In this document: positions 1 to 64,000 of the stretch, piece by piece
Numbering within the stretch: position 1 is the first letter of the stretch
Layout: the number at the start of each line of letters is the position of its first letter
NCBI GenBank assembly: GCA_964016885.1
Contig: OZ024742.1
Coordinates: 207,824,001 to 207,888,000, forward strand
Length of the DNA stretch: 64,000 bases
Origin: Eledone cirrhosa
Lineage: Eukaryota
Direction of reading: 5' to 3'
Notes under the pieces: model-generated
What the model saw: the letters and a program-made list of their open reading frames with translations, nothing else
Told to the model about the DNA's origin: nothing
Databases searched by the model: none
Program-made: the position numbers and the translations under genes

Positions 1-385
1 CCACCACTATTCCCCTGTTAACTTGAGAGTGAAAAGGGGAAGGAGGCGGTATCACTAGACAAGGGAGAGGCTAGCAAAAGATATAAATAGATTGACTTAG
101 TGACCTGGCCACCGGCCAAACGTCAACATCAACAACTATGGGACTGCTGGCTCACCCCTTCCTCACCAACAATATAAAAAGCCCCGGCACCACCACCGAC
201 ATAGCCAACAACAATAACAGGCAACTACTGCAAAAAGTATATTATATTATTGTAATGCACTGGGTGATTGCTGGCCTTGTGCCTGGAGTGGAGACAATTA
301 TTAATAATTTCATTCTTAAGCCACGCAATGCTCACATTAAGGAACCACTCATGATAATAACAATTTAAAAAAACAACAAAAAGAA

Positions 386-3300
386 AACCCGTGACCAAGA
401 AATACCGGATGGCGGCCGGCGGGGAATAGCCGTGTCTCTAGGGGAGAACGACCCCTCTAGTCTTGGTTGACACTCGTTCTAGAAGTGGTAACACGAAATG
501 ATTACCCCTTGGCGGATAAGGATAAAACGCGACAAAATAAAGTAAATGTCTAATGATGAAATCTCATACCGGATCGGCCGTCACCCGGGTAAAAAAGGGC
601 CGCGTCCCTCAGAGAGGAACCAGACTGGGGTCGAAAAATCAGCTAATGGTTCAAACCTTCCCATCACTTCGGAGCTGGAGACCTCCCATGAACGGAATAC
701 TCCTACTGTTGGCCCTCCATGCTCACCACCAAGAAATCCAAAGGAAAAGAGAGAAAAATGGTCAAGGGAAGATAATAAAGAAGTCCTTGAGGCTTTCTAC
801 ACTGCCATGTACTACCCATCAAATACATCGAATACAGAACAGACATATATCAACTGGAAAAAGAAACATCCCGAAAACAGAGGCTATATTGACAGTAACA
901 AACTAGCCAATATACGAAGAAATATTGTAAGAAAAAAGTTACTTACTGATATAGAAATTGATCAGATCAAGCTATTAGCACAAAGTCAGCGAAGGGAAAA
1001 TGAAACATGTGTCAGTGAAAACGAGGTAAACTGTAACACTTCGAATCCCAGGGTTGGGGCGGAATCACTGGCAACAGAACAAATTAAAGAAAGGATCGAA
1101 AAAGTGAAGGAAGTGCATGCTCAGGATGAAACTCCAAATGAAAATAATGAGATCGTAAATGATAAAGAAATGAATGAGAATGAACTTGCCAACTTGAAGG
1201 ATGAAATTATGATCGAATGGATGAAAATGAAAGAATCTGACATGGGGAAACGAGACACCCTCCCTAAGATCCAGAACTCCAAACAGAACCAAAAGATAAT
1301 ACACAAGACTAACATAATTCTCAAAAACATTATCATCACAAACAAACTAAACATTACTGATTTAAATCATCTCTATTATGCATCGGCTAAAGTCACCACT
1401 CACTTATGTGGAGTGAAGATGAAAAAACAAAGGAATTCCCACAAGAAATCTACTTGGCAAGAGAACATCAATCGCCAAATAAACCTTCTCCGATCTGACA
1501 TAGATAACAAACTATAAAGTAGGTGAACATGTTAAACAAACTAAACTTAGAAAATTGAAAAAAAAGTACAGTATAAAATCAACATGTGACATAGACATGC
1601 TGATAGAAATAATCAAGCAAAAAGTGTCGGCCAAAGCTGCTCGTATAAAGCGCTTTGAAAAACGATCTAGATTCTATAAGGACAATAATATGTTCAAAAA
1701 CAACCAAAGCAACTTCTACAGAAAAATTGGTAAGTCAACAATAACTGCTAAATCAATACCACCCAAGGAGGAAGTGCAAGAATTCTGGGAAAAGATCTGG
1801 GCCGAAGAAAAAGTTCATAACATACATGCCGCATGGATAGACAGACAAATGAAAGATACAGCTCAACTTGAGGAACAAATATGGGAAAATATAACAGTTG
1901 AACAGCTGCGCTTGGCTCTAAGAAAATCCAGCAAATGGATATCTCCAGGAAAGACAAAATACAAAACTTTTGGATAAATGCCTTCACAGAGTCTCATGAG
2001 CTGTTAGCCCAACTTTACAATGAAATAGTTAAGGAGCCAGAAAAGATACCACCATGGCTAGTTAACGGCATTACATTCCTGCTTCCGAAGAATGATGAGA
2101 CAAACAATCCCAAAAATTACAGACCGATAACTTGCTTGACCACAATGTATAAAATTTTAACATCAGTCCTAACTGAATACACATATGACCACCTGATAAC
2201 AAATGACCTATTTCCCATTGAGCAGAAAGGGTGTAAACGAGGCTCATATGGCTGTAAGGATCAGCTTCTGGTTAACAAAATGATACTGGAAGATTGTCAT
2301 AATAGACACAAAAATCTATCGATTGCTTGGATAGATTATAAAAAAGCATTCGATAGTTTGCCACACAGATGGATTGAAAAATGTTTAGAGATTTTCAAAA
2401 TATCCCCCGTTGTCAGGAGGTTTTTGTCATTCAGTATGAAGACATGGAAAACGACACTCCTTTTGAATAGAGAAACAAAATCACTGGAAGCTGGAGAAGT
2501 TAATATTAATTGTGGAATTTTTCAGGGTGACTCTGTATCACCGCTTTTATTCTGCATCGCACTTATACCATTAAGTAAAATGCTCAATGAAACAAAACAC
2601 GGATATAAAATCTATGACAAAACCATTAATCACCTGTTCTACATGGATGACCTGAAACTATTTGCAAAAAATGATGAACAATTGCAAGGGCTATTATCCA
2701 CTGTGGAGCAGTTCAGTGATGACATTAAAATGGAGTTTGGACTAGATAAATGCGCCAAAGCAACGTTCACCAGAGGAAAGCTGCTGAAGAGTTCAGACAT
2801 TAATCTTGATCGGGGGAACGTGATAAGAGAACTTGATCAAGAAAAAACTTACAAATATCTAGGTGTTTGTGAAGGAGATGGAATCAAGCACTCGACAATG
2901 AGGGAAAGGATAAGGAAGGAATGTTACCGCAGAGTAAGAGCAATCTTAAGAACGGAATTGAATGCAAGGAATAGGATCGATGCCATAAACACGCTTGCCA
3001 TACCAGTAGTAACCTACAGTTACAATGTCATCAACTGGTCAAGCACAGAGATCCGTAGGCTCGATACAAAAATTTGAAAATTCTTAACCATGCACATAAT
3101 GCATCACCCTAAGGCAGATATAGATAGAATATATCTCCCTAGGAAAGAAGGAGGACGTGGGTTAATCCAGTTAGACATTGCGTTGAAAACTGCAACAATT
3201 GAATTATCTATATATCTAAGGGAATCACATGATTGGATGATCAAACTCGTTTTGAACCACAAAGCATCAAATGATCATATTCCATTACAAAAGATGCACA

Positions 3301-4345
3301 AAGATACAGTAATGGACTACACATTTCAGAAGTCCCATTTACTGCTGAAATGGAAAACACAGAAAAAGCAAAGCAGGTAAAAGTAACTGCAAAGAAAGAA
3401 CTGCTACAGAAACTGGCTAAGAAATGGCAAGAAAAGCCTCTGTATGGAAAATACCCAGAGCGAGCTAACAATCCTGATGTTGACAAAACTTTAACCCATC
3501 AGTGGTTGGCATCCTCTGGACTGAAATCGGAGACTGAAGGACTGATTATATCGGCACAAGATCAGTGTCTGCCAACAAAAAATTACCAAGCCAGCATAAT
3601 AAAAAATGGATGCAGCCCATTATGCCGTGTATGCAAAAAACAACCAGAGACCATTGACCATATAATTTCAATGTGCAGTCCTATAGCTCCAACCGAATAC
3701 CTAAGCAGGCATGACAGAGCTGCACAATACATACATTGGATAATGTGTAAGCATCTTGACCTGCCCCATCAAAAGAATTGGTGGGAGCATCAACCACCTC
3801 CCATACTTGAAAAAGATCACATCTCAATCTTGTGGAACTTTAGCATCCAAACAGACCGAAAAATAGATGCAAATAGACCTGATATAATATTGAAGGACTT
3901 TAAAAATAGGGTATGCCTGCTAATTGATATGTCTGTTCCAATAGACAAGAATGTATCTATAAAAACATTTGAAAAATTGAGCAACTATAAGGACCGGGAG
4001 ATAGAAATTGGAAAAATGTGGAAATTGAGAACTAAAACAATACCAGTGGTTGTAGGCGCTCTGGGAATGATACCTAAGGGGTCTAATGATTACTTATCGC
4101 AAATCCCAGGAAACCCGCGTATAGGAGAAATACGAAAGATAGTACTAATGGGAACTGCCCATATACTAAGGAAGATTCTGTCAATAAAAGTACATCACAA
4201 GTCTAAACACTAAAGATGCATGTGTGAGTATGTATGTTCTTTCTTGAACATGGCGGACCTTGTTGTCTCTTGAGGTCACTGGTTGTGACTTGGTGATAAC
4301 TCGTATGAACATAAAGGAAGATAAATGCAACTGTAAAAATAATAA
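386..4345 (+). mobile_element. R4/Dong-clade non-LTR retrotransposon (RT + restriction-like endonuclease), near full length
   Basis: Chained ORFs 546-4213 carry RT motifs (NYRPITCL, WIDYKKAFDS, GIFQGDS, LFYMDD), a CCHC finger (CRVC..ETIDHIISMC), RHD, and PD..D..K RLE motifs. The 3' end runs into (TAA)n at ~4340, the known Dong target. Confidence 0.93.
546..4213 (+). pseudogene. Single RT-RLE ORF of the Dong-like element, broken by a few stops and frameshifts
   Basis: ORF pieces 546-1517, 1555-1977, 1935-3077, 3090-3380 and 3350-4213 join into one R4/Dong-type polyprotein. Confidence 0.9.
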
Positions 4346-4355
4346 TAATAATAAT

Positions 4356-4834
4356 ATTGATTTCGTTTATTAGCCACAAGGGGCGACATGTAGGGAACAA
4401 TACAAAGACAGGGACAGTGGGGGTTTACAATAAGGTCGAGTAAAAGTGCACAATGGCAAGACTAATTTAACAATGAAAATATAAAAATATAAAATAAACT
4501 ATGCATAAAAATAACAAAATAAATTCCCCGATAGGGGGTGGACGACCCTGGGGTGATTCCGGTACCCCACCAATCCTGAACCACCCTGCGCTTGTAGGGC
4601 ACCCAGGGAGAGCACCCCTCTCCTCAAGTTAGCTAGCCTATAGGCGCATGGTCAGAGTAGGCCCATTCACACGAGCCATTCTCGCCACATTCACCCACCT
4701 TTTAGCAAATGTACTGGGGGGCAGCACTTCTCTCTCCACCCTCACCTTCCTTTGCAGGTGAAACTTGAAGAAGTTGATGAGGGATTGGCCGAAGAGAAAA
4801 GTGTCTGTCTTTAGTCCTTTCAACCTGGTCCACC
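4356..4834 (-). mobile_element. Tx1/L1-type LINE, 3' fragment
   Basis: ORF 4638-4823 (FFKFHLQRKVRVERE..RWVNVARMARV) matches the ORF2 C-terminus of the other Tx1 copies. (TAA)n flanks both sides. Confidence 0.85.
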
Positions 4835-4860
4835 AATAATAATAATAATAATAATAATGA

Positions 4861-5768
4861 GTTCTTTATTGGCCACAAGGGCTGACATCAAGAAACATAT
4901 TACAGACGGCACAGGACTGTACAGGGAGGTACGATGTTGGTTTTGTGCGTGTAAATATTTTTATTATTTATATAAGAAGAGAAAAAAAAGACAGATACAT
5001 ATATATATTTAAACAATAAAATGAAAATTGAAACAATGAAAAACTCCCCAATAGGGGGGGGGGGCAACTCCGAAGGTTACTCGTGGCGAAAACCACACAA
5101 AAGAGCAAGGCTACCCAGACCACCAGGGCAAGCGCTCTTTCTCATTTTTTCCATTTCTCAAACTACAGACGTATATTCAGAGCGATCCTGTTCACTCGGA
5201 CCATTCTCGCTACACTCACCCACCTTTCAACAAACTTGCTAGAAGGCAGCACTTGCCTCTCCACCCTGATTTTCCTCTTCAAGTGAAACTTGAAAAAGTT
5301 AATTTGGGATTCGCCGAAGAGGAAATTGTCTGCCTTTAACCCTTTCAACCTTGTCCTGCACACAATCTCTTTCGCCATGGCCACCAGGCAGATGAAAACC
5401 GCCTGCCCTTCCTCCTCGAAGGAAGACGGCGAGACCATCTGCACAATGGACTCGATAACCGGGTCAGTCCTACACGCCACAGCAAATGTTCGACATAGCT
5501 CCACAAGTCAGCAATGCTCGGGCACGGAACGAGTGCGTGCACGATGGTTTCGTCGCTCTGCGCGCTTCTCGGACATGCTCGGCTGACGGCACTTCCGTGC
5601 CTCTAGAGCTGATCTCGAATCGGCAGCGCTCCCCGGTAGCACTGCCAGGCCAGGGATTTTTGGAAGTTATCCATAGGCCCTGGGCTGAAAGTTCTCTGGA
5701 AGAGAGCAAACAGCTGATCTTCTTCGACGCCCAGGATCTCTCCGGGAACGTCGTCGCTCAACCCCTAT
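4861..5768 (-). mobile_element. Tx1/L1-type LINE, 3' fragment (zf-RVT region)
   Basis: Minus-strand peptides HALV.CPSIADLWSYVEHLL and GQAVFICLVAMAKEIV. AATAAA-containing 3' end abuts (TAA)n, and TAATAATAA lies at the 5' junction. Confidence 0.88.
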
Positions 5769-6377
5769 TAATAATAATAAGGGAAGAATAGAGTGCTATG
5801 GAATCGCTCCCGTAAATATTTGATTTTTTACATATTTAAAACAAATGTGATAGAATAATTCTCATTACAAATGGTACATAATGCACGAGTCCTAACTCTC
5901 AGGAAGTGGCACACATAACACTCTGGCATATGGCTCAAATATTTAATTTTGTATCAGAAATTGTATAGTCAAAAAAGAAAATGGTTACAAATGGTCACAA
6001 ATGAAGAAAACAACAGCCACATAATTTCAGCACCATCACCACCACCACCGCCGCCGCCGCCACCACCACCACCACCACAACATTTAGCTAGAGACAAAAC
6101 AACAGCAGCAACAACACCATCACTACGGTACTACTACCCCATCACCATCGTCACCACTCCATCATCGCTACCACCACTATTCCCTCACTACCTCCTGGAG
6201 TGGGAAGGTAGTAGTAGTGCCACTCCCCATGACTAGAAAGGAGGTAGCTACCAAAAGATATAAATAGACTGATTTAGTGTATCCGGTCAAACAGCTAACA
6301 ACAGCACCATAATAATTATTGTTGTAGTATCTCTAAACTCTCTCAAAATAATAATAATGTCAAATAATAATAATAAT

Positions 6378-6545
6378 TGTTTCTACTTTTGGCACAAGGC
6401 CAGCAATTATCTCAGTGTATTACTAGTACTTTATTTTATCGTCCCCGTAAGGATGACAAGCAAAGTTAACTCAGACCATAAAGGGCCGTAAATCTTTGCT
6501 GCAAAGCATGGCGTCCGACCCTCTACCGATACTGCCAATCCAGAT
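6378..6545 (-). mobile_element. tRNA-derived SINE (internally deleted copy)
   Basis: Reverse complement has the TGGCAGTATCGGTAGAG head, central TCATCCTTACGGGGACGATAAAATAAAGTAC and tail GCTGGCCTTGTGCCAAAAGTAGAAAC. Confidence 0.85.
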
Positions 6546-6859
6546 AAGCAGCAAGTCAAACAATTACAGAACAGAACCCAGACAAATAATCACACAACAT
6601 CAAAAGAAAAACAAATTTCAGAAGTTTTGAACGCAACACCTTACCTCCCTCGTTGCTATGACTACGAGCTTAGCGTAGCTAAAATCAAAAACAACAGCAG
6701 CAGCAACAATGTAACCGATGTTACTGGCCTTGAAAAACCAGAAGGAAAAAAAAAAACTAAGACATTCAAGCATTACAATGAAACTTATGTTTATTTTTTC
6801 ATGTTTTTTATTTATTTACCTGTTTATATATTTATTTTCGTCTCCAACGTGATGTTGCC

Positions 6860-9800
6860 GTGCTAAAATCAGCGGTGGTTATGTAACCATTCATTCACCA
6901 ATCCTCGATATGAGTGTTTAAATGTCGAACCTAAACAGTTCGAATAACGGTGTAAAGGAGACTGAACGTCATGTGAAAGACTCTCACCCAGCAAGTGCTC
7001 CCTGGATCAACAGCAGGGATCTGGTTGTCATCCAAATACTGCTTGTGCTGGAGGAAGAAGTAGGAATGGGACAAGAATCAACTGGACGAGAGAATTGAAT
7101 AGAACTATCATGAAATGTTACCTGAAGAGTAACGCCATGGAAAAGGGCTGTAGAAAACGGGTGCATAACATCTGCAACGAGATTGGTCTAATTAAATTAG
7201 ATGAACAAAAATTGGCCGGACAGGCTCGGGTAATAAGAACTAATGGATGGATAAGCAAGTTGGAACTGGAGGAACTGAGCAGAGAGATTAAGTTGGGAAT
7301 GGAGAGTGGAGTATATCAGGCAAATGAGCCAGTGGTGAAATGAAGGTGAAGAGGTTGAGAGACCTGAGGAAGCATCCGATGCAGACAATAATCTGAATGC
7401 TGAAATAAATAACATCTGGAACAAAGTTACGGCCATTGAGGAAATGAATGCTGACGGGCTAGGGCAAGATTTGGTTGAAATCCTGCTCTTAGTGGTAGAT
7501 GAAATGAACAAAGACAGTGGAAAACCTACGAATCTAAGATTTGTAGACAGGAAAAAGTTAAAAGAAACAACAGCTAAGGCAAACAAAGTCATCCCATACC
7601 TTGAGGCGAGGAACCTTCACCAATGCAACAATATCCTCAAAGCAACCGCAAATGTGCTGAGGAAATTACATGGCATAAAAACGAGAGGAAGCAACATACA
7701 AGAAAGATCAGAACCTTGGTGGAAGAAACGACTGAATGGTCAAATCAAAGAAATGAGAAAATACATTGGAAAGCTTGAGTCCTTACTGAATGGGACATTA
7801 CAAAACATAGATACTAAAGATAGATTGAAAATAAAATACAAAACTAGGGGGAAAAAAGCTAAATATTATCATAGAAGAACTGAAGCAATGCATTGTAGCA
7901 AAAATTGAAGAGATTAGGCGCTATGAGAACAGAGTTAGTCAGTATAGACAGAACCGCATGTCTGACAACACCCAGAAGATGTTGTTTAAACAACTTGAAG
8001 GGGAAGAAAGAGGCAACGATGTGATCAATGAGGCGAAAGAGACTAAGACATTCTGGAGAGGAATATGGGAGCAGGATGAACATAATAGTCAGGCAGTGTA
8101 GATTGAGACAGTTCAAAAAGAGATTAGTGAACAAGCACACCAACAACCTGATTTGAGTATCACAGTTGAAACTCTTAAAGCGCAGGCCAAAAAACTAACC
8201 AACTGGAAACCACCAGGCCCAGATGGTGTGCAGGTGTATTGGATTAAAAATATAAGATCCCTCCACCCGAAACTGACAACCATGTTCAATGACTGCTTGA
8301 TGTCCAGTGAAATATCAGAGTGGTTGACAAAAGGTACCACAGTTCTGGTAATGAAATACCGAATCAAGGGTAATGATGTTGCCAAGTATAGGCCTATCAC
8401 ATGTCTGTCCGTAATGTGGAAACTGTTAACAAGCTTTGTATCTGAGGAAATCGACCATCACCTCCACATAAACAACTTGTTACCGGACGAACAGAAGGGA
8501 TGCCGAAAGAAGACCCGTGGTACAAAAGACCAGTTACTTATTGATAAGATTGTACTGAGGAATTGCAAGAGGAGGTATACTGGTCTTGCCATGGGATGGA
8601 TAGATTACAAAACGGCATTCGACATATTACCTCATTCTTGGATAACCAAACGCCTAGAAGTCTTCAAGGTGGCAGATAACATCAGACAGTTATTGAGCAA
8701 AAGTATGAAGTTGTAGCGAAGCGACACCTGTCGTCTACTTGGGGACAGCTATGCAGAGTTACCTGCACATAGCTCTGACGTCACAAACTGATGTCACCAA
8801 AAATAATTCACTCTCCGGCGGCGATTTGCGAAGAGACCTCACGAATAATTTTGGAGCTGACTTCTTCCTATGAAGAGATGATTTCTGCCTTTTCTCTCTA
8901 GAGATGACTTCTGCCTTCTCTCCCTAGATAATGACTCCTGCCTATGAAGAGATGACTCCTGCCTTCTCACTCTCTTGCTTATACGCTCCAGTCTTGGAGT
9001 CGCGACCAAGTCACCAACTACACCATCACGACACGTGGTAAAATATTTCTAATTTGTTATTATTGACTCCTGTGATATAAAACTTTGTACAAACACGCAC
9101 CAGCCATTCTTATTCTTTTTAATATTATTATAAATAATATATACACCAATACCAGTCACCCAAAAAGTCCTGCGAAACAGAGTTAACATCAGGTGGAAAA
9201 TCCTTGGAAGGCGTGAAGATCAAGTGAGATATCTTCCGGAGAGATAGTTTGTCCCATCTGCTGTTTGTCCTTACCCTGACACCCCAGACCATTATAGGAT
9301 ATGGAGGAGAAGATTAGGAAGCTAATGACTATCTACACCATGTTCCGCAAGAGGAGTGATGTTGATAGACTGTACTTAAATAGATCTGAAGGTGGAAGAG
9401 GTATTATCAGCATGGAGGACTGTGTTCAGATGGAGAAAAACAACCTGCACAAATATGTGATTGACAGTAGGGAGCCAATGCTCAAAATTGTACTGAAGGA
9501 GAGGACAATAGACCAGGGGATGTCCAAGGAGGAAATAACAACTAGGAGGAAGAGCAACTTTCATGAAAAATCCCTTCATAGCACCTTCTTTAAGAAAACG
9601 GAATTTAGAGATCCACAGATATGGAACTGGGTAAAAAGAGGAGACCTTAAAAAAGCTACAGAAGGAATGCCAGTGGCTGCGCAAGAGAAATCCCTCAGAA
9701 CGAAGTGGGTGAAACGCCATATTGACAAGGAGGAGGTTAGCTCACTGTGTAGGATATGTGGAGAAAAAGATAGGAGACTGTGGCTAACATTGTATCCGAG

Positions 9801-10350
9801 TGTAAACACCTAGCCCAGACACACTATTATGGCTGGAGACATGATGTGATAGGCAGGGTGATCCACTGGCATCTTTGCAAAGTAAACAATTTACCACATT
9901 CTGAGAAGTGGTATGAGCATAAGTCAGAGTCGGTGATAGAAAACGATAAGGTGAAGCTGCTATGGGATTTTAGGATACAAAACACAATAAGCCTGGCTTG
10001 GTGGTTTTGGACAAGTAAAACAGATTGTGCTGATTGTAGATGTAGCCTGCTAATTTGACACGAGATTGCAAGAAAAGGAGAGGAAGAAAATTAACCGATA
10101 CCAAGACTTAAAGTGGGAGGTAAAAAGGATTTGGAAATGCCTTGAAGTCAGTTGTCATAGGCGAACTAGGTACTATCTCAAAGAGTTCCCAAGGATGGTT
10201 AAATAATGTTAGTCCAGCCCCGCTTTTTGGAACACTTCAAAAGGCATGCTTGCTGGGAACAGCAAGAACCCTCCGATAGGTCCTGAATATCTGAGGCTTT
10301 TCAACAAACTTTCTAGTTAAATAACATCAATGACTGAGACTCGAAGAACA
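6860..10350 (+). mobile_element. Second R4/Dong-clade element, degenerate, with the RT core deleted and a nested insertion
   Basis: Peptides EPWWKKRL, NWKPPGPDGVQVYWIK, KYRPITCLSVMWKLL, WIDYKTAFD, LYLNRSEGGRG, CRIC and RHDVIGRVIHW. The YMDD region is missing (jump near 9290). Ends in (TAA)n at 10350-10400. Confidence 0.9.
8712..9179. mobile_element. ~470 bp insertion in the Dong RT, probable solo LTR
   Basis: Interrupts SKSMKL|TELTSGG. Ends TGTAGCG...CGAAACA with flanks AAGT/GAGT, and contains short GAGATGACTYCTGCCT repeats. Confidence 0.55.
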
Positions 10351-10351
10351 A

Positions 10352-10394
<43 letters not shown>

Positions 10395-10400
10395 AATAAT

Positions 10401-11348
10401 GCTTTCTTTATTAACCACAAGGGTTGACACGATGTATAACATTAAGGACAACACAGAACAATACGGGCCGGACGGTACAAATGGTCATTTCTGCGGGTAA
10501 AATAAACAAAAAAACGATGATGTATCAAAAAAAGAAACAATGAAAAATTCCCCAATAGGGGAGAGATTTCCGAGGATCGCTCGTGGAGAAAGCCCACAAA
10601 AAAGCCTCGGTTACCGTAACCGCAGGGGCAACTGCCCTCTTCCAGTTTTCCTCCTACGATGCTACTGGCACACGCTCAGATTACGCCCATTGACACGGGG
10701 CATTCTTGCCTCTCTCACCCACCTTTCAACAAACAGGCTGGAAGGCAGCACTTCCCTCTCTACCCTGATTTTCCTTTTCAGGTGAAATCTGAAAAATTCA
10801 ATGAGGGCTTCACCGAAGAGGAAAGTACGCGTCTTCAACCCTTTCAGACGTGTCCACCATACAATCTATTTTGCCATGACCACGAGGCAGGTAAAAATAG
10901 CCTGCCCTTACCGACTAAAGGAAGGCGGCGGGGCAATCCTCACGATGGACTCAGCTGATAGCCGGATCCTTTCTACACGCGACAGCAGGTGTTCGACATA
11001 AACCCACAAGTCAGCAATGTTCGGACACTGGACGAGTGCGTGCAGGACGGTTTCGCCGCCCTTCGCGCATCTCGGACATGCCCGGCTGACGGCACTTCCG
11101 TGCCTGTAGAGTTTATCCCGAACTGGCAAGGCTCCTCGGTAGCACTGCCAGGCCAGGCATTTCTGGAAGTTGTGCATGGGCCCTGGCTCGAAAGTTCTCC
11201 CCAAGAGATTGGCTAGTTGGCTTTTGTCGACGCCCAGAGTCTCCCCAAGGACGCTATCGCTCTTTCTCTCCACTGACCCCCTATAGAATGCCAAGGTGGA
11301 GTTTCCACCGATCGCATTGCTCGACTGGTCGAGAGCTGTAAGCACCTG
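10401..11348 (-). mobile_element. Tx1/L1-type LINE, 3' fragment
   Basis: ORF 10908-11345: LAWQCYRGALPVRDKL..CPRC..ETVLHALVQC (zf-RVT). The 3' end abuts (TAA)n. Confidence 0.9.
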
Positions 11349-12687
11349 TTAGTATAACGGAAGTTGCTGCTGCGAGTAGCAGTTTCGCAATCGATTTTTT
11401 GGAGGCTGCCACAAAGCACTGAATGAGATGAAATTAATAAATGTATGCCCAGAATAATAACATATATATGCACATATATAGAAATGACATATGTAGGTCT
11501 AGAACTGTTTCATTCGTATGAAATCTTGAGAAACGTCATCCTGACGATTTCTACAAATGAAACAGTTCAAAAAGTCATTACTATATATAATAAAGATACC
11601 TATATTCTACCAATGAACTGAGTAACTTTGTAACTATTAATACCCCCAACACAATTCGGGTATCCACATTATATATATTATATAAATATTAGTGTGTGTA
11701 TGGATGTACGTGAGAGAGAGAGAGAGAGGGAGAGAGGGAAAGTGACTGAATGCATATATGTAAGAATATGAGAATGACATACATTTCAGGAAGACAGCCA
11801 ACATATGGTAATAATATTCTAATTTTTGAGCACCTCAATGAGGCACTTTGATTTAATGTTTCAAAATAATACATGTCAAATTTAATCCTCGCTTGAACAT
11901 TTACAGATACACACGCATGTCTGGACACACATATATACACACATTTATATACGCATACACACGCACGCATAAGTGTATTTCATATATATATATACTATAA
12001 ATTATGTCCATAGAATCATTTGATAAGATATATACACCATTTCCTCTCCCAATTAGCATAATCAACCACAAAAAAACAATTAAACCAGGCTATAAGATTA
12101 AAAGGCACCTATAAAGAAATAATAGATAAATAAACGACACCCATCTATTCGCGATCAACAGCTATGGAATATTTACCCAGCATTTCAATAGCACGTGGCT
12201 ATCGATTAAGTATATCGTCAACCATACACAATTAGGTATAAAATTAAAGTTAGAAGAAAAAATGTATATAAACATACCAGGATTACGTTTCTACCCCTTA
12301 CGGTTTCATTCGCTTTTGGAAATATGCGATCAAGGATAAATTCTCGAGCTTCGAAATCATCAGGAAACAAACTAAGAACTGTGATGTGGCAGTGGTCAAG
12401 TCAGAAAGAATGTGATTAGTGCCTTACGGCGAGTGGGCTGGTTGCTAGAAAGCGCAGCCTAATATTGCCTAAATTTCATCTCAACCTTATGGGAGATTAT
12501 CAAATATAAAAATTTACATATACACAAACTAGACAAAGTATATATATATTGGAAAATGAGTGAGATCATTGGTACAGTTAGGTATATTTGAAAAAAAGGA
12601 AAAGAATGACTTCACTTGTAGTGTTAACAAATCTTGATTTAATTTTATAATATAATATTATGAGTTGGTAGATCTCAGAATATTGTA

Positions 12688-12875
12688 TGGTGGACTGGCA
12701 GTATCGGTAGAGGGTCGGACGCCATTCTTTAACGCATAGAGTTACGGCCCTTGCCATTCTGAGTTCAAATCCCGCCAAGGTTAACTTTGCCTTTCATCCT
12801 TATGGGGTCGATGAAATAAAGTACCGGTAATACACTGGTTAATTGCTGGTTTTGTGCCAAAAGCAGAAACAATAA
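12688..12875 (+). mobile_element. tRNA-derived SINE, full length
   Basis: A box TGGCAGTATCGG, B box GAGTTCAAATCC, central GCCTTTCATCCTTATGGGGTCGATGAAATAAAGTACC (resembles the MetaSINE central domain) and an AAT-type tail. Confidence 0.9.
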
Positions 12876-12955
12876 TATTATGAAATTAAATCAACATTTT
12901 TTAACACTACAAGTGAAGTCATTCTTTTCCTTTTTTTCAAATATATCTAACTGTA

Positions 12956-13011
<56 letters not shown>

Positions 13012-13149
13012 GTGTCAATTACTTCTTACTTTATAATTTGTTGCATAGCTCTGATATCGAGTCAATTTAATTATTTCGATTATTTTGTCTCTCGTAGTCA
13101 TAGAGCAAGACTGGTTATGGGCGACACCACACACACTCACATGCTTGTG

Positions 13150-13906
13150 AACATATATATAGTATTAAGGATATTATTTATGGTTATGTATATAATAAAA
13201 CCTTTTATGGCTATATATATTTAAACTCTAAATAGTGAAAGACAGTAATTCATTACTATCTTATTACCAGTAAGATAAATAGCTCAATGTAATAACATCA
13301 GTTGTTTTACAGAGCAGTTATATAGAAATTACATGGATCAAAGTTCAGTTTAAATCATTTAAGCAGGCAATCAATAGCATCATGGGGGCTGTATTGTTAA
13401 AGCATTTTTCACACACACCTGTACGATATATAAGCCCGTTTGTAGAGTACAGCCCCCATGATGCTATTGATTGCCTGCTTTTACTGCTTGTTTTTACATG
13501 TAACAATCTGCCGCACTATAATCCTGTATAAATAAGACACGCGTGCATGCAACACGTGAGACTGTTTCATACACTGACTACTCTAATCTTTCCTCTTGCT
13601 TTATCTTCATAAACTGCCAATGTTTTATTTTTATTTTTATTTTTATTTTTATTTTTATTTTAACTTTAATTTTGTCCTTTAATATGAATGTAACCTTTGT
13701 ATGTAAATTGGCATGCTATATCATTATGATGGATGTCAACCCACTGTGGGTCAATATATACATATGTTTTTGTATGTCTCTTGTGTTGATAAAGAGGTCA
13801 AGTATGTGAAAAATCACTAAATAGTTGCTCCAAAGAAACCAAACATCGGTTCGGAGGAAACAATTGTAAGCAAATAAATGATTTAAACTGAACTTTGATC
13901 CATGTA

Positions 13907-13915
<9 letters not shown>
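13150..13915 (+). mobile_element. Non-coding Penelope-pLTR-like element with an inverted tail copy and a degenerate hammerhead
   Basis: 13320-13360 is inverted at 13877-13915, and 13361-13393 is inverted at 13448-13480. Homologous to 28405-29030. Hammerhead-like motif at 13825-13873; ends in (TA)n. Confidence 0.6.
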
Positions 13916-13962
<47 letters not shown>

Positions 13963-14190
13963 GTGTGTATGTATGTATACACATATATGTGTGTGCCTCT
14001 CATCATGATATTGTCTCAAACTCCCACACGGTCGAGTCAACACGAAAGTATAGTAACTGCTTTTAAGCAAACACTATAAACACTTTCAGTCAACCTTACC
14101 ACCCGCATGTAACCTCTGTATTATGTATTAATTTCTCCCTCCGCCTTTTGAGATTTTCTCACTTGCTGCTAACGTGTCTGGAAGACGCTC

Positions 14191-14295
14191 TCTCCCTGAT
14201 GAGTTCCTTGATAAGCTGGTGTGCCTCACAAAGATATTGCACTTCTATAATGTGAAATTGTTGGAAACTGACCACCGAAACTGTACAGTCGGGAC
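14191..14295 (+). ncRNA. Type I hammerhead ribozyme motif with a long stem II
   Basis: TCC-CTGATGA-G...C-GAA-ACTGTACAGT-C|GGG. The core is intact, stem III is palindromic, and the GUC cleavage site follows 14290. Confidence 0.7.
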
Positions 14296-14690
14296 TTTGA
14301 AGAAAAAATAGGTATATATATATGTGTCTATTACTTCTTATTTTATAATTTGTTATATATGTATATACATAAGCAAGAAGTTAAATACCATAAAATTATA
14401 TCCGCACGTAAATTTAAACGAGTGCATTCGTACATGTAAGCACGTATGAATGAGTGTCACATGAGTTATGCATGTAATTATATATCAATGCGTCTGTATG
14501 CGATGCATTTAAGAGTTTGTAATAATATTAAGATTTATTGTAGTTGCATAGCCTGGTCTCAGAAATAGAGACCGGATTCCTGTTTAATTCTATATATGTA
14601 TACAGAGAGAGAGGGGGGAATAGAGGGGGAGAGAGGGAGAGAAAGAGAAAGAGAGAGAGAGAGGGGGAGAGAGGGGGAGAGAGGGAGATA

Positions 14691-14721
<31 letters not shown>

Positions 14722-14804
14722 GGCACCTTTTTTTTGCTCCCTGGATTTGTCTGTCTATTGTTTCGTTTTGCTGTCATCACACACGCATACTTCCTTCCTT
14801 CTTT

Positions 14805-14886
14805 CGTTTCTTCTTCTTCTTCTTCTTCTTCTTCTTCTTCTTCTTCTTCTTCTTCTTCTTCTTCTTCTTCTTCTTCTTCTTCTTCT
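14805..14886 (+). repeat. (TTC)n microsatellite; (GA)-rich tract at 14604-14720
   Basis: Read directly from the sequence. Confidence 0.95.
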
Positions 14887-15301
14887 ACCTTTCTCTCTCG
14901 CCTATTCCTGCTGTGGCTCCGCTTGCTAACACTTCCACCCTCAGTGTGTGTCTTTCCTCTCACCTACCGACGTTATACAGACCGGGCGTATTTTCTCTTG
15001 CTTCCGGATTCGTCTATCCTTTCTTCTGTTATGTTTTATCTTGTTGTCATCACACATGCATCATACCAGCAGAAATCTTTATTTATTTTATGCCCGCACA
15101 AGCTGGCATAGAAAAAGTCTAGTCCTCTCCAATCTTCGTGTAAATCTATAAGACAGGTGAGAGCTGATAAGGTTTTAGATGGGTATGTGATTTTCTATCG
15201 TCTTTTCAGGGTTGTAATTTTAATCGCGACTCTAAGTGTAACATTAGACTTTACTTGTCTTCTTTTCGTATTTACTTACCACCCCTAAGTGCTACCACAC
15301 T

Positions 15302-15584
15302 CAGGGAGGGATTTAGACATTGGGGTGTCCGGGGCACTTCAGGTTTGGAGGCCCCACCATACACAATAATTAAGAATACACAGCAAACCCTCAATTTACA
15401 TACCAAAGTCAGCTAGGCGCAAGTAATTCGAATTGAAACTATAAACATAAAGGTATTAGATTTTAAAAAATCTACACAACCTAAAACTAAAAAGACCAAC
15501 ATATGACACAAGTAAATCGCTACGCCCGTCACTGGTGGGGCCCGGAGCGTTTTCCCCCTAGGTCTCCGATTAAATCCTGCCCTG
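15302..15584. mobile_element. hAT-type MITE
   Basis: TIRs CAGGGAGGGATTTA / TAAATCCTGCCCTG, with a perfect 8-bp TSD ACCACACT at 15294-15301 and 15585-15592. Confidence 0.88.
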
Positions 15585-16449
15585 ACCACACTCTTTTCTC
15601 AAACATCTATACGTTCCATCTACTTTTCGTCATTTTGGGGTATTTATACCCGACTTACATGCTTACATTTAGCAGTTTTAACAGATGTTTTCTTGTCTAT
15701 AAATTTCAAATATTCTCAAGCTTCGTTTCGATAATTTTCGAAACACCAAATGTTTGTATTGGCTGCATGACACTCCCAAAGTATAACAATATCTGTTTCA
15801 ACTCATCTGCTTTCAGATAAGAAATCTTGCAAAACAAATTCAAAAACGAAGTATATACAATATAATACGATGCAAAAAGGCATATTTTCAAGATACAGAT
15901 ATTATCACCGACTATATAATTTGTCTTGAATTATTCATATTTATATTAAATACAATGATTAATCTTCTGATTCTTTTAATTTGTATTTGGATGTTAGTTT
16001 ATCTGAATCAATTACAATTACACTGGGAATTTAATGATCCTAAATCAATCCTAATTGTAGTGGATATTAGTTATTCTTGACCAACGATAACTACCTAAGA
16101 GCCATTTGTAACTCGTACCCAATTACTCAATTATTTACGCATATGTGGTTTCTTTATTTGCTATTCATTCGTTTGCGTAATTTCATCCAACAGCATGTAG
16201 CAGTAAATCAACCCATTCTACTACTAAAATAGAAACCTTTCATCATTTCATTTCCTAGTATTTTGCTTTAATTGATCTGATTAACATATTTGAAATATAG
16301 TACTACGGGCTAGCTACTACACTATAAAGAGCTACTTTGAAATGTTTCTAAACGGGGCGACATGGTAGCTTACATCAGAATTTTCATGAAGTATTTCAAA
16401 TAACAGTCACATATCCCTTGAATAAAATCATCGGCTTTCCTTTCTTCTA

Positions 16450-17750
16450 CCGGGTCGCGATTAACTCTTAGAAAATTTCGAGAGAAGCACTATAGGCTTG
16501 TCCTGGAATTTTCATTGGAGAATAAATAACTGGATTTCTCTTAACTTCGTGTGGCCATATCATTTTTTGCAAAACACCACCATGTTGGCTAGATGCGGAC
16601 ACATTCTGTATTCTGCTTGGACACTCAAAATCGAAAGGACCATATGAGATACAGCAAGTCATCTTATACGAATTTCTATCAATTCCGCTAAATCAAAACC
16701 CTAGGCTTGTATTTCCCTTAATCGATTCTGAAATGGGAAAATTAATGGCAACGTTGAACTAAATTGAACTGAAATTTGAACTCAGCAAACAGAGAGCCGG
16801 GAAAATTCCCACAATTCCTTCTAACACTTAAATGACGCTGTTAATTTGCTGTGTTCTTGTGTTCTGTGTGCTTTGAAAAATTCTAGATTTTGTCTGAAAT
16901 TAATTCGAATAAGTCAGAGCTTAATTATCAAAGAATATAGATCTTTACAATCTATCAGCATTGACTAAGACTTAAACATGAAGGAACATTCTGTGTGATA
17001 TAATGTTTCCATCGAATATAAAACTGTATTAGCCTCCGTTGCAAATTAATTCAGCCGCTTATCTTCACGACTTTATATTTACATTGAATATCCTTTGTTT
17101 ATGGTAAGATTCTTATGTCCATCTCCTTTATTAGGATCATCCGGGTACTAATGCTATAGCTAGAGGCTGTGATATGGAATTGTTCATATTCAAAATTCTC
17201 CTTCGCAAATCTTTCAATATTAAATTGTATTATAATATAAACTCTACAAACTCTAATTTCTTTTTCGCGTTGAAGCAAACTGTTGAGGTTTTCTTCATTT
17301 CTTCTATGACGTTTACAGTCTTCCATATAGAATACATGACTCATCATTGCAATATAGACGCCTTTAATTCTAATGCTATTTAACCAAAACTCATAGACAA
17401 ATAATAGGGCGTTAGGGAATCGATTGACAAGGTATATTTATTATATTGCCTTGCTGGTTTTAATAGAGTCGTTATTTTCAAGGTTTTAAGAGCCTTTACA
17501 TGCAGGAAGGCTGTACAATGTCAAACCTTTATAGGTACGTATGCATACATACATTAAATGTCAGTGTTTGACAAAATGATTTTAAAGTTCCTTTTTATTG
17601 TTTTAAAGTTGGTATGGCCTTTCTTGTGAACAGTTTTGGCATTTTATTTTTTTTTTTTCTGATCGAGTTTCCTATCAAAGAGAGTACTTTTCTTTTGCAT
17701 TCTCTTTAACAATAAATTATATTACATAAAAGTCCTGAAACATACAAAAA
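16450..17750 (-). mobile_element. Highly decayed R4/Dong-like RT relic
   Basis: ORF 17099-17347 (SHVFYMEDCKRHRRNEENLNSLL) resembles NHLFYMDDLKLFAKNDEQLQGLL of the intact copy. Boundaries uncertain. Confidence 0.6.
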
Positions 17751-19272
17751 AAGGTTATAAATATTAATTTACTCATTAGCAAACTTTAATCTAAACGACA
17801 GCGCCCCTCATATTATGTCTGTTAACACGATGATGGTTTTCACTGCATAAATCTCCTTCAGCGGTTTAATTATTTGTATTGTTTTTGTCGAAGCATAACA
17901 TCTTTAGTTTCCTCGGATCATAATGATTTGATATGCATATTTGGTTTGTTCTTTCTCCGAGGGATAGAAAATATTTTATTCTGTTAATTACTTTGACTGT
18001 TGTCTAACATGTCATTTAGATCATGTAAGAGAATAAAGTTCGAACTTTAATATTATTCTTATTCATTGATGATAATACTATTTATACGATTTGAGTAGAG
18101 ATACCCACAGTTCTTTATAGTATTATATCATTCCTCATGTCTGTTCAGGGAATTTTTTCATGCTAATTATTTTTTTATTATTTCATAAATTAGTTCTAGA
18201 TTACGAGTTATCGCAGTTTCCTGTCACGAATATACAAAATCGTTTTTTGAAAAAATTCACCAGACAATACCATGATATTTAATAACAGAGAAATGCTTAT
18301 TATCAACTTTATGCAACAGAAACTTGAATTGTAGAAGATTTTATTACATTTCTAATATTTTTAAAAGTAAATAATTAGAAATTAATTTTGTTCTTTAAAT
18401 CAAAGTAATATTTGTGGAAGTCTGTTTACGCCCATCCACAACAAGAGTGCATATACAAATATGGCTGGTTTATCGGTGTTGTACTGGAGTTAAACAACAA
18501 CAGCATTTATAATAGCAAACACCGGTACAAATAATTATATCAGCAATAAACTCAATACTGCCAGTGATAATTAGAATGTTTGTTAAATTAATATCAAAGT
18601 AATATTGGATGTGAATCATTTTAAATCGGGAATTGAAATTGGGCCAGTCATTTTACCTAGAGATTACTTGCCGCAACATGACACACAAATGAAATAAATA
18701 AAATAATAGATAGTTGAATAAATCGATAACTTAATAAGGTATGAAGCATGGAAATGAAAATGAATGTGAATTTAGAAGAAAATAACTAAAATATTAATCT
18801 ATACAAACACATACATTATTAAATATAATAGCGGAATTAATTGTCTATCTAGCTTTCACTATCTAAGAAGTTAGATAGGTCTCTCTCTCTCTCTCAATTA
18901 TCCCAACATATATAACATGCTGTAATAAAATTCTCTCTGCCAAAACGGAGTGAGCGTTTGAAAATATTGTCGATACTTAGACGTATATATTCGCTTATTT
19001 TGTTGTTATTTTTGCTGTTTAACTATTTATTTGTTTTATATATTTATTTCATTAGCACTTCTCTCCTTATATTTCACTACCAACATCACTATTGAATAAT
19101 TCTGTGACAGTTTTGTAGTTATATTTGTTTAATGAAAAGTATAGTCAATATATTTAAATGGAAGTAAATAATTAATATATGATGAAACAAATAAACAAAT
19201 CCCAAACCAGTGAAGAGACTAAGCAAACAGAAAAATATTACAACAGCAACTAAACACACTACTAATTGTAAA

Positions 19273-19432
19273 CCAGACCTGTCAAATCTGCTTGAGGGAA
19301 AATCTTCTCTTGTGAAAATAGGTATAGCTTTCATTATGTAAAATCTCCCCATTTTGGCTGATTTCTCCCCGTTTTGGGGCACTTTTTTTCATGGTACTCC
19401 CCGTTTGGGTTTGTAGTGGTTGGCAGGTCTGG
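19273..19432. mobile_element. Small MITE-like element
   Basis: Terminal inverted repeats CCAGACCTGTCAA / TTGGCAGGTCTGG; no clean TSD. Confidence 0.55.
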
Positions 19433-19829
19433 AAAACATAACATGATACCATAGCAACAGTAGCTTCGGTTACCAACATAACAAAATGAAAGGTTGATAA
19501 AACAATAAATATGGAGACATCCACAAACATGGAGCCGAACTTGGCTGCTCTACAAGCCGGAATTAGCAATCAAATGTACCTCCAGTTACCCCTCGCTGAC
19601 TTAGATAATGAAAAGATGCATTGGCCAGCGTAGTACTGAATAGCCATAGAAACACATGTTGTTCACGGTTGAAATATTTCTGATCTAGTAGTAGTAGTAG
19701 TAGTAGTAGTAGTAGAAACACCTTCACCTCTATCAGAGCCACATCATAAACATAATTATTAAAACAACTACCACAATAACAACCGGTAGGAAGACAATCA
19801 CCACTATCACTAGCACCACAATAAAACTG

Positions 19830-20035
19830 ATTTCTGATTTAGCAACAAGGGCAACAATTTTGGGCTGAGGGGAAAGTCGATTAAATGGACCCCTGTACGT
19901 TACTTATACTTTATTTTATCGACCCCGTACGGATTAAAAGCAAAGCTAACCTCGGCTGGATTTGATCTCAGAGCGTAAAAGGACGTAACTCTATGCCATA
20001 AAGCATGTTCGACGCTCTAACGATACTACCAATCC
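19830..20035 (-). mobile_element. tRNA-derived SINE
   Basis: Reverse complement of the SINE consensus (TTTATTTTATCGACCCCGTA...GATACTACCAATCC). Confidence 0.85.
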
Positions 20036-21056
20036 AGAAAATCACAATTCTCGGCCTCATATCTATCCGTATTCCAACAGCAAATATCTCATTTACTATC
20101 ATCGAAACAGCCTCTATTACAATGTCCATTATCCCAACCAACAACAGTAAAAAACCCGAACACAACCACTACCACCACAACGAACATCCCTACTTCAGCT
20201 ATTACTATCTCGGCTACCTTCTTCACAAACCCCACTGAAACAAAACAAACACATTTTAATTGAGAGAAATATTAAGTTCATTTATGGAAGAAGGAAAACT
20301 AAAGCTAAAATCAAAGTAAAAGCAATGAATAAGAAAGGAAGATGAAAAGAAAGAGTAAGACTAGGAATCAGAAAGAAAATTCTAGAAATAGGAATCTGCC
20401 GGAAAAATACTGAAAAATAAAGAAAACATAACAAAGAGCCTAAATAAAAATAATAGCGGAATAAATAAACAAGTCTGATGTGAAATTGGATGCACAAGGG
20501 AGGGGGAGTAAATGTTAAAGGTCACTGCTGAAGTGACATGTCTTCTAGACAAGGGTCATCTGCAAAGTGATGCATCTTTATTAATCTCAGACAGTGAGAG
20601 AGGGGGGTAAGAGAGAGAGAGAGAGAGAGGGTAAGTAAAAGAGAGGGGGAATTAAGAGGGAGAGGGAGGAGTAAGAGAGAGGGAGGGTGGAGTAAGAAAG
20701 AAAGAGAGAGGGGGAATGAGAGAAAGGAAGAGAGAATGTAAAATGAAAAATTAAAAGAAAATATTCTTCACCATATCATTTACTTAAATTGTGAGAGAGA
20801 TTATTTCATAGGGCAAGAAAAGGCTCCATCTGTCTTGTTATAATGAAACAAAGGATGTCTTTTCCTCGCCCTCATGCTAGGCATGTTGTTATGATGACAG
20901 TTCTTTGACCTGAAACCAAGACACATTATTATGAATGTCTATTCCCCAGCCAAACTGGAGAGTATGATTGCTTCGAGAACATGCAACAATATAATTCTGA
21001 AATTGTTGTCCACCAACGAAGAATTTGGCATTGTATATGTTTATATTATATATCAG

Positions 21057-21868
21057 GGTGGTGGATTGGCAGTATCGGTAGAGCGTCAGACACCATGCTT
21101 TTCAGCATAGAGTTATGACGCTTTACGATCTGAGTTCAAATCCCGTGGAGGTTAACTTTGCATTTCATCCTTACGGAGTCGATAAACTAAAACACCAGTA
21201 ATGCACTGAGGTAAGTGCTGGCCATGTGCCAAAAGTAGAAAGGATTATATATCCGGGCAGGGGCTTTGCAGTATCGGAAGAGCGTATGACAATAGGCTTT
21301 GCGGCATAAAGTCACGGCCCTTTACGTTCTGGACGAGGTTAGCGTTGCCTTCATACTTGGGGTCGATAAAATAAATACCAGTAACGCACTGGGGCCAATT
21401 AAAAAAAATGTTGGCCATGTGCTTAAATCAGAAACCCCTATATGTCAAAGCAGGGGAATTGACATTATCGGCAGAGCGTCGGACTATGTTTGCAGTAGCG
21501 GCCCTTTACGTTCTGAGTTCAAATCTCTTCGGGGTTAGCTTTGCCTTCCATCTTTACAAGGTCAATAAAATAACGAACCAGTAATGGATTGGATTGATTC
21601 GACTTTCCTCGTCCCTACAAATTGCTGACCTTAAGTCAAAAGTAGAAACGATTTAAGGTCAATGGATAGACATAGTAGTTAGATCATCGAATAAATGCTT
21701 GGCACTATTTGTTGCGGGTGTTTGCGTTCAGGCTTCAAATCCCGCCGAGGTTAGCTTTCCTTTTCATCCTTACTGAGTCGATAAAATAAAGTACCCGTAA
21801 CACACTGGAGGCCATTTAATCCCCACCCCCCAATAAATTGTTGGCATTCCGCTTAAATCAGAAATAAT
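21057..21868 (+). repeat. Tandem array of four diverged SINE copies (~21057-21245, 21255-21435, 21452-21650, 21660-21868)
   Basis: Each unit has a tRNA-like head, the central GTCGATAAAATAAA-like motif and the AAAGTAGAAA/AATCAGAAA tail. Confidence 0.85.
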
Positions 21869-24052
21869 TATATGATTACATTTCTTAATTTAATCTGAGA
21901 ATGTTAGTGATTTTGCTTAAAAACTTTTCAGGTTATCGTGAAGTAAAATGCGTTGTTAGCTGCATGCGACTAATGCAGTTATTGTCAAGATCGGACTATT
22001 GATTTTATTGGTTTAAGTGTAGAAAATTGCAGAATGGAAGTTCAATTGATTTGTAATAATGTTAAAGATTATTTGGCAGAATAATAAACATACAGGCTTT
22101 AGGGCTCTAGGGATGACGGCTAATCGCTCGTGAGAAAAGTGAGTTTTACCCAAAGGATTATTTTTCTGCTTTCATTTAAGCATATATTTATCCTCCCTTC
22201 TGCAGTTTTTCATCTTTTGAACTCTAAGTATGCTTTACAGATTCTGAAGTTTACAGATATAGCGGCCATGTGTAGCTTATTAATTAAGGAGCGTGTGTTT
22301 TAAGGGTTAATATATATTTTTTAGCACCAATAATAATAGATATGAAGCTATATGTGTATGTATAAATGTAGTATGTTGGTTGTGTGTTTGATTGTATTTA
22401 CGAGTGTATACATGTCTTAAATTCGTCCATGAATAATCATACAAACTCCTCACAAACATCAAAGTTTTGAAATAAGTGATTGAGAGAGGAAGGAAGCAGT
22501 AAGGGAGTCAAGGTGAGGATGTGTAGTGGGGGTATGATGGAAACAAGGAAATGGGTGGAGCATGGATATGCGGGTCGTTGTTTGTTAGATGGATTAAGCG
22601 GTTGACATTTGTTGACTTAAGAGAACAGCTGATGTCTACTTTTGACATTTGACACACAGATCACAAGTCAAACAATTCCTACACGCTCTGCCTAACAGAC
22701 ATAGACACAATCATAAACCGTCTCCACGTTTATTCCTTTTGAGATACGTTTATTTGTTTGTGTGTTTGATTGTGCATGTGTTCGTATGTGGGTGGGTATC
22801 TGTATGCGACTGTTTGTTTGGCGGGGTGTATGTGTGTGTACAGCCATTTATGTGTGTATCTGACATTATACGTGTGTATTTGGATGGAAGTAAATAGTGA
22901 TCCGAATTTGAATTGTAGTAAGGCAATACTTTTTTTAAATGAAATAATTTCACGAAATTGTTGTCGATTTCTGTAGCTGCAGAACTCGAGCCCTTTTATG
23001 GTACGAATATCAGATACAACTTTTGAAGACTCTACATAGATGAGGACCAATTATAACGCTCCAACATGCAATGATGTGCCCAGTGTGATAAATGCACATT
23101 TTGATACTAGCGGACAAAGTGGATTCGGTCAAATTGTAACAGTTGAACTGCTGCGCTTTTTTGTGCGTTGCACCTCCAGCATTGTGTTTGAGGTCAGTTA
23201 AATAACACTCGTTAATTTGTTTGTTTTCAGCGTTTAGTTTCGTTTCCGCGGGATATATTTATTTTATTTTGAAGGCTATTGTGCGACGTACTATTTGAGT
23301 AATATGGGATCATTGACACACCAAGACTACATGCTGGTTTAAATAAAAATTGTGTTTCCATCATAAATGCAATCAATTGTCCAAGAACCTGGTGACCAAA
23401 CTATTAGTATTTTTTACACAGGCAGCAAAAGAGTTTACGTCTTTAATTGCTAACTTCTATTTGTGTTGTCATATCCTTTTGTTTATCAATATTTCACACA
23501 TCCAATATACATTTGTTTAGCAATGAACAATATCCAGTGTAACTACATACAAAGAGGCTTAACAATTTCTTTGGCATTTTCATTGGCTTCATTGTGATTT
23601 TTTCGTGCTAAATATATGCGATCATCTTTAGTCGTGTTCCAAAATTCTATACAGAATTGTGAAATCCAATCTAGTCTTTTTATGCTCCTGTCTGTCACTC
23701 AAAATATTTGCACCCTGGACTACTAGGTTAACTTTGCCTTTCATCATTACGGGTAATTGGTGGCCTAGTGCCAACAGTAGATACAATTTTTAAATTCATA
23801 GCCTTCCTTCTAAAATTTGTAAACATTTTTTATGTCGTTTTTATTCTCGACATTCGTACTTTGATAGAACGACATTCATTTTCAGAAATTCTATACATTT
23901 TCCATCAGTTTTATTGCGTGTACTGAATGCACGATATAGCGTAGTCCAGGGTGCTTTACCTTTACTGTTTTAGATTGGTTTCCTGTGTTCCTGTTCAATT
24001 GACAATACTCTACGTGAAATGTATGCTATGCCAAGTAGCGGTATTTTCCTTG

Positions 24053-24095
<43 letters not shown>

Positions 24096-24560
24096 TTTCA
24101 ACAATGTCATTATTCCGTGTCATAATTCTCGATTACCATTGGTTCATAGGTTTCAAACGACTCCGCCCACCTCAACGACGCCAAACTTAGATTAATATGC
24201 GTAATGCCAATGAGAGAGTGAGAGGGGAGAGTCAGAAAAAGAGAGGCAAAGTGAACGCTGTAACTATTACCATGTGTGCGTGTGCATGTACGTGCGTGCG
24301 TGTGTATGTGCGTGCAGCGTTTCACAGAAAGTAAAAGCAATTCGACTTTATCAAACAGTGAACTACAGCGGCGACGGCGTGCAGCCAGGAATGAAGAAAA
24401 ACGGGCCGAACAGCGCCATTGGAACGCCAAACTTCGGAGGCGAAAAAGTGCCGCAATGAATGAAGTGGAGCTCGCTGAAAAACGCCAACGAAACACTGGA
24501 GACAAGCAGTGCTGCGATGGTTGAAGACAAATTGGCTGAGGATCAATTATATATTAATTA

Positions 24561-24919
24561 TCTATATCTATATCTACCTATAATATAAACGATTGGAACT
24601 TTCATCATCCTTTTAAGAAACGTGGAACAACCACGTCTATGCAATGATACACGTTTTACAGTCAGGCAGAAGATGACCATCTCCTAGAGAACACTATTCT
24701 AGGTGGGAGCACATAGAATTGTTCATATTCTATGCACAAACAACGGTACAACGAAGAATCTGGTATATCTGGAAGATTTTTTTACTGTTTTCTGTATCAC
24801 ACAGACACCACGGGCTCGCCTCATACTGTAACCAGACAAACATCCGATACAGTCATTTTCTATTTTACCTGTTTCCTCTTATCATCTGTTTACCCGGGCG
24901 AAGCTGGGTACCTCAGCTA

Positions 24920-24920
<1 letters not shown>
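24561..24920 (+). mobile_element. Non-autonomous Helitron
   Basis: 5' A|TCTATATCTATA...; 3' hairpin ACCCGGGCGAAGCTGGGT followed by CTAG|T. Confidence 0.75.
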
Positions 24921-25012
<92 letters not shown>

Positions 25013-25090
25013 AAAGAATGACACGAAATTTCATTTCTCACTCTTAGTACGGCAACCATCGTCGCCTTTTTGTTCAACACTGACATAGGA

Positions 25091-25134
25091 AAGATGTACT
25101 AGTTTCAAGCTTTATTAGCTATTGTCAGCATCGT
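25091..25134 (-). ncRNA. Minimal hammerhead copy 1 (mutated core CTGACAA)
   Basis: Reverse complement: ACGATG CTGACAA TAGCTAATAAAGCTT GAA ACTAGT A CATCTT. Confidence 0.6.
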
Positions 25135-25682
25135 ATACCTTCCTGCCAGACGATTGAACGTCTGAAAGTATATACTTTCACTATGCATATTAACGGCTGA
25201 GCAGCCTAATTTGCATATCGAGTGAGTTAGTCGGCCGGGCAGACCGAAAACGATAAGTGGAATAGAATGAAACGAAATTTCATTTCTCACTCTTAGTACG
25301 GCTGATGCTTAAATGTAAGTATGTATGTATACTTACATACATATATGTATACAGACGTACGGTAGTATGTATATATATACATACATGCACACATTATAAT
25401 AAAAGTTCGGTAAACCCATACGTACATGTATATAGGTGTACGTGTATGTATATATACACATACTACCGTACGTCTGTATACATATATGTATGTACGTATA
25501 CATACATACTTACATTTAAGTATCAGCCGTACTAAGAGTGAGAAATGAAATTTCGTTTCATTCTTTTCCATCTATCGTTTTTGGTGCGCCCGGCCTACTA
25601 ACTCACTCGATATGCAAATTAGGCTCCTCAGCATAGGGAAAGTATACACTTTCAGAGGTTCAATCATCTGGCAAGAAGGTAT

Positions 25683-25725
25683 ACGATGCTGACGGTAGCT
25701 AATAATCTTGAAACTAGTACATCGT
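25683..25725 (+). ncRNA. Minimal hammerhead copy 2 (core CTGACGG)
   Basis: ACGATG CTGACGG TAGCTAATAATCTT GAA ACTAGT A CATCGT; perfect 6-bp stem I. Confidence 0.65.
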
Positions 25726-26165
25726 TCCTGTGTCAGTGTTGAACAAAAAGGCGACGATGTTTGCCTGAACACTGTACGGTGTAATTCGGGCTGTTTGTTT
25801 ACAGACAAACCAAACATTATAATAAATGTTCGGTTAACCCATACGTACATATATATATGTGTGCATATATGTATATATATACATACTAGCATACGTCTGT
25901 ATACATATATGTATGTATGTATACATACATACTTACATCTATATATATATATATAAATATTAGTATGTATACGTACATACATGTATGTATACAGATATTA
26001 GCGAGTATATATGCATACATACACACATATATATATATATATATATATGTACGTATGTGTTTAGCGAACATATATTATAATGCTCGGTTTCTTTGTAAAC
26101 AACCAGCCCGAATTAGTAGCAGTACGGCAATCATCGTTGCACTTTTGTTCAACACTGACTAAGGA

Positions 26166-26208
26166 ACAATTAACTAGTTTCTAGCGTATTAGCTGTCATC
26201 AGCAACGA
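26166..26208 (-). ncRNA. Minimal hammerhead copy 3 (core intact, stem I eroded)
   Basis: Reverse complement: TCGTTG CTGATGA CAGCTAATACGCTA GAA ACTAGT T AATTGT. Confidence 0.65.
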
Positions 26209-26458
26209 ATACATTCCTGTCAGTCGATTGAACATTTGAAAATATATACTTTCCTAATGCATATTAACGGCTGAGCAGCCTAATTTGCATATCGACTGAG
26301 TTAGTCGGCCGGGTGTACCGAAAACGTTAAATGGAGAAAATGAAATTTCATTTCTCACAAAAAGACAACGATAGTTGCCGTACAGCAATTTAAGTATGTA
26401 TACGTACATACATGTATGTATACAGACGTACACTAATATGTATATACATACATACATG

Positions 26459-26493
<35 letters not shown>

Positions 26494-26617
26494 GTACTTA
26501 TGGGTTTACCGAACTTATATTATAATGCTCGGTTTGTTTGTAAATAAACAGCCCGAATTAGTAGCCGTACAGTGTTCGGCAACCATCTTTGCCCTTTTGT
26601 TCAACACTGAATAAGGA

Positions 26618-26660
26618 ACGATGAACTAATTTCTAGCTTATTAGCTGTCATCAGCATCGT
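26618..26660 (-). ncRNA. Minimal hammerhead copy 4 (best preserved)
   Basis: Reverse complement: ACGATG CTGATGA CAGCTAATAAGCTA GAA ATTAGT T CATCGT. Core intact, 6-bp stem I, AGC/GCT stem II. Confidence 0.8.
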
Positions 26661-26977
26661 ATACCTTCCTTATGCATATTAACGGCTGAGCAGCCTAGTT
26701 TGCATATCGGTAAACCGAAAAAATGAAATTCATTTCTCATTCTTAGTACGGCTCATACTTAAATATAAGTATTTATACGTACATACATATATGTATACAG
26801 ACGTACACTAGTATGTACATACATACATACATGCACACATATATATATATATATGTACGTATGGGTTTACCGAACATTTATTATAATGCTCGGTTTGTTT
26901 GTAAACAAACAGCCCAATTAGTAGCCGTACAGTGTTCGGCAACCATCGTTGCCCTTTTGTTCAACACTGACTAAGAA

Positions 26978-27020
26978 ACGATGAACTAGTTTCTAGCTTA
27001 TTAGCTCTCATCAGCAACCT
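26978..27020 (-). ncRNA. Minimal hammerhead copy 5
   Basis: Reverse complement: AGGTTG CTGATGA GAGCTAATAAGCTA GAA ACTAGT T CATCGT. Confidence 0.72.
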
Positions 27021-27117
27021 ATACCTTCTTGCCAGTCGTATACCTTCCTGCTCAGCCGTTAATATGCATAAGGAAAGTATATACTTTCAAACGCTCAATC
27101 GACTGACAGGAAGGTAT

Positions 27118-27160
27118 ACGATGCTGATGACAGCTAATAAGCTAAAAACTTGTTTATCGT
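27118..27160 (+). ncRNA. Minimal hammerhead copy 6 (GAAA mutated to AAAA)
   Basis: ACGATG CTGATGA CAGCTAATAAGCTA AAA ACTTGT T TATCGT. Confidence 0.6.
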
Positions 27161-27432
27161 TCCTTAGTCATTGTTGAACAAAAGGGCAACGATGGTTGCC
27201 GAACACACTGTATGGCTACTAATTCGGGCTGTTTGTTTACAAACAGACCGAGCATTATAATAAATGTTCGGTAAACCCTTACGTACATATATATATATAT
27301 ATGTGTGTGTGTGTGCATGTATGTATGTATATACATACTAGCGTACGTCTGTATATATTTATGTATGTACGTGTACATACTTATATTTAAGTATCAGCCG
27401 TACTAAGAGTGAGAAATGAAAATTCATTTTTT

Positions 27433-27508
<76 letters not shown>

Positions 27509-27552
27509 CGTAAAATAAGAAAATTATAAAATTAACTTACTTACTAAAATAT

Positions 27553-27639
27553 CACTTCCAACTAATTAGTTTCTGGAATGGAGTAAATATATTTTCCGAA
27601 CAATAATATACAGAGAAGCATTCCGTCGTCAGGAAAGTC
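27553..27639 (-). ncRNA. Type I hammerhead ribozyme
   Basis: Reverse complement: ACTTTC CTGACGA C-GGAATG...CATTCC-A GAA ACTAATTAGT T|GGAAGT; all three stems form. Confidence 0.82.
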
Positions 27640-28077
27640 TATTCTCATGTAAGTTTCCAGGCAAAGCGAGGACACTGGAAACTTATTAAAAAATAATTCA
27701 GTGGATAGAAAATAGCGAAGCGTGGACTGAATTCCAAGCCATTGAGAAAATCACTGCCTCTACGTCTGTGGCAAATTCAAAAAGAATCGAACACGTGACA
27801 TCGAGGTCAATCAGTGGAAAGTGGTTTGCTAATAAGACAGCGGCCTGCCTACAACCGTAGCAGCAGTCATGGCCAATATTGCTCGACAAATAATTTGGAG
27901 ATAATAATAAAGAATTCATATCTAGTAACATATATATACATACAGATGCATATCAATGCTAGCAAATATATAGGTTTTGTCTTAATAACAGTGTGGTTCA
28001 ATGCATGGGGTTGCAGAACAATAATATAAGAGACGTAAAATAAGAAAATTATAAAATTAACTTACTTACTAAAATAT

Positions 28078-28162
28078 CACTTCCAACTAATTAGTTTCTA
28101 GAATGGAGTAAATATATTTTCCGAAGAATAATATTGAGAAGCATTCCGTCGTCAGGAAAGTC
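28078..28162 (-). ncRNA. Type I hammerhead ribozyme (second copy)
   Basis: Same motif as 27553-27639, with stem II GGAATG/CATTCT. Confidence 0.8.
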
Positions 28163-28324
28163 TATTCTCATGTAAGTTTCCAGGCAAAGCGAGGACACTG
28201 GAAACTTATTAAAAAATCTGCAACCCCATGCATTGAACCACACTGTTATTAAGACAAAACCTATATATTTGCTAGCATTGATATGCATCTGTATGTATAT
28301 ATATGTTACGAGATATGAATTCTT

Positions 28325-28404
<80 letters not shown>

Positions 28405-28409
<5 letters not shown>

Positions 28410-29030
28410 ATATTAAGGATACTATTTATGGTTATGTATATATTAAAACTTTTTATAGTTATGTATATTTTAAACCCTAAACAGTGAAGGTCAGTAATGT
28501 ATTACCTTATTACTAGTAAGATAAATAGCTCAATGTAATAACATCAGTTGTTCTACAGAGCAGTTATATAGAATTCACAAGAATCAAAGCTATGGTCAAA
28601 GCATTTATTCACTTACAATTGTTTCATCCAAACCTAGGCTTGGTGTCTTCGGAGCATTTTTCAATGTTTGTACACATAATTGACCTCCTTTCCAACGCAA
28701 GAGACATAAAGATCCATATATATATATTGATGTACAGTGGAGTGACATATATTATACTATACGATTTTTGTACAGCAATTAAAATTAAAAATAATTCAAA
28801 ATAAAAATCAAAATAAAAATCAAAATCAAAATTAAAATACATTCGGCAGATAACACAGATAATGCAAGAGGATAGTTCGATAGTCAGGTCTAGTAGGTTG
28901 TGTATGCGTTAGTTACACATGGAGCATGCAAGTGTGTCTCATTTATATACGATTATTGTGTGGCAGGGTATTACATGTAATGCAAGCACTTTAAGCGGGT
29001 AAGCAAGATTATTATGGGGGTTGTAGTGGT
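28405..29030 (-). mobile_element. Non-coding element of the 13150-13915 family with a variant hammerhead (28610-28656)
   Basis: Reverse complement: TGCT CCGAAGA CA CCAAGCC TA GGTTTGG AT GAA ACAATTGT A AGTG. Bordered by (TA)n. Confidence 0.6.
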
Positions 29031-29092
29031 AAGGTATTTTTTGTATAGATCAAAAAATTATGTGTGCAGAAAAATAAAAATAAAAAGAAGAA

Positions 29093-29200
<108 letters not shown>

Positions 29201-29371
29201 CATTGAAAAAATCGTTTTCTAATGGGAAAGAAAACAAATATAAATGCAAAGGGATTGACGAATTATTCATTCTGATGATTCTAATGTTTTGTTCATCTAA
29301 TTAATCAAGTAATAATTGTGCGTTCATTTATTAAAATGTAATATAAATAACCGTTTTGGTCTGTGTATTAT

Positions 29372-29496
<125 letters not shown>

Positions 29497-30559
29497 CGGC
29501 GTATATATTCTAGAATATTTGTTAATAATCTATAACGTCTCTTCGTCATCTTTCGCATGTCCCCTATTATTATAGAGATAGTTTTTGTTTTTAATCTGAC
29601 ATGGGACTATATGGAACTTATATCCATTTTGCTAAACGTTCGTTTTATTTCTGCATTTACCATATTTTCATCCCCAATATATTTGTTTTGCGTAGACATT
29701 CTGCACTGGAATATTTTATATTGTTGTATAAAGACACGAAGCAAATAAAAAAAGAAACTGTTTCCTCTTAACAGTTGGATAAACTCCCTGTATCAGAATA
29801 ACATTTTAAAACATACCATTCCAGGCAAATGTTTTTGACCAAATCCGGTGTTTTCGAAGTTTGAAATCACGAATCAACAAGTCAACAGTTGAGGTTCCAT
29901 ATAGTCCCATGTCAATTGACCTTGTGGCTAGTGAGAATGGTCCTTGCAATGCATTTGTTAAAGAAAAGCGGCAATCAAGGAAAATGCGTTACTAACTCAC
30001 ACAGGCATGGTTCTGCTACAGAAAGATAAATGGTTATTTAATTTGTGGAAATCTCACCTCATACGTTGCGCATAATACAATATGGAGCCTTTTGGTGAAA
30101 CTAAAATGAGTAGAGCAGTGCTATGTAAAAAATCAAGAATGATTCATTCAGAAACAATGACACAATATCAAAGACGATGGAAGGTAAATATTCTGTGCAT
30201 TAACAAATTTAGAGGGGCTTTTCATCATAAAAAAACAACAGTATGAATGTAGATCCAGCGGATAGATAGAGTGATAACTCTTAAATCTGGCGAGATAGAT
30301 TGAACTCCATTGATAGTTTTCTGTGGCAAAGAAATAAGATGAATTAATGCGACAAACACCTACTCATAATCTAGCACACATATGAGATATGAGAGTAATA
30401 TATGAGATATGATAATAAACATAAAATAAGATGACTGACTCTTGTCGCATTACAAATTTCATAGCGGAATATGGGTAGATGGCTAATGCTGACGTGTTCT
30501 TTGGCGATATATAAATAGATAGGGTCCCTATAGAAATAAAAGTCCTGATGATACCCAGT

Positions 30560-31652
30560 TTGGATGATTTGACCTACTAGCTTTGCGTAAACATTCCAGA
30601 ATTGTTCTCCAATCTCATCAAAGCACTCTACAGTAACTGGCAGCAGAACGGGTGTATTACCAGTTCTGTGAACCGGGATAAAGAAATTTGAGAACAAGAG
30701 AGCTACACTAGACAGCGTCAGGCCCATAACTCAGCTAATCACAGAGTTTAAGACTTTGGCCAAAGTGTTAGTGACGAGGTTGGCGCGTGTCGTCGAGGAT
30801 TAGGCAGGGGAGACGGAAACTTGAGTAATTCCGACCAGGTCCATACACAGCAACCTCTAACCCATGCAATACATCATAGAGAGGGTAGGGTGTAAACCTA
30901 GCTTTGGTGGGGCTCTGATCTATTTATATCATCGAAAGCTTTAGATAGGGTCGAGGATTAATACCTGGAGGCTGTCCTCAAGGCAGCTGGCTTTGGCCTT
31001 GTTTTCACAAGCTGGATCACTGTAATGCACAGTGACATCTGCACGGTGATCAAACTTAAAAGTCGTCTTTCGGAACCATTTTACATCTACCGATCGGTCG
31101 GTCAAGGATGCCCTCTCTCTCCCCTTCTGTACGAATTGACTCCCGAATCTTTACTGCGGAAGCTGGAGCTGTTGCAGGGCATCCCGTTTGAACCGGGAAG
31201 CGGAAACGTTGTTTCGGCATATGTGGACGACATCCCCGTGATGGTATCGAACAGCTCAGAAATCGGGGACGTCAGCACCTCCTTGGCGAAATATGACAGG
31301 TTGCCGGTAAAGTCGGTGCATTTGCAGCTCGGTACCTGTTGAACGGGCACTGGACGGACAATACTGGTAAAGTTGCGGGAGGTTTGATTCGAACCAGACT
31401 TCCTGTTGGATAAGAATTGGGACGAACTTACAAACAGGGTAGCCACTCTGACTCAGAAATGGGCCGAAAGGAAATTGTCCCTGAGTCGCACTTGGGCGGT
31501 TCACCCTCATATATTGAGGAATTTATTTTGTTGCGTTTTTATTGTTAATTGTTTTTGTTAATTTCTTTACTCAATTTTATTGTAAACGACCACTGTCACT
31601 GTCTTTATATTGTCCTCTATATGTCGGTCCTTGTGCTCTATAAATGAAACAA
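30560..31652 (+). mobile_element. Degenerate, internally deleted Tx1-type LINE (RT region joined to the 3' end)
   Basis: RSVGQGCPLSPLLY and SAYVDD; 3' end GTCCTTGTGCTCTATAAATGAAAC. Confidence 0.85.
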
Positions 31653-31654
31653 TT

Positions 31655-31858
31655 CAGTGTCGGTAGAGCGTCGGACATCATGCTTCGTGGGAGAAAGTTA
31701 CTCCCATTTACAGTCTAATTTCAAACCTCGCCAATGTTAGTTAGCTTTGCCTTTCATCCTAACGGCCTAAAGTACCAGTAAGCACTGGAATCGATTTAAT
31801 CGACTTTCCCCTTCCCTTCAAATTGTTTTCCTTGTGCCTAAATTAGAAACAATTATTA
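31655..31858 (+). mobile_element. tRNA-derived SINE directly after the Tx1 3' end
   Basis: CAGTGTCGGTAGAGCGTCGGAC...CTTTGCCTTTCATCC...CCTTGTGCCTAAATTAGAAAC. Confidence 0.8.
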
Positions 31859-32466
31859 CTACACAATGAAAGACCTCAGTAAAATAATACTTTCCTTAAA
31901 ATACGCGCAGTACCTAGCAAGATTGATTTTGTATGCTCGATCTTCTATTGCATATTGAAAATTTAGCAGTTATTTGAATTAAACTGAGAAATCAGAAGTA
32001 AATTGGACTGTATTTGATTTTATATTAAAAAGCGTTAATGAGGAGCAATGGGCGATGTCAGCATACAACGACACTCAGAGTGATCGATTAGCTGCTAGAA
32101 ATAGCAGTCACGTCTCATTCAACACACATCATCATATCTTTACCAAGGCATCGCTTGTTGGAAGGGCTCCGACCATATAGCCACTCGAATGTATGTCAGT
32201 GGACTATGTACAATTGTTGAAGGAAATTTCTATAGAATTTAAATGATATGAATAATATGAAATATTTATATTTATCTTATGAATAATATATAATTTGAGG
32301 CTATGGAAGGTTGAAGTGAAAAGTTTTTTTATAATTAAATCTAGCAATATTTTCCAACAAAAACTGAAATTGTAGTTGTCATTTCAATGATACACAGAGA
32401 ATCATGCACAAAAATACACACACGCTCAAATGTATATATATATATAAATATATACATATACACTCT

Positions 32467-32500
<34 letters not shown>

Positions 32501-32561
32501 AATTATAGTTGTTTATAGTTGTTTATAGTATATACATAACTATAAATAGTATCATCATTAT

Positions 32562-32600
<39 letters not shown>

Positions 32601-32728
32601 AATATCCACGGTTAGTTGTGGGGTCTAGTCTGCATGAGAACTCAATGTAATCCATATTTTGGAAATGTTATAGGATAAAATAAATCCCGGAAAACAATAA
32701 AACAACAAAAGGAAAACAGAGTCATGAT

Positions 32729-33705
32729 ATAAGTTTAAACAATGAAATAACAATTCAAGTTATTAGGAATATACTTCACTGCTTTACGGTCGTTTCTAGG
32801 TGATCATAATTCATCGTACGCATATTTAGTTATTGATCTATATAAGGTTAGTAACAAAATATCAAATAAGGAATATATTTACCTACGTGTATATCGTCAG
32901 CCGTTGTCAAATGCAATGACAATTTTATTCAAAATCAATAGTAAATTGAGTTCTATGACCTTATTTGGAGGTAACTGAAGAACAACTGAATCAAATGGTG
33001 TTTTGCCATATGATGTTAAGACGAAATACAATTCACTTTAGTTAAGGTCGTGACCTGTTGAAAGGAATGGTTGAATCGTGTTAAAAATAGAATTACTATA
33101 AATAATCTATGAAGAAAAGGGATTGTTGTATTGATAGTGGAATGTAGATGGTGGTGTGAATGTTTAAAAAGGGATGTAAAAGTTATATGTTGAGTTGTGT
33201 TGTATGGAGATTTGAGGTGAATATAAATAAAGAAATATAAAACATACGGAAATAACTAGGATAAATATAGATACGTAAAGTAATGTTCATAACTGGGAAG
33301 GATAGTATATTAAAAGATGAAAATTATAATAAGATAATAAAATACAATAATATAATAATATAATATAATTGTTTCTACTTTAGGCACAAGGCCAGCAAAT
33401 ACCAGTGCATTACTGGTACTTTATTTTATCGACCCATAAGGATGAAAGGCAAAGTCAACCTCGGCGGGATTTGAACTCAGATCGTAAAGGGACGTAACTA
33501 TGCTGGATAATAATAATATAATATAATGTAATATAATATAATGCATTATGGTACAATGTATATAGTATAGTATAGCGTATGATGTATCATAAAATATAAA
33601 ATAGTAAATATATTCAAGTGGGTCTATGTATAAGTAATCAATCCCAGATAAATGCATCTTGACATTTAGCCAAAATGCATAATTTTCTTAGATCACAAAA
33701 GTACA
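32729..33705. repeat. Left arm of a ~1 kb inverted repeat (contains a SINE at 33368-33505, minus strand)
   Basis: Reverse complement of 36022-37020 with scattered substitutions. Confidence 0.9.
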
Positions 33706-33952
33706 TATCTCTAATATATAGATAGAGGTATAATTACATATATGCTCCATTAGAAACATACATACCCATACATAGATATATACATACACATATACATACA
33801 TACACATATACATACATACACGCACACATACATACATATATAAATATATATACATACATATATATACATATATATAGACATACATACATGTACATACACA
33901 TACACACACACACACATACACACACGCATACACACACACACACACACATATA

Positions 33953-34029
<77 letters not shown>

Positions 34030-34069
34030 TTTATAATACATACATAGATACATGTATACCCATGCAATT

Positions 34070-36020
34070 ACAGGTGGTTATGTATCTCGATGCCCTTAGT
34101 CAGTACGGCATGAATCAAGGGAAGCTAAAAAAATTAAAAGGTTAAAAAATTAACAAGAAGGCGTATAATTAGGAGAAGGGGATATTAACAGAAAGGTATG
34201 TCACATAGGACTATAGTGAGCTGTTATTTAGAATGTTTAATTAGGTTTATAGTACTTAAATGTTTTTCGTATACGGTGATTACAAGCTATAATCAGCTCT
34301 TGTCTTTTATTCAAAAATCGTCCTTAGATTTAGTAATTTCCAAGATCTCTCCGGAACATAATCTCCTGTTCCCAAGATATGCAGTTCTTTGTAAAATGGT
34401 TTCACACGATAGCTTGAATTCTATTTTTTTTATAGTTATTTACTGCTTCAGCTAAAGATGTGGTGTTAGCTAGTTTAGTATTGTTAAAGCTACTGGAGTG
34501 TGCGTAATATCTCTTCTTAAATGTGTTCGATGTAGATCCTATATACGATTTGTTGGAGTCAGTAGTAGACACAGTGCATTTATATATTACATTATTAATC
34601 AAACACTTGCTATTTAAGGGGCAAACGCTTCTATTTCTGCAATTACAACCATACGTAAGATGGTTGTTGGATTTACCTACATAATTCTCATTAATCCTGG
34701 AGCTATTCTGTAATTAGCTATATTGTAATTAGTGTTAAAGACAGAATGAGTGTTGCTTCGTGGGTGATTTAGTGCTGGGGTTGTATTGTGATTTTGTGTT
34801 ATGTTGTTTTTGTGTTGGTGATTTGGGTGGTTGTGTTTTCCAGTTTGAAGAATTGTATTATTTGTCCGCTGTGGTGGTGTGGTCATATTATATGTACTGG
34901 GTAATTGCTGGCCTTGTGCCAAAAGTAGAAACAAATATTTTTAAATTCATAAACGTTGTAGTTGCTTATTTTATGTTGGAGATTTTTTTATGTAGAGTAT
35001 GTGAATTTAACAGTATACCTGTTAAATAGTTGGTGGTATCTGTGGTTTGGTGGAAAATGTTTATGTAGAATTTCGACGAATTTTGGGGGGATTTGCCCAA
35101 TAGTTTACAGGTTGAAGGGTGCGTTGTACCATGTTATGTTTCTTTTGCGGTTTTTAGTTAAGTTCTTATTCTCACTTATATTAATGTGCTGTGTTCTAGA
35201 AGAGTTCCTATGGTTAGTATTTGTATTTGTGAAATTTGGTAAATTGCAGTGGTTGTATTTGGTGTTATTATTGGGTAGATTATGAGAGGTTGAATGTTTG
35301 GTAGTCATATGTGAGTTGTTAATATTGGTCATAGATCGTGTAGTAATAGTACTTGTGGTTTTTCAGTTGTTTGGTGAGATAGGAATGACCCCATTAGGCA
35401 TTTGTTTCGATGGTATATTTTGGTGTTTGTAGTTTTTGCTAGGTTTTGTAGTATGGTCCATAGTAGTGTTGGGGATATATGAAATGTTTTCTTTATATCC
35501 ACTTCTAGTTAGGGCTTCGTTGTAGAAGGGTGCATTTTTATAAAAGATATCCTCATTGGAAGAAAATTTAGAAAGTATAAGTGATATGTTATATACTAAG
35601 TTTTTGAGTATATAGCCAGAGTGGTTAGAGCGTTACTGTACATAGTGTAGATTCTGGTTGGGTTTGTGGTAAGGTTGATAAATATTCGTGGAGAGGTCTA
35701 AGGTAATGTCAAGGAAGTTAGCTACTTTTGAGGTGTTTTCAAAGGTGATATTAAGGTTGTAATAATCCTTGTGGAATTTTCTAATTTGATTTTTGTTTTA
35801 CTCTATATGAGAATTGCTAAGATTGTTAGATATCAATAGGCAATCATCCCGATATAGACCACCTTTGAGGTGGGGAAAAGAGGAATGAATATTATAGAGG
35901 AGAAATAGTCCAACGAGGTCTGTAACTTGAGCAGAGTTGGTGGATCCTGTCGTTATATCGAATAAGTTGTTATATGTGTTTCTTGTCCAGTGTTCTTCTT
36001 GGAAGTTTAGTAAGGTTTAT
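34070..36020 (-). mobile_element. Penelope-like element (Neptune-type), 5'-truncated and degenerate
   Basis: RT motif GLYRDD (~35843-35862), KRNITWYNAPF, Cys linker CNCRNRSVCPLNSKC, and GIY-YIG motif VIYKCTV..YIGSTSNTFKKRYYAH. Confidence 0.88.
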
Positions 36021-36021
36021 T

Positions 36022-37015
36022 TGTACCTTTGTGATCTAAGAACATTATGCATTTTGGCTATATATTAGCATGCATTTATCTGGGATTGATTACTTATACA
36101 TAGACCCACTTGAAAATATTCACTATTTTATATTTTATGATACATCATACGCTATACTATACTATCTACAATGTACCATAATGCATTATATTATATTACA
36201 TTATATTATATTGCGGTGAATTGGCAGTATCGGTAGGGGGTTGGACGCAATGATTTCTAGATTAGTTACGTCCCTTTACAGTATGAGTTCAAATTCCGCC
36301 GAGGTTAACTTTGCCTTTCATCCTTACGGGGTCGATAAAATAAAGTACCAATCATGCACTGGGTAATTGCTGGCCTTGTGCCTAAAGTAGAAACAATTAT
36401 ATTATATTATTGTATTTTATTATCTTATTATAATTTTCATCTTTTAATATACCATCCTTCCTAGTTATGACCATTACTTTACGTATCTATATTTATCCTG
36501 GTTATTTCCGTATATTTTATATTTCTTTATTTATATTCACCTAAAAACTCCATACAACACAACTCAACATATAATTTTTACATCCCATTTTAAACTTCAC
36601 TCCACCATCTACATTCAATACAACAATCCCTTTTCTTCATAGATTTTTCATAGTAATTCTATTTTTAACACCATTCAACCATTCCTTTCAAAAGGTGATG
36701 ACCTTAACTAGAGTGATTTATATTTCGTCTTAACATCATATGGCTAAACACCATTTGATTGGTTTGTTCTTCAGCTACCTCCAAATAAGGTCATAGAACT
36801 CAATTTACTATTGATTTTTAATAACATTATCATTGGTTTCGACAACGGCTGACGATAGACACGTAGGTAAATATATTCCTTATTTGATATTTTGTAACTA
36901 ACTTTACATAGATCGATAACGAAATATGTGCACGATGTATTAGTATCACCTAATAACGACCGTAAAGCAGTGACGTATATTCCTAATGACTTGAATTTTT
37001 ATTTCATTGTTTTAA

Positions 37016-37020
<5 letters not shown>
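36022..37020. repeat. Right arm of the ~1 kb inverted repeat (contains a full SINE at 36212-36397, plus strand)
   Basis: Reverse complement of 32729-33705; ends in (TA)n. Confidence 0.9.
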
Positions 37021-37054
<34 letters not shown>

Positions 37055-38205
37055 CGGAGTCCAGAAATAGCCGTCGAAACGACTTGAGCTCTGTCGTCGG
37101 GGTTAAACATGTTCCTATATATATATTCAATTGTTTGGTAATTCAACAAATATAAATGTTTATAACTGATTCAGAGCACTCCACAGTTTTTCTGGAGTAA
37201 ATATTTTAACATCTTAATATTTATAAATGGTAATATCAATAATATTTGTAATATTTTTACTTTTCAGCAAAAATTACTTTAATATATAAATACTTATTCA
37301 TATATATATAATTTTAATTTTTAGTCTTTTAATTCATACATTATTATTTTTCTAATGACACTTTCTATAAAACGTTTTTTAGACGTAGATTCATAATCAT
37401 TAATTGCAAAATGTATCCTCTTCATGACAGTTTCCTAGATAAACACATCACGTATCTCCTCTTTTGGTATTTATGATTCTCAAACATTCACACATTTTTC
37501 GACTAAATTAATTAATTAATCTCACACTTTTTCAAATTCATCGATTAACAAACTAAATTGGAGTTATCTTTCCTTTCTGAGTTATTATATTTAACAATAT
37601 TATAATACATCTTCAACGCTGAACAAAATATTCAAATCTATCTATTTACATATAACACAAAATCAACGTCCGTCGTAACTCATATTATAAACAACTAATA
37701 ACTGTAAATTATCAATATCTATTTAACAATTATTAATATATATAGATATTTATACATATATCCTAATACAATATTTCAATAAGTTAAATACTTACAAACA
37801 TAATTCTCCATATAAGTATAACATAGGTAAATATTCAAATTTTTTTTCCCCAAAATTAACGTAAATATGTGGTCTTCTTTTCTTTTTCTTTTTCTCCCTT
37901 TTTCTTTCTCTCCTAATAATACAAACATATATCTAAATTTCCCCAGCGTCTGAAATAACGGTGTTTCAATCATATACCCAACCTCATTTACATATTCATT
38001 AGCATACTCAATCTAACAATTTTAAATACACTATACAAGGAATACCTCAACTGATAAGGTATGTTCCTTGGCTATGTCAACATTTATAAAGCACACTTTG
38101 TATTTTATCTTATGAAAGCGTACCAAAGTTTTCATACCCTTGAAATATATATAATAGAATAAATATGGTTTTATAAATATAGTTTCCATTTATTTAATAT
38201 CATCG

Positions 38206-38257
<52 letters not shown>

Positions 38258-38841
38258 TGCATGCACACACACACATTTATATATATGTGTGTGTGTGCAT
38301 ATATATGTGTTTATGTGTATGTAATTTACTAGAAATTAAATAAAATAAATTTACGTCATTTCTCCGAGTTTCTAACAAAGGTACGTTTGCATGTATATGT
38401 GAAGTATATAAAAATATATGTATATCCACATGAGACATCCACCATATAGAATATTAAAAAGAATGACGGACATGCGAGTAAGAGTGACAGTGAAATTTTT
38501 TTGCGCGATAAATTAGGTTTTTTTTTTCTTCTTTTTCGAAGAACTGTTGTTTTAGACTTATCATTGAAGGAAATAAACGAAAAATAATGGTAAAGATTAA
38601 TAATTCGGGAATGCCAAACATGAAGATGGAAATGATGCAGAAAAGAAGATGACATTGATAGTTTGCTGCTCTGACTGATGGAGATGAAACCTGTTGTGAA
38701 AGAAAGATAGATGAGCTTGAAATTATAGGTGAAGGTGGAGAACAATATTTTCTCATCTTAAGGGAATTATTCAAAGACATTTCGAATGAAAGATGAGAAC
38801 TATCTGACGCCTCACTTTTTCAGTGAGCATATATATATAAT

Positions 38842-38887
<46 letters not shown>

Positions 38888-38955
38888 TATGTGTAAAAGT
38901 AAACACAGTAAACCCGTGTCTAAAATTACGAGGGTAGATTGCACCACATATTATA

Positions 38956-39160
38956 ATTGTTTCTACTTTAGCAATCACCCAGTGCATTACTGGTACTTTA
39001 GCAATCACCCAGTGCATTACTGGTACTTTATTTTATCGACCCCGTAAGGATGAAAGGCAAAGTCAACCTCGGCGGGATTTGAACTCAGATCGTAAAGGGA
39101 CGTAACTATGCTGGAAAGCATGGCGTCCGACTCTCTACCCATACTGCCAATCCACCGCCC
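38956..39160 (-). mobile_element. tRNA-derived SINE with an internal 30-bp tandem duplication
   Basis: SINE consensus on the minus strand; TTAGCAATCACCCAGTGCATTACTGGTACT occurs twice. Confidence 0.9.
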
Positions 39161-39242
39161 TTATTATAATGCTCAGTATTTATACTTTGAGCTTGTTAAT
39201 TGCAGGGTATCAATATGAGTTAGTTAATCTATATTTTATTTG

Positions 39243-39284
<42 letters not shown>

Positions 39285-39346
39285 CGTGTGTGTGTGTATG
39301 TGTGTGTGTGCGCGCGTGTGTATATATGTGTGTGTGTGTGTATGTG

Positions 39347-39405
<59 letters not shown>

Positions 39406-39539
39406 AAATGTTGTAGTTTGCTTGAAGCCTTATGTATAATGTATAACGTTGAAAGAGATAGAAGGCTAAACAAGGCAAAATGGACTGTAAGATGAGGTAA
39501 CAAAAAGTAAGTCACCTTGTTTTGTTGTTGTTCTTCTTC

Positions 39540-40790
39540 TTTTATCTGTCCAATAGTTCGAGACCTAAAAGTCCCTTCATCGGGGTTTCAGGAACCTTCG
39601 GTTGATAACCTTCCAATTTCCTCTCTTTGGGATCAACATCTGATTATGATTTAAATTTTTTCTAAGTTGTTTTCAAGCGTGTTTCGGTGTTTATTTCGCT
39701 TTCCACGTCAATGACGTCAACTTCCAATATAGAATTTTGCGGAATCAGTTTTCTTTTTTGTATGAGATGTTAAGTTTGTGTAACTGTGGGCGTGTCTTTT
39801 TATGTCAAGTACTGTGTGCTGAGTTCTAATCTATTATTTGTTTGTGGGTTGAGACGACGTATGAGCAAGGCTTCCTTAATTCTTAAGTTGCCCACATTTC
39901 TATCACTGGTAACGGTAATATGTCCGTTGATGTTTCTACATTTCTCGATTTGTTTTTTGAATGAGAATACGCGTGTGTTGATGTATTCTTTAATGCGAGT
40001 GTGGAGTGCTCGATTTGTGCTACCATGAAGACAATTTGTTGCATTCAATCCGGTATGCCACATGTCTCCGCTGGCTCATGTATTGCAGGTAGGGCAGTTA
40101 GTCAACGAGCATTGATTGTTGTTGTCACTGGATTGCTTTTGAGAAAGGTATCCACCCAGTGAAGGGCTGGGGGTGTGCTAGCTGTATGTCCAGTCCTTCT
40201 TTGCAGATAGCTCTGCGGATAGCTGTGGTCATGCTTTCGCTGAAATGTGGTAATTTCATGAAGCAGAGGAGGTATTATGTCTGCGGCGACTTTGATTCTT
40301 AAGTCGATTCATTGTGGATGTTGTGTATCCGTTCGTCATCAGTACATCCATGAAGTGTGCATCTATGTATCGAGTGAAGAAAACACAGGAGCTGCAGATG
40401 TTGAACGCTCGACGTTCCAGTTGGTTCATATAAGTGGTGGCTAGAAAGCCTGAAAGACTAGACCCCATGGGTAGACCAGTTGCTTGTTTGTATGTGTGGT
40501 GGTAGAAAGTGAAATATGTATTTTCTAAGATGACGGATAAAAGCTCTTGTATGTCTTGTAGACGGATGTATGTATGTGTTTGGGTGTGTATGTTTGAGTT
40601 CGTATGTGTTTCTGAGTTTGGGTATGTATGTATATCTTATTAACTTGTTACTAATTATATTCAACCACTTAGAGAACTATCTAGAGACCTATCTATCCAA
40701 AGGTTCTTCATAAAGAAGCCCGTCCAGCTTCTCGTTATCTTTTCTATCGCTTCCATAACGACTTCAGCGTTATCTATCTAATACGCTACC
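39540..40790 (-). mobile_element. Penelope-like element relic (second family)
   Basis: RT MGSSLSGFLATTYMNQLE..FFTRYID; GIY-YIG C-terminal part GSTNRALHTRIKE..LRIKEALLIRRLNPQTNNRLE. Confidence 0.82.
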
Positions 40791-41039
40791 ATGCTCCTTC
40801 CATCTGAGTATAAGGAATTAGCAAAATATATGAAGTAATTAAATAAAAATAAATTAAAAACTTACAACAGATCCACTACTACTTAAGCGTTCACTGTCAA
40901 CCGCAAGGCATGAGGAATGCATTTGCATATATATATATGAATGTATGTACATATGGATGGATGGGTGGATGTATGGACGTCTGTCTGTCTGTGTCTGTAT
41001 GTATTTATGTATGTATGTGTGTGTGAGACTGTGTGTATG

Positions 41040-41116
<77 letters not shown>

Positions 41117-42019
41117 AATTGTTATATATGATAAATAGATAAAGAGACATATTAAAATACCTTTGCAACTAAGCACTTTTTGACCTGAAAAAAAAAAGAC
41201 ATAAACTACGTTTTAAACTCACTCGCATTCATTCCCTCTCAATTTATCTATCTATCTCTATCACACATACATTTCACATATGCGCCTGTATACGCCAACA
41301 TATTACATACATTCTAACTTCTATCCATAGATCATGAGGATTTTAATTAAAATCCGCTTCTATACACTTCCATAGGTTTGACAGGTTTGTATTCTGAAAT
41401 GTATCACAATGTCAGATGCTTGAAAGATATGATAACAATTTGATTAGTGAAGCATACATAATTAAAGCAAACTCTTACATCTGCATGGCCTTCCTAACAC
41501 AAACCATTGCTTATAAGCAGGCATTTATATAGAATTGTATATTTCCATTGATATATGTCTGTGTACTTACTTAATAAAAATATTTGCTTTGTGACCTGTT
41601 TCCATTTTTTTCTTTTTTTCCATTTTCAAAAGGCGTGCCAAAGTGTTCTTTGAGAATAGACAGAACTAGCTAAGCTCCGCTTAAATGTCATGTTACACAG
41701 AACGTTGAGCTTACTACTATAATGGTGAATTTATACCAGGGTAGTAGGTTCGTAGCTGACCTTTTCCAGAGAAGCGAATTCCTCGTTGGTGAAGCTGCTA
41801 TTAGCCAATTACAAAGTTCTTAATAGCATTGACTAATTTCTGTGCACGCAAGTTCCATATAAACTGTCGCCAGAAGTATTTCCAACCCACACTAAATCGT
41901 TTTTCTCACTATTTAACTTATTAGTATGCACCCTGCTTTCATTGTGTTGGTATCTTAATTAAAGCATTGAGTGAGTGGGAAAACGAGCATAGGTATATCT
42001 GTCATATTTGATAAGTTCG

Positions 42020-42535
42020 TTTCATCATCATCATCCTTTTACTTCCGCTTTTCCCTGCTTGCAAGGGTGGGACGGGTCCTTTTCAGCACAGCATCTCTCC
42101 ATTCGTCACGGTCCTTTGTCATATCCTCCGTAAGATTTAGCAATCTGAAGTCTGCTCTCACCACCTCCACCCATGATTTTCGTGGTCTTCCTCTACTGCG
42201 TCTTCCTTCAACTGGCATTTCCTGGCACTTCTTTACCCAGCGGTCATCCTCCATGCGCATCACATGTCCATACCAACGCAGTCCTCTCTCCCGCACACTA
42301 CGGTTTATCCCTCTTATACACAGTTTCACTCTCAGCTCATCTATGCTTGGTCATTCACGCACATTGACATTGCTCATTCAACGGATCATGATTGTTCATT
42401 TCTCTCCAGCCGTTGCATATCTTCCGGAGTTGCTGCCCATGTCTCACTACCAAGTAGCATCGCGGACCTCACACAGGCATCATATAACGATCCTTTCGTT
42501 CGTAGGGAGCACCCTCCCCACTTGCTAATCTGATC
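42020..42535 (-). mobile_element. RTE-clade LINE 3' fragment
   Basis: LRWYGHVMRMEDDRWVKK..GRRSRGRPRKSW..DRDEWR; (GAT)n tail at ~42022-42035. Confidence 0.88.
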
Positions 42536-42876
42536 ATACATACATACATATAAATATCTAATAAATAGGCTTATAATCTACTAACGTATCGAGTACCTTT
42601 TATAGCTATGGTCCCCTCATGTCTTACACCCCCATATATATATATATATATATATATATAGGATAACAAGATATCGTTATAGGTAATCCAATTAGAGGTT
42701 GTGAATACTCCTTATCATGGATAGTTTTAGCGTACGGCGTTGTATGACTCAACAAGAGGTTTACGTAGATGACGAGTATATGATTTCACGTGTATTCCTA
42801 TGTAAGTTTATCTTGGAGTAATAAAATTTAAAAATGGATAATAACAGGTCAACAGTACAAACAATGAGATTTATTT

Positions 42877-42986
42877 ACAGTCTAACAATTGTTTCACTGA
42901 TAGAGTTGTCTAAACGTTGCTAAACACTGAAAGTAGACACACTCAATTTAAAATACACGTTGGCCCCATCATATCTTCAGAAACTG
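42877..42986 (-). ncRNA. Type I hammerhead ribozyme (mirror copy)
   Basis: Reverse complement of the 42989-43098 motif. Confidence 0.78.
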
Positions 42987-42987
42987 G

Positions 42988-43098
42988 ACAGTTTCTGAAG
43001 ATATGATGGGGCCAACGTGTATTTTAAATTGAGTGTGTCTACTTTCAGTGTTTAGCAACGTTTAGACAACTCTATCAGTGAAACAATTGTTAGACTGT
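42988..43098 (+). ncRNA. Type I hammerhead ribozyme
   Basis: ACAGTTT CTGAAGA TA TGATGGGG...CTCTATCA GT GAA ACAATTGT T|AGACTGT. 7-bp stem I, 8-bp stem II base, palindromic stem III. Confidence 0.8.
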
Positions 43099-43151
43099 AA
43101 ATAAATCTCATTTTTTGAACTGTTGACCATGTTATTCTCCATTTTTTCAAT

Positions 43152-43232
<81 letters not shown>

Positions 43233-45467
43233 TTATCCCGGGTTCAATCGGTGTTAACCACAGTAAATAAGGTACTCAATACATAGCAGAGTATAAATAT
43301 TTAATATAGAAATGCCTTCTGTAGGACTAGAACTGTTACTTCGAAGAAAATCATCAGGTAATGCTCCCTTTCAGCTTGCTTGCTACTGGATCTCAAATAG
43401 GCACAATATTATAGTTTTAACGCTTATGTATATGAGCTGATTATCCTCATATGCGTACCGAGCTGTAGGCTGACTCGATCTGAACAGAAATTAAAATTAA
43501 GATATTCGTCTCAACATAGTTGTATACGTATAAGTACGTAAAATCTGTATATGAATTAATATACGATATGTTTACGAATAAACATTTCAAATCTTTTAGC
43601 TATGGAATTTTAAAGGTGGTGGCAAGGCAACACCTACCATGTTTCATTCTTAATATTCTGAAGATGGGTAACAAGAAACACAAAGTAATTATTTATGCAG
43701 TTTAAGCTTCCAACAATTTCTAATTTACTTCTAATATAGTATAATCTCTCTTCGCCATCCTTCCGTTCGCGCGCGCACGCACACACACACACACACACAT
43801 AAAATACGAATGAAATTATTGAAATGTTAGTACTGATTTCATTTTTAGTTTAATCACTGAAAAATAAACATTCCTTTTTCAGACAATCTGGCATATTTAG
43901 CTTTATACATGAATATGTAGGAAACTAATCATGTCTAGATTTAAACATGTTTTAGACGGAATACTTCATAGAATCTATATTACTTTCTCTAAGTTTTATA
44001 CTTATATCCTATAGAAGAAAAACACGTTTACTCTTGAGTGAGAAACATAATTATCAACAATATACTCTTTCCATACATATGACATACATATTTGGTCATA
44101 GAAATTTGACTTGATGTTCAAACTATATAATTATTCTGTGGGTTTTTTTGTTTTATTTTAGAACGTAATTCTACTGTATCAGAAAACATTCTGCTTGCAA
44201 TAAGCGGTTCAATATATTTTTAGTATTCTTATGACCTCGGCTTTTGATTGCTACGTATCAATTATACAGTATTAACGAGATGATGCGGATAATACAAAGG
44301 AATTGTATGTATTGGGTTGGAAAGAATAAATAGTTAATAGTAATGGCTAGATACTGGAGTGGAAGACGAGACGAATGAACATCTAGAAGGATATGGATTG
44401 TACTGTAGATAAAAACCATGATCGCACAGGATTGAGGTATTTTTTAAAGGTGTTTAGCTGAGTTGAACAGTCGTTACTGTAGAATAGCAAATATTATAAT
44501 AATGATGATGGTGAGGATGATGATACTGGTGAAGATAAGGAGGATGGTGATAAAACCAATAACCGAGTATAAGTTGTAATCTAATCTTAACAAAACAACT
44601 TCAAATACTAGTCTAATATTTGACAGGAAATGGTATATTCAATTGATTTTGATATATATTTATTACTTGTAAACATTTTATTGGCTGTGTTAATGCCAAG
44701 TGAACCCCAGTGGGAATTGAACTTGACTCGTAAATAGAAGAGAGAACTGGAGAGATATGAAACTTTGCAAAACACTCAACTTGACATACTATTGTCTCAA
44801 TAATCTCTACCAATCTATTAGTAATATGTTCAAATCATGGAGGCGTGAAGGCTATTCCTTGCTGAAAGTCATCGAAAAGGTCAAGGAAGGGTTAATAGAG
44901 TTTCATCGAAAATAATTGGTCATTTGATCTGACTGGCACATAAAGGGTAACATTTCACAGATAGGAACAATTTGACAGGAAGACAGTTGAAATTAGAAGA
45001 AACTAAAAACTGTGTGGATACCTTTTAATCCATAGAATATCTTTCACTGATTCCCGAAGTCTTATCGATTTCTCTACTGTTTTCAGTTGGTGCTACATAT
45101 ATATTTCAGATACGATTCTATCATATAATCCAATAATTAATCATACATTGACATTTAACTAGAATGAAACATTTCAGATTCTGTTTCAATATATCTGTTG
45201 ATAATTTTGAACCCTGGTCAATATTTCTTCTTGATTTTATTTTTTTTTCTGTTGTTCTTAACATTGTGTTATTGAAGAGGAAGCTCAGATTTTTCTGCCA
45301 GAATAAGTTAGTTTGAAAAATCTCCAGTTACAAGAATGTCCTGAATAAACAATATATACATCTAAATGTATATTGGGTGAGTGGTAAAAGTTCTGTGTTT
45401 GCAGTTATTGTTTTATTTTGTTTTCGTTTAAACCCAGGTCAACTGTGATTGCAATATTTTCGTATGG

Positions 45468-45610
45468 GAGTGGTGGCTTGGCGAAAACATTAGAGCACTG
45501 GACAAAACACCTTGTAGCATTTCTTCTGGTTTCTTACATATGTGAGTTCACATCCCGCCATGATCAATTTCTCATTTCATCCATACGTTGTGGATAAAAT
45601 AGATAACAGG
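45468..45610 (+). mobile_element. Diverged tRNA-derived SINE
   Basis: GAGTTCACATCCCGCC..TTTCATCCATACGTTGTGGATAAAATA. Confidence 0.6.
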
Positions 45611-45815
45611 CAATAAATTAGATCTATATAATTAATAGCTTCCTTTCACTTATAGACGAAGACAGCTATGCTAAATATCTAACTAGGAAAGAAAGTAAGG
45701 GGTTGAGACGTGCTAAGTTCCTAAGTATTTAAACATGTAAAGCATTAATAATTTATTTTTATTATAATAAATACTATTATAATGTAGTAAGATAGTAGCA
45801 GCAGTAAAACAAGTG

Positions 45816-45848
<33 letters not shown>

Positions 45849-45930
45849 TTCAGAAGAAAAGAGAAAGAATGAAATGTAGGAAGAAAAAGAAAAAAAGAGA
45901 AAAAAGATAGAAAAAATCGAAAAAAATAGT

Positions 45931-48900
45931 TTCATTTATTGGCCATATATAGGGGACAATACAAAAGACAGGGTCAGTGGGGGTTTACATATACAACGTG
46001 TAAACAATATAAATAACAATAACAAAATAACAATAAAAATACAACAAGGAAAATTCCACATTAGGGGGGATAACAACCCAGGGTTCACTCAGGTACACCA
46101 TCGATCCTGAACCACCAGACGCTTCGAGCAAATCTGGGAAGGGCACCCCTCTCCTCCTAAAATTCTCTCCTGCCACCAGACAGAGGAACATTGCCTCTCC
46201 TTCCTTGCCAAACGAAGGCGGTGGGTCGACTTCACTATGGACTCGGCCGATAGCTGGATTCGTTCTACAACAAATGTTCGACATAACTCCACAATTCAGT
46301 AATGCACGGACACTGGACTGGTGCGTGCAGAACGGTTTCGTTGCTCTGCGCGCATCTCGGACAGGTTCGACTCACAGCACTTCCGTGCCTGTAGAGTTTA
46401 TCTTGAACCGGCAATGCCCCTCGGTAGCACTGACAAGCGAGGGATTTTTGGAAGCTATCAATTGTCTCCGGCTCCGAATTCCTCCGGAACAGACTGGTTA
46501 GTTCGACTTCGTCGACACTCAGAGCCTCTCCGAGTGCGTCGTCGCACTTGCCCACTACTAATCCTCTATAGAACAGGAGAATGGAAGTTCCAGTGACCGC
46601 ATTGCCTGCCTGGTAACATTCTAGATGCCAGTCACCCAGTCTCGGTCTCTTCTTGACCCAGGACTGCAGCTCAGTCAAAGAGACGAGCTACGGAAAAACC
46701 CATCTGATAAACGGCGATCACACCTATTCAACGTTTAGGCAGAATATCTGGAGATGCCGCAGCCTCAGCGCATGTCTGCGCATCATTAACAACGGCATGC
46801 CCAGCCCTCTACTTAGAGTGTGCTGGCAGCATATGGACCGCCTTACTAACGGAATCTGTCCCCACCACAAGAATTTGAAGAGGAGCCGTTCCAAATTGGC
46901 GAGGAGCGAACGGGCAAGGTATGACAGTCAGGTGGTAGAGATGACGGACGCGATGTACACGTTCGCAACATCCGCCTGATATTTCAGTGAGAGCTTCCTC
47001 GCAGACCATTTCTGGGTGTGACTGGCTACCCTGCCCGTTGCCTCGTCCCAATTCTGATCCACCTGGAGGTCTGGCCCGAGCAACTTTACCGGTCCGTCCG
47101 TCCAGCACACAACGATGCTGTTGGGCGGCATGGACTTGCCTCTCTAGGTGCCGAGTTGAAAGCCCACCGACTATTCCGGGTTAAGTTTTGCTCCCGTCAA
47201 CCTTTCATATTCCTCCAATAAGTTGCCGACCACCTCGATTTCCGAAGTGTCAGACACCATCACGGTAATCTCGTCCGCATTATCCGACACAGCCTTTCTG
47301 TGTCACGGTTCCAGCGGGATACCCTGCAGCAGCTCCAGCTTCCGCAGTAAAGACTTGAGAGTCAATACGTACACAAGGGAGGAGAGAGGGCACACTTGAC
47401 GGACCGATCAGGGACCCGAAACGGTTCCGACAGGTGGCCATTAACCTTGACTACCGAGCAGATGCCGCTGTGCATTGCAGCGATCCAGCTTCTGAAGACA
47501 GGGCCGAAGCCAGGTGCATTGAGGACAGCTTCTAGGTACCAATGGTCGACCGGATCGAATGCTTTCGATTGATCTAAATTGATCAGTGCTCCACCTAAGC
47601 CAGGTTTACACCTAACCCTCTCTATGATGTATTGCATGAGGTGGAGGTTGTCATGTATGGACCTGTTTGGGCTTGCGCAAGTTTGCACCTCCCCAACCGA
47701 ATCGTCGATTACAAATGCCAACCTCTTTGCTAACACCTTGGCCAAAATCTTAAACTCTGTATTGAGCAGAGTTATAGACCTGAAGTTGTCTAATGTATCC
47801 CTCTAGTTTTCCACTTTCCTCATCAGCGCTACCACTCCCCTCTTCACAGAACTGGGAATACTCCCATTTTACGTAAAGCTCGTAGGGCAGGCAATACAAA
47901 CCAGGTGACTTGCGCCTCGTGCAGCCGACGAGAACGTCCTGAATTTCGGCTGAAGTAATCAGCCTTTCGCAACGCTCACCGTCCACCCTCGAGATGCACG
48001 GCAAGCTGTCAAGGTAGGGACTGAAGTCCGCTACTGTCTCAGACCCGCCACACTCCCCGAACTAACGAACAAAGTGCTGGCGAAAAGTCTCACACATCCG
48101 CTTGGAATCGCTTATCTCGTGTCCGTCTCGGTCCGCCAAAGACCCAATTGTGGTTTTATTACCACGCTGCGCCTCCGCTAAGTGGGCCCATCGAACAGAT
48201 TTGGTTACCTCGTTTCTCAGAGCACACGCTTTAGCTCTGACAATGCAACTTTCGTGTTTCACATTGAAGAAATGGTCTAATGCCATTCTCGCCGCTAGCA
48301 CATCAGTTGCAATGCCACTACAAATAACCTCGTCTAACTGTTGTTGACGATCCCCACTGTCAACTTTTGCTTAACTAAATTGTTGACCCGGTTTCTGTAA
48401 GCCTTACGTACCGAAAATGACATGTTCAGTTTCCAGTAACCAGGTCCGAACTTATGCGCCTTATCTAGGTCTACCATACAGATCACAAATTTGTGATCTG
48501 AATAGGCGACCGTTTTAAAAAGTGGACAGCCTACACTATTTCTATCTATTTTCCTAATGAAGATCCTGTCTATATACGATCTAGATGACCCTTTGCGGTT
48601 GGTCCACGTCTACACTGGCGCATTGGGGAAATCTAGTCGGTACCTGTCAGACAGTTGGAACTGGCTGATTATGTGCTTGAGGTTTTTGCCCCCCCCCCCC
48701 CCCCCCCCGCCGCTCCTATCAGCTACTCCCACACAATACCAGCGAGCGTCTAAGATGCCGTTCCAGTCTCCCGCTAACAGTAAAAGGCGAGACGTACCCA
48801 GAAAGGCTTCCAGTCGCCTAAATTAGTCCGGTCTTTCGGCCCCGCAGTCTAAAGGCACCACCTTCGCTATTGTTCTCATCCAGGACCAACTACTTGCCGT

Positions 48901-50760
48901 CCGGGTCCAGGAAGATCGACCTTACATCTAGATCCAGGTCTTTCCTAAACAGTACTATTACCCCACCTCCCATTCCAGGCCTGCTAACAGATGCGAAGTT
49001 CTGATAGTCGTCGAATATGGGGGCTAGTACGTGCGTGTCGGAAATGCCGGTCTCACTGACGGCAATCACAGCCATTTCCAGAGACCTCAGATCTTTGAGC
49101 AGGTGACGCTGCTTTTAGGGTGACCCCAGGATTTGAACATTTAAACTTCCTACTCTTAATATGGCCATGTTGGCAAGCTAAAAGAGAGAAGGAAGGTTTA
49201 CTTACATCCCGGGGTCTTGTGATAGTCAGGTGGTTCGACCTCTATGGTTGGTGTTGTTTCTTTTGGAAACCGTTTTTTTGTGAGTTTTCTTTTTTGCTTT
49301 TTGGCAATTTGTGGTTTTCCTTCATCTTCACTACTGGAAGACAAATGGTCCGTAGCTGTGAGTGTATCTGCGTCTGTGTGTGCATTTATGGTTTTGTCCA
49401 TGTGTATATTTTGAGGAGTAGTGGAAGTGGGAGAGCTTTCCTCGTTTTCCCCTTGGGTCGGTGCTGGTGGTGGTCCGGCTGTTTTTGATCTTGGTGGGGT
49501 TACCCGTGTCATTTTTGGTATTGTTGGGGGTGACACTTGCGTTGGCAGCAAAGGAGGTTTGCGAGCCCTGCATTTTTGAGCTGAGGGCAGAAGACTTTCA
49601 GATGCGTTGCTTCTCCGCAGACGAAGCATTGTTGCCTTCTTCCCTCAGCGATTAATTAAATCGTTGTCCCATCCTGCAGGTGAGAGAAATACGGATTGTT
49701 GTTTAGGTCCTCTGGTTTCATTTGGAGAAGAATCTCCAAATCCTTTCCGGACCAGTCCGCTTTCTGTCCGTCTTTTTGATATCTAGGAGTATAGCGTCTA
49801 TTTCCTTCTCGATTAAGCATTCCAGGAGCCACCATATGTTCATTCCTGGTGGGATCCTAGGAATGCAGACCTTTACTGTCCTTTTGCCCATGAAGGACGT
49901 GTACATAACAATACGTTCTGTTCTGCAGGAGATCACGGTGTGCTTAATAGCAAGGGCTTCGGTTTTGAACAGTACCAAGATGGTACCGAACTGCTTGGCT
50001 CTTGCTTTGTACTCAATGTCACTCCCGATGCACTTCAAAGCAGTTTGGCGAGTTCCCATTTCCGAGTCTGCACTGAAATGCATCGAAGGTACACCGTCCT
50101 CCTTTGTATGGCTGCTATTGTCTCGTCTGGGATGGTTGGGTTGGCCCAGGACTGCTCGTATTTAATTAACCTCCACGCCTGGAGCAACTGTCGTTCCTTA
50201 TCGCTGATATCTACGTTAAGAAAGCGCCTTGTTTTGGCTGCGACGGCTGCAAATGTGGCGCCCTCATTGAGCTTGTTGCTTTCATTGTTCTTGTTGTTGG
50301 TGTTGTCCTTCTTGCTGTTGTTGTTGGTGTTGTTGTTGTTCTTGTTGTTTTCTTTGTTCTTGCTGTTGCAACCGTTATTAGTGTTTATATTGAGGCTGTT
50401 GGTGTTATTGTCGTTGTCGTTGTGGCGGTGGTGGCGGTGGTGGTGGTGGTGATGTCGGTTAGGGGTTATAGTATTGTTAACCGCTCCCTTGTCTTGTGTT
50501 TTGTTAATTACATTCAGGAGGGTGGACGACAGAGATTTTGTGGTACTAATAGTAGTAGTAGTAGTGGAAGGTGTAGTGACTGTTTTTGAGCATTTCACCT
50601 GTACAATGTTTACCGTTTCAATGTCTAAATTTTCCATGTTTTTGCTGTGGAGAAATATTTTTGAAGTTTTTTTAAAATAAATCGGAATAAAGCCCGAATA
50701 TTGAGAGGTCCCTTGGTGGGTACCTTATGCTTCGTTATCGACTATAAAATACACAAAACG
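45931..50760 (-). mobile_element. Near full-length degenerate Tx1/L1-type LINE (ORF1 ~50637-49198; ORF2 from ATG 49168)
   Basis: APE motifs (AVSETGIS, GGGVIVLF, GDWNGILD, SDHKFV), RT (SIHDNL, LDQSKAFD), zf-RVT (CPRC..ETVLHAPVQC), and a low-complexity ORF1. Confidence 0.9.
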
Positions 50761-50832
50761 ATACTTTAAAACAGTTTTAAATTACGAACCTATTCTCCCC
50801 CAGACTTGTAACGTCTTCACACATGTCCGTCC

Positions 50833-50908
<76 letters not shown>
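50833..50908 (+). repeat. (TAA)n microsatellite at the Tx1 3' junction
   Basis: Read directly from the sequence. Confidence 0.95.
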
Positions 50909-50910
<2 letters not shown>

Positions 50911-53900
50911 TTTTCTTTATTAACCACAAGGGTTTACATAAAGTAGACATTAAGGACAGTGCAGGACAATACAGGACGGTACAAATGGGCATTTCTGCGT
51001 GTAAAAAAACAGAGGTTGAAATAAAATAACAAAGAAAAATTCCCCAATAGGGGGGAGACTTCCGAGGGACATTTGTGGGGAAAGCCCATTAAAAGACCAC
51101 AGTGGCCCTGACCACCAGAGCAAGTGCCCTCTCCCAGTTTTCCACATTTAATTTACAGACACATACTCAGAGAAGGCCCATTCATTCGGGCCATACTTGC
51201 TTCTCTCACCCATCTTTCAACAAAATGCTGGGAAGAGAGCACTTCCCTCTCTACCCTGATTTCCTTTTCAAATGAAATTTGAATAAGTTAATCAGGGCAT
51301 CACCGAAGAGGTAAGTGCTCGTCTTCATCACTTTCAAACGTGTCCACCATACTATCTCTTTCGCCATGGCCACCAGACAGATAAAAACTGCCTGCCCTTC
51401 CCGGCTAAAGGAAGGGGGCGGCGCAATCCTCTCGATGGACTCAGCTGATAGCTGGATCCGTCCTACACGTGACAGCAGGTGTTCGACATAAACCCACAAG
51501 TCAGCAATGCTCGGACACTGGACGAGTGCGTGCAGGACGGTTTCGTCGCCGTGCGCGCATCTCGGACATTCCCGGCTGACAGCACCTCCATGCCTGTAGA
51601 GTTTATCCCGAACTGGCAAAGCTCCTCGGTAGCACTGCCAGGCCAGGGATTTCTGGAAGTTGTCCATAGGCCCCGGCCCGAAAGTCCTTCCGAAGAGATT
51701 GGCTAGTTGATTTTCGTCGACGCCTAGAGTTTCTCCAAGTACGTCGTCGCTCTTCCCCTCCACTAATCCCCTATAGAACGCTAAGGTGGAGTTTTCACCG
51801 ATCACATTGCCCGATTGGTCGAGGGCTGTGAGCGCCTGAAGACATTCCAGTCTCCAAGCGCTCCCTCTCGGTCTTCGCTTGACCCAGGACTGCAGCTCCG
51901 TCAAGGAGACGAGCTGGGGAAAAACGTGTCTAGCAAACGGCGACCACACCTGATTACCGTCGAGGAAGAGGTGGAGATGTCGTAGCCTGAGCGCGTGTCT
52001 GCGCATCATCAGCCACGGCATGCCCAGCCCTCCACGTAGCGGGTGTTGACAGTAGATGGACCGCCTGACCATCGGAGCGCGTCCCTTCCACAAGAAGCGA
52101 AAGAGCAAACGCTCCAGCGCAGTCAGGCGGGGCTTAGGACAAGGTACGACGGTCAGGCGGTAGTAGATGACGGACGCGATGTACGCGTTAGCCACCTCCG
52201 CTCGACCTTTCAGTGATAGCTTCCACTCGGCCCATTTCTGGGTGAGAGAAGCCACCCTGCTCTTCACCTCGTCCCAGTTTTTGTCCGTCTGGAGGTCTGG
52301 ACCGAACCAGACCCCTAGCAATTTAACCGGTCCGTCCGTCCAGCGGCCGACGACGCTGTTGGACGGCATGGACCTGCCTCTCCAGGTGCCGAGCTGCAGG
52401 CCCACTGACTTTCCTGGTTGATCATTGCTCCTGTCACCGCTTCGTATTCTTTTAGTGTAGTGCCGATCGCCTCGATGTGTTTGGCGTTCGACACCACTAC
52501 GGTGACATCGTCGGCATATGCTGACACGGATCTTCCGCATCCTAGTTCGCGCGGGATCCCTCTCAACGTCTCCAGCTTGTGCAGTAATGGCTCGAGAGTC
52601 AATACGTACAATAGGGACGAGAGGGGACATCCTTGGCGGACCGAGCGCATGATGTTGAACGGTTCCGAAAGGTGACCGTTCACTCTCACTACAGAGCAGA
52701 TGTTGCTGTGCATGGCAGCGATCCAGCCTCTGAAGACGGGCCCAAAGCCAGCCGCTCTCAGGACTGCCTCTAGGTAACGATGGTCGACCCTATCGAAGGC
52801 TTTCGACTGATCTAAATTGATCAAAGACCAACCCGTGCCAGGTTCCCTAGCTACCCTCTCTACGATGTATCGCATGAGGTGGAGGTTGTCGTGGATGGAT
52901 CTGTCGGGAATGGCGCATGTCTGTGCCTCTCCCACCAGACCACCAACGACAAGCGCCAACCTCTTTGCTAGCACCTTGGCCAACATCTTGAACTCTGTGT
53001 TTAGCAGAGTTATGGGCCTAAAATGATCTATGTTATCCCCCTTGTTCGGATCCTTTCTCACCGCTCCTCGGCTCACAGAGCTGGGAATTCTCCCGTTCTG
53101 TTGCCAGTTGCAGTAGACGTCCGCCAAGAGGCCTCCGAACAAGTTTGGCATTTGTACGTAAAGTTCATAGGGCAGACCATCCAAACCAGGCGATTTACCC
53201 CTTGTGCAGCGAGTCATTGCCTCCCATACTTCAGCGGCTGTTATCGGCTTTTCGCAAAACTCCGCCTCAGTGGCTGAGAGCCGCGGCAGTCCGTCGGGGT
53301 AGTCACTAAAGTCCATCCCTCGATCCGGCCCGCCGCTTCCCCCGTACATCTGAGCGAAGTGTCGCTGAAAAGCTTCACACATTTTCCCGGGATCGAGTAG
53401 CATGCGCCCGTCGTGGTCCACCAAGGACCGGATCGTGGCTTTGTTGCCACGACGCGCCTCCGCCACTCGGGCCCATTGAACGGCTTTCGTCCCCTCGTGT
53501 CTGAGAGCACGCACCCTAGCTCTTACAACGCAGCCTTCATGCTTTGCATTGAAGAATTGGTGAAGGGCCAATTTCGCCACAAGTACGTCGGTCGCGATGC
53601 CGTTGCTAAGCGCCTCGTCTAATTTTCTAACTAGTTCTCCCTCTGCTCTATTTTTCTCTATTGCTAAAGCCTTACTAAACCTAATGGACTCTATTATAAT
53701 CGTATTTTTCATAGCAAACCACCATTTGTTGTTGACGATGGCCCCCGTCAACGCCCGCTTAACTAGTTCGCTAATCCGGTCCCTGTAGGCCTTGCGCGCT
53801 GTTAATGACGCGTTTAGCTTCCAGTAGCCGGGTCACTGTCTGTGAAGTCTATCTAAGTAAACCTCACAGATCACGAATTTGTGGTCCGTGTAGCTGACTA

Positions 53901-54033
53901 TCTTGAATTGTGGATAGCCTATGCTAGACCTTTCTATTTCCCTACAAAATACTATATCTAGATATGATCTGGATGACCCTATGCGATTTGTCCAAGTCCA
54001 CATTGCAACATTCGGGAAATCCAATCGGTACCT
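50909..54033 (-). mobile_element. Young 5'-truncated Tx1/L1-type LINE
   Basis: ORFs 52315-53751 (KSPGLDGLPYELY, FRPITLLN, LDQSKAFDRVDH, SVRQGCPLS, SAYADD) and 51251-52630 (zf-RVT), with one main frameshift. APE C-terminal YTDHKFV near 53880. Confidence 0.93.
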
Positions 54034-54625
54034 GTAAACACCTAGCCCAGACTCACTATAAGGGCTGGAGACATGAAGTGATCCACTGGCACCTATGCAA
54101 AGTAAACAATTTACCACATTCTGAGAAGTGGTATGAGCATAAGCCAGAGGCGGTGATAGAAAACGATCAGGTGAAGGTGCTGTGGGATTTTAGGATACAG
54201 ACGGACAAGAAACTGGAACACAATAGACCTGACCCGGTGGTTTTGGACAAAGAAAAAAGATCGTGCCTGATTGTGGATGTGGCCTGCCCATTCGACACGA
54301 GAGTGCAAGAGAAGGAGAGGGAGAAAATTAACCGATACCAGGACTTAAAGTGGGAGGTAAAAAGGATTTGGAACTGCCATGAAGTCAAAGTGGTCCCGAT
54401 TGTCATAGGCGCACTAGGTACTATCTCAAAAAGTTTCCAGGGATGGTTAAAGAAAATTGGCCCCTCCACGCTTTTTGGAACGCTTCAAAAAGCAAGCTTG
54501 CTGGGAACAGCAAGAAGCCTCCGATACGTCCTGAATATCTGAGGCTGCAGGTAGTGGCTTGATATTCATTTCAACAAACTTTCCAGTTAACTAACATCAA
54601 TGACTGAGACTCAAAGAACGATAAT
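54030..54625 (+). mobile_element. 5'-truncated R4/Dong element (RLE domain and 3' UTR), same subfamily as 6860-10350
   Basis: CKHLAQTHYKGWRH..NRPDPVVLD..LIVDVACPFD..EKINRYQDL..PIVIGALG. Very similar to 9800-10350; ends in (TAA)n. Confidence 0.92.
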
Positions 54626-54644
54626 AATAATAATTATTATTATT

Positions 54645-55375
54645 ATTTCTTTATTAATCACAAGAGTTTACACAACGTAAGACATTAAGGACAATACAGG
54701 ACAATACAAGACGGTACAAATGGGCATTTCTGTATCTTAAAAAAAACAAAAACAGAGGATATAACAAAAAATGAACAATGAAAAAATCCCCCAATAAGGG
54801 GAGACATCCGAGGGTCATCGTGGCGAAAACCATAAAAAAACGGTTACCCTGACCGCTGGGGAAAGGGCCCTCTTCCAGTTTTCCTCCAGGCACACGCTCA
54901 GGGTAGGCCCTGTCACATTGGACATTCTTGCTTCTCTCACCCATCTTTCAACAAACTGGCTGGAAAGCAGCACTTCCCTCTCCATCCTGATTTTCCTTTT
55001 CAGGTGTAACCTGAAAAAGTTAATGAGGGCGTCACCAAAGAGGAAAGAACCCGTCTTCAACCCTTTCAGATGTGTTCACCATACGATCTCTTTTACCATG
55101 GCCATCAGGCAGATAAAAACTGCCTGCTCTTCCCGGCTAAAGGAAGGCGGCGGGGAATCCTCACGATGGACTCAGCTGATAGCTGGATCCGTCCTACACG
55201 CGACAGCAGGTGTTCGACATAAACCCACAAATCAGCAATGCTCGGACACTGGACGAGTACGTGCAGGATGGTTTCGTTGTCCGACGCGCATCTCGGAAAC
55301 TCCCGGCTGACGGTACTTCCATGCTTGTAGTTTATCCTGAACTGGCAAGGCTCCTCGATAGAACTGCCTGGCCAG
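54645..55375 (-). mobile_element. Tx1/L1-type LINE 3' fragment
   Basis: LFGDALINFFRLHLKRKIRMERE; AATAAAGAAA 3' end next to TAA/TTA repeats. Confidence 0.88.
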
Positions 55376-55469
55376 CAATTATTTCAGTCCATTACTGTTA
55401 CTTCATTGGGCTAATTGCTGACCTTGTGAATAATAATAATAATTGTTTCTAATAATAAAAATATTTTAT

Positions 55470-56640
55470 ATGTTGGCCACAAGTGTTTACATATAGGGGA
55501 CAATACATAAAGAGAGGGAATTCATGGAGAAGAGATGCACGTGTCTGATGATGGAGGTGGTCATGGTTCAGTTGCTGGCGTTGCTAATGATGATGCCGCA
55601 GTTGCTGTTGTTCTTTGTTGATATTTTTGTTATGGCTGTTGAGTTTCTGGTGTTGGTAGCAAGGGGAGCGTGGTGTTTCGCCCTCCAATGAGTGTCCAGT
55701 TTTCCTGCAAAGATGACAGTAGTGCCACCTGGAGAGCGAATTAGGTCTGAGATATTTTTCAATCTTCTCTGGTTTGATCTGGAATTGTTTCTCCAGACGT
55801 GTCTCAGATGCGCTCTCCATCTGTGTCTTCTTTACTTCCAGGGGCGTTTCGCTTCACGCTATGACTATGTTCGGATCCATCAGATGTCTGTTTCTGTCGG
55901 GGTCATAGCAATGCGGATATTGAGTGACCTTCTTCCTAAGTGAGAGCGAAACAAAATAAAATGGAAGGGTCAATTTTGCAAGGGTCTCAATATTGAAGGG
56001 CACCGAGATGCTCCCAAAATGCTTTGCCCTTTCCACGTGTTGGATGTCTGTCATCAAGCCTATCAGAGCTGCTCCTACGTGGATGGTGAGGCCAGTTCTG
56101 TCTTTTTGGACCTAATGCTAATACATCTACCGGTGAGTTTTCTCTCTTTTGCTGCTAACACTTCAGACGGAACACTTGTGTTGGTCCAGGTTTTGTAAAC
56201 TTTAAAGAGTTTGTCGGCCTTGGTTAAAGATTCCTCCCTCCTTGTGATGTTCATGTGGAACAATTGCGCAGTGTTTGCAACTGTTGCTCTGAATGTGCAT
56301 ATATTTTGATGATATTATCTTTGTTGTTGCTGTTTTTGTTGTTGCTGTTGTTGTTGTCGTTGTCCTTGTTTGTTGTTGTTGTTGTTGTGGTTGTTGTTGC
56401 TGCTTTTGTTGATGTTGTTGTTATGGTAGTTGTTGCTGTTGTCGTTGCCGTTCAAGTTGGTTTTGTTGTTTTCTTTGTCTTTACAGATGTACTGTTGTTG
56501 TTGTTGTTGTTGTTGTTGATATTGGCGGCGGCGACGGAGACCTAGCTGACTGTAGAAGTGACAGTGACTGAGTTATGATTTGTATTGGTGATGTTAAATT
56601 GAACATTTAGACTCGAAAGCGAGTCCGTCACGTGACAGCT
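55470..56640 (-). mobile_element. Internally deleted Tx1 derivative (ORF1 relic joined to a Tx1-like 3' end)
   Basis: Peptides VERAKHFGSISVPF and YKTWTNTSVPSEVLAAKERKLTGRCISI resemble ORF1 at 49718-50637. TTGGCCACAAG..GGGGACAATAC at 55472-55507 matches Tx1 3' ends. Confidence 0.65.
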
Positions 56641-56864
56641 TGTTCCTTTTTTTTTTTAACACTTGTAGGCGTAAAAATGAAAATCAAAGTTAACTATTTG
56701 GGCTAAATGCCAAAAGATCATGGCGTCGCAATGTATGGTGCCTTGTTAACAGTTGGTTACAAAAAATATTTCAACAAATCACATTTAAATAACTTAAAAC
56801 ATAAAACTTACGGAGTAATGTATACACACGTCTCAGTAGACTCAACAACAAAAATAATTATTAT

Positions 56865-57080
56865 TTCTCCCTTAAGCACAACGCCAGCAATCTGAAGGGG
56901 TGGAAAAAGTCGATTGAATGGACCCCAGTGTATTACTGATGCTTTATTTTATCGGCCCTGTAAGGATGATAGGCAAAGCTAAACCCGGCGCGACTTGAAC
57001 TCGGGAAGTAAAGAGCCGTAACTCTATGCCACGAAGCAGGGTGTACAAAGACCTACAGATGCTGCCAATCCACCGCCTTA
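56865..57080 (-). mobile_element. tRNA-derived SINE
   Basis: SINE consensus on the minus strand. Confidence 0.85.
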
Positions 57081-57744
57081 ATCACAACAACAAAAAAATA
57101 ATAATAAATAAAAAGTACTCAAATTATATTTATTTTTTCGAAAATTAAACAAGAGTGCATTTTCATTAATATTCCATTTCATTACGTAGTCAGAGTATTC
57201 TTCCACTCATGTTTCCTATTTACACCACCACATTTGTAATTTATGATGGGAACGTCGGACCAACATCGTTTGACAATTAACTTTTGTTGTATTAGTAGTA
57301 TGCTGCGTGCGTATGTGTATGCGTGCTTTGGTCAAGGTATAACTATGACTCCGTGCGTATAAAATATAATATGTCTGCTGGGTCAAAAGAAGAAGAAAGG
57401 AAAAGAAAAATAAGGAGGAAAAAGAACAAAGAAAAAATGTAATAGAGAAACGAAAGAAGAGGAAGAGGAGATGAGGGAATGAAAGAATTTAGAATAAGTG
57501 TGGAGAGTGAGAGCTGATGGCTGGCAAAGGCGCACAACAGGAGATAAAGTGTGAATCAATAAAAAGAATCGTCAGCTGAGAAAACTTATAGTGAAATGAT
57601 GCTGTTTATTAAGATGCTATATAAGATGATGATGATAATGGTAATAAATATAGTAATATATAATGTGAGAATATCAATAACTAAATAAATAAAGAAGACT
57701 GTAATTAGTTAAAGAAACATCTAATGAATTGATGACGATGATAA

Positions 57745-57952
57745 TGGTTTCTTATATAGGCACAAGGCCAGCAATTGTGGGGGAGGGGAAAGGCTATGAA
57801 ATCGACCCCAGTGGTACTTTATTTTATCGACCCCGTAAGGATAAAAGGCAAAGTTAACCTCGGCGGGATTTGAACTCAAATCATAAAGGGCCGTAACTCT
57901 ATGCTGCAAAGCATGGCGTCCGACCCTCTACCGATACTGCCAATCCACCGCA
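57745..57952 (-). mobile_element. tRNA-derived SINE (young copy)
   Basis: TTTATCGACCCCGTAAGGATAAAAGGCAAAGTTAACCTCGGCGGGATTTGAACTC...CCGATACTGCCAATCCACCG. Confidence 0.9.
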
Positions 57953-57954
57953 CT

Positions 57955-60900
57955 TTTACAACAAAAACATCAACTGAAAACACGCACACACTCAATACTG
58001 ACGTAAACATACCGCCACAAACGACAACCACGCCAACAACACAACCAGACACTTCACCAACAAAAACAAAAAACACCCACACCACCACAATCACAAACCT
58101 CAACCACAAAAAGAAAACTACAAACAGAAACAGTACACATAAAAAACAAAACACATTACACATACATAAAACAAGAAACAGAGAACTGGTGGAAACTGTC
58201 CGAAAGGACCCCACAATACAAACGGAAGGGAAAACCTTCCTACCAACGACCCACCCCCAAACCTAAAACTTATCAGGGTAACAACCTTACAGTACGAAAC
58301 TTTAAAAGGGAACTTCCCACATAATGTGCCCCCCCCCCTTACCCAAGCCACTTAACCGTGTTCTGCTAAAAGGATTCCCTCCCTCCTCAAACACCCCCAA
58401 TCTGGACATGAAGATCGAACAACCCGAACTCCAGGAAACGAAAAGCCTTTTCTTTCCCTAACTCTTCATCACCAACATGGCGACTATACAAGTTGGATGT
58501 TTGAATGTACGTGTCCTGGGGTTGCCCTGGAAACGGGGCCAGCTTTTAAATGATCTCAGGTTACATTGTATAGATGTGATAGCCATCACTGAGTCCAGGA
58601 TTCACGACAAGCAGCAGCTAACCCCCATGTTCGATGATTTTGAGATCTACACATCTCTCTGTCAGCCAGGAGGTGGAGGGGGAGTTGCTGTTCTGTTTCG
58701 AAAAAAACATGGATCTCAAAGTACAGACGATTCACTTGGACCTGGAGGGCAGCCTGGGGAACCTGGCCGTGAATTGTAGTGAGGGTAGAGCTTTCAGACT
58801 GGTGGCCGTATATGCCCTGACTGGGACATCGTGACCAGAGTTTTTCAAGCGTCGGGAGCCATTCGTGGGAAGGTCTCGCTCCTTAGTTTTAGCGCGGCAC
58901 TGAAATGGCATCTTAGACGCACGTTGGGATAATGTAGGAGCATGTGATAATAGAGATAATCTCATCAGCCAATTCCAACTGGCTGATATATATCGACTAG
59001 ACTTCCCAAGTGCACCACTGTGGACGTAGAGCAACCGGACTGGGTCTTCCAGATCGTATTTAGATAGATTTTTAATTAGACAGAATGATAAGGAAATATT
59101 AAGCTGTCCATAAATGCACATGGTTTCCTATTTAGACCACAAATTAGTCAAAGGCATAGTAAACATTGATAGAATATATAGACAGGGACCCGGATACTGG
59201 AAGCTAAACATGTCACTTCCGACCAGCACCTTAGTTAAGTGCCAGTTGACGGGGGCGATCGTCAACAACAGGTGATGGAGCTCTCTCAAGAGAGCAATTA
59301 GAATAGAATCGATAGCATTTAGCAAGGTAGTAGCTTTAAAGAAAAAAAAATGAAAAGGAACTAGTAGCTAAAGTAGAAGAGGCCCTTAGGAATGGCAGTA
59401 CAGCTGACGTGCTAGCGACGAGAACGGCACCAGACCAGTTCTTCAACGTGAAACACAAGGTTGTATTGTCAGAAGTAAAGCACGTGCTCTAAGAAACGAG
59501 GGAGCCAAAGCTGTTAGCTGGGCCCGAGTTGCAGAGGCGAAAAGTGGCAACACATCCACAATTCGGTATTTGCAAGACAACGATGGACACATTCTACTTG
59601 AATCCAAGCAGATGCGCACGGCCTTCCAGCACCATTTTGCACAACTGCTCGGGTAAAGTGGTACGTCGAGCGAGGTGATGGACTTCAGTTCCTACTACGA
59701 CTCTCGAGCACGGATGAAGAGAGCTGCGAAAGGCCGATCACAGCTGAGTAATAGAAGATGCTCTAGGCCCTGGGGGGGGGGGGATCACCCGGTTTAGATG
59801 GTCTACTCTATGAGAGTTACGTAGGCATGCCAGACTTCTTCTCTGCCGTCCTCGAAGTGGTCTGCTGCAACTGGCAGCAGAACAGGAGGATTCCCAGTTC
59901 TGTACGCAGAGACGTATTAACGCTGATCAGGAAATATGAGAACAAGGAGGATGAGATAAGCAATTTCAGGCTCATATCTCTGCTCAACACAGAGTTAAAG
60001 ATTTTGGCCAAGGGGTTAGCAGCGATGCTGGCGCTTATCGTCGAAAACCTGGTAGGGGAAGCACAAACATATGCAATCCCGACCAGGTCCATACACGACA
60101 ATCTCCACCTCATGCGATACATAATGGAGAGGGTAGGATGAAAACCTGGCTTCGGTGGGGCTCTGATCAATTTAGATAAGCCTAAGGCATTTTATAGGGT
60201 CAACCATCAATACTTGGAAGCGGTTCTCAAGGCGGCCGGCTTCGGTCCCGTCTTCAGAGGCTGGATCGCTTCCATGCACACCAGCATCTGCTCGGCAGTC
60301 AAGGTGAATGGCTACCTATCAGAGCCATTCCAAATTATGCGATTCCCTCTGTCCTCCATTCTGTATGTACTGACTCACGAGCCATTACTGCAGAAGTTGG
60401 AGCTGTTGCAGGTCATCCCGATCGAACCAGGACTGCAGAAAGCAACGTCGGCCTGTGCAGACTACATAACCGTAATGGTGTCGAAAACCTCGAAAATCGG
60501 GGTATCGGCAACCAATTGCAGGGATATGAAACGTTGACAGGAGCAAGACTAAACCCAAAATAGTCTGTCGGTTTGCAACTCGGCACATGGAGAAGCAAAC
60601 CTAAGCCTTCCGACAGTGTCGTTGGATACTGGACGGAAGGACCGGTAAAATTGCTCGGGGTCTTGTTTGGTCTAGACTTCCTCGTGGACAAGAACTGGAA
60701 TGGGTTGAGTGCAAACTCCCCACGAATGGTCGAGTGGAGGTGGCGAATACTTACATAGCGTCCGTCATCTACTACCGCTTGACAGACGTGCCTGTCGTTT
60801 GTGAGACAAGCTCTTCCACAACTCGTCCCTCTAACAGAGCTGCAGTCCTGGGTCAAGCGAAGACCGAAAATGGGTGCCTGGCATCTCGAGTGCCTTCAGG

Positions 60901-61725
60901 CGCTCACAAGCCGCTACCAAGCGGAAACGACAATCTGCGGAGACACCACTTCGACATTCTATAGGGGATTAGTGGAGGATAAGTGTGACGACGTTCTCGA
61001 GGAAACTCTAGGCATCGAGGTGGACGAACTGACCAGTCTGTTCGGGAGGACTTTCCCTCCAGAGCCGATGGGTAACTTCCAGAGGTTTCTGGCCTGGCAG
61101 TGCTACCGAGGAGCTCTACCAGTTTGAGACAAAATCTACAGGCACGGACGCCCTGGCAGAGATCCTGCCAAAAGAACATTTCCAAGATGCGACCAGGACA
61201 TCGAAACCGTTCTGCACGCAATTGTTCAGTGCCCAGGGGTGACCGACCTGTGGAATTATGTCGAACAGCTACTGTCACGTGTGGGACGCATCCAGTTGTC
61301 AGCCGAGTCCATCGTGAGGATCACCCCGCCGCCTTCATTTAAGAATGAAGGAGAAGCGGTTTTCCTCTGTCTGGTGGCTACGGTGAAAGTGGTAATGTGG
61401 TGGACGAGGTTGAAAGGACTGAGGGCAAACACCTTTCTCTCCAGACAACAACTTATCCCATTCTTTAAGTACCACTTCAGAAGGAAAGTGAGAGTGGAGA
61501 GAGGGGTGCTACACCCACTAAATTCGCTGAAAGGTGGGTGAATGTGGCGAAAATGGCCCGAGTGAATGGGCCTTCTCTGTATATAAAACTGTAGGTTGAG
61601 GAAGATAAATAGAGGGAAGACGGGAACACCTACAAAACGTGTTCCTGGTATTGAGGTTTGTTCTATCCACGGGGTGTAAAACAGCCCTGGAATAGCGTTC
61701 CCCCCTACTGGGGATTTCAATTGTT
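57955..61725 (+). mobile_element. Degenerate Tx1/L1-type LINE: end of ORF1 plus complete ORF2 relic (ATG 58477)
   Basis: MATIQVGCLNVR..DVIAITES..GGGGVAVLF (APE), NFRLISLLNTELKILAK, SIHDNL, LAWQCYRGALPV, FFKYHFRRKVRVER; many stops. Confidence 0.9.
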
Positions 61726-61738
61726 ATGTTATTATATA

Positions 61739-62899
61739 CTAGCAGAGGTACCCGGCGTTGCTTGGGTATTAAATAGCAGTTATGTATACCATTTATGTCA
61801 ATACTTCAGTGCTGCTTCGAAAACTATACTTTTACAAAACCATTGGCCTTTTCCAAAAGGGGGTTCCTGCCCCCAGGGGTCCCATACTCAATATGTGCCA
61901 ATTCTGAGAGTTCACATTCATGTGTAGAACAAACGTAGCCCATGTGTCAAGTTTTGTGAAAATCGGTTGCGAACTCCAGAAGTTATGACGTTTTTTGGCA
62001 TTGCACTGCAGTGCTTCAGTCGACTCCAAGGAAGCGGTTGAAGGGGGTTATCTGCCGGGAGGCCCTATAATCAATATCTGGAAAAATGAAAGTGCCCATT
62101 ACCATCCGGAGTACAAAAGAAACCTATGTCTTAAGTTAGGTGAAAATACTGCTGTAGAAATGCATAAGGTTTATACCTGTGTGTGTGTGTGCGTGCGTGC
62201 GTGTGTGTGTGTGTGTGTTTATGTGTGTGTGTGTATTTGTGCCTGCGTATGTATATGTATGTGTATGTTCGTCGGCGCATACGTATGTACTGGCCTAAAT
62301 CTTCAATATTTACTTTTACTATGTTAAGGCAAAGTTAAAATACCTTGGAGGTTAACTTTACCTTTCATCCTTACGAGGTCGATAAAATAAAGTACCAATA
62401 ATGTACTGGGTAATTGCTGGCCTTGTGCCAAAAGTAGAAACAACTATTTTAATAACCTGTCACTTTCGTTTACAATTTTATTTACATCATTCTTAAACTC
62501 CGAGGCTGGAAATCATTCGGTTATTTTAAATAGAATATTAGTCTAACGACTCCATTTACAGCATAATCTTGGTTTTGTCTTTGCATTAAATTGTTCTTCT
62601 CAGTCCAGCGCGCCGTTTTTACGTAACATAAATAGATAAGCAAATGACGCCATAAAAGTGAAATAACTCGTCTCTCATCTCTATTTATACATTTGAACTG
62701 AAAAATCAATACATTACAAATTCGATTTTTGGACTTGGCGTGGGTCGATTTGAACATTTTCTTGACCGATGTCTCCGCCGAATCTTCATCTGTGAGTGTA
62801 GCAATTTCACCGAAATTTGAACGTACGGTTTAGGAGGAGATGTGTGCCGAAGGTTTTAGTAGACAGACAGACAGACAACCTCAGTTTTATATATATAGA
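61739..62899 (-). mobile_element. Non-autonomous Helitron (contains a partial SINE at ~62345-62445)
   Basis: Reverse-complement 5' end TCTATATATATAAAACTGAGGTTGTCTGTCTGTC; 3' end ACCCAAGCAACGCCGGGTACCTCTGCTAG|T. Confidence 0.8.
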
Positions 62900-63336
62900 T
62901 ATAGTTTATTGTTATTTATTAATGTTAAAGTTATATGATTTTTATGTAAAACCCCCGCCGTCACGTCTCGTAATGTCCCATTTTTATGCGCCCCTGTGGA
63001 AAATCAAGAAAGATATCTATCTCATTCTCTCTCTCGCTCTCTCTCTCACTTTTCTCTCTCTCTTCTATTCTCCTTCTCTGTCTCCTTCTCTCTCTAGGTC
63101 TCTCTTTCAATCTACTCTCTCACGACCATTATCTCTTTCTCTCTATCTTTCTCTCTATCTTTCTCTCTATCTTTCTCTCTCTATATCTGTGAAGCTATCC
63201 GGAATAAAACTATATCTTGTGAACACCTGCACCGATTTACACGAAACTTGTTTTATTTCATTTGTATTCCCATTTCAGGGACAGCTTCCTTTCCCATTAT
63301 GCGCCGTGTTGGCAATCACAGAGTTTTAGTAGTATA

Positions 63337-63714
63337 CTAGACCACCCGTGACCCGTTGGGTCACATTCCCATCAAAATATTTTTTTAAAATCATGTTCAC
63401 TTAAAAATAATTTTTGAATAATTAAAATATACACAAAGATGTATATAATGTGAAATGAAACTGGAAGGCCCATATATATATATATCCGGTTGTGTATGTA
63501 TATATATACAAACGTGTACGTGTATAGACATATGTATATGTATGTGTACGTATATATGTGGGTGTCTGTCATCTATATGCACAGGTCATAGACACACACA
63601 TATATATACACACACACATATATAATATATATATATATATACAACACCACCAGCTCTCTCTCTCCCATTCTCCTTCTCTCTATGTCTCTCTTTCAATCTA
63701 CTCTCTCACACCCA

Positions 63715-63767
<53 letters not shown>

Positions 63768-63961
63768 CATGAAGGTACCCAGAACAAACCCCATATTTCG
63801 GGAACCCGTGCTCTGATTTAAGTGAAACTTGTTTTATTACATTTGTATCCTCATTTCAGTGTCAACTTCCTTTCAAAGTATTTTCTCATTATGCTCCCTG
63901 TTGGCTGTATTATATTACAGACAAGTAAGCAATCACAGAGTTTTAGTAGTATATAGATAGA
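63337..63961 (-). mobile_element. Non-autonomous Helitron (a related partial copy lies at ~63200-63335)
   Basis: Reverse-complement 5' end TCTATCTATATACTACTAAAACTCTG; 3' hairpin GTGACCCAACGGGTCAC followed by GGGTGGTCTAG|T. Confidence 0.72.
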
Positions 63962-64000
63962 TTGGTAACTGGTAATGATAGTGCTTATGATGATGATGAT

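Follow-up and report, generated by a model that had tools for sequence, protein, structure and literature searches.

Architecture of the window locus

The window, the whole 64,000-nt stretch of Eledone cirrhosa DNA analysed here, contains a block of six hammerhead ribozyme motifs bounded by two microsatellite tracts, (TA)31(AG)13 at 24921-25008 on the left and (AT)34 at 27435-27502 on the right. An initial annotation had reported these motifs, the bounding TA tracts, the lack of a credible open reading frame (ORF) and spacings of 452 and 360 nt between the minus-strand copies, all of which were recovered: a fuzzy search returned five of the six motifs, the sixth, with a 1-nt insertion, being seen separately, and the sole frame of at least 120 amino acids was a stop-to-stop frame reading through microsatellite. 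The same annotation treated the block as one six-copy array, whereas we find two insertions, each decayed and arranged head to head, that come from different subfamilies and abut at a (TA)n tract, since hammerhead copies 1 and 2 resemble each other (91% identity) far more than they resemble copies 3-6 (79-86.5%). Each insertion has one end with and one end without an optional 'tail' of ~50 nt, which lies between two fixed 3' ends and is seen at 27386..27435 (+).

Insertion 1 (approximately 25008..25940), of an older A-like subfamily, has the left tract as its target side. Its minus arm carries the tail end at ~25008, the head-to-head junction lies near 25392 and the plus arm carries the no-tail end at ~25940, with inverted arms of 197 nt (25196-25392 and 25436-25632). 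Hammerhead copy 1 (25091..25134, -) has the core change G8A and the 1-nt insertion in loop II, and copy 2 (25683..25725, +) the core change A9G and a stem II mismatch. A short (TA)n at 25939..25955 marks the point where insertions 1 and 2 meet tail to tail. Insertion 2 (25949..27435), with the right tract as its target side, belongs to subfamily B1, to whose consensus copies 3-6 show 92-97% identity. Its minus arm comprises three units and extends from the no-tail end at ~25949 to a head-to-head junction at 27036-27048, followed by a plus arm of one 5'-truncated unit with its tail end at 27435. Copies 3 (26166..26208, -) and 5 (26978..27020, -) combine an intact core with a broken stem I, copy 4 (26618..26660, -) retains an intact core and stems I and II with one change in the helix III palindrome, and copy 6 (27118..27160, +) has the core change G12A and an altered palindrome. 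Copy 4 is thus the sole near-intact copy of the six, the other five being damaged, and the locus is a decayed fossil, an ordinary copy of its family.

The two spacings had been taken as monomer sizes; a tandem dimer instead sets the monomer at 423 nt, the 360-nt spacing representing a unit with two deletions and the 452-nt spacing a unit with an extra fragment. The internal TA/CA microsatellite that had been proposed is present in the unit (27280..27385, +), with the correction that this TA/CA-rich segment is predicted, from folds of homologous monomers and from self-inverted matches, to form a long hairpin directly before the first (no-tail) 3' end.

Several other repeats were seen in the window. 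A further fold-back and direct-repeat element, flanked by two (TA)n tracts, lies to the right of the block at 27499-28330, with arms at 27904-28017 and 28217-28330 that are 99% complementary and direct repeats ~524 nt apart. Before the left TA tract, a repeat at 24540-24920 has a short hairpin and a CTAG end, and may be akin to a non-autonomous Helitron end. Frameshifted LINE-like reverse transcriptase (RT) ORFs of at least two kinds were found at 546-4213, 6966-9813 and 51251-54542.

A dispersed family of short non-coding units

The genome measures 3.0 Gb. One of its hemocyanin exons scored about 650-659 bits on its best PDB functional units, from the squid and octopus entries 6r83, 4yd9 and 1js8, compared with at most 507 bits on the units listed for other entries, in agreement with a cephalopod source. 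In this genome a 201-nt query for the unit returned 2,249 candidate matches. An exact 31-mer from subfamily B occurred 822 times and a degenerate core covering subfamilies A-D gave 25,525 exact matches, whereas the reversed controls gave 0 in both cases, so the motifs are not chance occurrences. The unit measures about 425 nt across this dispersed family, subfamily C units being longer (468-577 nt) mainly through their TA tract. Around the ribozyme, identity between subfamily consensuses is 80-99%, and that of copies to their own consensus 96.7-98.7%. Tandem runs reach 13 units per arm. Only short frames are present within the unit and units abut directly, from which we judge the family to be non-LTR and without a protein of its own. 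The earlier description of a retrozyme-like non-coding family therefore stands, with units head to tail, no ORF between them and no coding parent found in the loci sampled.

With a pattern designed to exclude the ~425-nt family, we discovered a very young homologue, family E (465-468 nt; 5,142 exact cores, control 0), which is colinear with the ~425-nt unit at 63.5% identity (E 9e-28). Family E has a fully paired helix II, and its two-armed arrays reach 22 units that are nearly identical, a young example being L187/L188 at G000:C1:30831600-30840900, with L204/L220 and L189 as others. The 423-nt monomer and the 468-nt homologue are both short non-coding tandem units of the kind described for non-LTR retrozymes (150-450 bp). 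Together with an intact Penelope ORF (see below), the genome thus combines more than 30,000 intact hammerhead cores with very young arrays.

Structure and conservation of the hammerhead ribozyme

The ribozyme alignment comprised seven frequent types hand-picked from the 22 commonest 55-nt variants, with rarer and CpG-decayed variants left out. These types agreed at every core position and throughout the 6-nt palindrome of helix III, and varied at positions 7 and 17, where hammerheads are tolerant of change. Conservation of the catalytic core across copies, which the initial annotation had made a condition of its reading, was therefore observed despite the divergence between the two families, and the helix I bulge and loop II motif were also invariant between them. 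The covariation that it had likewise proposed to look for was found as two-sided changes at 6 of 17 pairs, a number reached in none of 500 shuffles, in a structure drawn from the same seven chosen rows; the paired fraction was 91%, compared with 31-48% in slid controls. Because all six two-sided changes involve family E, this covariation amounts to one deep split and one further change in subfamily D.

The hammerhead of the family is of type I, with a helix I of 6-7 bp plus an extension, a helix II of 4-5 bp and a palindromic helix III of 2 bp. The base of helix II is a C-A or U-U mismatch in subfamilies A-D and G-C in one of the seven types, and in the window subfamilies a mismatch replaces the conserved G-C pair at this position. 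The motif had been called minimal, a term that does not fit these proportions: the min-HHR of Penelope-like elements (PLEs) is described as having a helix II of 7-8 bp, a helix I of 4-5 bp, a G10.1-C11.1 pair and no helix III, so the helix lengths, and with them the short palindromic helix III, place the unit with the canonical metazoan type I hammerheads of the same account, which act only as dimers (PMC4209133).

The search with Rfam that had been proposed initially returned no hammerhead in the window at gathering score, nor was one present among the 150 listed of 158 matches at E ≤ 10; matches to miRNA families over the TA tracts were low-complexity artefacts. A young copy matched only Hammerhead_HH9, at 18.6 bits (E 0.023) where the cut-off is 52, with the alignment on the core, and a genome search with RF00163 (Hammerhead_1) returned another hammerhead family, not the ~425-nt unit. 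About 150,000 dimer-type hammerhead variants have reportedly been collected by Lunse et al., and these may include cephalopod sequences.

Folded as circles, monomers of B, C and E gave z scores of -6.9, -12.3 and -11.4 against 30 shuffles each, with similar predicted branched folds in which the TA/CA tract forms the hairpin described above. When single motifs were folded by minimum energy, helix I and mostly helix II appeared but no helix III, and two B copies preferred another fold; such folds do not speak for activity. Covariation, along with the precedent of the axolotl HHR_Amex2, a hammerhead that likewise has U-U at the helix II base and that cleaves and gives rise to circles (PMC7229834), leads us to infer that transcripts of the unit would self-cleave. 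The young arrays, best those of family E and also one locus of subfamily C at G000:C1:212.25 Mb, are suited to cleavage work; the window copies at 26166-27020, suggested for this purpose by the initial annotation, are damaged.

Insertion at (TA)n and resident Penelope-like elements

Insertion ends were examined in 40 stretches round the first exact-core matches of subfamily B on contig 1, picked regardless of structure. B copies have two fixed 3' ends ~50 nt apart and scattered 5' ends. Under a strict rule, (TA)n followed 35 of the 61 3' ends that did not continue into another unit, compared with a 6% background, and many of the others were followed by imperfect TA runs. Arms on both strands were present in 23 of the 40 loci, and in 11 of the 12 two-armed loci with both ends callable one arm had the tail end and the other the no-tail end. 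Family E gave the same picture, with 17 of 28 loci two-armed and 15 of these having one arm per end site; in the two exceptions, one arm had been broken off elsewhere. These two-armed loci bear out the earlier proposal that multimers were inserted at (TA)n with fold-back inversion. A Penelope-type insertion is recognised by 3' ends that are fixed and may bear a tail, 5' truncation to varying points, an inverted 5' arm and an AT-rich or microsatellite target, all of which are seen here.

The genome also contains a young, intact Penelope-like element at (TA)n (L061-L068, L247-L257), with a 905-aa ORF at G000:C4:163.147 Mb encoding an RT with a C-terminal GIY-YIG domain, and with a period of ~3.1 kb. 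A homologue search with this ORF gave 88 proteins, mostly unnamed RTs. Its pLTR has an apparent hammerhead variant, read by eye, that carries U4C and has a palindrome of 4 nt. Like the unit, the element forms tandem full-length copies (L062), and of its 11 head-to-head insertions, which all lie at (TA)n, 10 show the same arrangement of one arm per end. Inverted 5'-truncated copies, a tail at one end and a microsatellite bias are described for PLE insertions (PMC8557442), and a PLE protein has been reported to cleave and extend both strands, with two internal RT start sites bounding the tail (PMC11167929). As the unit and the resident PLE share this rule of ends, arms and (TA)n targets, in agreement with both accounts, a Penelope protein would be what inserts the unit, which thus likely borrows the enzyme of a Penelope-like retrotransposon.

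Hammerhead variants were also observed in older GIY-YIG families (L077, L079, L083, L085, L092, L093, L095, L097), which have a U3-A8 core swap and a different 6-nt palindrome, with A13C in some. In one resident PLE family, helix II has at its base the U-U mismatch also found in the unit. Descent of the unit from a pLTR, which may be lost or unsampled, is plausible, because resident PLE families carry variant hammerheads with a 6-nt palindrome. Within the window, a decayed Penelope-like RT/GIY-YIG remnant at 39500-40640 (-) ends at (TA)n and is 77-79% identical over 53 aa to the intact family.

Array homogeneity and the template of insertion

Copies continue across the hammerhead cleavage site. 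Of 45 family E 5' junctions, none lay 5 nt or less from this site, and no start coincided with it among 56 in B (4 of the 56 fell within 155-166). Given the read-through and the lack of any accumulation of 5' ends at the site, a cut linear hammerhead monomer was rejected as the sole template.

Long arrays were strikingly uniform. In an E array of 7 plus 13 ribozymes, the 18 full units examined did not differ from one another, and another array, of 11 plus 11 ribozymes, has one main variable site. Units of family E differed by a mean of 0.31 edits within loci (317 pairs, mostly from the two long arrays) and by 15.5 edits between loci (55 pairs, minimum 2), and of nine locus-private fixed variants seven were common to both arms. 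In one C array the differences were 0-2 edits within and 34-56 between. This homogeneity is that of the assembly, in which long arrays may have been homogenised. That arrays are near-identical across both arms yet differ between loci indicates a bottleneck of one unit followed by amplification at insertion, most simply by rolling-circle reverse transcription to judge from these sequences. Other arrays departed from this uniformity: two units alternate in L190 and in L222, L191 repeats every four units, units of L223 differ by 10-29 edits and L201 is mixed, with up to 5. Multimeric circles, repeated insertion or later duplication of DNA could lie behind these.

Three clustered A>G changes at positions 36-41 of the L187 unit are fixed in every unit, and positions 203 and 277 of L204 show an A/G mixture in one arm only. 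Among the nine private fixed variants, five were A>G and none T>C, while across all private alleles the counts were 14 and 11, with no overall excess of A>G. The clusters may reflect A-to-I editing of the RNA template; as the three A>G changes come from one locus and private alleles stand at 14 to 11, this is a lead only.

Mobilisation of the unit and competing explanations

We consider it probable that the window block represents two decayed insertions of a ~425-nt non-LTR retrozyme, likely mobilised by the RT-GIY-YIG protein of a PLE and likely copied round an RNA circle, a reading drawn from the sequence in the form of a dispersed family, a covarying hammerhead, fixed 3' and variable 5' ends, one arm per site and within-locus homogeneity. 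A tandem copy would be transcribed as a multimer, in which adjacent hammerheads would form a dimer by way of the 6-nt palindrome and cut the transcript into monomers, sometimes dimers. The released monomers or dimers would be ligated into circles. The Penelope protein would then nick both strands of (TA)n and prime twice at internal RNA sites, one for each tail end; each cDNA could circle its template once or many times, and the joining of two cDNAs 5' to 5' would give the divergent arms. A stronger version, which we regard as evenly poised between true and false, holds that the full cycle is recorded in DNA, a single circle having been copied up to ~13 rounds from each of two start sites by a Penelope dimer nicking (TA)n, so that 20-unit two-armed arrays arose in one step, with the A>G clusters possibly being A-to-I edits.

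Published work counts against the circle, as insertion of the anole PLE in vitro did not require hammerhead cleavage, hammerhead mutants inserting unaffected with uncut RNA as the main template (PMC11167929). The unit could alternatively be a non-autonomous Penelope derivative using the same protein on a linear template, either an uncut multimer or identical linear monomers in turn, with the hammerhead acting elsewhere in the cycle, for example to free the unit from a read-through transcript. The heterogeneous and higher-order arrays (L190, L191, L222, L223) agree with such a template, as does the autonomous element's own production of tandem full-length copies at L062. However, in every long E array a unit variant particular to that array recurs in all copies of both arms, the single-unit bottleneck and amplification that this requires are not supplied by linear copying of an older array alone, and the hammerhead has been kept intact across a divergence that leaves units 63% identical. 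Taken together, we think a linear template unlikely.

Two further explanations would dispense with a retrozyme or with retrotransposition of arrays. The unit might be only the pLTR of an autonomous PLE, its copies being 5'-truncated dead-on-arrival ends, as suggested by an architecture like that of truncated PLE insertions (PMC8557442), by PLE protein fragments near 16 of 156 unit loci and by a weak, unconfirmed likeness (E 0.4-3) between a short stretch of a 60-codon frame across the unit and the C-terminus of a GIY-YIG ORF. An autonomous PLE has its RT and GIY-YIG ORF between pLTRs, whereas here the unit tail passes straight into the start of the next unit, up to 13 in a row, with no ORF between. 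The nearby fragments belong to several families, and at L064, L120, L131, L227, L240 and L242, in a base-by-base inspection covering some of the PLE-positive unit loci, they were separated from the unit by (TA)n or unrelated DNA or stood tail to tail. No colinear coding parent was found in samples of 38 RT loci, 30 GIY-YIG loci and the flanks of 156 unit loci, in line with the initial annotation's view that the unit is not such a pLTR, and we found no sequence link from the unit to any one of the several Penelope families resident in the genome. We therefore hold the pLTR explanation to be very unlikely. Still less probable is that the arrays are satellite DNA grown from single inserted units through replication slippage or unequal crossover, a route suggested for the retrozymes of vertebrates (bioRxiv 10.64898/2026.07.22.740005). 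Older arrays with higher-order periods (L190, L191), as well as the flank duplication at L245, do have the look of later duplication at the DNA level, but crossover leaves unexplained the two divergent arms, their common private variants and one RT start site each at (TA)n, and the young arrays are dispersed, each with its own flanks.

Apparent links to a parent at L064, L093, L120, L131, L229, L236, L240 and L242 proved to be neighbours at a common (TA)n or beyond unrelated DNA. A 23-nt match to the tail at L052 was antisense within a PLE ORF and was treated as chance.

Relation to known retrozymes and Penelope-like elements

The unit belongs to a cephalopod family of an already known kind, the non-LTR retrozymes, for which the evidence of Penelope mobilisation is unusually clear. 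As far as published descriptions of animal non-LTR retrozymes were consulted (PMC7229834; bioRxiv 10.64898/2026.07.22.740005), these share with it non-coding tandems of 150-450 bp, a type I hammerhead, low GC, a highly self-paired monomer and co-existing PLEs, and a mollusc example of 350-390 bp is known from mussel. Circles were demonstrated there, whereas the unit is known from genome sequence, and mobilisation by PLEs was proposed there from co-occurrence and pLTR phylogeny, whereas here it is suggested by insertion ends matching the rule of the resident PLE. The 2020 study proposed that circles are copied by a PLE or LINE enzyme (PMC7229834), while the July 2026 preprint, whose taxa comprise 31 vertebrates, 3 insects and 1 anthozoan, regards the retrozyme mechanism as unsolved and attributes the tandems to crossover (bioRxiv 10.64898/2026.07.22.740005). 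In mostly open-access literature on cephalopod hammerheads and the retrozyme mechanism we found no account of this family or of a one-arm-per-site count, nor any cephalopod term in the searched part of the PMC4209133 supplement.

With endonuclease-positive PLEs and their pLTR hammerheads, in the portions of PMC8557442, PMC4209133 and PMC11167929 consulted, the unit has in common partial tandems, an inverted 5'-truncated arm, an optional tail at one end, a microsatellite target and a hammerhead that lies upstream of the 3' end and has a palindromic helix III. It differs in having no RT or endonuclease ORF, so that the whole element is one repeat, in its longer tail (~50-70 nt, compared with 30-40 in PLEs) and in canonical-length helices I and II in place of min-HHR proportions. 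Chlamys non-autonomous elements such as MRC1 are likewise non-coding parasites of PLEs with multicopy head-to-tail insertions; however, these generally share their 3' end with an autonomous family, whereas no 3' homology of the unit to a resident PLE was detected, and canonical hammerheads are described in only two Chlamys subclades, whereas that of the unit is conserved (PMC8557442).

The retrozyme and its candidate helper obey a common, countable insertion rule of one arm per start site at (TA)n. The family is of value for its young relatives and for the intact element that matches it, since with these the proposed circle-templated retrotransposition can be tested directly. Were the full cycle from a single circle true, they would provide an in vitro system for this long-proposed process. 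The relation between retrozyme and PLE also bears on why PLEs retain hammerheads.

Further hammerhead elements in the genome

A second, unrelated hammerhead family (L169-L186), with 18 matches passing Rfam Hammerhead_1, forms short head-to-head insertions at (TA)n, and no PLE protein match was obtained in those loci. More short elements with hammerhead-like cores, read by eye, occur at L192, L184 and L189 and in the flanks of L187/L188, in tail-to-tail pile-ups at shared (TA)n. The genome thus seems to contain several such families of short hammerhead elements.

Follow-up and report, generated by a model that had tools for sequence, protein, structure and literature searches.

The window analysed here, a stretch of 64,000 nucleotides from Eledone cirrhosa (contig OZ024742.1), contains at positions 27499-28330 an insertion bounded on both sides by TA tracts (Table 1), inside which a target-site duplication cannot be told apart. 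The insertion comprises direct repeats (27499-27694 and 28024-28217; 196 nt, 96.9% identical, with four substitutions and a 2-nt indel) and an inverted pair (27904-28017 against 28217-28330; 114 nt, 99% identical). Each direct repeat carries a type I hammerhead motif on the minus strand, and the two predicted cuts, placed after U17, are spaced 525 nt apart. An initial sequence-only reading had recognised the flanking (TA)n, this spacing, and the near identity of the direct repeats, all of which are borne out. It had also described the hammerheads as delimiting a 525-nt monomer; they do not delimit the insertion, since the element extends 61 nt beyond the lower cut and 133 nt ahead of the upper one. 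The repeat unit is numbered 1-525 from window position 28023 down to 27499.

Table 1. Features of the insertion and its flanks, in window positions; cleavage sites are predicted.
Feature	Position	Strand	Remarks
Arm A, 719 nt, 1.37 units	27499..28217	-	a partial unit, truncated 5', and a complete one; terminates in (TA)n at fixed end A (27499)
Arm B, 114 nt, inverted second arm	28217..28330	+	tail (unit positions 7-120); terminates in (TA)n at fixed end B (28330)
One full 525-nt repeat unit, end A to end A	27499..28023	-	
Predicted cut-to-cut monomer, 525 nt, 35% GC	27560..28084	-	putative cleavage product
Upstream type I hammerhead motif	28079..28161	-	cut predicted at 28085/28084; core-proximal pair of stem II is G-U (28100)
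Downstream type I hammerhead motif	27554..27638	-	predicted cut 27560/27559
Internal tail, unit positions 1-120	27904..28023	-	bounded by internal ends A (28024) and B (27904)
Conserved CACGTG and CAAT-like motifs	27792..27814		from sequence and 13-unit alignment
Hypervariable 3-base spot, ribozyme loop II	27611..27613 (28134-28136 in other copy)	-	this subfamily; not reproduced in sister subfamily
Left (TA)n target tract	27435..27502		next to where a different repeat with a hammerhead ends
Right (TA)n target tract	28329..28400		

The surroundings of the insertion are rich in related motifs. The TA tract that hosts it lies at the end of a cluster (25006-27434) in which copies of a second repeat family with hammerheads are nested and partly inverted; five core-like motifs, several of them degenerate, can be distinguished there, and a relative is arranged in tandem at another locus (L111), with a spacing of ~500 nt. 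A third, solitary type I hammerhead-like motif, in which stem I measures 6 bp and the stem II region is long, is found on the minus strand at 12286-12369, and broken reverse-transcriptase frames that resemble, as judged by eye, those of non-LTR retrotransposons occur at 546-4213, 7339-9813, and 51251-54542. Elsewhere in the genome, the loci L101-L120 and L181-L200 contain many further distinct hammerhead-like motifs, some in tandem, which suggest several more retrozyme families. Within the element itself, a GTAAG(T) motif resembling a splice donor is located shortly past each cut on the minus strand (27538-27547 and 28063-28072). It is conserved to a large extent between subfamilies and forms part of a hairpin that immediately precedes end A. 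The CACGTG and CAAT-like motifs may act as an internal promoter.

The 525-nt unit is a real, non-coding repeat, and the window locus is one ordinary copy among thousands. Its best matches in the 3.0-Gb genome are dispersed, 97-100% identical, and built on the same unit, often with the 525-to-1 junction. Exact matches genome-wide amount to 483 for the 21-nt ribozyme start of the window's subfamily, 3,679 for the 24-nt end-A motif, and 12,089 for the 3' half of the ribozyme (19 nt), which marks the superfamily; these three motifs are progressively more conserved, and reversed-pattern controls gave 0 matches. Moreover, 13 units, drawn from subfamilies as little as ~70% identical, can be aligned over their full length, and indels occur all along the alignment. 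Pfam returned no match for the two spacer frames tested, three PLE (Penelope-like element) proteins compared with the element gave no significant match (best E 0.025), and the ORF with RT and GIY-YIG endonuclease that characterizes an autonomous EN+ PLE is absent. With a type I hammerhead in each unit, a short length of 525 nt, a low GC content (35%), and no coding capacity, the element is a non-LTR retrozyme. Other copies, which the sequence-only reading had proposed to look for, are abundant, and its view of the insertion as young is supported, because so many dispersed copies are 97-100% identical to it.

The difference between the two window repeats is a poor clock for this age, since a hot spot of three bases in loop II makes part of it. 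In the window's subfamily, this spot differs in 49/256 within-insertion comparisons, compared with 1.5% elsewhere. The hot spot is absent in the sister subfamily (3/123), against a prediction made in advance, and its use as a mark of the RNA 5' end was not supported (p 0.15-0.21).

On the minus strand, both window repeats contain stem I, the CUGACGA core, stem II, GAAA, and a palindromic stem III, with the core residues C3 U4 G5 A6 N7 G8 A9, G12 A13 A14, and A15.1-U16.1, a U as H17, and GUU as cut triplet. Both ribozymes are atypical, in this GUU triplet as well as in an unpaired C and A that border stem II and a loop II of 36-38 nt, and they lack the canonical G10.1-C11.1 pair stacked directly on the core; the unpaired C and A between core and stem II recur in 73/73 distinct ribozymes listed, from a search that required the C but left the A free. 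The motif is more than a chance resemblance because stem II covaries across subfamilies: 5/15 pairs change on both sides, a score reached by 0/500 shuffles, which is to be read as constraint and not as a probability, since the 15 aligned ribozymes are related. Slid controls pair 26-45%, compared with 92% for the true stem alignment, one stem II position shows four different pair types across the 15 ribozymes, and RNAalifold recovers the same hammerhead fold unaided.

The motif, its core, and stem II covariation thus uphold the two hammerheads of the sequence-only reading, whereas their description as intact does not hold. Rfam detected no hammerhead at E<=10 over the element and none over window positions 22000-34000, and the hammerhead is not the lowest-energy fold, as its constrained folds are less stable than the local minima by ~4 kcal/mol (-10.6 vs -14.8 and -6.7 vs -10.4 kcal/mol) and forcing both hammerheads in the 719-nt arm costs ~18 kcal/mol. 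The stem II pairing GGAATG/CATTCC described there is found in the downstream copy; in the upstream copy the 3' strand is CAUUCU, giving a core-proximal G-U pair. Of 160 ribozyme occurrences, a figure in which overlapping loci recur and 73 sequences are distinct, the window's copy alone shows this pair. The upstream ribozyme is likely weakened, and the window locus is probably not the best copy for testing. The predicted 525-nt cut-to-cut monomer folds better than shuffled sequences (z -3.6), and two consecutive complete hammerheads below -5 kcal/mol, the threshold applied in 10.64898/2026.07.22.740005, are present, though not as minimum-energy folds. The palindromic stem III is computed at +1.5 as a hairpin and -9.0 as a self-duplex, values that suit the dimeric mode outlined in PMC4209133.

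The manner of insertion emerges from 58 position-ordered sites on contig 1, with a total of 94 arms. The 5' ends of these arms are scattered, while 48/94 arms end at position 525 (end A), 37/94 at 116-123 (end B), and 9/94 elsewhere, so that the two fixed 3' ends lie ~120 nt apart; 82 of the 85 classified ends run into TA. The arms are combined in a near-strict manner, as the 32 head-to-head pairs comprise 25 A+B, one B+B, no A+A, and six unclassified (p 2.7e-7 for the 26 classified). At 66 sites of a sister subfamily, for which three predictions had been written down beforehand, 24 pairs are A+B and none is A+A or B+B, with 14/38 unclassified, many of which end at position 125, where the tail meets TC. 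Taking both samples, A+B is found in 49/50 classified head-to-head insertions. In addition, the arms of one site are a median of 1.9% apart (n=19, one at 11.9%), compared with 8.1% between sites, and both arms of a site come from one lineage. A candidate chimera at the unit boundary (L122/L215) was discarded as an indel artefact (4 mismatches in 225).

Because end B and the A+B pairing recur at other sites, the inverted piece of the window is arm B, the second arm of the insertion. The inverted copy of 110 bp noted at the outset is thus present, and it is not a cap. A fixed 3' end, variable 5' truncation, a partial tandem (pLTR), and an inverted 5'-truncated arm with a tail on one end only are all found, as in PLE-mobilised sequences, and the A+B rule is the Penelope pLTR-plus-tail signature. 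This pattern, together with the lack of Pfam and PLE-protein matches and the indels among the 13 units, agrees with the earlier proposal of a non-coding and non-autonomous element, whose Penelope-type nature can be held with high confidence. Priming at two sites is its likely basis.

Several other origins can be weighed against this one. An ordinary coding Penelope, truncated at its 5' end and with the spacer as the 3' end of its ORF or as UTR, would show pLTR-like direct repeats and an inverted copy, which are typical of truncated PLEs (PMC8557442). However, the A-to-start junction recurs in many copies at a 520-560-nt period, no coding similarity was found, and no family arm was seen running into an ORF of its own, the only fusion being one to an unrelated Neptune end (L280); this origin is extremely improbable, and the spacer as a Penelope coding end, named as a counter-case in the sequence-only reading, is refuted, while an autonomous element sharing only the ends may exist. 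A satellite-like DNA repeat, multiplied at TA tracts by slippage or recombination and retaining the hammerhead as a passive relic, would account for the local tandem expansion at one locus (L201), but dispersed copies have 3' ends that are fixed and 5' ends that vary, their head-to-head junctions are unique, and they follow the A+B rule; together with the compensatory changes in stem II, this makes such an origin very improbable. Equally improbable is a discrete linear 525-nt RNA cut out by the two ribozymes as the mobile unit, with the inverted piece as an accidental cap. The cuts are exactly one unit apart, as such an RNA demands, and a few arms start exactly at the cut (L029, and L278 and L281 from the sister subfamily). 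Yet end A lies 61 nt and end B 181 nt from the 5' end of the cut monomer, which would give no more than ~61 nt from A and 181 nt from B, and 45/48 A arms and 31/37 B arms (76/85 in all) are longer; the inverted arm, moreover, ends where over a third of all arms do. The cut site is crossed 99 times in 85 arms and, since most arms run through it, the cut linear monomer cannot be the usual template and, as the main route, it is largely refuted. What is copied must run uninterrupted across the cut: an uncut multimer or transcript, or a religated circle.

The choice between these two templates is finer. The same two-site priming could act on an uncut linear read-through transcript, with the hammerhead serving mainly in protein binding or regulation and multimers arising from tandem source loci or template jumps. 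The cut-site crossings agree with such a template, as does the behaviour of the window's subfamily, in which no excess of 5' ends at the cut site was detected (9/32 vs 25% expected, p 0.41; a tally by hand in which 3/35 rows, two duplicates and one internal deletion, were dropped). In the young sample of 58 sites, 4/85 5' ends fall within 5 nt of the cut (p 0.25) and a further count gave 9/83 (p 0.047, uncorrected), so that no significant excess emerged. Long local arrays, such as that at L201, could act as sources, and arm A of the window starts at unit position 330, near the start of 8/84 sister arms (2.4 expected; a post hoc count in an AT-rich tract), which could be a transcription start. 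In addition, for PAc, the one PLE tested in vitro, cleavage is reported as dispensable for insertion and uncut RNA as the main substrate (PMC11167929), and eight of nine Xenopus retrozyme dimers are described as showing no in vitro cleavage (10.64898/2026.07.22.740005).

Against an uncut transcript, linear templates shorten at the 5' end only, yet 23/85 arms exceed one unit (with the tail counted for B arms), and 12/58 sites have an arm with at least two ribozymes. One arm (L273) carries five ribozymes and was likely inserted as a multimer, because its rounds differ from each other by ~2-3%. The catalytic core and the cut triplet are kept across subfamilies down to ~70% identity, although there is no ORF to maintain. 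Moreover, 21/43 junctions in sister subfamilies fall 0-2 nt from the cut, vs 25% expected (p 0.0007; a hand tally in which 9/52 rows were dropped, namely five duplicates, one internal deletion, and three small duplications). This excess lies mostly 1-2 nt before the cut, and added bases or pausing at stem III could explain it equally well. The preset test in the sister subfamily found 6/84 5' ends at the cut against 2.4 expected (p 0.03), with four of the six in an AT-rich tract where ends are poorly defined. Animal retrozymes are reported to produce circles (PMC7229834), and self-cleavage and a circular RNA of the 525-nt unit are predicted here on sequence grounds. The circle is marginally favoured as the usual template; the uncut transcript is a credible reading that the balance of evidence places behind it. 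For the window itself, the four differences and the indel between its repeats mean that a fresh circle copy would need later or copying errors. The L201 array mentioned above (L201:2324-7305) lies within a normal insertion with two arms and has nine units of 521 nt that hardly differ, whereas its short arms carry private changes; it was rejected as evidence of rolling-circle copying, as expansion after insertion or an assembly effect would produce it.

The enzyme that moves these elements was sought among Penelope-like proteins. A GIY-YIG search yielded 10,596 candidates, of which 150 were scored, and 30 of these fall into six families, most of them with a cysteine linker typical of Neptune. 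For Neptune-type reverse transcriptases, 150/150 scored matches are 97-100% identical, many in 775-aa frames that carry RT and GIY-YIG domains, and one Neptune family has two TA-flanked ends of its own, ~35 nt apart. A young Neptune-type PLE family with many 775-aa frames resides in TA tracts (L109:3060-7900 and others), and scans found no hammerhead in its pLTR. An autonomous PLE with the same pLTR, which the sequence-only reading had suggested seeking, did not appear: a profile search of 70 loci, 69 of them chosen for GIY-YIG, gave none with the same ribozyme or ends, and searching two partly overlapping sets of family loci (130 and 126) with PLE proteins gave none sharing the ends, the partner search having covered a small part of the 10,596 candidates. 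The loose ends of contigs yielded only sister-family variants, and one loose-end motif with 3,898 matches belongs to a sister non-coding family and not to an autonomous element. Family copies near Neptune ORFs (L068/L120, L109, L198, L200) are separate insertions, as judged by orientation or an intervening TA tract.

Sixteen loci contain PLE coding fragments, two of which (L280 and L228) were read as sequence and the other 14 judged from coordinates. At L280:1515-4101 (the same site as L326), a sister-family arm continues in line into a Neptune 3' UTR and pLTR, with no TA in between. The fusion lies ~7 nt short of the Neptune pLTR end and is the only case among 30 copies, itself the query; a template switch is possible, as is an insertion with deletion, and both would give it. 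At L228:1379-2340, a family arm stands head to head with an arm of the hammerhead family that neighbours the insertion in the window, and its other end adjoins PLE coding sequence, not TA. Neptune shares the TA target and the two-end pattern with the element, and no homologous ends were found; as the mover, it is the preferred candidate, with a fair margin of doubt.

The insertion is best read as a young retrozyme copy placed into (TA)n in trans by a Penelope-like RT-endonuclease, probably Neptune, from an RNA continuous across the cut site, most likely a religated circle, a reading to which we assign a probability of roughly 0.55. A transcript spanning two ribozymes would be cut, perhaps only with the help of a protein or as a dimer held by the palindromic stem III, and the cut RNA would then be ligated. 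After the enzyme had broken both strands of a TA tract, sites A and B would each be primed by one of the DNA ends, and the resulting cDNAs would be joined head to head, here as arm A of 719 nt and arm B of 114 nt. A more specific version is doubtful but worth stating: a dimeric Neptune enzyme may copy the ribozyme-made circle by priming one broken DNA end at each of the two sites, 120 nt apart, so that insertions would record cleavage, rolling-circle copying, and exchanges of template between the retrozyme's RNA and that of Neptune (L280), without sequence homology to the mover. If this were true, DNA insertions would archive in vivo hammerhead cleavage, in the form of the cut-site starts of the sister subfamilies, together with multimers of equal age.

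The class to which this family belongs and its link to PLEs are already published, the link having been proposed from co-occurrence and pLTR trees. As in the non-LTR retrozymes of PMC7229834 and 10.64898/2026.07.22.740005, the unit is low in GC and non-coding, has one type I hammerhead with a palindromic helix III, is present in thousands of copies, and coexists with PLEs. Its length of 525 nt exceeds the 150-450 bp given for metazoan non-LTR retrozymes (Cervera and de la Pena 2020, PMC7229834) but falls within the range of 51-972 bp given more recently (Li, Clavereau, Pollet 2026, 10.64898/2026.07.22.740005). Unlike those retrozymes, the copies described here, known from sequence alone, are mostly dispersed two-armed insertions and not arrays; the text of 10.64898/2026.07.22.740005 includes neither the word "tail" nor an inverted-arm analysis.

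The likeness to PLEs is closer in the architecture of the insertions. Neptune and other PLEs are described as having a tail at one end, inverted copies, and a microsatellite bias (PMC8557442), and in the Penelope PAc of the anole the tail is the stretch between two RT start sites, both strands being cut and extended in vitro (PMC11167929). The partial-tandem pLTRs, inverted 5'-truncated arm, one-end tail, and microsatellite targeting of EN+ PLEs (Penelope/Poseidon: PAc, PMC11167929, and Adineta, PMC3846280; Neptune, PMC8557442) are all shared, as is the presence in the pLTR of a hammerhead that has one additional base following A9 (PMC4209133). In contrast to these elements, there is no ORF, the longer arm may be A or B, the searches above gave no homologous autonomous element, and the tail measures ~120 nt instead of the 30-40 nt of published PLEs (PMC8557442, PMC3846280, PMC11167929). 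Non-autonomous Chlamys elements such as MRC1 make pLTRs and head-to-tail multimers as well, but these generally share their 3' ends with autonomous families, and canonical hammerheads are missing from most Chlamys, whereas here the hammerhead is present and no such sharing was found (PMC8557442). Among openly readable main texts, the A+B rule on a non-coding retrozyme was not found in print; PLE or retrozyme lists in supplements may already name the family. To the published link, this family adds a direct insertion signature, namely a PLE tail and inverted arm under a near-strict rule of one tailed and one tail-less arm. Since its thousands of short, young copies assemble well, they make the origin of the tandem and inverted structures of PLEs countable, and they bear on whether hammerhead cleavage and circles are real intermediates.
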